Shown: one piece after another, positions 1 through 39,669 of the stretch
Position numbering within the stretch: the stretch's first letter is position 1
How the letters are laid out: each line of letters begins with the position of its first letter
Virus record (IMG/VR): IMGVR_UViG_2778261033_000015
Direction: 5' to 3' (one strand)
Source: a virus
Lineage: Duplodnaviria > Heunggongvirae > Uroviricota > Caudoviricetes
DNA length: 39,669 nucleotides
The notes under the pieces: model-generated
Databases searched by the model: none
The model's input: only the letters and a program-made list of their open reading frames with translations
What the model was told of the DNA's origin: nothing
Translations under genes and position numbers: made by a program

Positions 1-70
1 GTTCTGCGGGGCCGGTTTTTCGATGACATTTTCTTTCCTCTGGTGACAAGCTATATGGCGAGGATTTTAC

Positions 71-301
71 ATGGCTGTGCTTCGTACGTTACCGGGCAGA
101 ATCAAAACTCTGAACACCCGGCGGATAAATGTCCTGAGGGGGGAACAGCGTCGTGTCAGTGGCAGTGCCCGGGTTTCCCTCAAACGTCGTATCTGGCGGA
201 GGGATGCCGGACACTGTTGTCTCTGTAGACGCGTGGTTGACCTTTGTGACAGTGAACTCGATCACCGCATTGCACTTCAGTTCGGTGGTGGTAATGAGGA
301 G
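71..301 (+). pseudogene. HNH endonuclease gene, 5' fragment, disrupted by prophage insertion
   Basis: ORF reads ...HCCLCRRVVDLCDSELDHRIALQFGGGNEE up to 301 (C-x2-C, DH, GG of an HNH motif); the rest of the motif (TNLWTLCTECHRQK) resumes in frame at 39598. The ORF tail 302..412 is phage end sequence. Start at 71 not verified. Confidence 0.6.
297..301. repeat. Target-site duplication, left copy (AGGAG)
   Basis: AGGAG at 297-301 and 39593-39597 is the only 5-mer shared by the two junctions; deleting the element plus one copy restores the HNH reading frame. Confidence 0.55.
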
Positions 302-384
302 TATAGCGCGGCGATTTTTTTGATACCGATTTGCATTTCATTTGATACCGCTGAAAAACGCCGATACGCAACTTATTTGATACT
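302..384. repeat. Right-end (attR-side) subterminal repeats, candidate transposase binding sites
   Basis: Three direct copies of TTTGATAC(C/T) at 319-327, 341-349, 376-384; the same motif occurs three times in inverted orientation at the other end (39422-39576). Confidence 0.5.
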
Positions 385-429
385 AAATCGGCGCTTTTCT
401 TTTGAGTTTTAGAATGAGTTTTTAAGCGC

Positions 430-1167
430 TCATTCACTCTCTTTCAAACCAGTTTTAACTGTTTGTGGTTTTGGGTAAGGCTGGACTTTGAATAGCTTTG
501 TGTTGAGGCGTTTTCTGGCCCTCTTGTTCAGAAACCGGATGTAACGAAACTGTCGGAACTTATGCACACTGGCTCTGTCGATATTAGCCCTCAGATGTTC
601 ACCTCGTTGTCCGCCTCGTTTAATGGCATTCCTGCAAATCTCGTGATACCACTCGCCATCAAGTTCATAGAATGTTGATTCATGGCTGCCTACATAATCA
701 AAATTGCTTGCCTGATACACGACACCAAGACAGCCACAACGCTCATCTGCAAACGACTGAACCCACTGTACCTGCGGATAAAGCTGCCTGATTAGCTTGA
801 GCGCGTAACTGATTGCCCTTGATTCGGAGTTTCTCGGCATACAGTCATGCATCCATAGCCGGTTAAGCTCCATATATTCTCGGTTCTGCGTACCCGTTAC
901 GACGCGTGCACCACTGTTTGGGTTAAGGGCGTAACCCCATTGCATTACGCCAACAAGTTCCCGTTCTGAAAATATACCCAGATGAAGGTAGGAATTATTT
1001 ACGAAACGGTGGCTGTAATGTTTATTGACGATAACCAGTCTGGCCAGCCAGCAACTTATTGTCTCAACCCGCAACTCACGGGAGCCATAACCAACGATAT
1101 TGTCGTTATAGCGAATAAGTTCAGGCGTGCTGATGATACGGGATGTGACTTGCTTTCTGTTCCCCAC
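430..1167 (-). CDS. mom: DNA modification protein Mom
   Basis: 245-aa ORF with the Mom-like ...NKHYSHR... segment; last gene before the phage end; its start overlaps the stop of the upstream com-like ORF as in Mu. Confidence 0.8.
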
Positions 1168-1321
1168 GACAGGATTTCCTTGTGTATGTGGGGTGCTCTG
1201 TGGCGCTCGGAGATGTGATTTGATTGAGGGTTTTACTGCGCGGACATTTTACTTCCAGATAACTGAAACTGGCCCGTGCCAGTAGCTTATTGCAGTGTCG
1301 GCACCGTATGTTTCGATACAT
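1121..1321 (-). CDS. com: Com, zinc-finger translational activator of mom
   Basis: ...[29 protein letters not shown]... resembles Mu Com (IRCKNCNKLL...EIRCPRCK); overlaps mom start. Start set at internal Met (1321); the ORF extends to 1366. Confidence 0.75.
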
Positions 1322-1359
1322 GACCGCATAACCTCCTGCTTTGTTGTTGATGCCTTTCT

Positions 1360-1395
1360 CATGCAATCGATCGACAAAAACGATCGATTCGATTT
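1360..1395 (-). promoter_or_regulatory. Candidate Dam-methylation-sensitive regulatory region upstream of com/mom
   Basis: Palindromic ATCGATCGACAAAAACGATCGAT with two GATC sites (1369-1372, 1382-1385), 13 bp apart, about 50 bp upstream of com; Mu has a GATC cluster in the equivalent place. Confidence 0.45.
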
Positions 1396-1594
1396 GTTTA
1401 ATTGATACAACAAATAGATTGAAAAGTCATCAACAATGATTCAGGGAGGTGATTATTTACTTAAAGAAAACGAAGAGTTAGGTGGTGAAAACGATCATAA
1501 AATGATCATTTTATTGACTTTTTATACAGTGAAGGTAGGATCACGCGTATATGTAGTATGTTTCAAATCAACAGGATACTACATAAAAGTGAAA

Positions 1595-1620
1595 CCCAGC
1601 ATAGCTGGAACTATGCTGGG
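1595..1620 (-). terminator. Candidate intrinsic terminator (minus strand) insulating com/mom from upstream transcription
   Basis: Perfect 10-bp stem CCCAGCATAG/CTATGCTGGG with 6-nt loop; on the minus strand it is followed by TTTCACTTTTAT. Confidence 0.3.
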
Positions 1621-1742
1621 TCAATCTGTAAAAACTTGCATCAATGCTTTACTTCGAGCTCGTGGCGTATCCTATGATATTCCCCGGTCTCCTGTAAAGC
1701 AGAGATGCATAAAAAGGAGATCTTTATCATGGATGAAAGAGC

Positions 1743-1900
1743 CTGTTTGCCCTGCCTGTAAGACTCCCTTACAGCTCATCTATCGCCGTTCTCGATCTCA
1801 AAATGGCAAGACATACAAACCCAAAAATGCTTCCTGTTTCAGGATGCTGATATGTCCTGCCTGTTCTCCCAGGAGGGAAAATACACAAAACGTGCATTAA
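1743..1900 (+). CDS. Small zinc-ribbon protein (hypothetical)
   Basis: 55 aa with CPAC...(29 aa)...CPAC; strong Shine-Dalgarno AAGGAG at 1724-1729. Opposite strand to the phage genes; could be spurious. Confidence 0.3.
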
Positions 1901-1938
1901 CAAACTCACCCGGCAGGGAAACCTGCCGGTCGGTATTG

Positions 1939-2184
1939 TTACATCATAGTACCGTCAGTTCCGGGCTGAACCGGCTCTGGTTGCTCTACGGGTTGAGGAT
2001 CATTTTCCGTGCTGTTTTCAGCCGGAGAACGGCCAACCATTCGGGCCAGCACTTCATCAACATATGCGTCGATTTGTGCCTCAAAATCCTTGCGAACCTG
2101 CGCCTTCAGCACGCGGTTCACTTCTTCAGAATAAAGTGCCTGTTTGACAAGCTCTTCAGTAACCGTGCCTTTAATCTCTGGCAT
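1939..2184 (-). CDS. Hypothetical 81-aa acidic protein (cargo island)
   Basis: ORF with strong RBS (AAGGAG, 7 nt before ATG); acidic, Pro/Glu-rich C-terminus. Confidence 0.5.
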   Translation of the reverse strand: MPEIKGTVTEELVKQALYSEEVNRVLKAQVRKDFEAQIDAYVDEVLARMVGRSPAENSTENDPQPVEQPEPVQPGTDGTMM

Positions 2185-2219
2185 GAATATTCTCCTTTTG
2201 CAGGTATATTGCCCCGTTA

Positions 2220-2402
2220 TCAGAGCGGGGTCGGGTCGTTTGGGGATGACGGTGCCTGTGCTGTTTTACTGAGTTTTTCAGCTGCCGCATCATCAATTTT
2301 ACGGCGAATATAATTTCTGATGACCTTATAACCACCGCTCACCAGATATAACGCACTGACCACAGCGCAGAAATAAAGCAGCATTGTATGAACGAATGTC
2401 AT
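2220..2402 (-). CDS. Hypothetical 60-aa small membrane protein (cargo island)
   Basis: RBS AAGGTAAGG before ATG; N-terminal hydrophobic helix (LLYFCAVVSALYLVSGG) followed by basic tail. Confidence 0.5.
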   Translation of the reverse strand: MTFVHTMLLYFCAVVSALYLVSGGYKVIRNYIRRKIDDAAAEKLSKTAQAPSSPNDPTPL

Positions 2403-2548
2403 ATAACCTTACCTTTGATATTGACTACATAATTCGTTATCGGGTAAAAACATCGAAGCGACTGATAACCACTCCTTCGGGAGTATTTTTATTTTCCTTT
2501 ATGGGTTAGGTAGCTCCCGCCAGCCATATCATGACCGGCGGGATTTTT

Positions 2549-4588
2549 TTATTCTGTTACCGCTTTTTTCACTTCCACCACAATGCTGTCAATCAGCACC
2601 GGGTAAGTTGCATTTTTTGTGATATCCGTTACGCGGAGTTTGTCCACCGGGAAAGTTCCTACTGGTGACTGCGTCAGGGTAAACGCGGCACCATCCTGAC
2701 CATCAATAACCGGAATAACCTGAAGGCTGTTATTTCCTGCAAAACGGAAGGCCAGCGTATGCCATTCATTATCAAATGCACCAAAGGTTCCCAGTTTCTG
2801 GTTATTTGTTGCCACTTTTGCATTGTGGTACATCACATTCAGGTCTTTTGCGTCTGTCTGGATGTAGAACGATGCCAGCAGATTATTCCCTGCATCCCCT
2901 GTCAGGGTGACACCCTGCGGCAGAGAGGAAACCGGCCAGTAAAGCCCCATGACATACTGGTTTGCCACCAGGTCGCCAGGTACTTTAAAACGACAACTGA
3001 TTAAACCACCATTTTTCAGCAGTTCAGCACCAGTACCGGCATCATGATCCAGATACCAAGATGATTTACCTGTTTCCTTGGTCAGTTTCATTGCCTTACC
3101 ACCTGTGCCTCCTGCATCACTGATAATTTCAGCTTTACCGCCAGCCGGCTCCCAGCCCTGGGCTTTCAGATTTCCTTCTGACTCACTGACACGATAAGAC
3201 AGCAGTGTTGTGGTTACTGCTTCAGTTTCTGAAGGTGACGGCACTGGTGCTTCAGTTTCAGAAGATGGAACATCGGCTTTTACTGTGGTTCGCCCCGCAT
3301 GAGTCAGAACTGCCGTGGCCAGACGGTCGGAAATAATCCCACGACGTGCCCATGAACTGAAATGGCTGGCCCGGTCCGCAGATGTCCAGGTGGCGGCACT
3401 GTTACGCCACGTTGAGCCGTAATAACCAATGGATTCAATATCCGGGTCTTCTGCCGGATTGTTGGTGGGTACATTCGCGTCATTTTCATCTGTCATTAAT
3501 GGAACGAAATGAATGTTTTTATCTGTTTTGTTTTTGTAGCCGCCATAGATTGCCTGGTATGCCGGTTCATTTTTCTGTTTCCAGAAATACGTGGTATCGC
3601 CACAAATCCACGGAACGCCAGCAGCACTGCCACCGGTACACTGTTCCGCCTGTTCAGCCAGGTCTGCGCGGAATTTTTCCACCATCGCCAGAAACAGCGC
3701 GGAATGCTCCGTCGGCTTCGCATCAATATCAAACTCGCCCTGCATCCACACCACAGCAAGCAGGCGGTTTTTCGGGTTCTTCGCCAGTGCCGCTTTTGTC
3801 CGGCTGATTAAGTCCTTATACAGCGGCTTATCCACACCCCAGCGGGCTGAGTCCTCTGAAGCACCCGTGCTGTCACTGTACGTGCCGTCAGCACCCGCCG
3901 TGAATGCAGAACCACCACGGCAGCAGGGAACCAGCAGAATCCCCGCATCTGCCGGAATAAACGGCAGCAGTTTTTTGGCAATGTGAAGCCCCTGACCCAC
4001 GGTGCCATATTGCCCTTTAGCCACATCCGCTTTCGGGTGATTTTTTCCACTCATATCCTGCACATCATGCAGACAGTGGTCGGCCAGAATGATGTCGTTA
4101 TACTGACAGGCTTTACCTCCCGGCGTGACTGTACTGCGACGGGCTAACTGCATAATACGCGGTTCGGGGCGGTCATATGTCTCCGGCAGTGGCAGACCTT
4201 CACCGTAAGCCATACCGTTTGACTGACCAGCAAGAACCACCACGTAATACCAGGAAGGGGAGCTGGAAGCAGTTTCATTTCCTGACGGACGGGTATGTGT
4301 TTCAGCATTATCCCAGTCTGACGGTTCAGCAGTACCGGCAACATCAGCACTTAACGGAATGACCGCACCAATACCCGCTCCGGTAATTTCCACACTCGGA
4401 TCACCGGATACTGGCCTTACCCACAGGCAATCCCGTGTATTAAAACTGATGAGACAGTCAGCAAATGTCATTCCTCCTTTTGTTTCGGCCGGAGGAAAGG
4501 GAGCCTCAAGAAATGCCGCTGTACCACCGGAAACTTTAACAGTAAAGTTTCCGGGCATTGATGATAGTTGAACCCATTTGGACGTCAT
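2549..4588 (-). CDS. SASA/SGNH-family carbohydrate O-acetylesterase with C-terminal lectin-like domain (prophage cargo; resembles NanS-p type sialate O-acetylesterases)
   Basis: 679-aa ORF with GQSNGM (catalytic Ser block), WMQGEFD (SASA block II) and a ~220-aa beta-rich C-terminal region (...NEWHTLAFRF...). Sits between gin and com/mom, where Mu has no gene. Confidence 0.75.
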   Translation of the reverse strand: MTSKWVQLSSMPGNFTVKVSGGTAAFLEAPFPPAETKGGMTFADCLISFNTRDCLWVRPVSGDPSVEITGAGIGAVIPLSADVAGTAEPSDWDNAETHTRPSGNETASSSPSWYYVVVLAGQSNGMAYGEGLPLPETYDRPEPRIMQLARRSTVTPGGKACQYNDIILADHCLHDVQDMSGKNHPKADVAKGQYGTVGQGLHIAKKLLPFIPADAGILLVPCCRGGSAFTAGADGTYSDSTGASEDSARWGVDKPLYKDLISRTKAALAKNPKNRLLAVVWMQGEFDIDAKPTEHSALFLAMVEKFRADLAEQAEQCTGGSAAGVPWICGDTTYFWKQKNEPAYQAIYGGYKNKTDKNIHFVPLMTDENDANVPTNNPAEDPDIESIGYYGSTWRNSAATWTSADRASHFSSWARRGIISDRLATAVLTHAGRTTVKADVPSSETEAPVPSPSETEAVTTTLLSYRVSESEGNLKAQGWEPAGGKAEIISDAGGTGGKAMKLTKETGKSSWYLDHDAGTGAELLKNGGLISCRFKVPGDLVANQYVMGLYWPVSSLPQGVTLTGDAGNNLLASFYIQTDAKDLNVMYHNAKVATNNQKLGTFGAFDNEWHTLAFRFAGNNSLQVIPVIDGQDGAAFTLTQSPVGTFPVDKLRVTDITKNATYPVLIDSIVVEVKKAVTE

Positions 4589-4687
4589 AATAATCAGCCT
4601 GTTCCTGAATAAACTGAATTATCATATCCACAGACCGATAAACGCCATTTTGCGTTAATTCAGTAAAGGCCCAACAAAGGGAGCGTC

Positions 4688-5248
4688 TTATTTTTCCGAA
4701 ACGCTCGCAGGATAATAACGATAAAGGGTTGAAAGGCCGATATCAAAAATAAGTGCCACCTGTCTTCGACTGACACCCCCGGCCAGTAAACGCCCGACCT
4801 GCTCGTATTGTTCCTGCGTGAGACGACGGGGTCTGCCGCCGGTTCGTCCCCTTTCACGGGCAGCTGCAAGACCAGCCCGTGTCCGTTCGACAATTAATTC
4901 ACGCTCCATTTCTGCCAGCGCACCCATTATGTGAAAAAAGAAGCGCCCCATGGGGGTTGACGTATCAATGTTGTCAGTAAGACTACGAAAATTTATCCCC
5001 TGTTGCTGTAATTCATCTGTCAGCGCAACAAGGTGGCGCATACTGCGCCCCAGCCTGTCCAGTTTCCAGACCATCAGTGTGTCACCGGGTTTTAGTTTCT
5101 TCAGTGCCCGCTTCAGTCCCGGCCGCTGTGTCGTTTTACCACTCATTTTATCTTCAAAAATCTGCTCACATCCTGCACATTCCAGCGCATTTCTTTGTAA
5201 ACCTGTGTTCTGGTCATTTGTTGATACGCGTATATAGCCAATCAGCAT
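4688..5248 (-). CDS. gin: Serine recombinase, DNA invertase Gin
   Basis: MLIGYIRVSTNDQNTGLQRNAL...GRPRRLTQEQ... near-identical over long stretches to Gin/Hin/Pin/Cin invertases; adjacent to the invertible segment. Confidence 0.95.
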   Translation of the reverse strand: MLIGYIRVSTNDQNTGLQRNALECAGCEQIFEDKMSGKTTQRPGLKRALKKLKPGDTLMVWKLDRLGRSMRHLVALTDELQQQGINFRSLTDNIDTSTPMGRFFFHIMGALAEMERELIVERTRAGLAAARERGRTGGRPRRLTQEQYEQVGRLLAGGVSRRQVALIFDIGLSTLYRYYPASVSEK

Positions 5249-5303
5249 GTATTTACCTTCCTTAAAAAGAGGTGGAAAGGCCTTTTAAAGCAGATATACG
5301 GCA

Positions 5304-5327
5304 TCCCTGAAACCTCGGTTTACGGGA
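5304..5327. other. gix-like crossover site (gin-proximal)
   Basis: TCCCTGAAACC-TC-GGTTTACGGGA: imperfect palindrome matching the Mu gix half-site TTCCTGTAAACC; 2-bp core TC. Confidence 0.55.
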
Positions 5328-5673
5328 TACTGTAAACAGGGCCGCGAATGCCCTGCCATCGAACGGAGCGGCTGTTGCAGCGAATAAACTCGCCACTCCA
5401 AGAAATATTAATGGTGTCCCATTTGACGGAACGCAGGATATAAATATTACATCGGGGATGACGCAGTCTGTGGCTGACTCACGTTATGTTCAAAGCATTC
5501 GAAGAGGTTCAAGGTCAACGATTGGAATGCAATATAATATTTTTGAGGTTCCTGACGGATGCGTACTTACAGGGCTTGATGTCGCTGGTGATGGTAATGC
5601 AACGGTAACCGCATATTATCGACCTGTTCAGTTTCTGATAGATGGTTCGTGGAAAACAGCTTCCAGCGCATAA
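5316..5673 (+). CDS. Silent alternative tail-fibre C-terminal cassette (S'v), no start codon of its own
   Basis: Plus-strand frame reads GLRDTVNRAANALPSNGAAVAANKLATPRNINGVPFDGT...YYRPVQFLIDGSWKTASSA, parallel to the C-terminus of the expressed fibre; open from the gix site onward. Confidence 0.65.
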
Positions 5674-5752
5674 AAGTGCAGTAGTTCAAAAAACAGATTA
5701 TCTGAATAAATATATGATGATTTTGTCTTTTCAACAAAAACAAGGTGAAATA

Positions 5753-6274
5753 ATGGAGCTTATTAACGTAAAACGATATTACCCGGAACACAAACCCTAT
5801 GGTGAGGATGTTCAGTATTTCCAGAGTGAGGACGGAAGGGATTTTTATGAATCTATCCCGCTTTTCACAAAGAAATACAAACTCTGTATTTCGCCTGTAA
5901 CGGGTATTATCTGCTCTGTTGCTGAAGATGTCTCTGCTTTATATCCGGCAGGTTTTACTGTTGTTGAAGTGGACGAACTGCCGGAAGGTGTGAATATTGA
6001 CGGTAACTGGCAGTTTTCTGATGGCCTGATATCAAAGGTGCCGGTAAACTGGAAGACGGTTGCTGAAAAGCGCCGCTCATCGCTGCTCCAGGAAGCCAAC
6101 GAAACTGTGGATGACTGGAAAACGGAATTAAAACTGGACATGATTAGCGATGAAAATAAATTACAGCTGACGCGCTGGATGGCGTATATCCGACAGCTTA
6201 AAGAAATGCACTTTAATGATATTGCCAGTGAGGGGCATTACCAGGCGATTCCCTGGCCGGAAAAACCGGAATAA
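5753..6274 (+). CDS. Tail-fibre assembly chaperone (Tfa / U-like)
   Basis: 173 aa from ATG 5753 (RBS AAGGTG); C-terminus ...TRWMAYIRQLKEMHF...IPWPEKPE is typical of Tfa chaperones; directly downstream of the S'v cassette. Confidence 0.7.
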   Translation: MELINVKRYYPEHKPYGEDVQYFQSEDGRDFYESIPLFTKKYKLCISPVTGIICSVAEDVSALYPAGFTVVEVDELPEGVNIDGNWQFSDGLISKVPVNWKTVAEKRRSSLLQEANETVDDWKTELKLDMISDENKLQLTRWMAYIRQLKEMHFNDIASEGHYQAIPWPEKPE

Positions 6275-6308
6275 TTCAGAGGGTGCATTCAGCACCCTTT
6301 TCTGTGGT

Positions 6309-7220
6309 TTACACTGAACTTACCGTTCTCCAGGCATTATTAATATAAATCTGAACCGGGCGATAATAGACCCCACCGATATTGTCCGCAGACCGGGAGC
6401 CGGTTTCCTGCACGTTAATTCCGGAAAGCATACAACCGGAAGGTGCGCTGTAATTCCATGACATTTCATTGCCTCCGGGTGAATGATAGCTCTGTGCTCC
6501 AAGCTGAACATTCTGTACATACCGGCCATCTGCGGTTGACTGCGTCATTCCTGACGTGATGTTGATATCCAGCGTTCCGTCAAAAGGAACACCATTAATA
6601 TTTCTTGGGGTGGCGAGTCTGTTTGCTGCCACGGCGGTTCCACCCGATGGCAGGGCATCAGCAGCCTTATTTACCGTTTCCCGTAAACCGACGTTATCGA
6701 TAAAAGCGCCTTTATCCGGAATGTCTGCGCCGTTCTGCTCCCTGCGCAGGTAACGGTTATCACCTTCGCTTTTGCTGTAAACATCCAGATTATTACGGGC
6801 GGTTCCCGCATTCTCCAGGTCGGCAAGGTTCTGATCCTTCGCCAGAGCATTAACGTCACCGGGACCAAGACTGTTTTTTGTGGCAAGCGCCCCAAGACCA
6901 AGATAACCACGGGCAAGACGCTGGGCTTCCGCACCGGCATCAGCAATTTCTTTCAGGTTGTTTTTCCGGGAAAAGGCATTCGCAGCGATAATGGCTTTAA
7001 TGGACAGCGTAAGCTGGTTTAACTGCGCCTTATCCGGCTGAATACTGGCTTCAGCCAGAATATTCAGCAGTTCGGCCTGGAGAATATTCAGCCAGTCCTG
7101 ACCAATCCAGCTGATACCTTTTTGTCCGTCACCTTCGGTAAACCAGGTGGTGGTATTACTCTGCGCCGGTGCCAGCGCAGGCATATTCGCCACGCCGGAA
7201 TTATTATCAACATGGAACAT
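6309..7220 (-). CDS. Tail fibre protein (S-like; constant part plus currently expressed variable cassette Sv)
   Basis: 303 aa from ATG at 7220 (RBS GAGGAG, TAATG overlap with upstream gene); N-terminus ...WFTEGDG... and C-terminus ...YYRPVQIYINNAWRTVSSV resemble P2 H / Mu S fibres; the gix site lies within it. Confidence 0.8.
   Translation of the reverse strand: MFHVDNNSGVANMPALAPAQSNTTTWFTEGDGQKGISWIGQDWLNILQAELLNILAEASIQPDKAQLNQLTLSIKAIIAANAFSRKNNLKEIADAGAEAQRLARGYLGLGALATKNSLGPGDVNALAKDQNLADLENAGTARNNLDVYSKSEGDNRYLRREQNGADIPDKGAFIDNVGLRETVNKAADALPSGGTAVAANRLATPRNINGVPFDGTLDINITSGMTQSTADGRYVQNVQLGAQSYHSPGGNEMSWNYSAPSGCMLSGINVQETGSRSADNIGGVYYRPVQIYINNAWRTVSSV
6679..6702. other. gix-like crossover site (within tail-fibre gene)
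   Basis: TCCCGTAAACC-GA-CGTTATCGATA; inner arm and core are the exact reverse complement of the inner arm and core of the site at 5304-5327. Confidence 0.55.
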
Positions 7221-7780
7221 TAAATATTCTCCTCTTCGTGACTGTTTGCATATACGTAAATAAACGTCTGCCATGCAGGCTTATAACGGTTCAGAATACA
7301 TTCCAGCGCACCGCCTTCATAAATACGCAGCGGCGTGAGAATATCATCCAGCACATTCATATTCCGGTAGCCGGTTTCACTGTTAATCGTGACAATACTG
7401 ACCCACTGTGAATCCGGTGATGGCTGAATATCTATTTCATAACCAAACTCTGCCGCAAACCGGATATAAAATTCACGGTTAAGAGAGGGTTTCATCCGGT
7501 ATTTATTCCCGGCATAACGCTGACGCTCCTGAATGGTTGCGCCGGTCATATCACATTCCGGTAACCCCAGATAACGCTCCCAGTCTTCCAGCAGCAGACG
7601 GGATGAATCAGGAAAACGTTCTGCCAGCATCTGGTTACCGGTCCAGGAAACACGCTCCGTGGAATGACTGAGGCCCAGGCACAAAGCCGCAAGAACGGAT
7701 GACGGCCGCTTATCCCATGCCAGCCCGTCAGGCAGCAACTGCAACAGGGCGCGCTGATGCGGGGTCAGGGTTACAGCCAT
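7220..7780 (-). CDS. Tail/baseplate protein (Mu gp48 / P2 gpI-like)
   Basis: 186-aa ORF immediately upstream of and coupled to the tail-fibre gene; conserved position and size. Confidence 0.7.
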   Translation of the reverse strand: MAVTLTPHQRALLQLLPDGLAWDKRPSSVLAALCLGLSHSTERVSWTGNQMLAERFPDSSRLLLEDWERYLGLPECDMTGATIQERQRYAGNKYRMKPSLNREFYIRFAAEFGYEIDIQPSPDSQWVSIVTINSETGYRNMNVLDDILTPLRIYEGGALECILNRYKPAWQTFIYVYANSHEEENI

Positions 7781-8856
7781 GTGATTTCCCCCACGGTCAG
7801 CAACTCTGTATCTCCGGCCATCACGGACTTCAGCGGGCTGCGAACTTCAAAATCCTCCAGTCCTTTCACCCCTGCAACAGCCCGCCAGAATGATGAAGGC
7901 AATACAAGTCCACCCGGCCGCGATTCGTTATAAAGCAGGTCTGTTAATGCCTGTTTTACGGCAGCCTGATTTTCCGGCGTTTTGGGTACAATCCTGATCT
8001 CAAACGCCACCGGCTTATTGGTCAGCTTAAACACGCTGATTGTCGGCCCAAGTGGCTGACCAACGGGCTGGCCCGTCGCCGGATCATCATGACTGCGGAT
8101 ATAATCCGCCACCCGCTTCACATCACCTTCTCCGGGGAAAATGTCAGGGTTATTATCCTGAACAAAAGTCACACCAACACTACCCGCCTCAGGCCATTCA
8201 GGCTTACACCATGCCCGCGTCACGCCCGGTACTTCCCGTGCCCAGCGTTCAAAATCATACTGTGTTCCCCCTGATGGCGGGTTCTGTACCCGGAATACCA
8301 GCCTGGACAGCAACTCCGGCACCGTTTCCACATCCGCACCACCGGTGAGTCCCGTGCCGGTGACCGTGGCTGTCTGGTTGATGCCCGCCTGTGGCGTGAT
8401 AAAGGACAGGCGGGTTCCGGTCGGGGTATTTCCAGCGCGCCCCGCACTTTCCGCCTCCACATTAACATTCAGTGTTCCGGCTTTTCCGGTCGCAGAGCCG
8501 GTGATGCGGTACACAACCCCATCGCTTCGCTGAAGGAGTACGCCTTCCGTGATCCCTGCATCCGTGGTCAGCATCAGTTGTACCGGTCCGTCAGCGCGGG
8601 AAGCCGGTTTACGGATGACACCCCAGAATGCGCAGTGTTTCAGGAGTTCGGCTTCATCAGCTTCTGTCGGAATTATCTGCCGGGAGATCCAGGCCAGATG
8701 TTCATGCTCCTGTGCTGACAGACCCGCCAGTGCATACGCAATGGCATTCAGGGTGGTTTCATTCACGCCCGGCTGCGAACCGGGCAGGCGCTGGCTGATA
8801 TCCTGTTGTGTCTGTGTGATCAGTTGCGCCAGTGGTAAGGGCTGATAAGGCATCAT
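7771..8856 (-). CDS. Baseplate J-like protein (Mu gp47)
   Basis: 361-aa ORF in the baseplate block, overlapping neighbours by a few nt. Confidence 0.75.
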   Translation of the reverse strand: MMPYQPLPLAQLITQTQQDISQRLPGSQPGVNETTLNAIAYALAGLSAQEHEHLAWISRQIIPTEADEAELLKHCAFWGVIRKPASRADGPVQLMLTTDAGITEGVLLQRSDGVVYRITGSATGKAGTLNVNVEAESAGRAGNTPTGTRLSFITPQAGINQTATVTGTGLTGGADVETVPELLSRLVFRVQNPPSGGTQYDFERWAREVPGVTRAWCKPEWPEAGSVGVTFVQDNNPDIFPGEGDVKRVADYIRSHDDPATGQPVGQPLGPTISVFKLTNKPVAFEIRIVPKTPENQAAVKQALTDLLYNESRPGGLVLPSSFWRAVAGVKGLEDFEVRSPLKSVMAGDTELLTVGEITWL

Positions 8857-9290
8857 TCCCCCTTCATATCAGCATAAAAAATCATCGGATGTCTGCTTCC
8901 GTCCGGCAGGGTGATTTTCACGGAAAGCGAAAGGCGAGCATGCCCCACACGCATGGCATGACATACCACGGATGTGGCAGCACCGCTTTTATGCAGCCAC
9001 GCCAGCGCTTCATCAGCATAGGCCTGTGCACGGCTGACCACGGAGGACAGCGTCTTTTCACGGCTTAACAGCCAGAGACGGGAGCCAACGGGGCGCTCCC
9101 GGAAACTGTCTCCCCACCATCCCCGACGGTCACGGGTGCCGTCAGGGATTTCATCGGAATCCAGCGCCCGCCTGTCCGTAAACAGTGAAATAATGACCGC
9201 AGTCAGCAGGCTGTTATCCGTCAGAAGATCTGCGCCGTTCAGTTGCAGGGAACCGCAACCCTGATCCCAGACGACAGCAATATCAGCCAT
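8853..9290 (-). CDS. Baseplate protein (Mu gp46-like)
   Basis: Start set at internal Met (MADIAVVWDQGCGSLQL...), giving an 8-nt overlap with the upstream gene; the longer ORF to 9503 overlaps gp45 by ~220 nt. Confidence 0.65.
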   Translation of the reverse strand: MADIAVVWDQGCGSLQLNGADLLTDNSLLTAVIISLFTDRRALDSDEIPDGTRDRRGWWGDSFRERPVGSRLWLLSREKTLSSVVSRAQAYADEALAWLHKSGAATSVVCHAMRVGHARLSLSVKITLPDGSRHPMIFYADMKGE

Positions 9291-9897
9291 TCTCTGGTCC
9301 TCCCGTTTTGCTGCCTTCACCGTTATCGTGATGCACATGACCTGAATAGGTGATCCCGGCAATAACCGCTTCGGACATCGTGAACGTCCCCTGTGATCTT
9401 CCGGTGCCGTCAATGGACACATTGCCTTTGACATGCAGGTTCTTATCCACTGTGACATTACCGGTAAAGTGAGCCTCCGGTGTATCCACCTGAACACCTT
9501 CATCGGCGTAAATCTCCAGCGTCTTACAGGTCACAATGATCCGGCCGTTCTTTGTCAGACGTATACGGTGCCCCTCATGGTGATACACGCCGGTATCTCC
9601 GGCGGTAAGTCCGGTCGGGCGACTGCGGCGGTCTTCCACCACAAGCACCACGGCCTGATCCCGTTGTCCGCCAGCACAGGCCAGAAAAACTTCCGCACCA
9701 GGCAGGGGGACGCTGATTTGCCCGTACTGCTGGGGGCGTTCAACGTCATCAAAGGTTTCACCATCCATACCGGTGATTTGCACATTCTGGATTTTCAGCG
9801 TGTCCGTTGTGCCGGTCAGTACACCACGCCCGAACAGCAGACGAACACCCCGCATCACGGGGGCCAGAAGGCGGCTGATGACTTCGTCATTCATCAT
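9283..9897 (-). CDS. Baseplate assembly protein V / spike (Mu gp45-like)
   Basis: 204-aa ORF, gpV-like size and position. Confidence 0.75.
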   Translation of the reverse strand: MMNDEVISRLLAPVMRGVRLLFGRGVLTGTTDTLKIQNVQITGMDGETFDDVERPQQYGQISVPLPGAEVFLACAGGQRDQAVVLVVEDRRSRPTGLTAGDTGVYHHEGHRIRLTKNGRIIVTCKTLEIYADEGVQVDTPEAHFTGNVTVDKNLHVKGNVSIDGTGRSQGTFTMSEAVIAGITYSGHVHHDNGEGSKTGGPENG

Positions 9898-11011
9898 TGA
9901 ATTTAATCCCCTGTTTTTTCATCTGTGCCCGCACGAAGGCGTCCACGTCACCCGCATTTCCGCTTCCGCTGTTTCCCGGCTCTGCCGGAACAATAAAGCC
10001 GTCACGGGGTGCCAGAATCAGACGGGTGGTTTCGCCGTGATTTGCATCCAGCGAAAACTCCACCTGACAGACAAGAAGATCACGCTCTTCCACTCCGGTG
10101 CGGGGAGCCGTGACAGCCGTCAGCAGGTTGATATCCCACAACTGGCCGTTCTCCCGAAACCAGTGCCGCACGGTGGCTGTCAGGCGCACAGAGCGGGCAA
10201 CCGCCCGGCGCATTTCCCGGACAGCCCTCTGGCGTGCACCGTCTGCATCAACAGCATGATCCGCCAGCACAATTTTCGGTCTGTAACGGTGGATGGCACT
10301 GTCTGTCACCGTACCAACGGGTGCGGCCAGCGTTCCGGCTGTCAGTGCATCCCCGGCATGACCACCACCACGCCCGTGCCCCCGTACACGGTATTCACTG
10401 TGGCGCAGACGGTGATCCACGTTGTGATCCAAATCCAGCAGATTTTCGCCCAGCGTCAGCGTGTCGCCACGCTGACTGCCGGCCTGAGTGAAAACCAGTT
10501 CACCGGCGGCATTACTGGTTACCAGGACGCCTCTGTGTCTCGCGGCCCGTGTCAGCGCATCTGCCACGGTTTCTGAGTTTTCCAGTGTGAAGGTGGAAAA
10601 GGGCCGGGCTGCCGTTGCATCATTTACCTGCCAGCGCACCGTGACCCCGAACGGAGCACACAAATCTGAAGCAATGTGCTCCAGCGTGCGGTTCCTCCAC
10701 TGGCTGCCCGGATGAATGGCTGAACAGTCCACCAGGTCACCGGTTTTATCCCGTCCGCTGAGCGTGATCTGAAAACGCGTGGCGCTGATGCGCTGCCGGA
10801 CCTGATCCAGCCAGCCAGTGATCACAGGCTGACCGTCAATGCGCAATTCCAGAGACTGACCGGCACGGACGGATGACGGAAGGCGTACACCGGGCATCAT
10901 TACCCCCAGTTCAAAGGAGCCCGCCAGATGTTCAAGAGAGCGACGAACACTCACCGTCAGCCAGCCGGAAAAAATCTCACCGCCCAGATACAGTTCAACC
11001 CTGCTGCTCAC
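9887..11011 (-). CDS. Baseplate hub / tail protein (Mu gp44, P2 gpD-like)
   Basis: 374-aa ORF between the gp43-like and gpV-like genes. Confidence 0.7.
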   Translation of the reverse strand: MSSRVELYLGGEIFSGWLTVSVRRSLEHLAGSFELGVMMPGVRLPSSVRAGQSLELRIDGQPVITGWLDQVRQRISATRFQITLSGRDKTGDLVDCSAIHPGSQWRNRTLEHIASDLCAPFGVTVRWQVNDATAARPFSTFTLENSETVADALTRAARHRGVLVTSNAAGELVFTQAGSQRGDTLTLGENLLDLDHNVDHRLRHSEYRVRGHGRGGGHAGDALTAGTLAAPVGTVTDSAIHRYRPKIVLADHAVDADGARQRAVREMRRAVARSVRLTATVRHWFRENGQLWDINLLTAVTAPRTGVEERDLLVCQVEFSLDANHGETTRLILAPRDGFIVPAEPGNSGSGNAGDVDAFVRAQMKKQGIKFNDE

Positions 11012-12365
11012 TAATCACCTCCACTGAATGGCCTCCGGGAATGAACAGCGGATCAACAATACCGTTACGGCGCACAAAACGTTGCCAGCCGGTACTGTTC
11101 CCGGTGGCACGGTACAGGGTCACCAGTGCAGGCTCGGTGGTACGTACAGTCACTACTGTTGCACCGGGTAGCTGAACTCCCCGTGTATTCAGATCCTCTG
11201 TCAGTGCCAGTCTGGCATCACGAAGCGTCAGCGCCGTGGCGGTATACCCCTGCCCGGACAGTGTCATCACCTGCCGTTCGAGCGCTTCGCTTAAGTCACG
11301 GTTAATGCGCTGAAGATCAACTGAACTTTCCAGCCAGACAGGCCAGGTACGGTGGGCTGCGTCACTGTCCGGCAGGGTTTCCTGACTGAGAACCTGATCC
11401 AGCAGTTTTCCCACGGTCTGTGCCTGGGCCACCACGGCAGCACTCTGCATTACCGCCCGTATCAGACGAATATTCTTTTGTGCTGCCGGTGTCAGACCGA
11501 TGAGAGTCTGCGGATTATCCTGCTCATCCAGCACGTAACGCAGGGAAGATAATGTCCTGTACAGTTGCGGCATTCCCTGAGAGAAGGCGGATGTCGTCCG
11601 GCCGATACTGCCACCGGGCCGGGTATTCAGGCCTCCTGAAGACAGTGACGGCAGCGATGGCAGGGTGATCAGGGCACTGAAAAGCCCCGCAAAAGATGAG
11701 GCCATGCGGGAAGGTGCTGTCAGTAATGCCGTGGCATTCCCTTTCAGCGCCGTGAACGTGGCAGTAAAGGCACTGATATCCTGTACAATCCCCATGCCGG
11801 AAACGGCATTTTCCAGGGCGGACACCTTATCGCTGATGGTTTCGGTCATTGCCTGGACATCGTGCATTCCGTCAGAAATCACCGTCCAGCCCGCTTCCAG
11901 GGTTTCAAAAACCTTCCCGAGCGCGGTGGTACTCTTCTGCTCCAGAATGGCGGCCGTGTCCTGTGTGACAGCAGGTGCGGTATCATCACTTACCGGCGTG
12001 ACATTAATGGTGAACTCAACCACGCCCTGTTCAGCAGCGTTATAACGACTTTCAAAGCTGTTTATCAGCACATTTAACGTGCCGTAATCCGGGTGAAGCA
12101 GCTCCCCGGCACCGGGAGCACGAAGGGCATCACGCAGACGATTTCGCTGTGTCTGAACATCATCCCCCATCACAAGTACACTGAACGTAAATTCAGCCAG
12201 TTTAGGTCCCAGATCGTCTGCACCACCGGTTTCCCGTAACGGATATTCCCGACGGACAATGTTTCGCCCGCCACGTTCGCGCTGCTCACGCCAGACGAGG
12301 AACGGCACACCACGGAACGCACCACGACCGTCACCAGAGGCCATAATTCCCTCCGTTCCAGACAT
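10995..12365 (-). CDS. Tail protein with DNA-circularisation N-terminal domain (Mu gp43 / P-like)
   Basis: 456-aa ORF directly downstream of the tape measure gene. Confidence 0.7.
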   Translation of the reverse strand: MSGTEGIMASGDGRGAFRGVPFLVWREQRERGGRNIVRREYPLRETGGADDLGPKLAEFTFSVLVMGDDVQTQRNRLRDALRAPGAGELLHPDYGTLNVLINSFESRYNAAEQGVVEFTINVTPVSDDTAPAVTQDTAAILEQKSTTALGKVFETLEAGWTVISDGMHDVQAMTETISDKVSALENAVSGMGIVQDISAFTATFTALKGNATALLTAPSRMASSFAGLFSALITLPSLPSLSSGGLNTRPGGSIGRTTSAFSQGMPQLYRTLSSLRYVLDEQDNPQTLIGLTPAAQKNIRLIRAVMQSAAVVAQAQTVGKLLDQVLSQETLPDSDAAHRTWPVWLESSVDLQRINRDLSEALERQVMTLSGQGYTATALTLRDARLALTEDLNTRGVQLPGATVVTVRTTEPALVTLYRATGNSTGWQRFVRRNGIVDPLFIPGGHSVEVISEQQG

Positions 12366-14406
12366 TCACATCCAGTCCGTGACCGGACGTGTCATCAATA
12401 TCAATACTGCGAGCCTGCCACCCTTCCGGGGCAACCAGCTCCACACGGGCAGAGGCTTTTTGTACCGCCTGTCCACTGCTTTCATCATCACTGCCCCGTA
12501 ATTTCTGCCAGGCTTCAGTCAGCCATCCCCCCAGATAGTTACCGAGATAGCTGCCCACCGTAGAACCAATGGCAATCCCCACAGGTCCGGCTGCCGCCCC
12601 CAGCGCACCACCGGCAATACTGCCTGCAAGAGAGCCGACCGCTTCTCCCTTGTCTGTGGCACTGGCGCTGCCATCCAGCAGAACCGGGGCTGCCATCGCG
12701 CCAGCCCACAGGGCACCTCCACCCAGCCGGCCGGCCAGTCCACCGGCACTGCGGAAAAAGCCGGAGAAACGCCCCAGCCCCATGCGGCTACCGACAGACG
12801 AAAGTAACCCACCGGCGCGCCCCATCATGCGCCCCCAGAACCCTGCCCCACCAGAAGAGGGAGACGGTGGCACTGGGGACGGTGGCAGGGGAGGCGTGAC
12901 CGGTCTTCCGCGCCCCGGTCCGCGTTTCCTGCGGCCCCGCCCCTGACGTCCGCCTGAGGATGTATCGGTCGCGCCGGTGCCGGACAGTCCTCCTGTGGGC
13001 CAGTTTGTTACAAGTACTGGCTGAACGGCTGCCGGATTTACCCCGGTAAGAAAGTTTATAAAACGTTGCCCTCGTCCCTGAGATGTGCCTGGTGGTGTTC
13101 CGGCCGGAGGAGAGCGCCGGAAAGGTGAGGTCAGGAAGGCCGCCGCTGATAATCCGTATCCCAGCAATGCAGCACCCGGACGTATAATCCCCGTTCCGAC
13201 AGCCCGCGCCATTTTCAGGGCACGGGTGGCGAGATACATGTACAGCAGGTATTTCGCGGCGGTCTGTGCCCCCTGACCAATGCGATCCAGCGCATCACCA
13301 TAGCCCGCATCCCGCAGAGCCTGAAGCGTGTCGCGTACCTTTCTGATCGCCTGATAAAACCCAGTCACTGCATCACGGGCATACTCAAAGCCCTGGTTCA
13401 TGGCTGATGCCGTGCTTTCCGCCAGGGAATGGTAACTGCCATCAGATTTGGCACTGTCAACCCATGAAAGAAATCCCCTGAGATTACCCTTCAGTTTTTC
13501 AAATGGCCCACTGTCCATCACATCCCGGGCAAACTGGTCCCAGACGTCACCCATCATGGCCGTCAGGCCACTCCAGGAATTCATTGCGTCCTTTTGTGCT
13601 CCCCTGGCCTGTTCCGCCAGCGTCTGAAATAACAGGCGAATACTGTCCGGCCCAAGCAGCCCTTTTTCACCAAGTTTTCTGACCACTTTCTGGTCCACAC
13701 CCAGACGATCAGCCAGCACGCGGTAGGCATTAATGCCGTAGGTGGCAAGAATATTTGCATCCGCCGCCTGAATACTGCCTCTTGCATACATCTGTTTCAG
13801 TTGCAGGGATGCCCCCTGTGCATCGGACAGTGACCAGCCGCCCACGGCACCCTGATCCTGAAGCATGGTGACAAAATTTCGGGCCTCCCTGTCACTCATA
13901 CCAAAGCCCAGACTGGACGTATATTCCTGCATGACGCCAGCCAGCCCCCAGGTGGTTTCCTTCGCATTCTGTATTGCCCACCTGCGGACATCATCAGTTT
14001 TCGCCCGATCCCCTTTGTAAAGGGAGTTCAGGCGAATCATATAGGTTTCCATCTCCGCTGCCGGGCGAATAAATCCCCGGTTAAAGCCATATACAGCAGC
14101 ACCACCGGCCAGCATTCCGTAAAGATTGCTGATCCGCCCGATGGTGCCGGTAATACTGCCCTGAAGACGGTCAAAATCAGAAGTGACATGGCGGATACTG
14201 CCCCGCACCCCGGCCAGCGTGCGCTGCATCCTGCTTCCGAGTACATCTGTTTCCTGCCCGGCACGGCGGGCAGCATTTCCCAGGCCACCCAGCCCCGCCT
14301 GGCCGGAGCGTGAGAATGCCCCCAGCTCCTGTGACCACTGGCGGGATTTGGCTGAGATATTGCCGAGCAAATCAACTATCAGAGATGCTCTGAGATTTCG
14401 GGCCAT
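12331..14406 (-). CDS. Tail tape measure protein (Mu gp42 / N-like)
   Basis: 691-aa ORF with long Gly/Pro/Ala-rich low-complexity stretches; downstream of tube and chaperone genes. Confidence 0.8.
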   Translation of the reverse strand: MARNLRASLIVDLLGNISAKSRQWSQELGAFSRSGQAGLGGLGNAARRAGQETDVLGSRMQRTLAGVRGSIRHVTSDFDRLQGSITGTIGRISNLYGMLAGGAAVYGFNRGFIRPAAEMETYMIRLNSLYKGDRAKTDDVRRWAIQNAKETTWGLAGVMQEYTSSLGFGMSDREARNFVTMLQDQGAVGGWSLSDAQGASLQLKQMYARGSIQAADANILATYGINAYRVLADRLGVDQKVVRKLGEKGLLGPDSIRLLFQTLAEQARGAQKDAMNSWSGLTAMMGDVWDQFARDVMDSGPFEKLKGNLRGFLSWVDSAKSDGSYHSLAESTASAMNQGFEYARDAVTGFYQAIRKVRDTLQALRDAGYGDALDRIGQGAQTAAKYLLYMYLATRALKMARAVGTGIIRPGAALLGYGLSAAAFLTSPFRRSPPAGTPPGTSQGRGQRFINFLTGVNPAAVQPVLVTNWPTGGLSGTGATDTSSGGRQGRGRRKRGPGRGRPVTPPLPPSPVPPSPSSGGAGFWGRMMGRAGGLLSSVGSRMGLGRFSGFFRSAGGLAGRLGGGALWAGAMAAPVLLDGSASATDKGEAVGSLAGSIAGGALGAAAGPVGIAIGSTVGSYLGNYLGGWLTEAWQKLRGSDDESSGQAVQKASARVELVAPEGWQARSIDIDDTSGHGLDVNVWNGGNYGLW

Positions 14407-14532
14407 ACTTACTGCTTCGTTCTGATGATTTTTTCTGTCTGTCGGCAGTGCCGGTAAAGTTGCGACAGGGGGAGGTTAAGCGCCCATTCCGGACCGCTTT
14501 TTGTCACCATCCCCAGGATAATTGCCGCTTCT

Positions 14533-15027
14533 TCAATCTGATCCCGACACTGCGCCTGATCGCCCCCGGTCAGCTGCCAGCTTTCCGGCAAGCGCGGTAT
14601 CCAGCAGGCTGACCGCTGCCATCAGGCGGGAGAGATCGCGCTCGCTTAACTGTCCAATCTGACGGGGTGACAACGGACCTTCAATGTCTCCCACTGCGGC
14701 AATCTGACGGCGCAGCAGTGCAACACCGCGTAACGACGGAGACGCTATCAGCATCGGGCCATTGTTTGTCTCCACCACGCGCTCGGCTTCTGCTTCTGCG
14801 TCAATACTGTCTTTCGCTGTCAGTTCCCGGAACGTGACACGATATTCACGGGTCTCACCAAACGGCAGACCATCAAGCAGATCCACATATCCCTTTGCCA
14901 GTTGCTCTGTCAGCCCGGCAGTGCGTGGATCAGCCCCCTCAAGTGCTTCCCGGATTGCCTCCATCACGGCTGCCTCGGAAACTGCCGTTTTTTTCTTACG
15001 TGTGGTCATTTTATTTTTCCTGATCAC
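14533..15027 (-). CDS. Putative tail assembly chaperone (Mu gp41-like)
   Basis: 164-aa ORF between tube and tape measure; a 60-aa ORF (14409-14591) overlaps its 3' end in another frame. Confidence 0.5.
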   Translation of the reverse strand: MIRKNKMTTRKKKTAVSEAAVMEAIREALEGADPRTAGLTEQLAKGYVDLLDGLPFGETREYRVTFRELTAKDSIDAEAEAERVVETNNGPMLIASPSLRGVALLRRQIAAVGDIEGPLSPRQIGQLSERDLSRLMAAVSLLDTALAGKLAADRGRSGAVSGSD

Positions 15028-15389
15028 TGAACACGGGTACTGGAGGCGCTGGCGAACTTCACGGAGATCTCCCCGCCACCGTCAAGCGAGGCCGGTTCAC
15101 TGCTCCAGGCCTTCGTCATCATGTGGACTTCGCCGGTATCCGCCACAAACTCGATAGTGACCGCAGTCCAGTTGTTGATTTCATCGGCGGCTGGTGAACC
15201 TTCTCCGCCTGCCGGAAATTTGCAGTCCAGCGTCGCTTCACGTGGTTTCTGGCGGTAACCATAGACTTTCGCGCCTTTCACCACTTCACGTTCAAAACCA
15301 GACGGAGAAAATGTAGCCCCCTCAAGCGTCTCGTATTCCTGACCGTTCACACGGATAGTGGCCGTACCCTGATACTGTTTTCCGCTCAT
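15024..15389 (-). CDS. Tail tube protein (Mu M-like)
   Basis: 121-aa ORF immediately downstream of the sheath gene. Confidence 0.7.
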   Translation of the reverse strand: MSGKQYQGTATIRVNGQEYETLEGATFSPSGFEREVVKGAKVYGYRQKPREATLDCKFPAGGEGSPAADEINNWTAVTIEFVADTGEVHMMTKAWSSEPASLDGGGEISVKFASASSTRVQ

Positions 15390-15397
15390 GCCTTACC

Positions 15398-16900
15398 TCA
15401 CAAAATGAAACGGATCTGTGCTGCCAGGAAGCGGAACTGGTTAACCAGATCCGGCGTGCATAACACGTCAAGACGGTTTCGATCTGACGCATTACGCTCC
15501 ACAAGCAGATTCTTTTTAAAGGTGTCCAGATTTTCGACCAGCCCGAGTTCCACCCACTCTTCACCCAGCGAAATTAACTGAAGCTTCATGATCTCCGGCG
15601 TCACGATATTCTGACCGGCACGAACGGGCGTCCCGTCATCAGCCAGTTTATGGCGCGGAAAACGTTGTGTGATAAAAGTACGCAGGGAATAACGCAGCCA
15701 GGAGAGGGTGTAGATGGTTTCCACATCCAGATAGCTGGGATCACTTTCGCCGTACACGTTCTGGCGATACATGGTCACCTGACGTTCGATCTGAACCACA
15801 TCACCGGCAGCCACACTGACCGTGGCAATCCCTCCCCACAGCAGACTGTTACGCTCTTCACGCGTCAGACGATCGGCCGGAGCCGGGGCCATGCGTGACG
15901 GAAGCGCCAGCGTCTGAAGCGGACGCGCAGGATCTGCTCCCAGAGAGGGTGCACAGGTGGCACAGACCGCCGCTGCCCAGAGGTAATCCGGTTCAGGGGC
16001 TTTGGGAATGGATGTGCAGGTCGCCAGAAAATCATTGCGTTTTGCCCCGAATGCCTGCACCTCACCAAACGTGCCGGTATGTGCCAGCCACAGCACGCCG
16101 TCAGACATTTTGGCCGGTCCCCAGCGTTTCAGAAGCTCATCACTGATGATTTTCAGGTTTGCATCATCCTTATAGGGCATGACGACATAGTTGTACTGGC
16201 GATCGCCCATACCCGCCACGCTTCGGGTGATATCCGGGTTAGCCGCTTTTTGTTTCGGATAGGCTATAGCGACCTGTATTCCTTCCGGGGTTGCTTCCCC
16301 GTCGTGATAGTTCAGGCGCACATCATGAACGGAGCATTCACCGGTAAAGCGGGCGGTGATCCCCAGAGACCCTTTCAGACCTGCGCCATTATCACCACTT
16401 CCTGCACCAGAGGAGGCCGTGAAGGGCGCGTCAGGATCGGCATTGATCAGCGCGGCCAGCTCGTCGGTCAGTTCTTTGCCTTTCTTACCTTTTGGTGCCG
16501 GGAGTGTATAACGCCGCCCCCCCACGCAGGCATAAACAATCCCGTCACGGGTGACCGTTCCGGTCAGATTCATGGCCGCAGCCGTTGCCTGTCCGGTGCC
16601 GTTCCCCTGAGCAATGGCATACAGTTCAGCATCAGGATTGATGGCGATAAATTCCGCCACCATCAGGGCAATCATGGAGCCGCGCCCCCAGAGTTCTGTT
16701 GCCTGAGACGCACGGGTGATCCTGACCGGAACATCCAGAACACCGGCACCGTCCACGGCATTCTCTTTCATTCTCGCCTGACCAAACAGCAGCACACACT
16801 GACGCTGTGCCGGAGTGCCGGTGACAGCCATGGAGTTATTAAACTCAACCTCAATCAGCGGTATACGGCGGTCATTACCGATCCCGTCAAAATTAATCAT
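15398..16900 (-). CDS. Contractile tail sheath protein (Mu L-like)
   Basis: 500-aa ORF of sheath size, upstream of the tube gene. Confidence 0.85.
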   Translation of the reverse strand: MINFDGIGNDRRIPLIEVEFNNSMAVTGTPAQRQCVLLFGQARMKENAVDGAGVLDVPVRITRASQATELWGRGSMIALMVAEFIAINPDAELYAIAQGNGTGQATAAAMNLTGTVTRDGIVYACVGGRRYTLPAPKGKKGKELTDELAALINADPDAPFTASSGAGSGDNGAGLKGSLGITARFTGECSVHDVRLNYHDGEATPEGIQVAIAYPKQKAANPDITRSVAGMGDRQYNYVVMPYKDDANLKIISDELLKRWGPAKMSDGVLWLAHTGTFGEVQAFGAKRNDFLATCTSIPKAPEPDYLWAAAVCATCAPSLGADPARPLQTLALPSRMAPAPADRLTREERNSLLWGGIATVSVAAGDVVQIERQVTMYRQNVYGESDPSYLDVETIYTLSWLRYSLRTFITQRFPRHKLADDGTPVRAGQNIVTPEIMKLQLISLGEEWVELGLVENLDTFKKNLLVERNASDRNRLDVLCTPDLVNQFRFLAAQIRFIL

Positions 16901-17142
16901 TGCGGTTTCTCCTTATCGGATGCCGGTTGGGCGACCGGTTTTTCTGTCGCAGTCGTTGCATCCGCAGATACAGCCGGAGCCTCTTCAGCGGCTTTTTCAG
17001 CCTGAATGACATCGCCGTCATCAAGACGCCGACACCAGAACGGCGTAAAGGGCTTTTCCTCCCCCTCCTGTGCCAGCGGGCGCATTGTGTCGGGATCACG
17101 AATCAGGCGTCCCGGCGCGGGTTTGATAAAGATGGTTTTCAT
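16897..17142 (-). CDS. Small conserved protein (Mu gp38-like, DUF2635-type)
   Basis: MKTIFIKPAPGRLIRDPDTM...WCRRLDDGDV pattern; 4-nt overlap with sheath gene. Confidence 0.55.
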   Translation of the reverse strand: MKTIFIKPAPGRLIRDPDTMRPLAQEGEEKPFTPFWCRRLDDGDVIQAEKAAEEAPAVSADATTATEKPVAQPASDKEKPQ

Positions 17143-17703
17143 TTACAGTTCCTCCGGCGGTTCGACCGCCGTTGTCGTGTTCCCCGGCAAATCAATATGT
17201 GCCTCAAACGGCGGCGTACCGGGCGGCTCCACAAAGGTTTCGTAATGACGCAGGAAGTCGTCCAGCGAGCTGGTATCGGTCAGCGGTGCGATCATTTCCT
17301 CGCAGGAGAAATAAAGCGCATACATCACCGCACCACTGTCCGCCTGGGTTTCGGTGTAACCGTTGACCGCCTTTTCAAAGTAAAGCGGTGAGGTTTTTTC
17401 TGTTCTGAAGCCGTTAAGCACGGCAATCAGCCGGGCCACAATCTGATACAGTCCGGGACGGCTGGCCTCACGCCCGTTGAGCATGTCGCCGATGACGTAG
17501 AACACCCAGTGACTGACCAGGCGACCACGGGTACGGCCTTCACCGGCACCCAGCCAGGCAACGTAGATCGCCGGGGCGTTAATCAGCATGGTGCGCAGTA
17601 CGCTGTCGCTCCAGTCGCCGGGATGCGTGTCAACAGACACCAGTTCATTCCCGAAATACTCACGGATACGGGCGATGTATGCCTGTTCGGTTTCCGTAAT
17701 CAT
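17143..17703 (-). CDS. Head-tail joining protein (Mu gp37-like)
   Basis: 186-aa ORF, Mu-like position. Confidence 0.6.
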   Translation of the reverse strand: MITETEQAYIARIREYFGNELVSVDTHPGDWSDSVLRTMLINAPAIYVAWLGAGEGRTRGRLVSHWVFYVIGDMLNGREASRPGLYQIVARLIAVLNGFRTEKTSPLYFEKAVNGYTETQADSGAVMYALYFSCEEMIAPLTDTSSLDDFLRHYETFVEPPGTPPFEAHIDLPGNTTTAVEPPEEL

Positions 17704-18119
17704 ATGAAGCCCTTCTGGTTGCGCCCGAATACCGCTGCATCAGACTGAACCTGTGGTAAATCCCCGGATTCAGGGGCCGCACCGTTCGTATCCACACCGA
17801 CCGGCACATTGCCGTTCATGACATCTTTCAGCCAGGCCAGCGCTTCACGGTAACGGTCACGCGCCTGATCGGAGGCTCGCTGATCGCACAGGTAATAAAA
17901 GGCAATCGCGCAACAGTGCTGAACAAGAACGGCCGGAATAACCTCCAGCGGCAACGTGTAACGGGCGGACAGATAGCTGTCGATAAGGGCTGACGCATCT
18001 GTCAGCGCCCGGTTCAGCTTGCGCGTGTCCGGCTCATCCGAACGGGGCACAGCCAGTAACGGCCTGAGCAAATCCTCGCGGTAACGCGCCCGCATATCGG
18101 TTTCAGTGGCGTAATTCAT
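17700..18119 (-). CDS. Head-tail connector/completion protein (Mu gp36-like)
   Basis: 139 aa, MNYATETDMRARYRED... N-terminus typical of the gp36 family. Confidence 0.6.
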   Translation of the reverse strand: MNYATETDMRARYREDLLRPLLAVPRSDEPDTRKLNRALTDASALIDSYLSARYTLPLEVIPAVLVQHCCAIAFYYLCDQRASDQARDRYREALAWLKDVMNGNVPVGVDTNGAAPESGDLPQVQSDAAVFGRNQKGFI

Positions 18120-18508
18120 GCACGGGCCTGTTCCGCTTTGTTACCGGTCTTTTTCCGGGGAGCATCCTGTCCGGCTTCGGCTTCGGCTTCGGCTTCGGCT
18201 TCGGCTTCGGCTTCGGCTTCGGCTTCGGCTAAATCTGTACCGGCCACTGCATGAACCACACCCGCCACGCTCCCCGCATCATCAGCAGACGTCTGTAGTA
18301 TTCGCACAGTGAGGCATGGCTCCTCCTCCAGTCGGGCAAGCTGCTCCGGGGTGACCTCAACCTGCTGACGTCCACGCGTGAACAGGAACCCCGCACGACG
18401 AAACGCCGAACGACTGCAACGCACTTCTGCCAGCACCGTGACAGAATTGTCACCACTGACCTGAAGACCTGAATCATCTGTTGCTGCCACAGTGTGATGT
18501 TCATTCAT
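18116..18508 (-). CDS. Hypothetical head-region protein (Mu gp35 position) carrying a (Glu-Ala)10 tract
   Basis: 130-aa ORF between the major head and gp36-like genes; contains ...LAEAEAEAEAEAEAEAEAEAEAG... encoded by the hexanucleotide repeat. Confidence 0.6.
   Translation of the reverse strand: MNEHHTVAATDDSGLQVSGDNSVTVLAEVRCSRSAFRRAGFLFTRGRQQVEVTPEQLARLEEEPCLTVRILQTSADDAGSVAGVVHAVAGTDLAEAEAEAEAEAEAEAEAEAGQDAPRKKTGNKAEQARA
18172..18229. repeat. Perfect tandem hexanucleotide repeat (GGCTTC) x ~9.7 inside a CDS
   Basis: ggcttcggcttcggcttc... read directly from the sequence; in frame, encoding (EA)n on the minus strand. Confidence 0.95.
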
Positions 18509-18551
18509 ATTTGCCCTCCGCAGGGGCCGGGCCGTAAGCCCGGCTCACCGT

Positions 18552-19499
18552 TTACAGATAATCCGCGACAACCAGCTCCAGCTTACCCTTCATCTCGTTA
18601 GAGACGGTTGCGTTTCCGTCTGCGAACAGTTCACGCTCCAGCAGCTGCACCGCCTGTTTTTCCAGCGAGGTGGGGACAACAATATGGGTGGGTTTAATGC
18701 CGAGTTTGCGGCCACCGTCAGCGGTAAATTCGCGCATGGCTGACCAGCCGTGCCACAGTGCATCCAGCGTCAGCGGTGACTGCATCATGTAGGCCATCTG
18801 CCAGAAGCCGTAGCCCACATTGCGACGGGCGGATGCACCAAACACAAATTCGTTATCGGTGAATGCGCGACCTTCATCGACTTTGGTCTGGGCAACCAGT
18901 TCAGCCTTACGGCGATCCTGATAAATCAGCGGTTTTACCGCGCGGGAGCAGTCAAGCAGATACCAGGCCGGACCGCTGTAATCAGCCTGTGCGCCGACAG
19001 AGCCGGTTTTTGCCACAAACATATTGCTGACCATCTGCGCATCCCCGGAGCCATCCACTTTGGGGTAAACCGGATGTTCGGTATCAAAGAAGTTCTGACC
19101 GTCATAGCAGGCCGCACTGATCCCGTCACGCAGGGCAGCAAAGACCAGCTCATCCGGTTGTACCGCCGCAGCGCGCCCCATCTCCTGGAACAACGGGGAA
19201 TAAATACCGAGGTTGTCGTCTTCGAAGTCATCGCGGCTAATGGCGACAGTGCCTTCAAAAGTTTTGTTCACGATGGCATAGCCATAGGCTTTCATCTTCT
19301 CGATGACGCGGGAGCCGATCCACTCACGGAACTGCGGGAACTGCCCCAGCCAGCCGTAGGTGTTGGATTTCGATGTGGAGGGCACGGTCATCGCAATTTT
19401 TTTATACTGCGACGGGGCCATGGACATCCCGGCCTGAAAATCAGAACGGTAGCCCGTCATCAGGGCTGTGATCATCGCCGGTGTAATCGGGGTAGGCAT
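18552..19499 (-). CDS. Major head subunit (Mu T-like)
   Basis: 315-aa ORF directly downstream of the I-like protease/scaffold gene. Confidence 0.85.
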   Translation of the reverse strand: MPTPITPAMITALMTGYRSDFQAGMSMAPSQYKKIAMTVPSTSKSNTYGWLGQFPQFREWIGSRVIEKMKAYGYAIVNKTFEGTVAISRDDFEDDNLGIYSPLFQEMGRAAAVQPDELVFAALRDGISAACYDGQNFFDTEHPVYPKVDGSGDAQMVSNMFVAKTGSVGAQADYSGPAWYLLDCSRAVKPLIYQDRRKAELVAQTKVDEGRAFTDNEFVFGASARRNVGYGFWQMAYMMQSPLTLDALWHGWSAMREFTADGGRKLGIKPTHIVVPTSLEKQAVQLLERELFADGNATVSNEMKGKLELVVADYL

Positions 19500-20623
19500 T
19501 ATTGCATTTCCTCTTTCATTTTCAGGAACTCGGCTTCGGTTTTACCCAGCAGTTTGGCGGCCGCGATATCTTCAGCCGACAGCGCAGCGGTGGCAGTCTT
19601 TTTATCCGGCACGGTCACGGTGTCGGTCTGAAGAGAGGTCAGGGCCGCAACCGGCTGGCGGGCGTCAAGCTGTGCAGAAAGTGCCGCAACGCCAATCTGC
19701 CCGCCCAGTTGTTCCAGATAGCCGCGTTCGCTTTTGAAGATGCGCCCTTCGGATTCAGCCTTGTCCAGCACCTGCTCCAGCGTGGTGCTGCCGTGCTGCG
19801 CCGACAGCGCAACGTATTCGGTACGCAGGGCGTTATACGTTTCAACGGGCACGTATTTCGTCAGATCAATAATGCCGCCAGCCGGTGTGCCTTTTGCGGT
19901 TTCCAGCTCTGCCGACAGACTGGCGACCTGTGTTTTCAGGTTGTCGTGTGCATCCGCACGGGTTTTGATCCCGGTGAGGGCAGACAGCGCCGCCGTGCCC
20001 AGCTCCGGCGTAAATTCGTCACCGTCAGCCACGGTCAGACCGAGCGCCGTCAGCAACTGGCGTAATTGCTCATTCATGGAGGTATCCTTTAAAGGAGGGT
20101 TTAAGGCGTTATAAAGGTCATCCGCCGACAGCGCGGCGACAGGATTCATGCCGGTCAGACCGGGGTCACCGGTAATAGCCAGCATCCGAAGTTCGACAGG
20201 TTCGCCGGTGTTCTCGTCATAGCCAATCACCGGTGAAAACCAGGGGAATTCGTTATTACGCAGATGTTCAAGGGCCGGAGGGTTCCACTTCGGGCGCACC
20301 TCGAAGCCACGCTCTTCACTGAAGCGAAAATTCTCCGGTGAGGCCATCACAAAACCGGCAGCCGGTGCCTGATGCCCCTTAATCAGGGTCTGGTGGTTGT
20401 AGTCAATTTTCACCGGCTGATTGAGCGCCACAACCCGGGATACCATGCGCTCAACGGTCGCACGGTTAATCAGCCAGCCCTCGGCCGGTTTTTCCGGGCG
20501 ACCGTCACGGGCCTTTACCCGACCGGCTGGCATGATCTGACACCAGTCACCGTCCCCGTCTGCGGACAGGCTGATGGCATTCAGAATGGCATAAGCAAGT
20601 TTGGGCGTGTTTTTCGTCTTCAT
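19499..20623 (-). CDS. Head maturation protease/scaffold (Mu I-like)
   Basis: 374-aa ORF with Ala-rich coiled-coil-like C-terminal half; upstream of major head gene. Confidence 0.8.
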   Translation of the reverse strand: MKTKNTPKLAYAILNAISLSADGDGDWCQIMPAGRVKARDGRPEKPAEGWLINRATVERMVSRVVALNQPVKIDYNHQTLIKGHQAPAAGFVMASPENFRFSEERGFEVRPKWNPPALEHLRNNEFPWFSPVIGYDENTGEPVELRMLAITGDPGLTGMNPVAALSADDLYNALNPPLKDTSMNEQLRQLLTALGLTVADGDEFTPELGTAALSALTGIKTRADAHDNLKTQVASLSAELETAKGTPAGGIIDLTKYVPVETYNALRTEYVALSAQHGSTTLEQVLDKAESEGRIFKSERGYLEQLGGQIGVAALSAQLDARQPVAALTSLQTDTVTVPDKKTATAALSAEDIAAAKLLGKTEAEFLKMKEEMQ

Positions 20624-20799
20624 TCCGGCAGCATAAGCCGGGAATTTTCAGGGCGGGTTTTGCGGGATTTCAGGAAGTGCTTCCAGGGGAAAAATACAAA
20701 GGCGCTTCACGCAGATTTTAAAGCCCGTTAAATACAGGTTAGAAAATCACGACACGCGCCTGAAGGGGGTAAGGTAATGCATTTGCATACCTTAAACAA
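20624..20799 (-). promoter_or_regulatory. Intergenic region upstream of I-like gene; candidate late promoter
   Basis: 176-bp non-coding gap in an otherwise tightly packed late region, at the position of Mu's I-gene late promoter. No motif verified. Confidence 0.25.
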
Positions 20800-21273
20800 T
20801 TAAGGCGTTTCTGTGGCCTTTTTAAAGCGTTTTCTGATTTCGTCCATGATCTCCTGCTCTGCCACCTGATCAAAGCCCATATACGGGCGTGCGCCAATGG
20901 CCGCCGGTCCCGGTGGCATACCAGGCAGGCCACCCCACTGATGAATGGCCGCATAAGGCTCATTTGATCCAATCAGCGCCCAGGTATCGCCATAATCCGT
21001 GGTCAGGCGTCGGGCCAGATCGCCGTTCAGCGTCAGGATTTTGCCGGGCATGTATCCCTTACGGGTACGCCACTTGCGGTAAGGATCTGACCAGTCATGC
21101 CAGCGTTCGCCGTCCGGCTCTTTTTCCTGTTCAAACGCCATTTCTGACGATGACAGAAGACTCGCCGCCACACTGCGGGCCAGGTCTTTCCCTCCACCCA
21201 CAAACTGAAGCCGGGCAAAGACCCGCTGGAGACGCGTAACGTCAACAACGACAGCGGCATCAATGGATGACAT
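20800..21273 (-). CDS. Virion morphogenesis protein (Mu G-like)
   Basis: 157-aa ORF between the F-like and I-like genes. Confidence 0.7.
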   Translation of the reverse strand: MSSIDAAVVVDVTRLQRVFARLQFVGGGKDLARSVAASLLSSSEMAFEQEKEPDGERWHDWSDPYRKWRTRKGYMPGKILTLNGDLARRLTTDYGDTWALIGSNEPYAAIHQWGGLPGMPPGPAAIGARPYMGFDQVAEQEIMDEIRKRFKKATETP

Positions 21274-21394
21274 ATTGCCTCCGCATAAAGGATGAATATA
21301 AAATAAACAGGCGGTCAGTGTACGCTTAACTGGTAAAGTCGGTGCCTGCCTCCGGGTGGATCATGTATGCGGGTTCAACCCCCGCCACTGACCG

Positions 21395-22726
21395 TTAATC
21401 AATATCTCCTTCCAGTACCTCAAGCATTCCACCCCGGATATCCGATTTCAGCTTATCCATATTGATAACCCGGTAAGCATTCACAATCACATCCAGTTTA
21501 TCCGGCTGACGCTTCAGGCTGTACGGCGCATTAACGGCAATCTGCACACTGCTATCCTTACTTTCCACGATATACATCAGATTGTTGTGGCGTTTGTCCC
21601 ACAGCACCGCTTTTGGCTTTGCCAGCATTGCCGGTAATCGACCGAAATCCTCCGGCGTCAGGGCGATACCGTCATTCTGATGTTTCATGCTGTCCGCATG
21701 GAGCACATTTTTACCGCTCATCGCCAGCAGGCGGGCCGGTGGCGTTCCCGTCCGGCTTTCCACCGCCTGCGCAATGCTTTCGGTCATAAAGCCCAGCGTG
21801 CGGATATCGTTACCGCCTCGCCGGGTTTTCATGATGTTTTTTGCCCAGATGCGGAACGCCAGCTGCCGCTCCGGGCTGTTGTTCATCTCCTGCACTACCA
21901 TTTCCCGCAGCGCCGGGCTTTTCACCTCGATCAGTTTACGGATCAACGCCTGGTCTGTGCCGAACGCCGCCGAGCCGGGGTTATATGACCAGCCCACATC
22001 CGGTGTCATGGTTCTGGTGCCATCTGAATATGTGGTCACCGGCATTTCTCTGACTTCTCCGGTCTGCTTATCCACGCCAGCCTCAACATTGCGGGTGGAA
22101 AGATGATCCTGACCGGATGAAACGGATAACCCCATTGCATCCAGACGGGTCTGAGACAATGGCCGGACACGGCAGCGGCAGTTCCAGCCATTGGGTGGGT
22201 AGTGTGTATTCCAGAACGGATCGTCATAGCGGAATACCTGCCCGTTAAGGGCGGAATGCGCCGGGCGGGTGCGGCTGTCCATCACCGCCACATACTGCCA
22301 GAACGGATGCGTGTCCGTGTTGTTCATCATCTGCGTGTAACGCCCGGCATTGTAAGCCACGCGGGTGTTCACGTTGTAAATCAGCGCCAGACGGCGGGGA
22401 CTGCCCAGTTGCACTTCTTCTGCGTTACCGGCGCTGTCCACCACAATCTGCTTTCCCCACCATCCCAGCTTTTGCAGGCGGGGTGTCAGTGTGCGGATAA
22501 ATGCTTTCTGTGAAATCCCCTCATCAACAGCACGCTGCACTTCCGCCTGTAGTGTGGTCAGTACGTCCAGGCGTGCCACTTTTGCCGCCGTGAATGAACG
22601 GGCATGAACATCCGCGTCTGTTTCGAACCAGTTCCAGCTGATATGCGCCCCTTTGGCGCGGAAGTATGCCACCGCCTCTTTTGAGGGAAGCGTGGCGGCA
22701 TAACCTAAATCAATCCCCTGTGCCAT
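21395..22726 (-). CDS. Head morphogenesis protein (Mu F / gp30-like)
   Basis: 443-aa ORF directly downstream of portal. Confidence 0.75.
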   Translation of the reverse strand: MAQGIDLGYAATLPSKEAVAYFRAKGAHISWNWFETDADVHARSFTAAKVARLDVLTTLQAEVQRAVDEGISQKAFIRTLTPRLQKLGWWGKQIVVDSAGNAEEVQLGSPRRLALIYNVNTRVAYNAGRYTQMMNNTDTHPFWQYVAVMDSRTRPAHSALNGQVFRYDDPFWNTHYPPNGWNCRCRVRPLSQTRLDAMGLSVSSGQDHLSTRNVEAGVDKQTGEVREMPVTTYSDGTRTMTPDVGWSYNPGSAAFGTDQALIRKLIEVKSPALREMVVQEMNNSPERQLAFRIWAKNIMKTRRGGNDIRTLGFMTESIAQAVESRTGTPPARLLAMSGKNVLHADSMKHQNDGIALTPEDFGRLPAMLAKPKAVLWDKRHNNLMYIVESKDSSVQIAVNAPYSLKRQPDKLDVIVNAYRVINMDKLKSDIRGGMLEVLEGDID

Positions 22727-24308
22727 CCAGCATCCCCTTCATTTCCGCAGCAAACATGGCATCACTGAGCAGCGTCATCAGGCGGGAATCATCCATTTCA
22801 CGGTAAAGGGCAGGCAGGTCTGCCAGTGCCTCCGCCAGCCCCCGCGTTCTGATGGCTTCAATGACCGGCTCCAGTACCGGGTCGATGGCCTCCTGTAACC
22901 GGCGGGCAGGCACCGCATCCCCCATGTCGTCCAGTTCATCTCGGGGGCTGCTCTTCGCTTCCGGCAGTCTGGCAGCCAGCGCTGTCTGCTCTGTCTTCTC
23001 CTGTTTTTCCGGTGGCATCTCTTTGTCTGTCTGAGCAGGTTCATTGCCACTCTGACGGACACGGAAGATGGCTTCACCGGGGGCAGGCTGTGGAATACCG
23101 GTCTGCTCCCGCACCCAGGGATCAGGAATATCCATCCCCGTACTGAGCTGCATCACCGCACTGGTGATTTTGGTGATATCCCCCGGCTCTTTTGTCTGGA
23201 AACAGATACGCGGCAGGCGACGGATATCAATGGCGTGGGCGGTGTTCAGGGCATACAGCGGATACACCAGATCGCGGTTCAGCGTGGCGGCCAGCTGACG
23301 TAAATCAGAATCCCTGATTTCCCGGCGCACCTCGTTATGCACTTCACCCAGCGAACGTGCGCCCTTGTCTCCGGCTTCCGTGGTCAGCGTGCCGCCGAGG
23401 ATAGCTTTGGAGATGGAACGCTCCCCCCACGAAATCATGGTTTCAAACGGATCGGCCTGACCGTTCGCTGCCGCCTGAAACTCCAGCGACATCCCGGCCG
23501 GGATGATCCCGCCTGTACGTCGCCCGATATCCATCACCGCCCGCATCAGGGCGCTTTTCTGCTCCGGTGTTGCCCCGGACGGGTATTTACCGACCTTCAT
23601 CGGCAGGCCGTACACCTCCAGAAATTCAGCCAGATCGCGCACGGAATAGTTTTTGAAAATGAACGGCCAGATAAGCGTTCTGACAAGCCCCGTCGCACCA
23701 CCGTAGCCAGTGCGTGAACGCGACTGATGCACTATCCAGCCAAAGGGCTGAAACGCCACCCCGGCATGGCTGCCGTCACGCAGCCGCAGTTCGCTCAAAT
23801 CATCCGGGTTAAGGCAGAAATGCCCGCTGTCACGCCAGCGGATGGCGCGGATGATGTGCATTTTACCGAGCATCCCGTGCTCAATCTCCATACAGGAATA
23901 GCCCTTCAGGATGGCATCGGTGGCATCAAACAGCATGGCATCAAACCAGTCGGCGGAATGCAGATATTCGTCGAGCATTTCCGCGTCCTTTTTCTCATTC
24001 GCGCTGGCGTTCGGGGGCGGCTCAATACTCCAGGACACCCCCTGAATGGCAAGGCGTCGCTTGCCCAGCTCTGCAAAAAGGTGGGTATCCTTTTCTTCAA
24101 TGTCAGCGGCCAGATCGGACTGGGCAATCAGATCGCCACGTTCAGCTCCGCGAAGGCACTGTGCCGCCCGGTTCGGGGTGATACCCGAGGCCGGATGTTC
24201 AATATAACGGCTGGCAATCTGCGGAATATCCAGCACGGCACTCTGCATCTCCGGGTCAAAGGAGAAAGGTTTTCCGTCAAGATCAATTATGCGTCCCACT
24301 ACCAGCAC
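22710..24308 (-). CDS. Portal protein (Mu gp29-like)
   Basis: 532-aa ORF downstream of terminase large subunit, overlapping it by 10 nt. Confidence 0.85.
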   Translation of the reverse strand: MLVVGRIIDLDGKPFSFDPEMQSAVLDIPQIASRYIEHPASGITPNRAAQCLRGAERGDLIAQSDLAADIEEKDTHLFAELGKRRLAIQGVSWSIEPPPNASANEKKDAEMLDEYLHSADWFDAMLFDATDAILKGYSCMEIEHGMLGKMHIIRAIRWRDSGHFCLNPDDLSELRLRDGSHAGVAFQPFGWIVHQSRSRTGYGGATGLVRTLIWPFIFKNYSVRDLAEFLEVYGLPMKVGKYPSGATPEQKSALMRAVMDIGRRTGGIIPAGMSLEFQAAANGQADPFETMISWGERSISKAILGGTLTTEAGDKGARSLGEVHNEVRREIRDSDLRQLAATLNRDLVYPLYALNTAHAIDIRRLPRICFQTKEPGDITKITSAVMQLSTGMDIPDPWVREQTGIPQPAPGEAIFRVRQSGNEPAQTDKEMPPEKQEKTEQTALAARLPEAKSSPRDELDDMGDAVPARRLQEAIDPVLEPVIEAIRTRGLAEALADLPALYREMDDSRLMTLLSDAMFAAEMKGMLDGTGD

Positions 24309-25963
24309 CCCCGATCAAATTCATGATATGCCTCATCGTCATCACGATAACCGCCCTCCATTGCCCGCGACCGCTCCGGCAGCGCCTGACAGGCTGATTC
24401 ATCCAGGATGAAGCCCTCCATGTATGACGCCCGGTTTGCCATACAGAGCGCCACGGCAAAATCACCATGGCGGCGGGCGTTCACAGCCGTTGCGTTCTGG
24501 TCCTTCGTACGCCCCTTGTCGATTTGCGGGATACCGTTCACCACCTTCACATGGCGCAAATCATCAAGCGTGGTCTGATGGCGGGCGACGAGGATATTCT
24601 GATCCTCAAACTCGGCCTTCAGTTTTGGCATCCACTCGCCATACCACTTCGGCGATAACATCACGCAGTCGATGATGTCCGGGCCAAAGGCCAGCAGCGC
24701 GGCTTCGGCCAGATAGCCGCCGTTACCGGTGGCGTCGAACGCCGCACCGACCAGCGCCGGAACGCGGGTCAGGATGTACATCATCACCTGCTCCTGCTGG
24801 GCATACGGCAGGTTGCGCAGCTCCACGCGAAACACCTCGCGTTTTGCCAGGGATTCAGTGATTTCCAGCAGCACAAAGCAGGACAGGTCTCCGGTGCGGG
24901 CAAAGTCTTCCCCGAAGCTGAAGCGGGAACGGGGATTTAACGCCTCTAAAAGCGGTTTTAAATGTTCTTCACACCAGGTTAAAACCTCCGATTCACGCAG
25001 CCATGCGGCACGGCTGATGAAGTCGTCCGGGGCTTCAAACGTCAGAATCGGGATGTCGCGGATCATCGCCATTTCAATAAGCGCGTGAGGAATATAGGCA
25101 CCGCCGGATTTTTTCGGGATACAGCCGTATTCCTCGTCGGCATCCTCACGGGTCGGGGCGTTTTTGTAGAGATCATCACGCCACTTCTGCTCGCTTTCCG
25201 GTGACCATTCGCGGCCGGTGACATAACAGATACGACGGTACAGCCCGTCCGCAATGGCATCATCCAGGGTAATGCGGTGGACGCTGTAATCCTTGCGCCC
25301 CTCGCGGGCTTCCTGAATGTACTGATTAAACAGATTATCGACGCCGTTATGCGTGGAGATAATACGCACGCGCGCGCCCCACATGGTAAGCGCCATTGCC
25401 GCCTTGAGAAGCTCATCCAGTGACTCGTGGAACGCGGCTTCATCAATCACCACATCCCCCTGAAGGCCGCGCAGGTTTGACGGACGGGAAGACAGTGCCT
25501 GAATTTTGAATCCACTGTTCGGAAAGCGGATCATGTAGGTCAGAATTTCTTCTTTTTTATCCCGATCCCAGAAGGTCTGCTCATACACATCAGCATCTGC
25601 CAGCTGGTTAAAGGCACGGGAGAACAGTGCGCAGGCAGAAATATATTCCAGCGCCATCTCCTGCTTTGACCCCACATAAAACACATTGCGGCCACCACGC
25701 CGCTTCGGTTTTGCAGCGGTAATGACGTTACGCCCGGCTTCCGCCCAGGTAAGCCCGGTGCGGCGGGATTTTTCCGCGATGCAGACCTCGCTTTCATCCT
25801 CAAACCAGCGGGCCTGATAATCCAGAAACACCGGCATATCACCGGGCAAATCAAGGCTGTCCGGCACATCCACGCCCAGCAGGGCTTTTTCACCGGCCAG
25901 ATCAATTTTGCGGGTGGAGACGGTATTCGTCAGTAAGGGTGAGAGTTCTTCGGCGTTATTCAT
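24299..25963 (-). CDS. Terminase large subunit (Mu gp28-like)
   Basis: 554-aa ORF of terminase size preceding portal. Confidence 0.85.
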   Translation of the reverse strand: MNNAEELSPLLTNTVSTRKIDLAGEKALLGVDVPDSLDLPGDMPVFLDYQARWFEDESEVCIAEKSRRTGLTWAEAGRNVITAAKPKRRGGRNVFYVGSKQEMALEYISACALFSRAFNQLADADVYEQTFWDRDKKEEILTYMIRFPNSGFKIQALSSRPSNLRGLQGDVVIDEAAFHESLDELLKAAMALTMWGARVRIISTHNGVDNLFNQYIQEAREGRKDYSVHRITLDDAIADGLYRRICYVTGREWSPESEQKWRDDLYKNAPTREDADEEYGCIPKKSGGAYIPHALIEMAMIRDIPILTFEAPDDFISRAAWLRESEVLTWCEEHLKPLLEALNPRSRFSFGEDFARTGDLSCFVLLEITESLAKREVFRVELRNLPYAQQEQVMMYILTRVPALVGAAFDATGNGGYLAEAALLAFGPDIIDCVMLSPKWYGEWMPKLKAEFEDQNILVARHQTTLDDLRHVKVVNGIPQIDKGRTKDQNATAVNARRHGDFAVALCMANRASYMEGFILDESACQALPERSRAMEGGYRDDDEAYHEFDRGCW

Positions 25964-26544
25964 CAGGCTTTACCCAACAGAATCCCCTTAATACGGGACT
26001 CAAGCTGTTCACTCATCCCGTCCACGCCGCGCAGCTCGTCGGTGACCGCGTTTGCCATCTCTTCAGCAAATGCGGCCCGGATTTCTTTTTCACGCTTAAT
26101 GCTGCGCTCGGCGGCACTTTCCGCACGCTGTGCTGACAGGAGGATGTCTTTGATGAGGCGCATATCCACGTCGCTGTCGCTGTTCAGAGATTCGGTCGCG
26201 GCACGCAGGCGGCGGTACATCAGGGCGCGGGACATTTCCAGAATCAGCGCTGTGGTTTCACCGGTTGGCTTGTCCCCCAGTTCGGCCATCATGGCTTTTG
26301 TCTGCTCGCGTAAATCACGCAGGTTACGGGCAATCAGCTCATTACGGGAGGCTTCCCGGCTGATGGCCGCCGGTGAAAGCTGCTGCTCTTCCGGCAGGCC
26401 CGCCTCTCGGATCAGACGGTTGATTTCCTCGCGGATCTGGACCTGCGTCAGACGTTTTTCACGCAGCATTTCCAGCAGCGGCTTACGGATGCTGTCGGGG
26501 AGCAAATCCACCTTGCGTACACGACCACGCGTCGGCTTGTCCAT
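25963..26544 (-). CDS. Terminase small-subunit-like protein (Mu gp27-like)
   Basis: 193-aa Arg/Glu-rich helical protein immediately upstream of terminase large subunit. Confidence 0.6.
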   Translation of the reverse strand: MDKPTRGRVRKVDLLPDSIRKPLLEMLREKRLTQVQIREEINRLIREAGLPEEQQLSPAAISREASRNELIARNLRDLREQTKAMMAELGDKPTGETTALILEMSRALMYRRLRAATESLNSDSDVDMRLIKDILLSAQRAESAAERSIKREKEIRAAFAEEMANAVTDELRGVDGMSEQLESRIKGILLGKA

Positions 26545-26546
26545 CG

Positions 26547-26837
26547 TTACCCCCTTGCGCGTGGTTTCTTCACACCCGGAACGCAGGCCCGGCCTTCCGC
26601 CACATCCTGCCCACGACCGGTCAGTTCCGCGATGAAATAACCGTTAATCAGAACGCGTTTGCGCACCAGTCCCTGCTCGGCAAGCCAGGCAATGTGGGTG
26701 TGAACGGTGTCGCGGGACACGCGGTGGCCGTAATCATCCAGACAGTCCTGGAGCACGGATTCACCCAGTTCACCGTTGTAATCTGCCAGCGACCGCAGAA
26801 TGACCAGACGCTGATCTTCAGTAATGAAATCACTCAT
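26547..26837 (-). CDS. Conserved late protein (Mu gp26 position)
   Basis: 96-aa ORF, tightly coupled to neighbours. Confidence 0.5.
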   Translation of the reverse strand: MSDFITEDQRLVILRSLADYNGELGESVLQDCLDDYGHRVSRDTVHTHIAWLAEQGLVRKRVLINGYFIAELTGRGQDVAEGRACVPGVKKPRARG

Positions 26838-27142
26838 TGCGTTTTTTTCCTTACAGCCTGCTCCAGCAGCAGTTCGTTCTGATAGGAGACAGAGCGGAGC
26901 GTGGCGTTCGTGGTTTTCAGTTCACCCCGCAGGGTCACGATTTCCACATTCAGACGGTTGACCTCGGCTTCTGTCGGCAGTGACGACAGGCGGGTTTCCA
27001 CCTTCTCAACGCGGTCGGAGAGTTTTTCAAAGGCCTCGCGGGGGACAAACGTTTTGCGCATCAGCGCCATGAATATCCCGCCAGCGGTTGCCGTCGCCGA
27101 AAGGATCGGCACAACATAATCTTTAACGATGCTGACCCACAT
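26834..27142 (-). CDS. Membrane protein with coiled coil (lysis-associated?; Mu gp25 position)
   Basis: 102 aa; single N-terminal TM (VVPILSATATAGGIFMALM) then helical region. Confidence 0.5.
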   Translation of the reverse strand: MWVSIVKDYVVPILSATATAGGIFMALMRKTFVPREAFEKLSDRVEKVETRLSSLPTEAEVNRLNVEIVTLRGELKTTNATLRSVSYQNELLLEQAVRKKTQ

Positions 27143-27350
27143 TACGGGCCTCCATGATGTTCTGGCAGTTCACACAACGGATGGCATCAGGCACAGCAAC
27201 AAGACGTGCGGCGGGGATCTCTCCACCACAGTCCGCGCAGACACGTCTGCCCGGCGTATCCACTGCCTGGCGCTTACGTGTCAGCCGGTTACAAAGGGCG
27301 CGTTCTGATCCCCGCTCCATCACAGCCTGAGCACGATCTGAATCATCCAT
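27123..27350 (-). CDS. TraR/DksA-family C4 zinc-finger protein
   Basis: 75 aa with CADCGGEIP...RCVNCQ, the TraR/DksA C4 signature. Confidence 0.7.
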   Translation of the reverse strand: MDDSDRAQAVMERGSERALCNRLTRKRQAVDTPGRRVCADCGGEIPAARLVAVPDAIRCVNCQNIMEARNVGQHR

Positions 27351-27359
27351 ACCTTTTCC

Positions 27360-27731
27360 TTACTTCGTTTTTCCTGCCGGAACAGCAGGCGTTCCGGCCA
27401 TATCAGTAAATTCATGTTGTCGCCGCGTCTCCAGACGACGAATACTGGCCTTGTCCACGTTGCAGTTCTTGATCACCGCCAGCAGTTGCAGGTTGTAAGT
27501 GACCGATGCCCCAAACGTGAACGGCTCCGGCGCAGGAGGGACTAGGCAGTCAGCCAGCCATTCAGCGGGGATCGGCACCGGCTTCACAGGCACGTATTTC
27601 ACAGACGGCCCGGCGCACCCGATCAGCCACATCATCAGGAACAGGGGCAGAGGCCGCAGGCACTGCTGCCAGCGACCGGCGGACAACGCTCTGCTGCCCC
27701 TCGCTGTGCTGAATGTTCTGTTGTTTTTCAT
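27360..27731 (-). CDS. Putative o-spanin (Rz1-like lipoprotein), embedded/overlapping
   Basis: Frame contains lipobox-like LIGC after a hydrophobic run, followed by Pro-rich PVKPVPIP; overlaps the i-spanin candidate out of frame. Start uncertain. Confidence 0.45.
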   Translation of the reverse strand: MKNNRTFSTARGSRALSAGRWQQCLRPLPLFLMMWLIGCAGPSVKYVPVKPVPIPAEWLADCLVPPAPEPFTFGASVTYNLQLLAVIKNCNVDKASIRRLETRRQHEFTDMAGTPAVPAGKTK

Positions 27732-27912
27732 TCGTGGCCGCCTCACTGATTTGTGAAATGAGTTGCAGGGTGTGCTGCTGATTTGCCAGCACCTGACGCG
27801 CCTCATCCCGCTCACGCACAAGCACCTGATTATTGTCTTCAAGGCGCTGCGTCTTCTGGTGCATTCCCCATATCGCGGCAACCAGTACAGCGATAATCCC
27901 CAGCGCCGCCAT
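27562..27912 (-). CDS. Putative i-spanin (Rz-like)
   Basis: N-terminal TM (MAALGIIAVLVAAIWGM) then coiled-coil-like region; downstream of endolysin. Start ambiguous (ATG 27912 or GTG 27951). Confidence 0.5.
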   Translation of the reverse strand: MAALGIIAVLVAAIWGMHQKTQRLEDNNQVLVRERDEARQVLANQQHTLQLISQISEAATNEKQQNIQHSEGQQSVVRRSLAAVPAASAPVPDDVADRVRRAVCEIRACEAGADPR

Positions 27913-28024
27913 GCACGCCCCGGCAATCAGGGCCGGTAAGGCATTATTCACCGCAGCCACAGGACACCCCGTAACAGCAGTACCGCACACAGCAGCGCTA
28001 TCATGATCGGTCGCCAGAAGCGGT

Positions 28025-28525
28025 TCAGACTTTCGGCAAATCGTAGCGACATAACCATTCATCCGCCGAACGGCGGGCCTCAAGGCCGGGGAGCTTCACC
28101 CCCTTTGAATAAATCCAGCGGATATACTGCTTACAGGACGCGGGCATCTGCCCGGCATTGATCAGGCGCAGAAGCGTGGAGTTGCGAAAGTTCGTTTCAC
28201 CGGCCCAGAAGATCCACGAAGCCAGCGCCACCGTCTGACCACGGGTAAGCGGCACCTGAACACGCCGATCAATGGCCGCAAAGGCCCATTTCATGTCCTT
28301 TTCCAGTAGTTCCAGGCATTCTTCATCCGTCAGGGTCATACCCGGTTTCACATCCGGGCCGGTATGGCCGTAACAGATGGTGGGTGTACCGGTGGGATCG
28401 ATATACGTGGAGTTTTCTTTCCCTTCCCAGTAACCGGTGTAATGCGTGGCAATCGTGAACGTCCCGGCACCGGCCAGAACAAGGGCAATCAGCTTTTTAC
28501 GCAGTGGTGCGGGGAGTTTTGGCAT
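28025..28525 (-). CDS. lys: Endolysin, phage lysozyme-type muramidase, probable SAR N-terminus
   Basis: 166 aa; Gly/Ala-rich weakly hydrophobic N-terminus (LVLAGAGTFTIAT) followed by YWEGKE...YIDPTG.PTICYGHTG, the lysozyme catalytic region. Confidence 0.85.
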   Translation of the reverse strand: MPKLPAPLRKKLIALVLAGAGTFTIATHYTGYWEGKENSTYIDPTGTPTICYGHTGPDVKPGMTLTDEECLELLEKDMKWAFAAIDRRVQVPLTRGQTVALASWIFWAGETNFRNSTLLRLINAGQMPASCKQYIRWIYSKGVKLPGLEARRSADEWLCRYDLPKV

Positions 28526-28526
28526 T

Positions 28527-28564
28527 GTTACGCTGTCTCATGATGTTCTCTGAGTCAGCGTAAC
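28527..28564 (-). promoter_or_regulatory. Inverted repeat in the lys leader (possible regulatory site)
   Basis: GTTACGCTG-N20-CAGCGTAAC, ending 1 nt before the lys start codon. Confidence 0.25.
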
Positions 28565-28596
28565 GGTGAAGGAAAGGCGGCAGGCTTTGCGGAATA

Positions 28597-29022
28597 TCAG
28601 AAAAGTGGCGGTTGTGTTCTTGCCAGATGCAGACGGCGCTGTTCACGTATGACGGTATAAATCTGGGTTTCTGACATCCGGTAATGGCGGCGAAGGGATT
28701 CAATTTTCTCGCCCCGGTCCCAGCGCGAAAATATCTCATTGTTTCGCAGCTCGGCAAAGAGAGATTCCCCGACCGGCAGGTAATAACCCCGTCCGCCCAT
28801 ATAGGCTGCCTGAGCCGCAGCCACCTTGCGTGCCAGTTTGCCGGCCAGTACCGGCTCAATCCCCTGACGCTGAAGTTCTGCGCCGGTGACTTCAACCAGT
28901 TCTGACAGGGTCCGCGGCCAGTTCTTTTTGAGAACATCATCAGGGATGTCATCAAGGCGGTCGATAAGGGCGTGCAGTTGCTCACTGTCACCACCAAACA
29001 TGCTCATCTGAGTTTCTGCCAT
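28597..29022 (-). CDS. Mor/C-family transcriptional activator (middle/late gene activator)
   Basis: 141 aa; C-terminal ...LRRHYRMSETQIYTVIREQRRLHLARTQPPLF matches the Mor/C HTH tail; the only family member seen in the window. Confidence 0.8.
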   Translation of the reverse strand: MAETQMSMFGGDSEQLHALIDRLDDIPDDVLKKNWPRTLSELVEVTGAELQRQGIEPVLAGKLARKVAAAQAAYMGGRGYYLPVGESLFAELRNNEIFSRWDRGEKIESLRRHYRMSETQIYTVIREQRRLHLARTQPPLF

Positions 29023-29063
29023 ATCAGCCTCCGGTTCTCGCGTTCCCGGTAAGTTTAAAATAA

Positions 29064-29087
29064 AAATCCCGCGTTGTGGCGGGATTT
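29064..29087 (-). terminator. Intrinsic terminator at end of early operon
   Basis: Perfect 9-bp stem AAATCCCGC/GCGGGATTT with 6-nt loop; on the minus strand followed by TTATTTTAAA; 5 bp downstream of the gemA-like stop. Confidence 0.55.
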
Positions 29088-29091
29088 GGGG

Positions 29092-29601
29092 TTAACGGGG
29101 AAGTGATTTTTCATACTGCCTGCAAACGGCGTCATACCCCATCAGCGTGCGTTCGGGCATTCCCATCGCGGCCAGCATTTTGCGGCGGTGCCATCGCTTG
29201 AGACGCTCCAGCACATCTGAGGCCAGGGCGGGGTGTTGCTCCAGCCACTGCCAGTTTGCCACACCTTCGCCGCCGTTTTGCGCGGCCGTCTGCGATTTCA
29301 CCCAGCGGTTAAGGGCGGTTTCCGCACCATCAGAGATAAAGCCCTGCCGGTGCATCACCTTCCAGATGGCGCGAATTTTAGCGGTCACCGTACCCGGTTT
29401 TAAGGCCCGGTTAACCGGGTTCTGACGCACTTTAAAACCGCGTTTTTTGAAAACATCCAGCACGCGGGATAACTCATCCGGTGACATATCCCGGCAGCTG
29501 GTTTTGCCGGTGACCGCCAGTAGTACGGATGTGTAGGTTTCATCATCCAGGGCAAGCTCGCGTTTTGCCACATGAATGGCAGATATCAGTTTCCCTCTCA
29601 T
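29092..29601 (-). CDS. GemA-like early protein (Mu gp16 family)
   Basis: 169 aa; N-terminus ...LISAIHVAKRELALDDETYTSVLLAVTGKTSC... as recalled for the Mu gemA family; last gene before the terminator. Confidence 0.55.
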   Translation of the reverse strand: MRGKLISAIHVAKRELALDDETYTSVLLAVTGKTSCRDMSPDELSRVLDVFKKRGFKVRQNPVNRALKPGTVTAKIRAIWKVMHRQGFISDGAETALNRWVKSQTAAQNGGEGVANWQWLEQHPALASDVLERLKRWHRRKMLAAMGMPERTLMGYDAVCRQYEKSLPR

Positions 29602-29894
29602 GCTGTATCAACACTCCTGCGGATATGATAGGTATTATTTTCCCGATCGAGCTGAACCCGATACTCCGGAGGAATCACAAAAATATTAAAACCATCATCA
29701 GTTTTTATTCTTGAGTAGCATTCCCCCTTATGATATCTGGCCAGTGCATTAATCAGAGAAGTCGCAGCCTGCCCAATCAGGTATTTTTTATGAAAAATAC
29801 TGATAACTTTCCGGCACAGCCATCGTGTAATGACGAATGCACCGAAAAAGGATGTGATATATAAATACCAGAACAACTGCGAACTACTGTCCAT
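29598..29894 (-). CDS. Hypothetical early membrane protein
   Basis: 98 aa, N-terminal TM (LFWYLYITSFFGAFVIT); lies in a locally AT-rich stretch. Confidence 0.5.
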   Translation of the reverse strand: MDSSSQLFWYLYITSFFGAFVITRWLCRKVISIFHKKYLIGQAATSLINALARYHKGECYSRIKTDDGFNIFVIPPEYRVQLDRENNTYHIRRSVDTA

Positions 29895-30081
29895 TATCTT
29901 TCTCCTTATTCAGTCTTCTGCGGCATTCGGCACAGTCATCAGGGCTTTCAAATGTATCCGGCTCGCGATTATGAGCCAGATATAACCACCGTCCACATAT
30001 ACTGATATTTTCGCCTGTTTTAAAAAAATGATGCTTCCTGGCCATTAGTGGCCGCGCCCATCCAGCGGGTAGACTATTCAT
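29884..30081 (-). CDS. Hypothetical small Cys-containing protein
   Basis: 65-aa ORF in early operon orientation with Cys pairs (CGRW...CAEC). Confidence 0.4.
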   Translation of the reverse strand: MNSLPAGWARPLMARKHHFFKTGENISICGRWLYLAHNREPDTFESPDDCAECRRRLNKEKDNGQ

Positions 30082-30409
30082 TTGCTTTATCCTCCATGCT
30101 GGACAGAATCATATGTATTAATGTCGGGCGTGGAGATATACGCATTTCATTAAGCGTCTGAAGGGCAGCAACAGCTGCCTGTTTATCGGTGCCTTTGGCA
30201 ATTTCAGCAAGAGAATGCACAATCCATAATGGGCTTAACGCTACGGCTGAATGCAGAATCATGTCATCCATAATAATTTCTGGCATATCCCGTTTGTCAC
30301 ATTCTTTATCCATAAAAGAAACGATTTTTTCTGCATCTTCCGGTTTCATGCCTCCGGCGATGAGAATTTTACGATATTCATAAGACGATCTTAATTCAAT
30401 ACTCATCAT
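30074..30409 (-). CDS. Hypothetical early protein
   Basis: 111-aa ORF, early-operon orientation, coupled to neighbours; no recognisable motif. Confidence 0.5.
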   Translation of the reverse strand: MMSIELRSSYEYRKILIAGGMKPEDAEKIVSFMDKECDKRDMPEIIMDDMILHSAVALSPLWIVHSLAEIAKGTDKQAAVAALQTLNEMRISPRPTLIHMILSSMEDKANE

Positions 30410-30421
30410 TCACCTGCCTGT

Positions 30422-30814
30422 TTAATCAGTTTCCAGTGCTTTGCTACGGGCAACAGCCTCACACTCAAAAAATACCGACTCCGGCACACGCTCCTTTAAT
30501 TCACGAACAAGAAAATCATTAACGAGTTCATGACGTCTTATATTTCTTTCCTTTTCCTCCTGGCGCAATACAGCAAGGCGGTATTCAACAGTCCGGCGTT
30601 GTTTCTGAAAGACAGCTAGTGCTTTTCTGGCAGAGTTACGCAATGTATCATCGCCACAGGGTTCGTATTCAAGCTGAAATTTAATCTCTTCAATGGTTTC
30701 TTTTATTTTTGCCAGCAAGCTAAGACAGTCGCTGATTGTCTTCAGTTTTTCATTATCAATATAACTTCTCACGCATTCACCTCCCGTCATTCCGGTAAAG
30801 CTGAAATATGGCAC
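30422..30814 (-). CDS. Hypothetical early protein
   Basis: 130-aa ORF, helical/charged; no recognisable motif. Confidence 0.5.
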   Translation of the reverse strand: MPYFSFTGMTGGECVRSYIDNEKLKTISDCLSLLAKIKETIEEIKFQLEYEPCGDDTLRNSARKALAVFQKQRRTVEYRLAVLRQEEKERNIRRHELVNDFLVRELKERVPESVFFECEAVARSKALETD

Positions 30815-31098
30815 CAGTGCGTCACCTGTCCGTCCTCATCTTCAAGGCAGGCTCCGGTTTCTTCATCAATAAAAAAGCCTTCATACCCCATATGGCCGAT
30901 GCGCAGTTCCTGTTGGTCACCATACTGAACAATCAGCACGACAGCCTCCATATCAGGCGGGAAAGCATCATTCAGTGAATGCCAGGGATAACCGCGCAAA
31001 TCCCCGAAATAAACACCGGTCAGCGTTCCGCCACAGACCGGCATTCCGACGGCACACACAAGGGGTTCATCTGATTCAACAAATAATGTCGTTATCAT
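30787..31098 (-). CDS. Hypothetical early protein
   Basis: 103-aa acidic ORF overlapping neighbours. Confidence 0.5.
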   Translation of the reverse strand: MITTLFVESDEPLVCAVGMPVCGGTLTGVYFGDLRGYPWHSLNDAFPPDMEAVVLIVQYGDQQELRIGHMGYEGFFIDEETGACLEDEDGQVTHWCHISALPE

Positions 31099-31646
31099 GG
31101 CATTAATTCCCGTAATACAACATCTTCGGCAGTCCGACGACGGTGATAAATAAAACTCACCGTGCCCTCGGATAATTCAAATTTCTCGCCGATTTCCCTA
31201 AAGGTAAGACGCCGTGGTGATTCAGCATCCCGTAATTCACGAATAAGACGAACATCATCGTCAGGTATGCGGGTGAAGGGCAGCAACTCTCCGTATTTTT
31301 TCATGCTTACGCCAATATATCGCGCCCGATTGTGGACAGAATCCCGGTCTCGCCCCAGATATTCTCCTATTTGCTTACCGGTCATTGTTCTGGCATTTTT
31401 TCGGATAAATTTATCTTCATCAGGTTTAAATCTGAGGCGTTTGCATTTGAGCAACTCCGGGTAAGTACCGCGTAATAAAACAATCCGGTTATGTACACCC
31501 CAGAAACTTCTTTTTATCCTGACAGCAATATCCTTAACCGGGGTGGATGGATAAAGCGCAATCAGCAGCGCATCTTCTTCAGGTGTCCATGCGCGAACAT
31601 GAGCGGGTGCACGGCCTTTTCTCCCCATGGGTTGTAATATCATCAT
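31095..31646 (-). CDS. Hypothetical early protein, possible DNA-binding
   Basis: 183 aa; basic, with HTH-like C-terminal segment (LTFREIGEKFELSEGTVSFIYHRRR). Confidence 0.5.
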   Translation of the reverse strand: MMILQPMGRKGRAPAHVRAWTPEEDALLIALYPSTPVKDIAVRIKRSFWGVHNRIVLLRGTYPELLKCKRLRFKPDEDKFIRKNARTMTGKQIGEYLGRDRDSVHNRARYIGVSMKKYGELLPFTRIPDDDVRLIRELRDAESPRRLTFREIGEKFELSEGTVSFIYHRRRTAEDVVLRELMP

Positions 31647-31649
31647 GCA

Positions 31650-32165
31650 TCACCCCCTGACTCGCTTTTCAGCAGCATAAAACTCATCAGACAGAATTTC
31701 GGTCATTTTCTGATTTGCGGGTTTTACGCCGCACTCAAGGTAAATCACATCGTCAACGCAGAACCACTTCACAGGGCCAAACATGATTGCCGAGAAATCA
31801 ATACCCAGCCAGAACAACAGTGCATCGGTTCTGGCATACGTGACGGGCGAATATTCACGCCACAGACTGTTAAGTTCGTCAGAGGCAACGCGCAGGGCTT
31901 TGGGAATACGTGATGTGCGCGGTGTGCAGCTCCAGCCATTCGACGCAGTCGGTTTTCGCCATAAGTCGCGATGAAAAGGATATTTGTCATCCATAAAGCG
32001 CAGCCCTTTAAAACAAAAGCCACTGATACCGGATACAAATACCGACCGGCACGCAACATTCAGCACGGCCTCAAGGCGTTTTGCCTCATCCTTAACTTTC
32101 TGGCAGTCCTGCTGATATTTTTGCCACGCGGCCAGCGCGGAAGGGTTTGATGTTTTAAAGAACAT
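31650..32165 (-). CDS. Hypothetical early protein
   Basis: 171-aa ORF, no recognisable motif. Confidence 0.5.
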   Translation of the reverse strand: MFFKTSNPSALAAWQKYQQDCQKVKDEAKRLEAVLNVACRSVFVSGISGFCFKGLRFMDDKYPFHRDLWRKPTASNGWSCTPRTSRIPKALRVASDELNSLWREYSPVTYARTDALLFWLGIDFSAIMFGPVKWFCVDDVIYLECGVKPANQKMTEILSDEFYAAEKRVRG

Positions 32166-32698
32166 TACGCCACCTCCGCAGATATCCCGGCAGGCGCGGC
32201 CGTCCGGTCAACAATCAGGTAACGCAGAACGCGCGAGGTGATATTCCAGCCGCTTAAACCGCAGATAATGACACCCAGGCGTATGTCGATATACGCCATC
32301 ACAAACTGGGGCACGCCTTCTTTCATGGCCTGCTCATCAACTTCAGCCACCACATAAACGGTTTCACAGGTCAGAACGCCCTGAGCAAATTCCCACGCCA
32401 TTGACGGAATATCATGCCCCTCAATCCACGGCAGGGATTTTCTGAAGCTGCACCACTGAACATCATCAGCCGCACCTTCCTGGCTGCATTTGCGACGAAC
32501 CGGCTGCACCGGGCGGGGACGCGGAATATCATAAAAACCGTTACATTCCGTCAGCACCCCGGCATCGACCGCATCACGCAGAAAATAAACCATCGAGGAT
32601 GGCGGCATATTCATTTTTTCAGCCAGAATGCCGCAGGTCAGACGCCCGTAAATACTCAGCCAGTTTTTAACCCCTTCAAGCACTTTTGCACCAATCAT
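32165..32698 (-). CDS. Hypothetical early protein
   Basis: 177-aa ORF, stop/start overlap with neighbour. Confidence 0.5.
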   Translation of the reverse strand: MIGAKVLEGVKNWLSIYGRLTCGILAEKMNMPPSSMVYFLRDAVDAGVLTECNGFYDIPRPRPVQPVRRKCSQEGAADDVQWCSFRKSLPWIEGHDIPSMAWEFAQGVLTCETVYVVAEVDEQAMKEGVPQFVMAYIDIRLGVIICGLSGWNITSRVLRYLIVDRTAAPAGISAEVA

Positions 32699-32701
32699 GA
32701 A

Positions 32702-33244
32702 TTATTCCTCCGTCAGCGCCACATATTCAGAATGTTTAATCTCCTGGCATTCTTCAGGAATACCCCCTTTTATTTCCCTGCCATAAGCGCCTACTTTAAA
32801 CACCACGCACAGGGCATCACGGGAGAGCGACGGGGTCCACCAGGAGTCCATGTTAAACATGGAGGGGATTCTCATTACCCCCAGCTTTTCACAGAGCCAG
32901 ACAAGGAAATCAGGACGCTTTCTTAACTCGCGTTCAGCGGCTTCAATCATTGCGGCAATCGCCGGTCCTTCAGGGCATGACTCATCAGGTCTGGCAATAA
33001 AGCACGGTCCGTCCCCGATAAAAGCCACATCATCGCGCTTACGCCAGCCCGCAGGCAGAGCACCAGAAAAATAAAACTCACTGATTACGTCCATGGCAAA
33101 CGGCTTTAAGCGCAATCCGGCAGCGCCTGTATTTTTCAGTAATGCCCGAAGAATACTGTTGCGTAGCGGTAAAACAGTCTGTTGATATTTGGTGAAATAT
33201 TTATTTGTCTGCACACGGTCTAATTTGAAATAAAAATATGCCAT
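32702..33244 (-). CDS. Hypothetical early protein
   Basis: 180-aa ORF downstream of gam. Confidence 0.5.
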   Translation of the reverse strand: MAYFYFKLDRVQTNKYFTKYQQTVLPLRNSILRALLKNTGAAGLRLKPFAMDVISEFYFSGALPAGWRKRDDVAFIGDGPCFIARPDESCPEGPAIAAMIEAAERELRKRPDFLVWLCEKLGVMRIPSMFNMDSWWTPSLSRDALCVVFKVGAYGREIKGGIPEECQEIKHSEYVALTEE

Positions 33245-33341
33245 ATATCCTGTTCCTTATTTTCAGTTTACAGGCGCAGGCAGTCCCCTGACGCGAGCGC
33301 CATACTTAAAACGATGTGATATTTAAAGATTTAATGCGGTG

Positions 33342-33872
33342 TTATTTATTCAGTCCGGCGTCCTGTTCAAAAGGCTCGACATAAAAACTTTCAGCGCCTT
33401 TATTCACCTTAATACCGGCAATGCCTTTCACTGCATCCGGCTCCGCTAGGACCGCTTCCTTGTTCACTTCCTCTTTCGTGCGGATGAATCGCTCAAGCCC
33501 CATACGGCGCAGCATTTCAATCACACCTTCCACATCACGGCTGACGCTGCATGATGGATTTCCCAGCCGCCATGACACTGTTCCGGTGGTCAGATTGGCT
33601 GTTTTGGTTTTGCCGCCGTTCGTCAGCTCATCGCGGTTGGTTTTGCACCAGTCCTGAATCCCCTTAAAAAGCACTTTGATTTCTTTTTTAAGGTTTTCAA
33701 TCTGCGGCGTATAACGGGCGGTGATTTCTGCCACTTCATCATTCATCGCCGTTTCCAGCCGTAGCGCCTCTCGCTGAATATCGCCCAGGGTACGGATATC
33801 GCGGCTGACTTCTTCGCGGGTCTGCGGTGCAGCCTCGGCTGCGGCCTTTAATTTTGTAACACGTTTAGCCAT
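33342..33872 (-). CDS. gam: Host-nuclease inhibitor protein Gam
   Basis: MAKRVTKLKAAAEAAPQTREEV...LRLETAMNDEVAEITARY...ELTNGGKTKTANL...FIRTKEEVNKEA... closely parallels Mu Gam along its length. Confidence 0.85.
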   Translation of the reverse strand: MAKRVTKLKAAAEAAPQTREEVSRDIRTLGDIQREALRLETAMNDEVAEITARYTPQIENLKKEIKVLFKGIQDWCKTNRDELTNGGKTKTANLTTGTVSWRLGNPSCSVSRDVEGVIEMLRRMGLERFIRTKEEVNKEAVLAEPDAVKGIAGIKVNKGAESFYVEPFEQDAGLNK

Positions 33873-33883
33873 TTTGTTTTTCC

Positions 33884-34177
33884 TTATTGCAGTGTGCCTG
33901 ATGCTTTATGCACGCGGTGGCGTTTAATGATGGCATCCGCCCCAAAAGCCTGTACAGATGCCTGAAATTCCGCTGAGAGAAACTGAATAATTTCAGGACT
34001 GTGATACTGGAGAATACTTGCATAAACGCCACAGAGTGACGTCGGCCTGTTATTCGTATCACGTTCTGTTTTTACATCCACACCAATCTTTTCATGCACT
34101 TCAACACAGTCATTGCCTGCCGGTTTTTCGTCATGCGAAACATGCTTAAATTCAAAAATAACGCGTACTTTGCTCAT
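33884..34177 (-). CDS. Hypothetical early protein, paralogue 2 of tandem pair
   Basis: Start set at internal Met MSKVRVIFEFKHVSH..., which mirrors the N-terminus of the adjacent upstream gene. Confidence 0.5.
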   Translation of the reverse strand: MSKVRVIFEFKHVSHDEKPAGNDCVEVHEKIGVDVKTERDTNNRPTSLCGVYASILQYHSPEIIQFLSAEFQASVQAFGADAIIKRHRVHKASGTLQ

Positions 34178-34181
34178 GGAA

Positions 34182-34454
34182 TTACCCCTGCTGATTAAAT
34201 TCATTACCTTTAATAACCCCGGAACGCATGCTCATATCTTTCATGAGCGCACTGGCTTTCATTGCCACAAGTTCAGCAAAGTCTCTGCTTTCCGCGAGCA
34301 TAACCACCCCAAAAATCATGGCGGGTCCATCACCTTTCTGCTTTATCCCGGTTGAACGTATGTCCAGACTTACCCCCATGCGCACTGTTCCATCAGCGTT
34401 TTTATGGATAACGTGCTCCTTGTATTCGAAAATAATGCGTACGACTTTACTCAT
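34182..34454 (-). CDS. Hypothetical early protein, paralogue 1 of tandem pair
   Basis: MSKVVRIIFEYKEHVIH...; same N-terminal 15 aa motif as the next gene. Confidence 0.5.
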   Translation of the reverse strand: MSKVVRIIFEYKEHVIHKNADGTVRMGVSLDIRSTGIKQKGDGPAMIFGVVMLAESRDFAELVAMKASALMKDMSMRSGVIKGNEFNQQG

Positions 34455-34732
34455 CCTCTGGTCCTCGTTCTGTTTGGATAACTGACCCGGCGTCTGACCT
34501 CACGGCAGAACCGAATCATGGCATTAAAGGCTTCTTCCTCCGTCACCGCTTCCGGTATCCCCGGAACCAGTAACTGCTCCTGTTCATCACGTCCATGACG
34601 CGCCATAACCTCAATCACATGCCGTACCGTGGCAGGCTTTCCGGCAACTATCGGCAATGCACCTTCCGGCAGGACGTAACCAAACTCAATAAGACCACTC
34701 GACCACGCCCATGCAATGAGATTTTTTTTCAC
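34451..34732 (-). CDS. Hypothetical early protein
   Basis: 93-aa ORF, 4-nt overlap with downstream gene. Confidence 0.45.
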   Translation of the reverse strand: MKKNLIAWAWSSGLIEFGYVLPEGALPIVAGKPATVRHVIEVMARHGRDEQEQLLVPGIPEAVTEEEAFNAMIRFCREVRRRVSYPNRTRTRG

Positions 34733-34733
34733 C

Positions 34734-35000
34734 TCACACCTCCCAGTAAACCGTGCAGCCGCTGATGCGGGTGGCCTTCACACGGCGGCGCAGGCCGTTG
34801 GTCTGTATGGTGATTTCAATTTCACCGGTTCCCTGCACGTTGCCTACCGGCGGCGTGGTTTTCAGTGCAAAACGTTGCGGATAGCGCTTACTGCGTTCCA
34901 GTACCGCACCGGCAAGTTCGGTCAGACGGCGCGCGCTGTTCAGGGAGTCGAATAAATTCATTTTGTTACCGCAGGATTGCATATTCATATAACACCTCAT
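34734..35000 (-). CDS. Hypothetical early protein
   Basis: 88-aa ORF; start uncertain. Confidence 0.4.
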   Translation of the reverse strand: MRCYMNMQSCGNKMNLFDSLNSARRLTELAGAVLERSKRYPQRFALKTTPPVGNVQGTGEIEITIQTNGLRRRVKATRISGCTVYWEV

Positions 35001-35228
35001 TTAGCTGACTTGTTTCGCACCAACAGAACGGCATATTCCGCTGTAAACGTCTGTCGCACCTTCGCGATCAAGTCCGGCAGATATCACCATTCGTGTGCGG
35101 TCATTAAATTCAAAAAGTAAATCGCCACATTCTTTATTTTCGGCCAGTGAAATCACCTTCACGTTATCGAAATTAACCAGGTAAAAGCGTCCGTAAATAT
35201 CAGGAATATTAAATACCGCCATAATCAC
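35001..35228 (-). CDS. Hypothetical small early protein (Mu kil position)
   Basis: 75-aa ORF immediately downstream of B, overlapping its stop; positional analogy only. Confidence 0.45.
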   Translation of the reverse strand: MIMAVFNIPDIYGRFYLVNFDNVKVISLAENKECGDLLFEFNDRTRMVISAGLDREGATDVYSGICRSVGAKQVS

Positions 35229-36157
35229 ACCTGTGAGAGTAATTCAGGGTTGGTATAAACCTCTTTAAAGGCCGCATTAATATGTTTTTCTGTCAGCGCC
35301 GCGCCTTCACCGCTGGCGGTGAGCCACGCCTGGTTAAGCGTATGTGTCAGAACGCGTAACGCTCCCGGCTTTTCAGCGATAGCCTGCATGACGGCCAGCT
35401 CGGCCTCACCACTGATCCCCCACGCCCTGGCAATGGCCAGCACATCCGCCTTTTTGGCCTTGCGAAGTTGTTTTGTACGGGCAAGACGGCTGAACAGGCG
35501 CGATAAATCATCAAAGGCGCGGCGTCCACCTTTAAACAATCCGCGCGGGTTACCAATAAGCACCATCCCGATCCCCGTGGCGTCCTGAATTGCCCGGAGT
35601 TGCTCCAGACCGTCAATACCCAGATGATCCGCCTCATCCACAATCACCAGTCCACGCGTTCCCATCAGGCGACGGCGGATGGCGCGGGATAATGCCCCTT
35701 TGTTCGCGCGGGTGTAATCAATCCCCAGCGCATCGGCCAGCTCCAGCAGACACTCCGTGACGCTGGAGTGCGCGGGTGACAGGGTGATCATCCAGGTGTT
35801 TGGTTGCTCCTGGCAGTAATTACGGGCAGTGGCCGTTTTACCCACACCCGGTACGCCCACAATAACGTTAATACAGCCCATCAGACGAACCGCCTGAAAC
35901 AGTGCGCGCAGCTCCTGGACTGTCTGCGTTTCCACAAACTGCGGCGGTTCCGGCAGTGCGCTTTGTTTATTCCAGTTTTCATACCAGGAACGCAGGGAAG
36001 CAGCCACAGCGGCGTTATCGCCTTTATATTTCCCCTTGCGGAAAGCCGATAATGTGCCGTCGGAAATTCCCGCCTCTCTGGCGATGGCATACTGCGTCAG
36101 TACGCCGCCATCAATAAGTTCATCAATGGTCTTGATTACATCGTTAATATCAGTCAT
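35225..36157 (-). CDS. B: Transposition ATPase / target DNA activator B
   Basis: 310 aa; Walker A GVPGVGKT; long collinear similarity to MuB as recalled (...GDNAAVAASLRSWYENW..., ...KKADVLAIARAWGISGEAELAVMQAIAEKPGALRVL...). Confidence 0.9.
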   Translation of the reverse strand: MTDINDVIKTIDELIDGGVLTQYAIAREAGISDGTLSAFRKGKYKGDNAAVAASLRSWYENWNKQSALPEPPQFVETQTVQELRALFQAVRLMGCINVIVGVPGVGKTATARNYCQEQPNTWMITLSPAHSSVTECLLELADALGIDYTRANKGALSRAIRRRLMGTRGLVIVDEADHLGIDGLEQLRAIQDATGIGMVLIGNPRGLFKGGRRAFDDLSRLFSRLARTKQLRKAKKADVLAIARAWGISGEAELAVMQAIAEKPGALRVLTHTLNQAWLTASGEGAALTEKHINAAFKEVYTNPELLSQV

Positions 36158-36228
36158 ATTATTAACCTCTCATTTGATACCTTGTTTAATCAAATAACCT
36201 GAGTCGCCGCTCGGGTTATTTTTTTATT

Positions 36229-39669: not shown

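Follow-up and report, generated by a model that had tools for sequence, protein, structure and literature searches.

The 679-amino-acid protein encoded at positions 2549–4588 of the window, by which we mean the whole 39,669-nucleotide stretch of Mu-like prophage DNA analysed here, is in all likelihood (a probability of roughly 0.8) a sialate O-acetylesterase of the NanS-p family that forms a fixed right-end part of one Mu-like prophage lineage of E. coli, Shigella and Salmonella. Its profile and structure-based matches place the catalytic and C-terminal domains next to those of lambdoid NanS-p, and its N-terminus sets it apart from them. The evidence comes from the architecture of the locus, the domains of the protein, the mosaic descent of those domains and their distribution among E. 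coli genomes.

Results

A three-gene esterase module in a Mu-type right end

The features of the right-end locus and of the esterase are listed below from gin to mom.

4688..5248, minus strand: gin DNA invertase gene, immediately upstream of the esterase gene (Pfam Resolvase and HTH_7)
2549..4588, minus strand: predicted NanS-p-type sialate O-acetylesterase gene (679-aa ORF; stop codon 2549-2551)
4349..4588, minus strand: N-terminal orphan all-beta domain, aa 1-80 (Mu-type, replaces DUF1737)
4253..4348, minus strand: linker 1, aa 81-112, predicted disordered, recombination breakpoint region (pLDDT 42-56)
3299..4252, minus strand: SASA/SGNH catalytic domain, aa 113-430 (3PT5 alignment and block positions)
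3215..3298, minus strand: linker 2, aa 431-458, rich in Ser/Pro/Glu/Thr, with a 30-nt near-duplication (alignment)
2552..3214, minus strand: C-terminal lectin-like jelly-roll domain (DUF6645), aa 459-679 (6YP6 and Pfam matches)
2515..2543, minus strand: 13-bp hairpin directly 3' of the esterase stop codon (RNA fold -23.2 kcal/mol, z -3.8)
2220..2402, minus strand: DUF1378 gene, 60 aa, second in the module (Pfam DUF1378, E 1.2e-38)
1939..2184, minus strand: DUF826 gene, 81 aa, acidic product, third in the module (Pfam DUF826, E 2.8e-15)
1900..1929, minus strand: terminator-like hairpin with an 8-bp GC-rich stem and UUUC loop, then GUGAGUUUGUU (RNA fold)
1121-1321, minus strand: com (Pfam Zn_ribbon_Com; RefSeq annotation)
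430-1167, minus strand: mom (Pfam Mom; RefSeq annotation)

The gene order is gin, esterase, DUF1378, DUF826, com, mom. The gin–com interval of ~3.4 kb (1322-4687 from the gin stop to the com start, ~3.37 kb) contains the esterase module of three genes plus a degenerate ORF on the opposite strand, whereas in phage Mu only 94 bp separate gin (end 35673) from com (start 35768). An earlier reading of this DNA, made from the sequence alone, had placed the esterase gene between gin and com/mom as a gene absent from Mu, and this placement is borne out. The genes on either side are those of the Mu, D108 and SfMu right ends: gin, com and mom are homologous, with order and orientation as here, and an invertible tail-fibre segment upstream is common to the Mu-type right end and to this lineage; the gene arrangement of SfMu has itself been described as like that of Mu. 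Nucleotide identity to phage Mu is 71.5% for gin and 71.3% for mom. The gin/com/mom right end, together with Mu-type baseplate, tail and head genes (gpT at 18552-19499) and varied insertion sites, identifies the element as a Mu-like transposable prophage; the Pfam families Mu Gp36, Gp37 and FluMu_N were found, the RefSeq annotations of relatives agree, and the annotation of LC727881 records a 'Bacteriophage Mu-like phage' insertion with target duplication. The lineage is probably of the kind described as Sp18 of O157 Sakai, a comparison that we draw because Sp18 was described as the Mu-like prophage of that strain. Sp18 is reported to be predicted to induce spontaneously but not to respond to mitomycin C (PMC2669165).

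The same trio of genes is known from Stx phages, in which nanS-p is followed by the DUF1378 gene, the DUF826 gene and then holin. There the trio sits between stx and the holin gene, whereas here it lies between gin and com/mom, in a transposable Mu-like myophage and not in a lambdoid phage. The DUF1378 protein, a small membrane protein with an N-terminal hydrophobic helix (Kyte-Doolittle 19-aa maximum 2.0 at aa 3), is 51% identical to the product of the gene after nanS-p in Stx phages, and the DUF826 protein is 38% identical to its lambdoid counterpart, whose gene precedes the holin gene. No direct or inverted repeats flank the module, no Rfam family was found in the window, and none of the four island proteins matched a PADLOC defence family.

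Folding of the non-coding segments suggests where the module transcript stops. The hairpin at 1900..1929 (-20.7 kcal/mol, z -4.2) was matched in stability by 0 of 200 shuffles and is likely the end of the module transcript. The hairpin directly after the esterase stop codon has no U tail on the minus strand and has U7 next to it on the plus strand. The 99-nt gin–esterase spacer contains no terminator-like structure (fold z -1.2). A sigma-70 promoter scan returned sites no more numerous than chance, and TTATN6ATAA, which we take to be the site of the Mu C protein, had no match in the whole window, including upstream of mom; the motif is uninformative here.

Catalytic and lectin-like domains of the NanS type

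The protein was expected from the sequence-only reading to be a 679-aa SASA/SGNH esterase with GQSN and WxQGE blocks and a beta-rich, lectin-like C-terminal domain. Both halves of this description hold: Pfam places SASA (PF03629) at aa 116-312, its 46.0 bits exceeding the cut-off of 24.8, and DUF6645 (PF20350) at aa 524-642 with E 2.4e-69. E. coli NanS (PDB 3PT5) aligns with aa 104-428 at E 1.9e-118, a 63%-type match, and the C-terminal domain of NanS-p (PDB 6YP6) aligns with aa 459-674 at E 1e-111. The best PHROG family is phrog_143 (1027 bits). A full-length AF2 model computed with no alignment had a pLDDT of 34, too low to be of use. A direct repeat, D2, lies at 3218-3267 in the region of linker 2. 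The exact protein is already named 'sialate O-acetylesterase' in public databases.

Following the SGNH/SASA catalytic block scheme of two SGNH reviews, we located block I (GQSN, aa 121-125, nucleophile Ser123, codon 4220-4222), block II (RGGSAF, aa 224-229), block III (W-M-Q-G-E within aa 281-287, MQGEFD being 282-287) and block V (SHFS, aa 408-411, with His409 as the base, codon 3362-3364); blocks II and III supply the oxyanion elements. These are the same four blocks as are given for NanS 3PT5 (PMC10792757). Absence of the canonical DxxH Asp would not be disqualifying, because EcNanS itself lacks the block V Asp (SGNH review). The catalytic Ser and His are both invariant in 25/25 distinct variants of the esterase. 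Profile score and catalytic blocks together assign the protein to the SASA/SGNH carbohydrate esterases (PF03629, CAZy CE6-like), and this sequence evidence strongly supports its identification as one of the NanS-p-like SASA esterases that end in a lectin-like domain.

Known enzymes define its neighbourhood. Chromosomal NanS (YjhS; 3PT5) is homologous to the catalytic domain over its whole length and shares the Ser-His pair, but it is a single-domain protein of ~326-337 aa that lacks the N-terminal and lectin-like domains, and its gene belongs to the nan regulon and not to a phage. Lambdoid NanS-p (933W L0105/z1466; phi24B gp84 = vb_24B_21), known from both Stx and non-Stx prophages of EHEC, is prophage-borne in STEC, as the esterase here is, and of similar length, and a signal peptide is absent in both. 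Between Stx-phage NanS-p and the present protein, amino-acid identity is 81-82% in the catalytic domain and 78-83% in the DUF6645 C-terminal domain, and the DNA of the enzyme body is 78-81% identical. Phi24B gp84 also shares the layout, in which linkers separate a small N-terminal domain from the esterase and the esterase from a lectin-like domain, with an SSP-type motif at the first linker in both proteins. The first 60 aa of our protein contain nothing like a signal peptide (highest 15-aa Kyte-Doolittle mean, 0.85), in agreement with what had been noted from the letters alone.

An orphan domain in place of DUF1737

The proposed likeness to NanS-p stands for the catalytic and lectin domains and fails at the N-terminus: the protein carries the NanS-like catalytic domain and the DUF6645/6YP6 C-terminal domain of this family, but not the DUF1737 (PF08410) N-terminus, nor is its gene in the lambdoid late region between Q/stx and the lysis genes. 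The profile check for DUF1737 that had been suggested returned no Pfam family at E<=1 for aa 1-112, whereas the same search gave DUF1737 for the lambdoid homologue at E 1.6e-11. Alignment shows the two N-termini to be unrelated, and structure prediction gives the Mu-type N-domain a folded beta domain of ~80 aa. In place of DUF1737, described as a helix and three strands (bioRxiv 10.64898/2026.04.10.717836), the protein thus has a predicted all-beta domain followed by a longer linker, with an SSSP motif (aa 108-111) at the linker's edge.

We looked for this domain elsewhere. Among 1.84 billion representatives, a search with the N-domain gave five matches, four of which are fragments of these same esterases and the fifth a weak match to a repeat protein. 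Word-indexed protein searches returned fragments of the same protein only, a profile run against the GTDB species-representative genomes (one genome per species) returned nothing, and no other deposited phage genome contains the domain. Fold comparison found neither DUF1737 nor any known decoration protein to be structurally similar; among its weak, non-significant matches were PA14 carbohydrate-binding domains and cupins. As judged from its sequence, the Mu-type N-domain is a previously undescribed domain in place of DUF1737.

The two N-terminal types also divide by phage. DUF1737 N-termini occur only in lambdoid contexts (64/64 contigs with markers), and Mu-type N-termini are confined to Mu-like contexts. 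This perfect association is expected from linkage, because homologous recombination is possible only inside the shared enzyme body, and it is not proof of a backbone-specific function.

A constant module with an exchangeable enzyme body

In a survey of 5,426 complete E. coli genomes, the Mu-like backbone occurs at 285 places in 231 genomes (~4%), and N-domain DNA occurs at 246 places as type A and at 39 as type B, a sum equal to the 285 backbone places. The module is present in all seven diverged relatives, whose backbones are 80-87% identical and each of which sits in a different disrupted host gene, in 34/34 IMG/VR loci and in one Salmonella Mu-like prophage locus. It is therefore present in essentially every copy of this lineage, and the term 'cargo' used in the sequence-only reading, in the sense of an occasional insertion, does not describe it. 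Ordinary backbone, which that reading had named as the refuting outcome should homologues prove typical at this position, describes it in part: the module is constant in this lineage, although absent from Mu itself. Carriers are mostly STEC/EHEC from cattle and humans.

The constancy of the N-domain does not extend to the rest of the protein. In the copies L017-L020 and L045 the N-domain is 97-98% identical, the catalytic domain 67-69% and the C-domain 40-47%; comparison of the window with L045 gives a dS of 0.11 for the N-domain and of 2.3 for the catalytic domain. Homology to lambdoid nanS-p at the DNA level begins at window position 4250. This pattern of substitution indicates that it is the enzyme body, not the N-domain, that is exchanged with other alleles at the linker. 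Ratios of dN/dS are 0.10-0.24 in all esterase domains, and by this measure the N-domain is under purifying selection.

Discussion

By analogy with NanS and lambdoid NanS-p, the esterase would remove the 9-O-acetyl (and 7/8-O-acetyl) groups of sialic acids, whether these are free or bound to mucin, a specificity extrapolated from enzymes that are 63-82% identical to it; NanS has been characterised as most active on 9-O-acetyl-Neu5Ac (SGNH review), and the function of related enzymes is also treated in PMC8319020. Transcription would reach the gene by read-through from gin, from the late tail operon or from both, and would terminate at the hairpin after DUF826. Since the protein has no signal peptide, it would reach its substrate only on phage lysis of the cell, and the released enzyme would then give the surviving lysogen population access to Neu5Ac. 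Its N-domain might also attach it to the Mu-like virion, in the way that DUF1737 attaches gp84 to phi24B, and the swap of DUF1737 may mark a Mu-specific virion anchor.

There are rival readings of what the module is for. The strongest of them, to which we give slightly less than an even chance, is a moron of pure benefit to the lysogen: the esterase, released when a subpopulation lyses, is a public good that lets cells grow on O-acetylated sialic acids, and the N-domain is an additional module for carbohydrate binding or oligomerisation that plays no part in the virion. Lambdoid NanS-p indeed permits growth on Neu5,9Ac2 and de-O-acetylates mucin glycans (PMC8065619). The predominance of STEC/EHEC carriers fits this explanation, as does the fold of the N-domain: carbohydrate-binding modules are typically small beta-sandwiches, and PA14 domains and cupins are among its weak matches. 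Mu gin is expressed in lysogens, and the position of the esterase gene downstream of gin makes low-level expression in the lysogen plausible. Left unexplained are the universality of the module in the lineage and the complete difference in N-terminus between phage types when the rest of the protein is 80% identical; an enzyme without a signal peptide would, moreover, still depend on phage lysis.

Alternatively, the esterase could be primarily a virion component, with the N-domain docking it on the Mu-like head or neck as the counterpart of the phi24B anchor. Particles would then bind or cross O-acetylated mucus, with possible later proteolytic release at the SSSP-containing linker. The sequence-only reading had mentioned a virion-associated enzyme as its alternative, and a preprint on phi24B makes this more plausible: according to it, the DUF1737 of the NanS-p homologue gp84 forms hexamers that decorate the capsid and serve as an anchor there, and the protein is proposed to be processed close to an SISSP motif (bioRxiv 10.64898/2026.04.10.717836). 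In our protein, a different small folded domain stands where DUF1737 would be; it is under purifying selection, is found on Mu-like backbones only, is kept while the enzyme body is swapped and ends in a linker whose boundary carries SSSP. The module is in every backbone copy, like a structural gene, and the esterase gene comes last in the late/tail region. In 8 genomes the homologue of gp35 (HI1506-related; 18116-18508 in the window), a probable structural protein that is not resolved in the Mu cryo-EM map, covaries with N-domain type, and gp36 does so more mildly. This covariation is a weak lead, amounting to ~10 substitutions and a change in (EA)n repeat length over roughly six independent lineages, and linkage alone accounts for the association of N-domain and backbone. 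The N-domain has no detectable structural likeness to DUF1737 or known decoration proteins, the virion proteins identified in the Mu cryo-EM paper include no decoration protein, and absence of the gene from Mu means that it is not needed for Mu-type morphogenesis. We regard a primary virion role as unlikely on balance, and hold just as tentatively that the N-domain could be a virion-docking module that evolved independently of DUF1737, such that particles of two unrelated morphotypes, lambdoid podo/siphoviruses (through DUF1737) and Mu-like myoviruses (through the orphan domain), would both display the esterase/lectin cassette.

A quite improbable reading is that the enzyme modifies a receptor, de-O-acetylating O-antigen or capsule in the manner of SGNH-esterase tailspikes and so aiding adsorption or blocking superinfection, rather than acting on host sialic acids. 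The idea has been raised for NanS-p in a review (PMC8065619), aa 210-311 weakly match the 'tail protein' family phrog_25867 (E 4.4e-5), and the gene adjoins the tail-fibre/invertase region. The catalytic domain nevertheless matches NanS and NanS-p closely, as described above, and its sequence is not matched to serotype, the same allele being found in O157, O26, O103 and O111 strains. That lambdoid DNA was inserted recently and only once, in a single Mu-like prophage (a 'cargo island'), could be suspected from the DNA identity of the enzyme body to Stx-phage nanS-p and from the location of the present copy inside a lambdoid prophage, but it is refuted by the distribution data (equal numbers of esterase and backbone places, 285 each, and the same module site in Salmonella and the diverged relatives) and sits poorly with the low identities of the DUF1378 and DUF826 proteins to their lambdoid counterparts and the lack of flanking repeats, and we give it almost no weight.

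For the preferred reading of a NanS-p-family esterase fixed in this lineage, the consequence is that a Mu-like lineage found mostly in STEC always carries one more NanS-p-type copy, which counts of nanS-p based on DUF1737 or lambdoid context miss. In that copy the catalytic and lectin parts recombine with lambdoid alleles, and the difference from them lies in exactly the domain that the preprint names as the capsid anchor. This offers a natural domain-swap experiment on whether such enzymes serve the bacterium, through sialic-acid nutrition, or the phage particle, through its interaction with mucus. Were the docking-module reading true, NanS-p-type enzymes would be primarily phage-centred, serving mucus binding or passage and not host nutrition, and the enzyme body would act as an interchangeable cartridge, recombining at the linker between co-resident prophages. 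A few copies of the esterase in other genomes are shortened, to 523 and 499 aa, which indicates that the gene can be lost.

Position of the esterase gene and the prophage end

The esterase gene had been placed between gin and com/mom by the sequence-only reading, and the features of the right end of this Mu-like prophage bear this out:

430-1167, minus strand: mom
1121-1321, minus strand: com
1436-1900, plus strand: phrog_26524 ORF (154 aa), between DUF826 and com on the opposite strand
After DUF1378 in the module: DUF826 gene (81 aa)
Directly after the esterase in the module: DUF1378 gene (60 aa), with an N-terminal hydrophobic helix
2549-4588, minus strand: esterase, confirmed as a 679-aa ORF
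4688-5248, minus strand: gin

In phage Mu only 94 bp separate the end of gin from com, whereas the window has ~3.37 kb of extra DNA there; its gin and mom share ~71% DNA identity with their Mu counterparts, with nothing alignable in between. The gene arrangement of SfMu is described as Mu-like.

The first 5.4 kb of the window match E. coli O157 strain AR-0430 at 100% identity. In that strain the Mu-like prophage interrupts an HNH endonuclease gene within a lambdoid prophage, just past its lysis cassette. The window prophage is a prophage-in-prophage insertion, with its end near 302 and lambdoid prophage DNA in the first ~301 bases; because this end splits the HNH gene, the ORF at 71-412 (RefSeq: 'HNH endonuclease') is a fusion ORF. 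Holin, lysozyme, antirepressor and Rz genes lie directly outside the prophage end in locus L001. Relatives disrupt different host genes (a fimbrial usher, hofC, hsdR, a motility gene, a paa gene, dmsA and a PLP-enzyme gene), as expected of an actively transposing phage.

Distribution in the Mu-like lineage

The proposal that the esterase is sporadic cargo does not survive comparison with related prophages. A 5-kb baseplate segment of the window prophage occurs at 285 places in 231 of 5,426 complete E. coli genomes, and DNA for the esterase N-terminus is likewise found at 285 places, 246 of type A (205 genomes) and 39 of type B (28 genomes), the two sequence types of the Mu-type N-domain. Seven relatives with backbone DNA only 80-87% identical, and individual structural proteins down to 68-75%, all carry esterase-DUF1378-DUF826 at the same site, including one without gin. 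In each of the 34 IMG/VR contigs that code for the N-domain, the genes run baseplate, tail fibre, (gin), esterase, DUF1378, DUF826, com, mom. An N-domain with 26-29% identity also occurs on a Salmonella enterica contig, where it is joined to an esterase start and comes directly after baseplate, tail-fibre and invertase genes of Mu type. This lineage therefore carries the module as a fixed feature, though it is absent in Mu. A search of 50,697 deposited phage genomes found the N-domain in just two Mu-like insertions, both within Stx phages.

Some complete genomes have up to 4 backbone copies, and one IMG/VR contig (L026, 10831-12691) contains a second, inverted mom, com and DUF826 set ~4.7 kb beyond the first module, which suggests two Mu-like prophages end to end.

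Enzyme identity

The enzyme identity of the window esterase is secure. As had been read from the sequence, it is a SASA-type esterase with a lectin-like C-terminal domain: Pfam identifies the SASA carbohydrate-esterase domain at aa 116-312 (46 bits; cut-off 24.8) and DUF6645 at aa 524-642 (E 2.4e-69), and phrog_143 of PHROGs covers nearly the full length (aa 62-677, 1027 bits). Among solved structures, E. coli NanS/YjhS (3PT5) matches aa 104-428 (E 1.9e-118) and the crystal structure of the lectin-like C-terminal domain from NanS-p (6YP6) matches aa 459-674 (E 1e-111). The SGNH/SASA blocks of 3PT5 are GQSNA, RGGSAF, MQGEFD and SHFS (PMC10792757); all four are present, as GQSNG (121-125), RGGSAF (224-229), MQGEFD (282-287) and SHFS (408-411), among them the GQSN and QGE blocks already noticed, and their positions assign Ser123 as nucleophile and His409 as base. 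The missing block V Asp is no argument against activity, since EcNanS itself lacks it (PMC9487903). The N-terminus has no hydrophobic signal-like segment, in agreement with the earlier view that a signal peptide is lacking.

The esterase itself is ordinary and already annotated: at least 999 contigs carry the identical protein, under the name 'sialate O-acetylesterase' or 'DUF6645 domain-containing protein'. Judged by homology to NanS and NanS-p, it should strip free and mucin-bound sialic acids of their O-acetyl groups. On the model of lambdoid NanS-p (PMC8065619, PMC8319020), it should reach them only after lysis, lysogen populations then gaining access to Neu5Ac.

A distinct N-terminal domain on an exchanged body

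The expected DUF1737-SASA-tail architecture did not hold at the N-terminus. Lambdoid NanS-p (Stx2a phage protein) starts with DUF1737 (Pfam, E 1.6e-11), whereas Pfam yields nothing at E<=1 for the N-termini of the window esterase and its type B relative, and the window and lambdoid N-termini do not align with each other. HMMER, run in full over 1.84 billion representative proteins, returned five matches to the N-domain: four are fragments from the N-terminal end of such esterases, of which two extend into the esterase start, and the fifth is a local, weak match to a 1445-aa repeat protein. AlphaFold2, run on a four-sequence alignment, predicts an all-beta fold for aa 1-78 (pLDDT 74-88) and a disordered linker up to aa 112. 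Comparison of types A and B gives a pN of 0.25 and a saturated pS of 0.77, and dN/dS within types is 0.05-0.21; by these ratios the N-domain is under purifying selection.

The esterase is clearly mosaic. In the related loci L017-L020 and L045 the N-domain is 97-98% identical, the catalytic part only 67-69% and the C-terminal part 40-47%; dS between window and L045 rises sharply, from 0.11 for the N-domain to 2.3 for the catalytic domain, and so puts the recombination breakpoint in the linker. DNA homology to lambdoid nanS-p opens exactly at the catalytic-domain start (window 4250) and stops a few codons before the esterase stop. Stx1 and Stx2 phages carry esterase-DUF1378-DUF826 in identical order, between stx and the holin gene. 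DUF1378 and DUF826 share only 51% and 38% identity with the lambdoid versions, against 81-83% (protein) and 78-81% (DNA) for the esterase body; the shared arrangement is therefore old and the body was exchanged more recently.

What is new is the N-terminal domain and the phage family, while the NanS-p chemistry and lectin tail are known. Studies of NanS-p diversity are confined to N-termini of the DUF1737 type from Stx phages. No paper in the searchable literature joins nanS-p with Mu-like phages or mentions DUF6645, and papers on Sp18, the Mu-like prophage of O157 Sakai, do not discuss the esterase gene; we therefore class the window esterase as a variant differing in N-domain and phage family.

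A possible virion anchor

In phi24B, the NanS-p homologue gp84 is reported to be processed near an SISSP motif and to have a DUF1737 domain whose hexamers plug into the capsid hexons (2026 preprint, bioRxiv 10.64898/2026.04.10.717836). This report makes it attractive to read the Mu-type N-domain as a counterpart virion anchor, a tentative analogy that we consider rather doubtful. Consistent with it, the replacement domain is conserved, specific to the Mu-like backbone, present in every copy and retained while the enzyme body is swapped, and an SSSP motif follows it (aa 108-111). The 80 loci whose catalytic domains are closest include 78 new IMG/VR contigs; in these, N-termini of the DUF1737 type occurred only together with lambdoid markers (64; another 7 were on short contigs that lack markers) and those of the Mu type only alongside Mu markers (4), with no crossovers between N-terminus type and phage context. 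However, linkage alone also predicts this association, because the body is the only homologous stretch in which Mu-type and lambdoid alleles can recombine. The Mu cryo-EM paper names no decoration protein among the proteins identified.

A weak lead comes from the HI1506-related homologue of gp35 (18116-18508, minus strand; Pfam FluMu_N), which has an (EA)n repeat of varying length among relatives. Across the 8 genomes examined for this, its sequence type tracks that of the esterase N-domain, with the intervening tail genes shuffled, and the sequence differences are small; gp35 is a probable structural protein, unresolved in Mu cryo-EM. The domain swap offers a clean handle on whether NanS-p-type esterases serve the phage particle or the host.

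Transcription and variation at the right end

No promoter for the esterase module was found in the window, nor any stable structure in the 99-nt gin-esterase spacer. A terminator-like hairpin with a U-rich tail lies 3' of DUF826 (-20.7 kcal/mol, z -4.2), and we infer a gin/late read-through transcript ending there. This hairpin is stronger than the 13-bp one directly 3' of the esterase stop codon (2515-2543; -23.2 kcal/mol, z -3.8 on the minus strand), which has no U tail in the esterase direction and a U7 run after it on the plus strand; the latter could be a plus-strand terminator or an RNA-stabilising or attenuating element between esterase and DUF1378.

Linker lengths of the esterase vary among relatives, and linker 2 contains a near-tandem 30-nt duplication (3218-3267; PSSETEAP / PSPSETEA). 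Shortened ORFs in a few copies (L012 and L024, 523 and 499 aa) indicate that the gene is occasionally inactivated despite overall conservation. The 154-aa ORF at 1436-1900 has a C-terminal CPAC...CPAC zinc-ribbon-like motif and matches nothing in Pfam or PADLOC. In many relatives (L004, L005, L044-L046 and many IMG/VR loci) it is broken up, truncated or frameshifted, and it looks like a decaying gene. In L002, a Mu-like phage inserted in Stx2c phage JNE082796 with an esterase module ~93.5% identical to that of the window, unrelated sequence (3102-4204, against window 402-1154) replaces most of mom, so the extreme right end is also mosaic. Beside gin, inverted matches at 5311-5469 and 6538-6703 bracket the tail-fibre and tail-fibre-assembly genes and correspond to the boundaries of an invertible G-like segment; the assembly genes are found in both orientations among related loci, consistent with active inversion.

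Follow-up and report, generated by a model that had tools for sequence, protein, structure and literature searches.

The invertible tail-fibre segment of the Mu-like prophage Sp18 carries two alternative fibre tips and only one tail-fibre assembly gene (tfa), and the single tfa is a conserved design of this family of loci, not a one-off loss. Invertible fibre segments are a textbook host-range hedge of temperate phages in which each tip is paired with its own chaperone. Tip switching by inversion is already known, and the switch itself is not new here; the one-chaperone layout is a conserved variant, and what is new is the conservation of one tfa, the pairing of tip and Tfa types, a gap of 51-134 nt ahead of tfa and a set of gin-less derivatives. 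A widespread EHEC prophage family has two tips and one chaperone gene that faces the commoner fibre state head-on, which raises the questions of how the chaperone is supplied and whether one Tfa can serve diverged tips. The answer bears on host-range engineering of phages and tailocins with fewer parts, on the infectivity of Sp18-type prophages and on their movement between EHEC lineages.

A Gin-type invertible fibre segment in prophage Sp18

The whole stretch of DNA that we analyzed (39.7 kb; the window) is the Mu-like prophage Sp18 of EHEC O157 Sakai, and many E. coli genomes match it at 100% identity. It matches the element that the accessible text of an earlier study describes as Sp18 of E. 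coli O157:H7 Sakai (PMC2669165), which EHEC genomes carry at 100% identity. According to that text, the invertible host-specificity region of Sp18 was atypical and the rest of the prophage was judged intact (Asadulghani et al. 2009, PMC2669165); efficient packaging of Sp18 DNA is also reported there, a statement about packaging and not infectivity. The accessible text makes no mention of a single tfa, of family-wide conservation or of a pairing between tips and Tfa types, all of which come from the present analysis. A close relative sits inside Stx phages. The features of the region are as follows.

4688-5248, minus strand: gin homologue, serine DNA invertase, 186 aa (Pfam Resolvase E = 1.4e-51, HTH_7 E = 1.7e-14; PHROG 'DNA invertase')
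5303-5328: gix site 1, adjoining gin (equivalent of Mu gixR), ATCCCTGAAACC TC GGTTTACGGGAT; core TC at 5315-5316; dyad symmetry 10/12; 19/26 identical to Mu gixR
5311-5492 and 6514-6695: left and partner arms of an inverted repeat, 182 nt, 79% complementary
5317-6689: invertible segment, 1373 bp between the cores; its exact in-silico inversion is matched in natural genomes
5317-5673, plus strand: S'v cassette, alternative tip, 118 aa, unfused in the current state; inversion brings it into frame with Sc as a fibre of 295 aa
5674-5752, plus strand: enlarged spacer of 79 nt from the S'v stop to the tfa start, with an AAGGTGA Shine-Dalgarno sequence ahead of the ATG
5753-6274, plus strand: tfa, the sole tail-fibre assembly gene in the window, 173 aa (Pfam Caudo_TAP E = 1.9e-18; PHROG 136 E = 1.1e-57; PDB 5yvq_B, Mu U, E = 2.3e-15)
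6278-6300: G+C-rich terminator-like hairpin between the convergent tfa and Sv, called on the plus strand in the window
6309-6689, minus strand: Sv cassette, the tip currently fused to Sc, 126 aa, part of a 303-aa ORF, with no tfa downstream
6678-6703: gix site 2, within the fibre gene (equivalent of Mu gixL), TTCCCGTAAACC GA CGTTATCGATAA; core GA at 6690-6691
6690-7220, minus strand: Sc, constant N-terminal part of the fibre, 177 aa, aligning with Mu S 1-191; whole protein E = 4.3e-49 against 5yvq_A

The gin product has the make-up of a small serine recombinase, i.e. a resolvase catalytic domain, a serine near residue 9 and a C-terminal HTH. Aligned without gaps it is identical to Mu Gin at 136/185 residues (73.5%), with Ser9 (in MLIGYIRVS) and Met114 conserved, and the first 100 nt of the gene are 82% identical to Mu gin (42/50 and 40/50). 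The role of Ser9 is taken from published work, in which changing Met114 to Val frees Mu Gin of Fis (PMC3575834). In Gin/Hin/Cin/Pin systems the 5' part of the invertase gene contains a recombinational enhancer that depends on Fis.

A reading of this DNA from the sequence only had proposed a Gin-type invertible fibre segment with gix sites in inverted orientation, and the Gin homology, the gix matches and the natural inversions described below all bear this out. The cores TC and GA lie at the positions it had given and are one dinucleotide read in inverted orientation, the two 26-bp sites being oppositely oriented. The reverse complement of site 2, TTATCGATAACG TC GGTTTACGGGAA, is identical to Mu gixL at 22/26 positions and falls in the same codons, the sites occupying homologous fibre codons (GLQETVN in Mu, GLRETVN here). 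The inner arms, which had been called identical, are nearly so (11/12 positions match, vs 5/12 in the outer arms). Imperfect inverted repeats are present as claimed, at a length of 182 nt rather than ~120 bp, and their identity profile fades beyond ~5483. The proposed size of ~1.38 kb agrees with the 1373 bp between the cores, and the 26-bp site 2 ends at 6703 and not at 6702. The 13-mer TCCCGTAAACCGA has zero-mismatch matches in the window only at the two gix sites; with up to 2 mismatches it has 3 matches in the window vs 0.75 expected by chance, and a search of the window revealed no third gix site.

The segment inverts in natural genomes

Inverting the segment in silico at the exact 2-bp cores yielded a sequence that natural E. 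coli genomes, among them FORC_044, 2-6-2 and 07_3636, carry in one piece, with 100% identity across 2801 bp. Because the predicted inverted sequence occurs in this form in nature, the inversion is real, and it joins Sc either to Sv (303 aa) or to S'v (295 aa). We counted 182 genomes in the current (Sv) state and 23 in the inverted (S'v) state, an excess that may be due to clonal sampling. Strain 07_3636 carries two copies, one per orientation; the two states can be met even in a single genome. Both fusions are open and both are annotated in genomes: the exact 303-aa Sc-Sv protein is present on at least 1000 contigs and the exact 295-aa Sc-S'v protein on 153. The earlier proposal that inversion would give a fused S'v fibre followed by tfa agrees with the PGAP annotation of FORC_044, in which the inverted state encodes the 295-aa fibre with tfa 79 nt on.

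Two homologous tips on a shortened fibre

The fibre has the two parts of a Mu S-type fibre, an N-terminal domain on the baseplate side and a C-terminal receptor-binding tip: its residues 1-198 align with residues 1-191 of Mu S, and its residues 229-302 with 435-503. The C-terminal ~75 aa of Sv are homologous to Mu S 435-503 and the last ~66 aa of S'v to Mu S 436-504, and S'v is 57% identical to Sv. Both tips are homologous to the tip of Mu S that was crystallised with its Tfa, U (5yvq); judged by homology, both probably need a Tfa. Lone tips of the Sv type are under strong purifying selection (omega 0.04-0.11) and have been exchanged among phages, with pS of 0.54-0.75 vs 0.05-0.2 in Sc.

One tfa is conserved across related loci

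The Tfa scores 67.3 bits against PF02413 (cut-off 22.1) and by sequence belongs to Caudo_TAP, the family of Mu U, P2 G and lambda Tfa, with the conserved C-terminal domain included. Its gene is placed after S'v and is convergent with Sv. That the segment holds a single tfa had been noted before, with a second copy on the minus strand named as a find that would refute it; tblastn with six diverse Tfa proteins detected no further tfa in the entire window.

In IMG/VR, the related loci whose lone tip is convergent likewise have a single tfa and no other (30/30). The layout spans three tfa alleles (61-100% identical) and differing tips, and synonymous sites are saturated among the tfa genes of the three allele groups (pS 0.77-0.85). 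Given that genes so diverged share the same layout, the layout is old and has been maintained. Segments of the canonical two-tfa kind with the same tfa family do exist (L067 and L083), and other EHEC prophages (L054-L086) carry tfa genes 54-56% identical to that of the window. Only Sp18-like loci and one distant locus came up when IMG/VR was scanned with the S'v tip, and a contig scan with Sc was uninformative, yielding just 4 loci (Citrobacter, Edwardsiella and two short matches). We found no description of a one-tfa invertible segment in the literature.

To relate tips to Tfa types, we used the 50 loci without a convergent tip, 48 of which are truly non-invertible. The tip lying 5-17 nt upstream of the family tfa was Sv-like (at least 55% identity) in 35/50 of these loci and S'v-like in 0/50. 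A pair of this kind is Rac-SA53, whose Tfa is 52.6% identical to that of the window over its full length and whose fibre tip is 63.6% identical to Sv. Elsewhere, S'v-like tips are followed by a P2-G-type Tfa, as in Hafnia phage yong1 and locus L096. The pairing is not strict, since a P2-G-type Tfa also accompanies two Sv-like tips, that of SfMu gp52 and that of a P2-like phage; with this reservation, the tfa type of the window appears to go with Sv-like tips.

An enlarged spacer ahead of tfa and a hairpin behind it

In all Sp18-like loci 51-134 nt separate the stop codon of the tip from tfa, vs 5-17 nt in the 48 non-invertible loci. In the type-B spacer the 65 nt nearest tfa are 86-95% identical, vs 78-83% for third-codon positions of tfa. 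The enlarged spacer suggests room for a control element. A sigma-70 consensus scan gave no consistent promoter upstream of tfa in the window or in two other spacer types (three in all), and the candidate late-promoter gaps shared no trustworthy motif. The window lacks TTAT-N6-ATAA, the form of the Mu C box, Mu Pmom carrying TTATGCCCCAATAA; TTAT-N4-ATAA occurs three times in the window, once in the spacer at 5698, and is too weak for interpretation. Two other candidates were discarded: TTGACG-16-TATTAC at 5423-5450, a promoter candidate picked by eye in the inverted repeat, is not kept in the other alleles, and an in-frame upstream ATG in the type-B spacer, which would add a hydrophobic 17-aa extension, is not conserved. 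The only recurring element of the promoter and terminator scans was the hairpin between tfa and the lone tip, with equivalents of different sequence at the same place, on the minus strand, in L017 and L022.

Derivatives without gin retain tfa

The same ~870-bp deletion, which removes gin, gix and the upstream tip, was present in seven IMG/VR loci and in at least 7 complete E. coli genomes. It fixes the fibre gene in convergent orientation with tfa. In these loci tfa is intact, with omega of 0.11-0.23 at pS of 0.10-0.33 among them; it appears that tfa works when convergent with the fibre gene. Part of this constraint could come from alleles that recombination brought in and not from selection at the locus itself.

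How one chaperone gene may serve two tips

We lean towards the reading that both tips are served by one Tfa, whose expression does not depend on orientation. The region is the family's equivalent of the Mu G segment. What is shown is that Gin, presumably together with host Fis, inverts the 1373-bp segment between the gix sites, so that one or the other receptor-binding tip is joined to the constant part of a shortened fibre of the Mu S type; that the single Tfa folds both tips is an inference. In the S'v state tfa would be co-transcribed behind the fibre gene. In the Sv state, which is the more frequent one and that of the window, tfa would have to be read from the other strand, and this would require a separate promoter in the enlarged spacer, probably one that depends on an activator; both convergent transcripts would stop at the hairpin at 6278-6300. 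In Mu, the N-terminal domain of Tfa binds the distal part of the fibre, and Tfa of this type reportedly stays there in the virion and contributes to receptor recognition (PMC9608196).

The layout would be economical instead of puzzling if the Sv tip folded without a chaperone and tfa were needed by S'v only. The gene order, with tfa behind S'v only, fits this, as do the lack of a recognisable tfa promoter in the Sv state and the prevalence of that state in assemblies, where it is evidently tolerated. It is nevertheless unlikely: Sv-like tips elsewhere are nearly always followed within 5-17 nt by the family tfa (the 35/50 loci above), Sv is homologous to the Tfa-complexed tip of Mu S, and the gin-less derivatives keep tfa intact under constraint with no S'v-type cassette left, which would be surprising had the lost tip alone required it. 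Somewhat less likely again is that functional fibres arise from the S'v orientation only, Sv being an 'off' or defective state or one that relies on Tfa from other EHEC prophages. Here the Sv state places tfa antisense to late transcription, Salmonella Hin is a precedent for an asymmetric on/off inversion, and the related tfa genes of L054-L086 could be the source; yet Sv-type lone tips are both strongly purified and exchanged, their position is kept in 30/30 loci, and the gin-less derivatives are fixed in precisely the Sv-type state with fibre gene and tfa intact. The efficient packaging of Sp18 DNA in the accessible report (PMC2669165) also speaks against it, to the extent that packaging, as opposed to infectivity, can.

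Simple decay, in which a degenerating prophage recently lost one tfa from a canonical S-U / U'-S' segment and the layout has no functional meaning, is highly improbable. Two-tfa segments with the same tfa family, the two tfa genes of Mu and SfMu, and a fibre shorter than Mu S (303 vs 504 aa) are in keeping with it, but the same layout recurs in three allele groups as diverged as their tfa pS indicates, all ORFs are intact, and the accessible text of the Sp18 study judged the prophage intact save for the 'atypical' host-specificity region (PMC2669165). The sequence-only reading had left three options: an Sv that needs no chaperone, tfa acting in trans, and a single working orientation. Taken together, the comparative data favour expression of tfa in trans and disfavour a single working orientation; they do not settle the question. 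A more speculative proposal, which we regard as improbable though less so than decay, is that inversion toggles between a Tfa-capped S' fibre, with abundant co-transcribed Tfa, and a bare S fibre with little or no Tfa, or else that an orientation-independent, separately regulated tfa promoter evolved inside the segment. If the toggle were true, host range would shift through both tip sequence and presence of the cap, a second layer of switching; a promoter of that kind within an invertible segment would be a feature not described for Mu-type systems.

Relation to known inversion systems

The Mu G segment is in the same neighbourhood as that of Sp18, i.e. gp47, gp48, fibre, invertible segment, gin, com and mom, and the likeness extends to Gin (73.5%), to gix sites at the same codons (22/26 for gixL, 19/26 for gixR) and to Sc, tips and Tfa homologous to Mu S and U. 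The Mu segment is larger (~3.06 kb vs 1373 bp), Mu S residues ~190-435 (the central ~240) are absent from the Sp18 fibre, and Sp18, unlike Mu, has a SASA/DUF6645 esterase module between gin and com/mom. Sp18 also differs from Mu, P1 and SfMu in having one tfa and one tip convergent with the chaperone gene; the tfa of its own behind each tip (U and U') that marks a Mu/P1-type segment is missing. Shigella phage SfMu, which is likewise Mu-like, infects the same host group and has a gin-type invertase, shows the canonical layout with two fibre genes and two tfa genes (gp49-gp52). Over the last 73 aa the tip of gp52 shares 60% identity with Sv, and the P2-G/Mu-U-type Tfas of SfMu are 28-30% identical to that of the window. 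The Rac-SA53 tail1/tail2 pair, similar to the Tfa and Sv of the window at the identities given above, is non-invertible, and pairs of this type have no invertase and carry tfa directly behind the tip, in the same direction, after a gap of ~14 nt. The Hin / H segment of Salmonella involves the same recombinase family and an asymmetric inversion outcome; Hin flips a promoter and so switches flagellin genes on and off, whereas in Sp18 coding cassettes are swapped in frame. The B segment of S. boydii, with pinB, is Mu-like in size and organisation.

Inversion of the segment in natural genomes

The two gix sites lie where the sequence-only reading had located them:

5303-5328, gix site, ATCCCTGAAACC-TC-GGTTTACGGGAT
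6678-6703, gix site, TTCCCGTAAACC-GA-CGTTATCGATAA

Their inner arms, which had been described as identical, agree at 11 of 12 positions and their outer arms at 5 of 12, and a 13-mer covering inner arm and core has perfect matches in the window only at these two sites. Compared with Mu, the gix sites are 22/26 identical to gixL and 19/26 to gixR and occupy matching codons in the fibre gene, where Mu encodes GLQETVN and the window GLRETVN. The reported inverted repeat is present, but rather than ~120 nt it measures 182 nt at 79%, its identity fading beyond about 5483. The invertase is identical to Mu Gin at 136 of 185 amino acids without gaps and keeps Ser9 as well as Met114, whose change to Val frees Mu Gin from Fis dependence (PMC3575834).

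The segment was inverted in silico with cuts placed precisely between 5316 and 5317 and between 6689 and 6690, and the product was used as a query against 5,426 complete E. coli genomes. FORC_044, O157:H7 2-6-2 and 07_3636 each contain the inverted sequence as one aligned piece, with all 2801 bases matching (100.0% identity). At a coverage of at least 80%, 23 genomes carry the inverted state (constant part Sc joined to tip S'v) and 182 the window's state (Sc joined to tip Sv); 07_3636 (NZ_CP074928.1) has two prophage copies, one per orientation. In the PGAP annotation of FORC_044 a 295-aa fibre is followed after 79 nt by tfa, and the Sv cassette appears as a fragment without N-terminus. By exact-sequence look-up, at least 1000 contigs encode the 303-aa Sc-Sv protein, and 153 encode the 295-aa Sc-S'v protein. 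Given that natural genomes hold the inverted sequence and both fusion proteins, we concluded that the segment inverts in nature at the predicted crossover, bearing out the claim of inversion between both gix sites. Of the two states, Sv without a tfa behind it predominates, accounting for roughly 87-89% of records, a bias to which clonal sampling may contribute. Several E. coli genomes, including NZ_CP074928.1, NZ_CP024056.1 and NZ_AP042500.1, carry two or three prophage copies; in the latter two the second copy is 98.9% identical and in the inverted state.

The prophage is Sp18-like

Many EHEC chromosomes, those of O157:H7, O111:H8 and O103:H2 among them, match the 2.8 kb around the segment at 100% identity. 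A 'Mu-like phage' that the records of two Stx phages annotate as an insertion matches at 94%. The phages in these records (LC727881.1 and LC727895.1) are Stx2c- and Stx1a-converting, and the insertion is annotated with a target duplication of 4 bp. The neighbours of the segment are, in order:

Minus strand, Mu gp47-like baseplate J
Minus strand, gp48 (PF10076)
Minus strand, fibre gene, followed by the segment
Minus strand, Gin-type invertase
2549-4588, minus strand, 679-aa SASA (sialate O-acetylesterase-type) and DUF6645 protein
2220-2402, minus strand, small ORF, DUF1378 (PGAP)
1939-2184, minus strand, small ORF, DUF826 (PGAP)
1121-1366, minus strand, Com-like zinc-finger ORF, upstream of the Mom homologue and overlapping it
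430-1167, minus strand, Mom homologue (PF25680, E = 5.8e-77)

This neighbourhood matches the Mu-like prophage Sp18 of O157 Sakai. According to Asadulghani et al. (PMC2669165), Sp18 DNA is efficiently packaged and its host specificity is graded '(+) atypical'. Together, the data show that the host-range segment is genuinely invertible and of Gin type; it is a compact relative of the Mu G segment and already known as part of Sp18.

Mu has nothing where the window carries the SASA/DUF6645 gene and the two small ORFs (1939-4588), which resemble a cargo module typical of Stx/lambdoid phages and presumably moved into the Mu-like prophage. The DNA upstream of com/mom is GATC-rich, in likeness to Mu Pmom; a search of the window, including this region, revealed no Mu-type C box (TTAT-N6-ATAA).

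A single tfa is conserved among relatives

A tblastn search of the whole 39.7-kb window with six diverse Tfa proteins matched one tfa and no second copy, and the claim of a single tfa thus holds. We fetched 80 IMG/VR loci encoding tfa relatives and located the tips, tfa, Sc and gin of every one. The Sp18 layout (upstream tip, tfa, convergent lone tip) was present in 30 of the 80, none of which carried a second tfa. These 30 form three allele groups that differ in their upstream tips and in which identity of tfa to the window's gene is 98-100%, 62-64% and about 61%; synonymous sites are saturated between the window's allele and the others (pS 0.77-0.85). Both orientations occur inside groups: in 6 loci Sc adjoins the arm with tip and tfa, in 15 it adjoins the lone tip. 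The occurrence of the one-tfa layout in three groups of saturated divergence indicates that the design is old and maintained, and the presence of just one tfa is conserved across the Sp18-like family. Canonical convergent two-tfa segments with the same tfa family also exist (loci L067 and L083), arranged as in Mu and SfMu.

Relation of Tfa to the two tips

The fibre corresponds to Mu S in shortened form. Its residues 1-198 align to positions 1-191 of Mu S and its last ~75 (the Sv tip) to positions 435-503; the middle ~240 residues of Mu S have no counterpart in it, and the whole protein matches PDB 5yvq_A (E = 4.3e-49). For the S'v tip the alignment covers Mu S 436-504. Sv and S'v share 57% identity overall, about 85% over the first ~58 residues and far less beyond. 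The protein encoded by tfa belongs to the Caudo_TAP family and is homologous to Mu U, which is the chaperone of the 5yvq complex. In Mu, the N-terminal domain of Tfa binds the distal fibre, its conserved C-terminal domain drives trimerisation, and Tfa remains on the mature fibre (PMC9608196). Since both tips are homologous to the Mu S tip, both belong to a structural family known to work with Tfa. Within the unfused S'v cassette an internal ATG opens a 71-aa ORF (5458-5673, plus strand) that is almost exactly the tip domain, with no convincing ribosome-binding site seen ahead of it.

Classing the tip directly upstream of the tfa homologue in 50 loci without a convergent tip revealed Sv-like tips in 35 (55-75% identical to the Sv tip), ambiguous ones in 15 and S'v-like ones in none. 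In Rac-SA53, a Tfa 52.6% identical to the window's over its full length accompanies a fibre tip 63.6% identical to Sv and only 38% to S'v. The few S'v-like tips found elsewhere occur in Hafnia phage yong1, at 51% identity, and in locus L096, at 46%; a different Tfa, of P2-G type and 25-32% identical to the window's, follows them. By association, these sequence comparisons show the window's tfa to be of the kind that would normally accompany Sv-like tips, i.e. the tip without a downstream chaperone here. Pairing is not absolute: SfMu gp52 and a P2-like phage have Sv-like tips that occur with P2-G-type Tfa.

Derivatives lacking gin, the gin-proximal gix and almost all of the upstream tip were found in seven IMG/VR loci (L015-L020, L024) and at least seven complete E. 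coli genomes. One ~870-bp deletion, reaching from the gin 3' end to the final tip codons, left the remnant '...TAYYRLII*'; its junction is common to the gin-less loci, which have since diverged and differ in their lone tips. After the deletion the fibre gene (Sc plus lone tip) is fixed convergent with tfa, the lone tip being Sv-like in 5 of the 7 loci. All gin-less loci keep tfa intact, with omega 0.11-0.23 at pS 0.10-0.33 among them. Sv-type lone tips show omega 0.04-0.11 at pS 0.54-0.75, and the Sv-type tip is a constrained module exchanged among phages. The adjoining Sc has a pS of 0.05-0.2, and by this jump in synonymous divergence within the same prophage pairs (window 6309-7220 against loci L013, L014, L017 and L020) the gix site or the shared region marks a recombination boundary for tip swaps between phages.

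Expression of tfa

Between tip stop and tfa start lie 5-17 nt, mostly 14, in 48 truly non-invertible loci; all Sp18-like loci have a longer gap of 51, 79 (as in the window) or 120-134 nt. Each spacer type, read directly from the sequences, closes with a good Shine-Dalgarno sequence, and all three have a G+C-rich hairpin of differing sequence between tfa and the lone tip. Over the 65 nt closest to tfa, spacers of the 120-nt type share 86-95% identity, compared with 78-83% at third-codon positions of tfa. Consensus scans of the three spacer types identified no tfa promoter.

On balance we favor the explanation that one Tfa serves both tips: a single Tfa would act on either tip, and its expression would be independent of segment orientation, driven by a putative, probably activator-dependent promoter upstream of tfa. 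A chaperone-independent Sv tip, as the absence of a chaperone gene behind Sv may suggest, seems unlikely to us, the window's tfa being of the kind found with Sv-like tips. We give somewhat less credence to an Sv state that is unproductive or reliant on a foreign Tfa. The intact, constrained tfa together with the constrained Sv tips argues against a non-functional Sv state, and equally against tfa being needed only by the upstream tip; imported alleles could lie behind part of this signal. Plain decay is very improbable for a layout maintained in three allele groups.

In the 120-nt spacer type (3450-3500 in locus L017; also L013, L015-L020 and L024) in-frame ATGs ahead of tfa would lengthen Tfa by a hydrophobic stretch of 17 aa, MAI[V/L]LFLFLSLIYMVMF. 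The first of these ATGs is replaced by ATA in loci L023, L025 and L026, so the extension may not be real; the stretch that would encode it is the most conserved part of the 120-nt spacer.

Follow-up and report, generated by a model that had tools for sequence, protein, structure and literature searches.

The perfect hexanucleotide array in the 39,669-nucleotide stretch of phage DNA analysed here (the window) is most readily understood as a hypermutable, in-frame VNTR, the typing locus EHC-5, carried in the gp35 gene of an Sp18-like prophage of Shiga-toxin-producing Escherichia coli (STEC), where slippage would alter the length of a length-tolerant linker with neutral or nearly neutral effect. 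We put the probability of this reading at roughly 85%. The repeat and its polymorphism are already known under the name EHC-5; what is added here is the gene context, that is, a disordered linker in a single-domain variant of gp35 encoded by a Mu-like prophage. This context (gp35, the Mu-like prophage and the disordered (Ala-Glu)n tail) is not described in the typing paper (PMC10062581). The locus comprises the following features:

18116–18508, minus strand: 130-residue ORF related to Mu gp35 and FluMu HI1506, homologue of ECs_4975 in Sp18 of strain Sakai (PF17891, phrog_3622, 2OUT)
18284–18445, minus strand: predicted folded N-terminal domain with the RRAG motif, residues ~22–75 (AlphaFold2, 2OUT fold match, family alignment)
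18172–18230, minus strand: perfect hexanucleotide VNTR, MLVA locus EHC-5, (GCCGAA)9 plus GCCG of the next unit (Tandem Repeats Finder, direct unit count)
18119–18169, minus strand: short basic C-terminal tail of 17 residues, QDAPRKKTGNKAEQARA (alignment with gp35 of Mu, Edwardsiella, Erwinia and Salmonella; pLDDT <50)
18133–18155, plus strand: EHC-5 reverse primer site, CCGCTTTGTTACCGGTCTTTTTC (exact match, 0 mismatches, 0 expected by chance)
18279–18301, minus strand: EHC-5 forward primer site, ATACTACAGACGTCTGCTGATGA (exact match, 0 mismatches, 0 expected by chance)

Tandem Repeats Finder, run on the 39.7-kb window, reports a period-6 array at 18172–18230 with 9.8 copies, 100% matches, no indels and a score of 118, against 56 for the runner-up array in the window. 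The triplet of units (GGCTTC)3 is unique to this locus within the window and appeared in 0 of 100 dinucleotide-preserving shuffles, which places the array beyond chance expectation. The first-pass annotation had described a perfect GGCTTC microsatellite inside a head-region gene, and in this it was correct; the (Ala-Glu)10 tract that it proposed is one pair too long, a direct read of the coding (minus) strand giving (GCCGAA)9 and then GCCGGA, which translates to (Ala-Glu)9-Ala-Gly at residues 94–113, hence nine pairs and not ten. All units of the array are identical at the codon level. A plus-strand ORF at 18118–18312 also spans the repeat, with a predicted (Arg-Leu)n product; we treated it as a by-product of the repeat.

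Both published EHC-5 primers match exactly around the repeat and would yield from the window a 169-bp amplicon bracketing the array; by this match the repeat is the MLVA marker already in use for routine surveillance. EHC-5 belongs to the Japanese MLVA scheme for EHEC O157, O26 and O111 (Izumiya et al., 2010; primers in PMC10062581, S5 Table). Most of the Japanese O157 isolates typed in one study score 0 at this locus (no amplicon) and the rest are variable (PMC10062581), a pattern that fits a repeat located on a mobile element. Fragment analysis gave values of 2, 3, 5, 6, 7, 9, 10, 11, 12, 13 and 14 (PMC10062581, S2 Table), and by our own count from that table roughly a quarter of the listed strains have a non-zero value. 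A pair of isolates, CEC18128 and CEC18136, agree at 16 other loci and differ at EHC-5, with 5 versus 9 (PMC10062581). Polymorphism and null alleles among EHEC are thus seen both in the MLVA table and in the genome search described below.

The window and prophage Sp18 of E. coli O157:H7 Sakai are collinear and share ~99% identity over 29 kb, with two regions unaligned; the window carries an Sp18-like, Mu-like prophage of STEC, which extends from about 302 to 39593. The unaligned regions are an early-region segment (29608–31092) and the repressor-end region (38731–39420), the remainder being 98–99% identical. Their divergence suggests mosaic exchange at both places, and the phage is probably of a different immunity type. 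Between the invertase and the com/mom genes, at 2549–4588 on the minus strand, lies a gene for a 679-residue cargo protein that corresponds to Sakai ECs_4993, with a sialate O-acetylesterase (SASA) domain (E=6.5e-12) and DUF6645 (E=2.4e-69); PADLOC returned no match for it. We take it to resemble the prophage-borne NanS-p esterases of EHEC. Two inverted arms of 182 nt (5311–5492 and 6514–6695), 79% complementary and 1021 nt apart, adjoin a serine-recombinase ORF (4688–5248, minus strand) and enclose tail-fibre and fibre-assembly genes, so that the segment 5311–6695 looks like an invertible host-range region of the Mu G-segment kind. The Sakai homologue of the repeat-bearing protein, ECs_4975, is otherwise the same but has 8 units to the window's 9. 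Sp18 itself is predicted to be an intact prophage, and efficient packaging of its DNA has been reported (PMC2669165); eight units are thus compatible with phage function at least as far as packaging.

The repeat-bearing ORF can be assigned to the gp35/HI1506 family on both domain content and gene position. FluMu_N (PF17891) covers residues 36–72 with 35.2 bits, above the Pfam gathering score of 25.8; the protein matches phrog_3622 (E=7.7e-81), annotated as function unknown, and HI1506 (PDB 2OUT; E=1.6e-4), the sole relative with a solved structure, which is also matched on fold. Mu gp35 and the window protein share 55.6% identity over residues 23–58. The gene lies between those for gpT and gp36 in a Mu-like morphogenesis operon, and its stop codon overlaps the gp36 start (ATGA). 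The position between the major head and gp36-like genes, as given in the first-pass annotation, stands on the PF10124 and PF07030 genes that flank the ORF. The block reads as follows:

21395–22726: MuF gene, Mu-type morphogenesis block
20800–21273: gpG-like virion morphogenesis protein gene, Mu-type morphogenesis block
19499–20623: gpI protease/scaffold gene (PF10123), Mu-type morphogenesis block
18552–19499, minus strand: Mu gpT-type major head protein gene, upstream neighbour (PF10124, E=6.6e-119)
17700–18119, minus strand: Mu gp36 head-tail adaptor gene, downstream neighbour (PF07030, E=3.5e-35; phrog_195, head-tail adaptor)
17143–17703: gp37 gene, Mu-type morphogenesis block
16897–17142: DUF2635 gene, Mu-type morphogenesis block
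15398–16900: tail sheath gene, Mu-type morphogenesis block

Between the gpT stop and the gp35 start, at ~18517–18558 on the minus strand, a GC-rich RNA hairpin is predicted (8-bp GC stem, -23.9 kcal/mol, z = -2.0, without a U-run), and the GenBank record of Mu has a predicted terminator at the equivalent place; taken together, these suggest that gp35 may be expressed below the level of the capsid protein. The same record labels gp35 a head-to-tail connector complex protein. We consider gp35 most likely to be a low-abundance accessory of head or neck morphogenesis. Searches for functional clues returned little: the N-terminal 93 residues, used as a single-sequence query against 1.84 billion representatives, recovered 14 proteins only, too few to be informative; a protein search from the Edwardsiella homologue recovered 2, and the family was recovered by profile search instead. 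Literature searches on HI1506, on ECs4975 and on MLVA with Mu-like found nothing useful. The exact 130-residue protein is absent from a collection of 15 billion proteins, which makes cluster membership unusable for counting alleles.

Structure prediction divides the protein into one folded domain and a long disordered remainder. An AlphaFold2 run on a 25-sequence family alignment gave pLDDT 83–90 for residues 21–70, with predicted elements E25–38 and E41–52 (a β-hairpin), H54–61 and E66–73; R38, G40 and L66 are invariant in the family alignment. The pLDDT falls below 50 for residues 77–116, 119–124 and 127–130, covering the repeat and nearly all of the tail, and the N-domain is, by prediction and alignment, the only conserved and structured part of the window gp35. 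The flexible acidic linker anticipated from the DNA alone is consistent with the disorder predicted for residues 77–116. A Foldseek search of the PDB had HI1506 (2OUT) as its best match with a probability of 1.00 and B. subtilis YqbF as a weak one (probability 0.75, rmsd 2.2 Å over 52 residues), the latter carrying no functional information; no solved decoration, scaffold or connector protein was matched in the PDB. In BFVD the fold search found only uncharacterised small phage proteins or family members, and the matches to DUF7210 were uninformative on function.

In the family members from Mu, Salmonella, Erwinia, Mixta and Edwardsiella, the N-domain leads through a linker into a helical C-domain of ~50 residues; Pfam assigned no domain to the C-terminal half of any two-domain relative, and a tandem repeat was found in none of the members examined from these five sources. 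The C-terminal three-helix domain, present in the Mu, Edwardsiella, Erwinia and Salmonella proteins, is absent from the window gp35, in which only 56 nt of the gene follow the repeat. With the C-domain replaced by (AE)n and a basic tail, the window gp35 is a single-domain variant of the family. Sp18-type proteins as a group are without the C-domain; in them, (AE)n is followed by QDAPRKKTGNKAEQARA or by a variant three residues longer. An NMR study of HI1506 reportedly described two domains joined by a linker of ~30 unstructured residues, with basic patches on both that were suggested to bind nucleic acid. If so, one might speculate that the basic tail is a minimal substitute for the second domain.

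The distribution of the locus was investigated in 5426 complete E. coli genomes. A query of 1801 bp around the repeat matched 234 of them, the majority STEC, and identity was at least 99% in 104 of the 235 matching records; overall, the locus is found in 228–234 of the 5426. The hits vary in length in steps of six bases. Lengths were surveyed with a 401-bp query in 57 of the 229 matching records, sampled at even spacing; its span showed 25 different lengths, with offsets from -40 to +39 nt. Offsets were multiples of 3 in 54 of the 57 records and multiples of 6 in 37, the other three records being end-trimmed alignments; offsets divisible by 3 and not by 6 are most simply attributed to a group of alleles with a basic tail extended by three residues. 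Eight loci were fetched for counting units; one failed the flank pattern used for this purpose, and direct reading of the others gave 4, 13, 14, 15, 16, 18 and 20 GCCGAA units, with identical flanks each time. Protein clusters reach down to (AE)1 and also include interrupted alleles with AG, VE, SE or KA, so that the overall range across E. coli genomes and protein clusters is 1 to 20 units.

The most telling case of a change in unit number comes from a clonal series of cattle strains. In strains 113, 118 and 121 the prophage occupies one common chromosomal site, and over ~40 kb, comprising the whole prophage and its flanks, there are 0 mismatches; the sole difference is one gap of 6 or 12 nt in the array, the strains having 14, 15 and 13 units respectively. 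Across the series, 14 units is the commonest count (10 genomes), with 13 in three genomes and 15 in one. Identical head-to-tail units, with whole-unit alleles in otherwise identical DNA, are what a slipped-strand VNTR should present. The first-pass annotation had called the array prone to slippage, expected changes to stay in frame, and proposed a comparison of related prophages, allowing that an identical copy number in all of them would speak against it. That comparison bears it out: copy number differs widely, and in whole units, among close relatives, and both the two-codon unit and the 54 of 57 offsets that are multiples of 3 agree with preservation of the frame.

Several further observations concern the records themselves. 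Some genomes carry two to four copies of the repeat-bearing prophage region, one of these copies being on a plasmid, and the Stx-converting phage records LC727895 and LC727881 contain an inserted Mu-like phage with the gp35 repeat gene; in such strains a PCR-based EHC-5 call could be ambiguous. Among the database entries are numerous partial proteins ending within the repeat, 82 of them in P0055 alone (P0062 and P0069 are listed alongside), which points to contig breaks at the locus in short-read assemblies. Clusters P0052, P0054 and P0073 have frameshifted tails, and P0085 is a chimera with the first 41 residues fused to a PF10076 protein.

Broken assemblies raise the question of whether the length differences themselves could be sequencing or assembly artefacts, given that many short-read contigs break at or near the repeat and that partial proteins such as those of P0055 end within it. 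This is scarcely credible: whole-unit differences with perfect flanks are found in closed genomes, strain 97-3250 was assembled twice independently with equal repeat length, which argues that length differences are not assembly noise, and the same polymorphism is seen by independent PCR fragment analysis (PMC10062581). A phase-variation switch was also considered and rejected, since a two-codon unit keeps the frame and 54 of 57 records have offsets divisible by 3, the rest being trimmed alignments; the array has neither the frame nor the promoter-spacing behaviour of such a switch. The first-pass annotation suggested a capsid decoration or scaffold protein with the repeat as its length-variable linker, and the gene does directly follow that of the major head protein, a place where some phages encode decoration proteins, as exemplified by the minor capsid protein gp39 of the Mu-like siphophage JBD30 (PMC11445458). 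However, the capsid reconstruction of Mu, with a local resolution of 3.2 Å, contains no cement proteins, and gp35 is nowhere resolved in the cryo-EM work, which suggested that it is possibly connector-related (PMC11915804). Scaffold and protease are encoded separately by the PF10123 gene (19499–20623), the predicted fold matches HI1506 and, weakly, YqbF and no solved decoration protein, and the hairpin between gpT and gp35, annotated as a terminator in Mu, suggests expression below that of the capsid protein. We therefore regard a decoration or scaffold linker as very unlikely.

A more serious competitor to neutrality, which we nevertheless judge unlikely, is that repeat length is tuned adaptively: the length of the acidic (AE)n spacer would set the reach of, or the electrostatic shielding between, a basic N-domain and the basic tail, and slippage would generate functionally different gp35 variants, differing for example in DNA or neck interaction, in particle stability or in escape from a defence that senses gp35. 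In favour of this, an acidic tract followed by a basic tail stands where relatives have their second domain, and both domains were reportedly proposed, in the HI1506 NMR study, to bind nucleic acid; long pure arrays persist in many lineages, and at least one more family member (P0086) has a low-complexity charged tail. Against it, alleles range widely, from 1 to 20 units with no clear mode, which is what relaxed constraint predicts; variation occurs within clones where nothing else has changed, as it does at the other, neutral MLVA loci of O157; repeat length has no known phenotype; and the use of the same codons in all units points to recent slippage rather than selection on the protein. The narrower proposal, in which (Ala-Glu)n is a tunable acidic spacer or shield determining how far or how strongly the basic tail acts relative to the N-domain, for example on packaged DNA or at the neck, seems to us decidedly doubtful. 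Were it true, phage populations would, through slippage, be inherently varied in particle properties or in how visible they are to host defence.

Under the preferred reading, that of a slippage-driven and largely neutral VNTR, unit number would change by slipped-strand mispairing during replication of prophage or phage DNA, and because each unit is two codons no change in copy number can shift the frame. The linker of Mu gp35 reads TLAEAGG and that of the shortest E. coli alleles TDLAEAGQD; the array has therefore probably expanded from one GCCGAA-GCCGGA pair, encoding part of a single Leu-Ala-Glu-Ala-Gly motif already in the linker of Mu gp35. The product would be a floppy acidic spacer between the N-domain and the short basic tail, its length free to drift under little or no constraint, so that variation would be neutral or nearly so. 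We infer neutrality only from how wide the range of alleles is and from the disorder predicted for the tract; repeat length may possibly have a modest effect on function. Since up to four prophage copies occur per genome, exchange between Mu-like prophages by recombination, rather than slippage, could account for some of the differences among lineages.

The value of EHC-5 is chiefly practical, in that it already discriminates EHEC outbreak strains. A carrier that is transposable, Mu-like and sometimes present in several copies explains the frequent null alleles, and EHC-5 may change through gain, loss or duplication of the prophage as well as through slippage. For the protein, the region after the N-domain tolerates any number of Ala-Glu pairs from 1 up to 20, and also the absence of the second domain, which narrows the part of the conserved Mu gp35 that can matter to the N-domain.

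Placed beside known systems, the window repeat and EHC-5 are the same locus with no difference at the DNA level, absent without the prophage and highly polymorphic where present. The protein resembles Mu gp35 and HI1506 (2OUT) in its FluMu_N domain with RRAG, in the position of its gene between gpT and gp36 and in the unstructured linker after the N-domain; it differs in that those proteins have their own helical C-domain of ~50 residues, whereas the window protein has (AE)n and a 17-residue basic tail in that place. The hexanucleotide loci of O157:H7 (O157-3, -9, -10, -17, -19, -25 and -37) likewise have 6-bp units and whole-unit changes of the slippage type, and they separate near-clonal isolates (PMC3768571; PMC10062581). 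Unlike these, EHC-5 rides on a transposable Mu-like prophage and so may be absent, occupy a variable chromosomal site or be present in up to four copies per genome. With the phase-variable contingency loci of Neisseria and Haemophilus, built on simple-sequence repeats, it has in common localised hypermutation by slippage in a short coding repeat; in contrast to them, its 6-base unit never loses the frame, so that there is no ON/OFF switch and protein length alone varies.

Follow-up and report, generated by a model that had tools for sequence, protein, structure and literature searches.

How does a Mu-like phage pass from early to late transcription, and keep its endolysin in check, when a single activator of the Mor/C family is encoded between gemA and lys? 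The question is raised by a stretch of 39,669 nucleotides (hereafter the window, meaning the whole stretch analyzed), in which an earlier note had pointed out three features, namely a single Mor/C-family gene, a hairpin terminator ahead of it and an inverted repeat abutting the lys start codon, and had read them as a collapsed or rewired early-to-late switch. All three features are present in the sequence. The window is a Mu-like prophage of the Sp18 type, from Shiga-toxigenic E. coli, and prophages in E. coli 97-3250, in an O157:H7 strain and in an O111:H8 strain are 100 % identical to it. Mitomycin is reported not to induce Sp18 (PMC2669165). The genes of the switch region lie on the minus strand throughout: a gemA-like gene, last of the early operon (29092..29601; Pfam GemA, 2e-30; annotated 'gp16 family protein' by RefSeq in a 100 % identical record); the single Mor/C-family activator, which is C-like (28597..29022; Shine-Dalgarno sequence GGAGG at 29032-29028); and, as the first gene past the activator, lys, encoding a lysozyme-family endolysin (28025..28525, with its ATG at 28525; Pfam Phage_lysozyme, 6.3e-37). 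No Rfam family matched within 28300-29300 at E <= 1.

A single C-type activator

The activator matches the Mor family of Pfam (PF08765) with an E-value of 2.8e-32 over profile positions 2-107 of 107, and it has the domain architecture of that family (a dimerization domain, a beta-linker with an invariant GG and a C-terminal HTH); in alignment with Mu Mor and Mu C the GG and the other invariant columns are retained. The protein is closer to Mu C than to Mu Mor by phmmer (E 3.3e-29 vs 1.3e-11) and by identity (40 % vs 29 %), and its gene adjoins lys as that of Mu C does; on these grounds of sequence and gene order it is classed as C-type, not Mor-type. With Mu Mor, Mu C and the window's own activator as phmmer queries against all six-frame segments of at least 25 aa from the whole window, no second Mor/C homologue came up at E < 0.1 beyond the gene itself. 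A Pfam scan of 20 further ORFs, made up of ner, the repressor c, three small ORFs of the late region and 15 ORFs lying between gene B and gemA, was likewise without a Mor match at E <= 0.1. The search of translated ORFs proposed in the earlier note thus bears out its claim that only one gene of this family is present. An early HTH protein (31095-31646), considered as a cryptic Mor relative, was ruled out by an hhalign probability of 1.8 %.

Related loci from Enterobacterales, Pasteurellaceae and others were recovered with an alignment as query (a single-protein query on genome contigs gave nothing, and a word-indexed protein search reached only relatives of at least 64 % identity), and Mor/C ORFs were counted within 2.5 kb either side of the activator. 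One such ORF is present in 80 of 102 loci; the 22 loci that have two are all of the Mu/D108 type, and in these the same search does recover Mor. As judged from these sequences, one C-like activator after gemA is the usual arrangement among the sampled loci and the combination of Mor and C is confined to the Mu/D108 type, so that the switch in the window, with the activator number that is the norm, need not be regarded as collapsed or rewired.

Terminator-type hairpin and candidate promoter upstream of the activator

The hairpin between gemA and the activator, AAATCCCGC-CACAAC-GCGGGATTT (29087-29064; with its T-run TTATTTT, 29057..29087, minus strand), was recovered by a terminator scan as the sole good terminator-like site on the minus strand in 27500-30500. 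It has the sequence of an intrinsic terminator, with a 9-bp stem that includes 5 GC pairs, a 6-nt loop and a U-run directly after, and it folds with -13.5 kcal/mol (z -4.24); the claim of a strong intrinsic terminator before the activator therefore holds to the extent that the terminator-type hairpin is genuine, and hairpin and T-run together are the predicted end of the early transcript. The 8-mer AATCCCGC is fairly frequent in the window and also occurs inside an ordinary terminator (2545-2510), and its count consequently proves nothing. CCCGC/GCGGG stems with varying loops are found in relatives 44-60 % identical. Where inserted genes of 0.5-1.3 kb part gemA from the activator (L011, L012, L014), the hairpin remains at the activator, and in L004 and L015 it is doubled, with one copy on each side of the insert; some of the genes inserted between gemA and activators lie on the opposite strand. 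Two lineages (L013, L069) have no hairpin and a third (L044) has lost its 5' arm; all three retain the T-run and the hexamer that follows it.

That hexamer, TAAACT in the window (29052..29057, minus strand), is by alignment with relatives the predicted -10 element of a candidate activator promoter (PC), with a predicted start near 29044-29046; it comes directly after the T-run, and the terminator hairpin, which ends 41 nt ahead of the activator ATG (29022), fills the -35 position. It reads TATAAT in Edwardsiella and TATACT in Kluyvera, Erwinia and others, lies 28-36 nt before the activator ATG, and is kept in every enterobacterial lineage examined (activators 44-60 % identical) while its flanks diverge. 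Among E. coli variants the block from the hairpin to TTTTTATTTTAAACTT is invariant except for one loop base, and the next ~20 nt diverge. Compared with the sigma-70 consensus, PC (GCCACA-17-TAAACT) reaches a score of 7/12, and a promoter scan did not call it. From these data we infer that the activator has its own -35-less promoter after the terminator, the start being placed from the hexamer; the earlier view that the terminator leaves no room for a conventional promoter is at odds with a conserved -10 hexamer that adjoins the T-run and has the hairpin in its -35 region. A reading of the hairpin as a Mu-type C or Mor site was considered and set aside: in the canonical register (-51..-36, GTTAACCCCAAATCCC) it agrees with Mu Pmom at 10/16 positions and with the window's own Plys at only 2/16.

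Predicted late promoters

Two putative late promoters share a 22-nt box. In Plys the box CTGATATTCCGCAAAGCCTGCC (28579..28600, minus strand) overlaps the activator stop codon and extends from about -50 to -29, followed by the predicted -10 TACGCT (28557..28562, minus strand) at the same offset as TATGCT in the second promoter, which places the predicted start near 28550-28551. That second promoter, the equivalent of PI (20630..20673, minus strand), has the box CTGAAATCCCGCAAAACCCGCC at 20673-20652 and its -10 TATGCT at 20635-20630, 7 nt before the ATG (20623) of the protease gene I. The two boxes are identical at 18/22 positions, and the consensus, being derived from these two sites, matches just these two in the window, and no match occurs in any of 100 shuffles; no third late promoter with the 22-nt box was found in the window at <= 3 mismatches, and a spaced-pattern search for further ones gave matches at chance level. 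In 11 other lineages TAnnCT hexamers lie 28 nt past the C-box, and the Plys -10 corresponds to them in position; the distance from the C-box-like ATATT to the -10 is 35 nt in the window's lineage as against 28 nt in all others. The probable targets of the activator are accordingly described here, by shared motifs, as -35-less promoters marked by the 22-nt box and then TAYGCT.

Predicted RNA structure at the lys start

The repeat at lys forms a hairpin (28527..28564, minus strand) whose outer stem pairs GTTACGCTG (28564-28556) with CAGCGTAAC (28535-28527) across N20, and whose inner stem pairs CTCA (28554-28551) with TGAG (28540-28537); a single A stands between the 3' arm and the lys ATG. Bare 9-bp repeats with a 3-30 nt spacer are not uncommon, at 20 overlapping matches (about 13 places) in the window vs 4.2 in shuffles. 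The extended fold on read-through RNA is exceptional, at -20.2 kcal/mol and a z of -4.88, with 0/200 shuffles as good, and among 48 gene starts in the window the lys leader is the most extreme (z -6.48; next -2.95; median -0.32). The 5' arm contains the predicted Plys -10, so that only transcripts entering from upstream should carry it; RNA from the predicted Plys +1, lacking this arm, is predicted to be open (-2.9 kcal/mol, z -0.17), whereas upstream RNA folds over the lys start, the mean unpaired probability of positions -15..+3 rising from 0.26 in the long RNA to 0.56 in RNA from +1. E. coli variants show two substitutions here, each at an unpaired position of the hairpin.

The same relationship was followed across 14 Mu-like lineages, including Mu itself, which are not fully independent. 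Folds over the lys start in RNA that carries the -10 have a mean z of -3.19, compared with -0.68 for the activator leaders of the same phages (Mann-Whitney p = 5.7e-5). Pairing between the 5' and 3' segments averages -12.8 kcal/mol within a lineage and -6.1 in cross-lineage re-pairings (permutation p <= 5e-5); this lineage-specific complementarity extends to Mu. By both comparisons, own vs cross-lineage pairing and lys vs control leaders, the structure has been retained by compensatory change. The arm sequences differ by lineage (GTTACGCTG, CTTATCC, TTCTGTCGTTA, ACCCTCCTT, AAACTCCAACTATCAA), and G.U wobbles, base pairs in RNA but not in DNA, occur in several of the stems; the 3' arm always adjoins the start codon. 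In L060, L015 and L067 the pairing is weak or differently placed. Alignment of the 14 lys leaders with MAFFT followed by RNAalifold misaligned the window sequence and gave no pairs, and was replaced by the per-lineage folds and the re-pairing test. The segment pair of Mu's own lys is CUGCCAUCA / UGAUGGCGG.

These folding models make it very likely that the lys repeat functions as an RNA structure with an effect on lys translation. Of what the earlier note had proposed, possible translational control of lys gains support from the predicted fold and the cross-lineage complementarity; its structured lys leader stands as a repeat at the start codon, but it would not be the leader of the late mRNA, since the predicted Plys -10 lies in its 5' arm.

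Proposed switch and alternative explanations

Starting from the observed anatomy, folds, conservation and lineage-specific complementarity, and adding start sites, terminator efficiency, activator dependence and a translational effect as deductions, we consider it somewhat probable that the whole operates as a two-step cascade with one C-type activator, PC after the terminator and a hairpin-gated lys. The early transcript would end at the hairpin and T-run just past gemA. The activator would be expressed from its own -35-less promoter, the terminator hairpin standing in place of a -35 element; as for the trigger of PC, leaky read-through might prime self-activation, or an early factor might act. 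The activator would then switch on the late promoters that carry the 22-nt box and TAYGCT, before lys and gene I. A terminator scan found no terminator-like site in the gap between activator and lys (28597-28525), and it is proposed for this reason that activator transcripts continue into lys, where the Plys -10 segment would pair with the segment before the AUG and hide the ribosome-binding region. RNAs from Plys would begin inside the hairpin, without its 5' arm, and be translated.

The earlier note had favored read-through or antitermination as the control of the activator, and in the strict form of that proposal no promoter lies between the hairpin and the ATG. The quality of the hairpin as a terminator, and a PC that has no -35, a score of 7/12 and no call in the scan, are consistent with it, but the -10 hexamer is conserved where activators and flanks have diverged, hairpin and hexamer stay with the activator across inserts that include opposite-strand genes, L013 and L069 keep T-run and hexamer without any hairpin, and the early ORFs scanned include no antiterminator-like protein. 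Because a conserved -10 follows the T-run, and Mu Pm likewise overlaps a hairpin, such control is not required, and we regard exclusive read-through as unlikely. Somewhat less doubtful, though still not what we expect, is that PC is itself a late-type promoter recognized by the activator, slight read-through priming a positive feedback that replaces the Mor-to-C relay. The layout of PC is indeed late-promoter-like (a box and a T-tract right next to the -10, without a -35), the window's AAATCCCGC (the hairpin 5' arm) equals the PI box core, and in L010, L057, L065 and L015 the 5' arm (A/T)AATCCCGC resembles the lineage's own Plys box xxAATCCC in a register within 0-1 nt, L065 also having CTGACATA upstream in common. 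In the window, however, the distance from AAATCCCGC to the -10 is shorter by 5 bp than that in the late promoters, which makes self-activation uncertain in this lineage, and in the proper register only ~5/22 positions match; Erwinia-type loci carry CCCGTCCCGC without the AT-rich half-site, the motif is absent in L013 and L069 and the 5' arm is lost in L044, and an ordinary terminator would also have CCCGC/GCGGG stems.

The lys repeat might alternatively act as a DNA operator or cruciform, or as a processing or stability signal, and not as a translational block. It does overlap the Plys -10, where a bound protein would repress, and in Pasteurellaceae a U-run comes after the lys hairpin, which could there terminate transcription from upstream rather than block translation. 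Such readings are quite improbable in view of arms that are unrelated between lineages while their complementarity is kept, G.U pairs (mismatches in DNA) included, of a 3' arm always beside the start codon, and of the AAUG, not a U-run, that follows it in the window. The lys repeat looks like a conserved RNA hairpin that prevents translation of the lysozyme until lys is transcribed from its own late promoter.

If so, the hairpin would be a simple gate, leaving lys silent on all transcripts except those of Plys. The Mor-then-C relay appears to be the exception, as most sampled Mu-like prophages manage with one C-type activator; with no relay, their timing must come from elsewhere (terminator leakage, promoter design, replication-clamp dependence). 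Mu has been described as holin-less (PMC9239132), and if its relatives are holin-less too, the supply of endolysin would largely set the time of lysis. We offer, as a tentative generalization that may well fail, that Mu-like phages including Mu have a late lysis promoter built into an RNA hairpin, the 5' arm containing the -10 and the 3' arm adjoining the start of the endolysin gene, so that promoter choice decides endolysin translation; in phages reported as holin-less it could be a main safeguard against premature lysis, and in lineages with one activator it would go together with an activator promoter that lies inside the early terminator and is possibly self-activating.

Comparison with known systems

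Mu C, like the window's activator, is a Mor-family protein encoded just upstream of lys, and late promoters lie before lys and gene I in Mu and are predicted there in the window. The Mu late promoters (Plys, PI, PP, Pmom) and those predicted in the window have a -10, no -35 and a box at about -50 to -29, the region covered by the Mu C footprint (PMC2582627); of the C-type pattern of -35-less promoters with a site centered near -43.5, the window offers the shared 22-nt box only, as a possible counterpart, and its late box differs from the ccATAAcCCCG / TTAT-N5-6-ATAA of Mu. The window activator has QxxxF motifs, QMSMF (N-terminal) and QPPLF (C-terminal), where MuC has its clamp-binding motifs; replication-clamp dependence was recently reported for MuC (PMC12867686). 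In Mu a terminator lies between the C gene and lys, and in the window there is none.

Mu Pm resembles the candidate PC in having a -10, no -35 and an overlapping GC-rich hairpin with T-run at the end of the early genes, and in driving the late activator; Pm is Mor-dependent, whereas the window encodes no Mor to serve its activator. The Mu annotation has terminator-like hairpins inside Pm and abutting Plys, and the hairpin after mor is the early terminator, t9.2. The -10 of Pm lies 10 nt beyond the T-run, while in the window it abuts the T-run and the hairpin occupies about -42 to -19. The Mor site of Pm at -51 to -36 (PMC4287176) covers the 5' arm and loop of the Mu hairpin. Pasteurella Pmp9, Shewanella MuM16-1 and Pseudoalteromonas HS6 have, as in the window, one Mor/C gene downstream of gemA; in MuM16-1 and HS6 it is fused into the early operon with no terminator, and the Pasteurellaceae activator has a near-consensus sigma-70 promoter (TTTACC-17-TATAAT).

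No description of hairpin gating of lys in Mu-like phages was found in the searchable literature. A precedent is provided by T4 gene e (and also by soc, 49 and I-TevI), in which a hairpin blocks translation on long early transcripts and the late promoter lies in the DNA of the hairpin 5' strand, so that late RNA is without that strand (PMC3014915). Gene e and the window's lys both encode an endolysin with a hairpin over the SD/AUG and a late promoter, predicted in the window, in the 5' strand; the phage family, the promoter type (gp55 late vs sigma-70 with a C-type activator) and the sequences are all unrelated. By analogy, promoter-dependent gating of lys in the window would resemble that of T4 gene e, and it seems to have arisen independently.

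Identity of the prophage and its single activator

Around the finding, a stretch of 1.8 kb is 98–99 % identical to segments in two Stx phage records, annotated in both as 'inserted Bacteriophage Mu-like phage'. A 1.3-kb part of it (28400-29700) is present at 100 % identity in prophages of E. coli 97-3250, an O157:H7 strain and an O111:H8 strain, and 231 of 5426 complete E. coli genomes contain matches. RefSeq annotation of an identical copy gives a complete Mu-like layout (repressor, ner, transposase A, B, gam, gp16/GemA, Mor-family protein, lysozyme, spanins, head and tail genes, in that order), and all these genes lie on the minus strand of the window. A Mu-like prophage predicted to be intact, Sp18, is described in O157 Sakai (PMC2669165); the window is inferred to be an Sp18-type prophage.

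ORF and Pfam analysis places gemA (29601-29092), one Mor-family activator gene (29022-28597) and lys (28525-28025) on the minus strand, in agreement with the earlier note. No second Mor/C-family gene was found: phmmer searches of all six-frame segments, with the window protein, Mu Mor and Mu C as queries, matched the activator gene alone, and Pfam gave no Mor match at E ≤ 0.1 for the 15 ORFs from gene B to gemA, three small late-region ORFs, ner or c. By sequence the activator is C-like, being nearer Mu C than Mu Mor (phmmer E 3.3e-29 vs 1.3e-11; 40 % vs 29 % identity).

Comparison was extended to 102 related loci (sources: 15 from one-genome-per-species contigs, 80 from viral contigs, six from annotated phages and E. 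coli genomes). Exactly one Mor/C-family ORF lies within 2.5 kb on either side in 80/102, always closer to C than to Mor; these include loci from Edwardsiella, Kluyvera, Erwinia, Haemophilus, Pasteurella, Actinobacillus, Shewanella and Pseudoalteromonas. Both Mor and C are present in the other 22 (Mu/D108-type, plus one more distant pair, L074 and L075), and the same test therefore detects Mor where present. Thus the switch that had been suggested to be collapsed or rewired is the common architecture and no peculiarity of this prophage.

Hairpin and predicted promoter of the activator gene

The terminator-type hairpin reported before the activator gene was detected by the terminator scan (AAATCCCGC/CACAAC/GCGGGATTT at 29087-29064, minus, then TTATTTT; −13.5 kcal/mol, z −4.24). 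Among E. coli variants with coding sequence ~15 % different, everything from the hairpin through TTTTTATTTTAAACTT is unchanged bar one loop base, and the next ~20 nt, up to the SD, are largely different. The layout recurs in lineages with 44–60 % identical activators, as a CCCGC/GCGGG hairpin with another loop, a T-run and a TAnAnT hexamer (TATAAT in Edwardsiella and locus L065; TATACT in Kluyvera, Erwinia and others), then 28–36 nt, SD and ATG. Where extra genes lie between gemA and the activator gene (L011, L012, L014) hairpin and hexamer remain beside the latter, and in L004 and L015 a hairpin stands on both sides of the insert; the hairpin is lost in L013 and L069, and its 5' arm in L044, with T-run and hexamer kept in all three. 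This pattern is the signature of a −10 element. The predicted promoter, whose −35 region is taken up by the hairpin (roughly −42 to −19), has no acceptable −35 element (GCCACA, 3/6).

Mu follows the same logic: in its deposited annotation Pm (9163-9233) contains a predicted terminator (9179-9200), and a second one (10383-10406) adjoins Plys. Mapped from published coordinates (Mor element at −51 to −36, PMC4287176; −57G and −54A, PMC4390567), the Mor site in Mu would be AGTAAAGCCGGTTAAT, extending over the hairpin's 5' arm and its loop. The statement that the hairpin leaves no room for a conventional promoter is therefore not supported.

The gemA–activator junction is also an insertion hot spot (L004 1980-2830, L015, L044, L045; relatives of window 29022-29092), with inserts of 0.5–1.5 kb; that of L004 holds a reverse-strand ORF together with a small forward one, and the junction in L044 falls within the hairpin loop, immediately 5' of GCCACA. 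A further hairpin, AAAAATCCCGCC...GGCGGGAGC (2510-2545, minus), follows a 679-aa ORF (2549-4588), and the AATCCCGC motif is thus present in an ordinary terminator-like context as well. In three Pasteurellaceae loci (L019, L021, L103) a near-consensus sigma-70 promoter precedes the activator gene and an operator-like 8-bp inverted repeat overlaps its TATAAT (ACAAATTA-C-TAATTTGT in L019), which suggests repressor control of the gene in that group rather than activation.

Predicted late promoters and control of the activator

The Plys box CTGATATTCCGCAAAGCCTGCC (28600-28579, minus) lies across the activator stop codon and the PI box CTGAAATCCCGCAAAACCCGCC (20673-20652, minus) upstream of protease gene I; they match at 18/22 positions, and TTAYGCTG follows 15 nt after both. 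Taking TAYGCT as the predicted −10, the box covers about −50 to −29, the region protected by C in Mu (PMC2582627). Eleven other lineages have a C-box-like element, xxAAT/C-CCC, followed by a TAnnCT hexamer at a distance of exactly 28 nt. In the E. coli lineage the homologous element, ATATT/AAATC, is 35 nt away from the late −10 in Plys and PI alike, a 7-bp difference from every other lineage examined, Mu included. Within 20623-20635 (minus) the predicted PI −10, TATGCT, ends 7 nt before the gene I ATG. There is hardly any SD in front of this ATG, whose position fits that of Mu I (the alignment begins at residue 9 vs residue 6), and gene I mRNA may therefore be leaderless.

The predicted activator promoter has the layout of the late promoters (a box, then a T-tract directly before the −10, without a −35), in several lineages, L065 most clearly, the 5' arm of the hairpin resembles the phage's own Plys box in nearly the same register, and in the window this arm, AAATCCCGC, equals the PI box core. 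These features would fit a promoter switched on by the activator itself, but AAATCCCGC is 5 bp nearer the −10 than the PI box core, and Erwinia-type loci have no AT-rich half-site. Self-activation is judged less likely than not. An early 183-aa ORF (31095-31646, minus) with weak, sub-threshold HTH matches (Sigma70_r4 4.5e-5, AsnC-type HTH), whose annotation in relatives varies between DNA-binding, AsnC and SANT/Myb-like, is a candidate regulator only for lack of another; by hhalign it is not Mor-like. Activation by MuC requires the replication clamp via QxxLF-type motifs, and its beta-clamp-binding motifs QHDLF and QPDLF are needed for activity (PMC12867686). The window activator (28597-29022, minus) starts ..TQMSMF and ends QPPLF, at the same positions, and replication coupling could be a source of the delay that Mor provides in Mu.

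The lys repeat

The inverted repeat abutting the lys start is confirmed: GTTACGCTG (28564-28556), N20 and CAGCGTAAC (28535-28527), minus strand, end 1 nt before the ATG. Bare 9-bp repeats are not rare (about 13 places in the window vs about 4 counted hits in shuffles); the full fold, with an inner CUCA/UGAG stem, is unusual (−20.2 kcal/mol, z −4.88, RNA from 28580), and among 48 gene-start regions of the window none is as extreme as that of lys (z −6.48, with −2.95 for the next). Rfam has no match in this region. The predicted Plys −10 (28562-28557) lies within the 5' arm, with the predicted start ~7 nt downstream, near 28550, and a transcript begun there would therefore be without that arm; with its 5' end at 28551 the RNA reaches −2.9 kcal/mol (z −0.17) vs the −20.2 kcal/mol of the longer RNA. 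As the terminator scan found no terminator-like site from the activator gene to lys, transcripts of the activator should continue into lys. Such read-through RNA would carry both arms and pair the lys start region; RNA begun at Plys would leave it open.

The design recurs among lineages with unrelated arm sequences: CTTATCC-N21-GGATAAG in Kluyvera, TATCC/GGATA with an inner GTTCG/CGAAC stem in Edwardsiella, TTTATC/GATAAA with an inner stem in L057, TTCTGTCGTTA/TAACG(G)ACAGAA in L065, ACCCTGT/ACAG(C)GGT in L054 and ACCCTCCTT/AAGGAGGGT in L074. In Mu itself CUGCCAUCA pairs with UGAUGGCGG, the latter covering the start codon (−16.7 kcal/mol, z −4.44). In Pasteurellaceae prophages, with an endolysin annotated as amidase, the arms are TAAACTCTCTTTAA...TTAAAGAGAGTTT-TTTATG or a 16-bp variant. 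G.U wobbles are present in several of the stems and favour pairing in RNA over a site in DNA. Over 14 lineages, not fully independent and three of them weak, lys regions have a mean z of −3.19 vs −0.68 for activator leaders from the same phages (p = 5.7e-5). When 5' and 3' segments are exchanged between lineages, the duplex averages −6.1 kcal/mol instead of −12.8 (p ≤ 5e-5), and in eight lineages the cognate segment is the strongest of the 14 partners. For RNA begun at +1 the −15..+3 stretch is more open, its mean unpaired probability being 0.56–0.73 in place of 0.16–0.55. In Erwinia-type lys (L014, L064) a tandem repeat, CCCAAAAG(CCCCAAAAG)n, directly follows the ATG and would encode a PKSPKS-type repeat.

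In this phage group a single activator and a terminator before it are ordinary, and interest lies in the lys repeat. The translational control of lys that the earlier note had thought possible is, on fold and conservation, a probable gate, its transcript-level steps being predicted. No account of such control in Mu-like phages was found in the searchable literature, which does not include older Mu papers. The proposed mechanism matches that of T4 lysozyme gene e, where the ribosome-binding site is occluded in long early transcripts and late promoters lie within the DNA encoding the 5' strand of the hairpin (PMC3014915). The lys repeat is probably a T4-e-like translational gate conserved across Mu-like phages.

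Follow-up and report, generated by a model that had tools for sequence, protein, structure and literature searches.

The nine genes between a gemA-like gene and gam are real, tightly coupled and selectively maintained, and they lie on the minus strand of the window, that is, of the whole 39,669-nucleotide stretch analyzed, where they constitute the distal part of a Mu-like prophage's early operon (c/ner/A/B/kil/gam ... gemA). Two layers make up the block. One is a conserved backbone that Muvirus phages share (o9, o8, and o7), to which o6 belongs in the E. coli group only; the other is an AT-rich cassette made up of small modules (o5, o4, o3, o2, and o1). The block is probably a semi-essential early (SEE) region formed by the distal half of the operon, in which a backbone is joined to a swapped AT-rich cassette and which has a role in lytic development. 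It is the ordinary early block of a Mu-like prophage that pathogenic E. coli commonly carry: nine real genes, about half of them shared with Mu/SfMu and the rest a shuffled accessory cassette.

Features of the block and its flanks (positions in the window; o1–o9 are numbered from gemA towards gam)
Feature	Position	Strand	Basis
Terminator-like hairpin, 9-bp stem and T-run	29064..29087	-	immediately 3' of gemA stop
gemA / gp16-family gene (flank)	29092..29601	-	43% identity to Mu GemA; PF06252
AT-rich zone, exchangeable accessory cassette o1–o6	29598..31646	.	composition (GC 0.40-0.50 per gene) and module exchange
o1, 98 aa, probable single-pass membrane protein	29598..29894	-	ORF; phrog_17269 (unknown function), E 1e-68; hydrophobicity
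o2, 65 aa, small basic protein, putative zinc site	29884..30081	-	phrog_2358
o3, 110-111 aa, acidic, SfMu gp14 homolog	30074..30409	-	phrog_1988; tblastn vs SfMu
o4, 116 aa, accessory module	30422..30772 (open frame reaches 30814)	-	phrog_6158; RefSeq 351 nt
o5, 103 aa, accessory module, DUF551-like C-terminal motif (..VTHW..)	30787..31098	-	phrog_6925
o6, 183 aa, basic, three putative Myb/SANT-like helix-turn-helix repeats	31095..31646	-	phrog_323; repeats; SfMu gp09 similarity
o7, 171 aa, Mu gp12 homolog	31650..32165	-	55% identity to Mu gp12 over 168 aa; PF26885 Phage_Mu_Gp12
o8, 177 aa, Mu gp11 homolog	32165..32698	-	67% identity to Mu gp11; PF25754 Gp11_C
o9, 180 aa, DUF5420-like, homolog of SfMu gp11 (YP_009152197)	32702..33244	-	40% identity over 180 aa
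gam, host-nuclease inhibitor (flank)	33342..33872	-	PF07352 E 1.5e-41; 57% identity to Mu Gam

Coupling and extent of the early block

Exactly nine open reading frames, all on the minus strand, separate the gemA-like gene from gam (98, 65, 111, 130, 103, 183, 171, 177, and 180 aa from o1 to o9). Adjacent frames overlap by 1–11 nt or are parted by gaps of 3–14 nt, the sole larger spacer being the 97 nt between gam and o9, and the gemA start overlaps the o1 stop by 4 nt. Shine-Dalgarno sequences are visible 5' of o1, o2, o3, and o9. All nine frames are intact in five diverged loci, with dN/dS values of 0.05–0.36 except for o1 (about 0.6) and o9 (up to 0.56, in diverged copies). The coordinates, short junctions, intact frames, and dN/dS below 1 bear out the initial annotation, which had described nine tightly coupled ORFs, and its assignment to a Mu-type semi-essential early region agrees with gene order and with homology to Mu/SfMu. 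As it also said, the genes are uncharacterized: none of the libraries searched supplied a function. Its statement that no motif could be recognized, apart from weak HTH-like features in the 183-aa protein, does not apply to o8 (Gp11_C) and o7 (Phage_Mu_Gp12), which carry Pfam families. Of 5426 complete E. coli genomes, 233 carry the block, annotated almost entirely as hypothetical proteins.

In a consensus scan, which can miss weak promoters in AT-rich DNA, promoter-like sites were not enriched (7 against 11.2 +/- 3.5 expected). Terminator-like sites numbered 12 against 9.0 +/- 3.1 expected, and the best minus-strand hairpin, directly after gemA, is the probable end of the early transcript; no Rfam family was matched. 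The nine translationally coupled genes come after c, ner, A, B, kil, and gam and lead to gemA and the hairpin with no evident internal promoter or strong terminator. The corresponding SE region of Mu contains 14 ORFs, most of them of unknown function, and is transcribed together with A and B on a single long early transcript (PMC3325207), and SEE regions are poorly conserved and encode small uncharacterized proteins (PMC8705779).

The AT-rich accessory cassette

The GC content is 0.40–0.46 in o1–o4 and o6 (about 29.6–31.6 kb) against 0.57 in the late genes, falling sharply from 0.563 to 0.404 across the gemA/o1 junction; 500-bp windows from 29501 to 31500 lie 4.2–5.6 sd under the late-region mean of 0.572 +/- 0.026. 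The anomaly noticed at 29600–30100 in the initial annotation is therefore real, but its limits were misplaced, since o3 (0.402), o4 (0.422), and o6 (0.462) are equally AT-rich. Approximately 20 gam-to-gemA architectures (gene orders) were found among 42 related loci, with modules swapped among related prophages at or near gene boundaries. Across the 5426 E. coli genomes, gp11-gp12 is present in 233, o1–o3 in 215, o9 in 214, and o4-o5 in 144 (123 if coverage of 80% or more is required). The proposal of separate acquisition is well founded in that the AT-rich part is exchangeable, its modules recombine among prophages, and o2 also resides in unrelated lambdoid and virulent phages. At least one cassette module, o2, belongs to a pool of early accessory genes common to lambdoid and virulent phages.

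The 98-aa protein taken for a membrane protein at the outset, o1, probably is one, judging from its sequence. Residues 7–25 are strongly hydrophobic (Wimley-White octanol dG -13.2 kcal/mol), within the span of annotated Mu membrane proteins used as controls (-5.8 to -15.8 kcal/mol; gp19 -15.8, gp20 -8.4, gp23 -5.8), whereas other early proteins reach no lower than -7.7 kcal/mol. With its length of about 19 residues and the positive charges that flank it, this segment predicts a single-pass protein and, because the helix is followed by a basic stretch (RWLCRK...HKK), the cytoplasm is the probable location of the C-terminal ~70 aa. The gene occurs as two ancient alleles, in which the N-terminal ~30 residues are invariant and the C-terminus is about 35% identical; the allele of the present prophage is carried by 64 of the 215 genomes with o1–o3. 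Between alleles, codons 1–30 show pS 0.64 and pN 0.056, so that the peptide is conserved even though synonymous sites are saturated, and both alleles are under purifying rather than diversifying selection (dN/dS 0.04 and 0.19). Overlaps of 11 nt with o2 and 4 nt with gemA embed o1 in the early operon.

The small Cys-containing protein noted beside it is o2, whose three cysteines are all invariant across the family. H18, C29, C50, and C53 are unchanged in nine aligned proteins, down to 30% identity, providing the four conserved ligands of a predicted metal site. Purifying selection acts on o2 (dN/dS 0.05–0.08) and its family is large (479 clusters at 50% identity, E<=1e-3), being present in temperate and virulent phages, including lambdoid nin-like regions, and in replication-proximal early regions. 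Homologs were found in 153 Pseudomonas phage records, in every case Pbunavirus/PB1-like among the matches listed; the abundance of the family in strictly virulent Pbunavirus argues for a role in the lytic cycle. A Kunitz/BPTI assignment was rejected, as o2 has three cysteines instead of six and no PF00014 match. One of nine relatives matched PF00014 (E 0.018), and the family profile resembles BPTI, a resemblance only, with E 0.008 over 43 colinear residues.

The match of o3 (dN/dS 0.11–0.16, pI 5.17) to SfMu gp14 has 34% identity (tblastn, E 2e-13). For o4, the start is likely GTG 30772 (116 aa) and not 30814 (130 aa), with GGAGG lying 8 nt 5' of this GTG and the phrog_6158 alignment beginning at residue 15 of the 130-aa frame. 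Its composition suggests a helical or coiled-coil protein, and searches of the PDB returned weak matches only, the best being a designed coiled coil. The very acidic o5 (pI 4.05) is named a DUF551 domain-containing protein by one source (UniRef), yet neither o5 nor two cluster relatives matched Pfam DUF551 (PF04448, cutoff 22 bits) at E<=10; against a DUF551-motif protein, whose motif is not Pfam-verified, o5 aligned colinearly with a pairwise E of 0.043.

The backbone genes

The gene adjoining the cassette, o6, matches phrog_323 ("transcriptional regulator, D5-like") with E 6e-58. Its three internal repeats have z-scores of 3.5–3.7, and all Pfam helix-turn-helix matches were below cutoff, the best being Sigma70_r4 (23.3 vs 24.1 bits). 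On sequence similarity, including 28% identity to SfMu gp09 (pairwise E 4e-8), o6 is related to the Mu/SfMu gp9 (E8) family.

Sequence homology makes o8 a member of the Mu gp11 family: it is colinear over its full length with Mu gp11 (177 aa; Mu 6424-6951), occupies the same slot between gam and gp12, and consists of a conserved N-terminal ~60 aa, a variable linker, and a Gp11_C domain that scores 135.5 bits against a cutoff of 27 (E 8e-40) and covers the whole profile (1–78). No relative of o8 was found in the PDB. Likewise, o7 is by sequence a Mu gp12 family member, the PF26885 assignment being precomputed for the exact protein and for all 46 homologs. The slot of o9, between gam and gp11, is that of SfMu YP_009152197, a "DUF5420 family protein", and the gene is absent from Mu and some prophages. 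Pfam DUF5420 (PF17457, cutoff 26 bits) did not match o9 even at E<=10, and a relative with 38% identity (P0133) reached only 15 bits. With homology and synteny in favor and the Pfam score short, o9 is classed as DUF5420-like and not as a Pfam member.

The secondary-structure elements of o7 and o9 follow the same order, and 7 of the top 8 BFVD matches of o7 fall within the top 12 of o9. Given that the AlphaFold2 model of o7 is of low confidence (pLDDT 66) and that the profile–profile comparison of the two families was not significant, the suggested paralogy comes from the overlap in fold searches. Neither an enzymatic nor a DNA-binding fold was detected in o7, o8, or o9.

Role of the block and likeness to known systems

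The Mu early operon is repressed in lysogens. By analogy, the nine genes would be expressed only after induction or infection, on a long early transcript, and would serve lytic development by taking over the host, supporting replicative transposition, or neutralizing host factors, and not by protecting the lysogen. Within this lytic role, o6 may bind DNA, and o2 may be a small binding module stabilized by zinc at its predicted site. Predicted insertion would place o1 at the inner membrane, where it could act through a sequence-specific transmembrane helix. If o7 and o9, which flank gp11, are distant structural paralogs, as the fold searches suggest, they may act together with it.

The idea that AT-rich spacer DNA contains open frames by chance, so that some of the small ORFs would not be genes, is effectively refuted. 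Seven of nine lack a Pfam family, and o1 has few substitutions and its dN/dS of about 0.6 when compared with close relatives, but all nine belong to PHROG families (E 4e-34 to 2e-104), the frames are intact in all diverged loci, the N-terminal peptide of o1 is kept despite saturated synonymous sites, and the o2 family spans hundreds of clusters. The initial annotation saw in o1 and o2 an acquired moron that would shield the lysogen through superinfection exclusion or abortive infection, a reading that we consider very unlikely. Many exclusion proteins are membrane proteins, as o1 probably is, and the genuine compositional break at gemA/o1, the two deeply diverged o1 alleles, and the exchangeable cassette would suit a moron. 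However, o1 and o2 have no match to PADLOC defense proteins, promoter-like sites are not enriched, o1 overlaps both neighbors in an operon silent in Mu lysogens, both alleles are under purifying selection, and members of the o2 family are frequent in virulent Pbunavirus and replication-proximal early regions. More broadly, the PADLOC-DB search with the nine ORFs gave no defense-system match (eight had no match at all and o6 a marginal one to a homing endonuclease, E 0.0096). Because neither defense or anti-defense homology nor an internal promoter signal was found, the genes are more likely to serve lytic development than to exclude superinfecting phages from lysogens.

Anti-restriction or anti-defense activity during lytic growth is possible. 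As an account of the whole cassette o1–o5, an early-lytic region inhibiting host restriction, defense, or housekeeping proteins is somewhat unlikely: its position near gam, a known nuclease inhibitor, its small acidic or highly charged proteins (o5, o3), and its high module turnover among close relatives are in keeping with it, while no characterized anti-defense homolog emerged from Pfam, NCBIfam, PHROGs, or the PDB, and o2, widely conserved and under purifying selection, looks more like a housekeeping function of the phage than an arms-race effector. Also in favor of such a region, deleting the Mu SE region relieves host killing and restores host viability after infection; the SE region is dispensable in Mu (PMC3325207). 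This dispensability counts against a block that is mainly replication-accessory, in which the o9-o8-o7 trio and a DNA-binding o6 would support replicative transposition or the handling of Mu DNA ends. Also against it are the lack of a detected enzymatic or DNA-binding fold in the trio and the absence of o9 from Mu and some prophages, and we judge it unlikely, even though the trio adjoins gam, o6 has three HTH-like repeats, and the order gam-(DUF5420)-gp11-gp12 is kept in Mu, SfMu, and E. coli and Salmonella prophages. Classical genetics had mapped a replication-enhancing function to the corresponding part of the Mu SEE, which speaks for this replication-accessory role.

Exclusion and abortive-infection membrane proteins encoded by phages include T4 Imm/Sp, P22 SieA/B, and lambda RexB. 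Like them, o1 is small, phage-encoded, and probably located in the inner membrane; it differs in showing no PADLOC similarity and in lying inside a lytic early operon without a promoter signal of its own. Lambdoid nin-type regions, in which small genes including those for DUF551 proteins lie downstream of replication genes, contain o2 homologs with 63–73% identity. Neighbors of these homologs include replication genes, a RusA-like resolvase (as annotated), an exonuclease-like gene (by sequence inspection only), and DUF551-motif genes (by motif only), and in one protein DUF551 is fused to an o2-like domain, while o5 carries a DUF551-like motif. The nin-type regions differ in phage type and replication strategy, and their remaining genes are unrelated.

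Relatives in Muvirus phages were found for five ORFs (o9, o8, o7, o6, and o3); to none of them has a defined function been assigned in those phages. Clear homology to Mu early proteins, which could have undercut the initial annotation, thus exists (gp11, gp12, and the gp9 family) but leads to no defined function, and the compositional anomaly stands. The SfMu early region shares the order gam, DUF5420-family gene, gp11, gp12; it also has an o3 homolog (gp14) and, in gp09, a member of the HTH family of o6. Its identities to the present block are only 28–66%, and it lacks o1, o2, o4, o5, and a three-repeat o6 at the equivalent site. The Mu SEE (gp11-gp15/Mu_54, formerly E10-E15) resembles the block in its slot between gam and gemA, orientation, tight coupling, and small proteins, and the gp11 and gp12 homologs are common to both. 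Unlike Mu, the present prophage has an extra DUF5420-like gene (o9) after gam, and translational coupling links its gemA to the gene before it, where Mu instead has a spacer with an annotated semi-early promoter. Between gam and gemA, Mu has five genes and the present prophage nine, with Mu gp13, gp14, and Mu_54 replaced by o6–o1.

Gene content and layout of the early region

The initial annotation described nine uncharacterised open reading frames between a gemA-like gene and gam. This observation was essentially correct once the borders had been adjusted (table), and the region was rightly assigned to the semi-essential early (SEE) type of Mu-like phages. The frames, numbered o1 (nearest gemA) to o9 (nearest gam), lie on the minus strand, as does the Mu-like prophage itself. 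Judged by their sequences, o1–o9 are genes. All nine have PHROG matches (E 4e-34 to 2e-104), and their reading frames are unbroken in five diverged copies. The Nei-Gojobori dN/dS ratio is 0.05–0.36 in most comparisons, reaching 0.56 for o9 and approximately 0.6 for o1, the latter resting on only about 10 substitutions. The o4 gene had been drawn as the longest frame, up to 30814; the GTG start at 30772 is preferred: it agrees with the RefSeq call and with the PHROG alignment, and a GGAGG precedes it by 8 nt. An antisense 170-aa open frame over o8/o9 (32414–32926, plus strand) is probably spurious, as the substitutions fit the minus-strand genes.

Features of the Mu-like prophage around the nine-gene block, with GC fraction where calculated
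Feature	Coordinates	Strand	GC	Remarks
Repressor-like gene	38608-39321	+		
ner-like gene	38321-38569	-		
Transposase A	36229-38319	-		
Transposase B	35225-36157	-		
Kil homolog, 84-88 aa	34734-35000	-		Precomputed PF26843 Kil_protein; weak match to Mu kil
gam	33342-33872	-	0.514	Directly precedes the block
o9, 180 aa	32702-33244	-	0.481	
o8, 177 aa	32165-32698	-	0.536	
o7, 171 aa	31650-32165	-	0.496	
o6, 183 aa	31095-31646	-	0.462	
o5, 103 aa	30787-31098	-	0.500	
o4, 116 aa	30422-30772	-	0.422	
o3, 111 aa	30074-30409	-	0.402	
o2, 65 aa	29884-30081	-	0.460	
o1, 98 aa	29598-29894	-	0.404	
gemA	29092-29601	-	0.563	Follows o1
Terminator-like hairpin	29087-29064	-		After gemA
Mor/C-family gene	28597-29022	-		After hairpin; then lysis genes
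TraR/DksA-type zinc-finger protein, 75 aa	27123-27350	-		PF01258 precomputed; within lysis-region genes
Late region	7500-29500		0.572	

Five small frames, the Kil homolog among them, lie between transposase B and gam; the host-killing gene kil is thus present upstream of the block and outside it. The single activator gene after gemA is 39% identical to Mu C versus 27% to Mor, and because a lysozyme gene follows it directly, the Mu middle-operon genes gp18–gp20 are apparently absent.

Composition and modular exchange

The initial annotation had singled out 29600–30100 as AT-rich and suggested its separate acquisition. The anomaly is real; its proposed limits were too narrow, and low GC extends further, with the four 500-bp windows of 29501–31500 lying 4.2–5.6 standard deviations under the late-gene windows. 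AT content is lowest in o7 plus o8, the genes common to Mu at high identity. Of the five genes that lack a Mu or SfMu homolog at this site, o1, o2, o4 and o6 are AT-rich and o5 is not; o3 is likewise AT-rich. Other GC dips (0.34–0.41) occur outside the block at 1201–1500, 5451–5750 and 38401–39400, the last being the repressor/ner regulatory end of the prophage.

A separate evolutionary history for the AT-rich part was borne out by the recombination of modules among 42 related loci spanning gam to gemA, in which approximately 20 gene orders were found. The gam–(DUF5420-like)–gp11–gp12 unit and gemA are fixed, while the recombining modules comprise o6, o5, o4, o3, o2, o1, a 61-aa ORF, Mu gp13/gp14/Mu_54 and SfMu gp13/14/15; the window's own order recurs in one further locus. 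DNA-similarity breaks coincide with gene boundaries; the o4–o5 replacement, for instance, runs precisely from the end of one flanking match (o6) to the start of the other (o3). Variants in related prophages include a very hydrophobic 61-aa ORF in place of o4–o5, extra 75-aa and 61-aa ORFs, and the absence of o9 and o2–o4. The alternative modules sampled have no Pfam families, among them a 61-aa and a 75-aa ORF (locus L002, 5004–5413, minus strand; locus L004, 1854–2039, minus strand). The 61-aa module is extremely hydrophobic (Wimley-White −13.5 kcal/mol) and probably a membrane protein. A MazG-like assignment for a protein in the slot of a distant relative was dropped, as Pfam returned no match for it.

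The block is present in 233 of 5426 complete E. coli genomes. The gp11–gp12 pair (o8–o7) matched in 233 genomes (232 at ≥80% coverage), o9 in 214 (all 214), o1–o3 in 215 (64, representing the window's o1 allele) and o4–o5 in 144 (123). The block is 100% identical in strain 97-3250 and, at a slightly lower bit score, 100.0% identical in an O157:H7 strain. RefSeq labels eight or nine of its genes "hypothetical protein", with o6 at times called "DNA-binding protein". Some strains have gam broken into products of 82 and 110 aa (L062, 2276–2805; CP044140.1), and another strain lacks a call for the gp11 gene (L060, 3447–3983; CP061244.1), which suggests decay of individual prophage copies. Two Stx-converting phage records carry an inserted Mu-like element of the block's type (LC727881.1, 64790–69976; LC727895.1, 11941–16298), a transposable phage nested in a Shiga-toxin phage.

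Protein families of the block

The genes nearest gam have the clearest relatives. The o8 protein is Mu gp11 (67% identity; Pfam Gp11_C, 135.5 bits), with 60 highly conserved N-terminal residues, a variable linker and then Gp11_C; no PDB relatives were detectable, and a winged-helix assignment for its N-terminal domain was dropped because profile searches gave it no backing. The o7 protein is Mu gp12 (55% identity; precomputed PF26885 Phage_Mu_Gp12). No counterpart of o9 was found in Mu, and o9 stays below the Pfam threshold for DUF5420. Along its full length it shares 40% identity with SfMu YP_009152197 ("DUF5420 family protein"), which occupies the equivalent slot between gam and gp11. The predicted secondary-structure elements of o7, whose model is the weaker (pLDDT 66), and of o9 follow in identical order, and seven of the eight best o7 matches in BFVD are also within the twelve best of o9. 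On these grounds a common phage-specific fold is proposed, at moderate confidence, for gp12 and the DUF5420-like protein; BLASTP and hhalign detected no sequence relationship between o7 and o9 and gave no support for their suspected paralogy. The o8 and o9 proteins are unrelated, and their listing under one cluster is a suspected output artefact. Nothing turned up in literature searches on either DUF5420 or "amplified replication of Mu".

The o6 protein matches phrog_323 ("transcriptional regulator, D5-like"; E 6e-58), is related to SfMu gp09/Mu gp9 (pairwise E 4e-8) and consists of three Myb/SANT-like helix-turn-helix repeats, with sub-threshold Pfam HTH matches. The o3 protein is 34% identical to SfMu gp14, o4 has a coiled-coil-like composition only, and o5 is very acidic (pI 4.05) with a DUF551-like motif that fell below threshold in every DUF551 test. 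For o1, o2, o4 and o5, neither Mu nor SfMu yielded a homolog, and no family was found in Pfam, NCBIfam or PADLOC. Pfam searches of o1–o5 at E ≤ 10 gave no matches, nothing useful came from scanning the nine proteins against NCBIfam and PADLOC, and PDB sequence and profile searches with o4–o9 gave chance-level matches only. None of the Mu or SfMu relatives of the block proteins has a defined function.

The probable membrane protein o1 carries a predicted helix at residues 7–25 (LFWYLYITSFFGAFVITRW). Its Wimley-White octanol free energy, −13.2 kcal/mol, falls among the values of annotated Mu membrane proteins and is far lower than in all other early proteins. A basic stretch follows the helix and, by the positive-inside rule, suggests a cytoplasmic C-terminal domain. 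Two deeply diverged o1 alleles were more informative than close relatives: pN is 0.056 at codons 1–30, where synonymous sites are near saturation (pS 0.64), and 0.40 at codons 31–98 (dN/dS approximately 0.19). The helix is unchanged between the alleles despite this synonymous saturation, which suggests a sequence-specific function in the membrane rather than simple anchoring.

The best conserved small gene is o2 (dN/dS 0.05–0.08). Relatives at 63–73% identity occur in lambdoid-type contigs, within a small-gene cluster downstream of replication genes and with no other window genes nearby. Relatives at 30–45% identity occur in 153 Pseudomonas phage records, the carriers among the records listed being all virulent Pbunavirus/PB1-like phages. 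Several E. coli phages also have relatives, beside nuclease, polymerase, ParB-like or RusA-like genes; the annotation is hypothetical throughout. A scan of 1.84 billion representatives returned 479 family clusters at E ≤ 1e-3, mainly of 60–85 aa. The invariant residues are G7, W8, P11, K16, H18, F20, S27, C29, W32, C50 and C53, of which the histidine and three cysteines make a His-Cys3 candidate zinc site. In one library protein of 226 aa (P0287), a DUF551 domain (23.2 bits against a cutoff of 22) is followed by an o2-like domain at the C-terminus, which could reflect a functional link between o2 and DUF551-type, o5-like families or a gene-calling fusion. Two multi-repeat matches (P0180 and P0195) are low-complexity repeat proteins, not relatives. 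The family profile aligned colinearly with BPTI over 43 residues (E 0.008), spanning positions Cys30 and Cys51. Membership of the Kunitz/BPTI family was rejected, since reciprocal support is minimal and the remaining Kunitz cysteines are missing, and the resemblance is attributed to chance or convergence.

Expression and possible roles

The nine genes form one translationally coupled string within the early operon, joined by overlaps of 1–11 nt or gaps of 3–14 nt. The only larger spacer, 97 nt from gam to o9, has no unusual RNA structure (z −0.06), and no Rfam families were found at 28000–35000. Neither promoter-like sites (7 versus 11.2 ± 3.5 expected) nor terminator-like sites (12 versus 9.0 ± 3.1) are enriched; the top minus-strand hairpin lies directly after gemA. 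By analogy with Mu, the early promoter would drive this string only upon induction or infection, so that its products would act in lytic development. This expected lytic-phase expression and the occurrence of o2 in virulent phages both speak against protection of the lysogen by o1 and o2, and the superinfection exclusion or abortive infection suggested for them in the initial annotation is unsupported.

It is plausible that the variable cassette serves host takeover or counter-defence during the lytic phase, although no homology supports this role; that the conserved o9–o8–o7(–o6) set supports replication is equally speculative. The fuller proposal, that the AT-rich cassette is an early-expressed counter-defence or host-takeover toolkit, is unlikely when taken jointly with specific roles for o1, o2 and the gp12/DUF5420 proteins. 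Under this toolkit proposal, o1 would bind a host membrane protein via its unusually conserved transmembrane helix. The o2 protein would stand as founding member of a very large family of His-Cys3 zinc modules from temperate as well as virulent phages; it would have a functional link to DUF551-type proteins, o5 for instance, and its binding target would be a conserved host factor, with the weak Kunitz resemblance hinting at a protease-inhibitor-like binding mode. Separately, the gp12 and DUF5420 proteins would represent one new phage-specific fold acting with gp11.

The practical value of this analysis is a map that sets the backbone genes o9, o8, o7 and o6 against the swappable modules o5–o1. 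Among the modules, o2 deserves testing first: it encodes a conserved mini-protein of the His-Cys3 type whose relatives in temperate and virulent phages number in the hundreds. The large o2 family, the conserved o1 transmembrane helix and the possible gp12/DUF5420 fold relationship are the leads. No part of Mu-type phages is less well understood than the SEE region; the window's version is carried in prophages of many Shiga-toxin-producing E. coli. In Mu, this region comprises 14 ORFs, few of them with a phenotype, shares a transcript with A and B, and causes host killing that is lost upon its deletion (PMC3325207); it is in general poorly conserved (PMC8705779). As SEE regions of E. coli Mu-like prophages go, the block is typical; it had been sequenced before and is widespread, and its analysis leaves current views of Mu biology unaltered.
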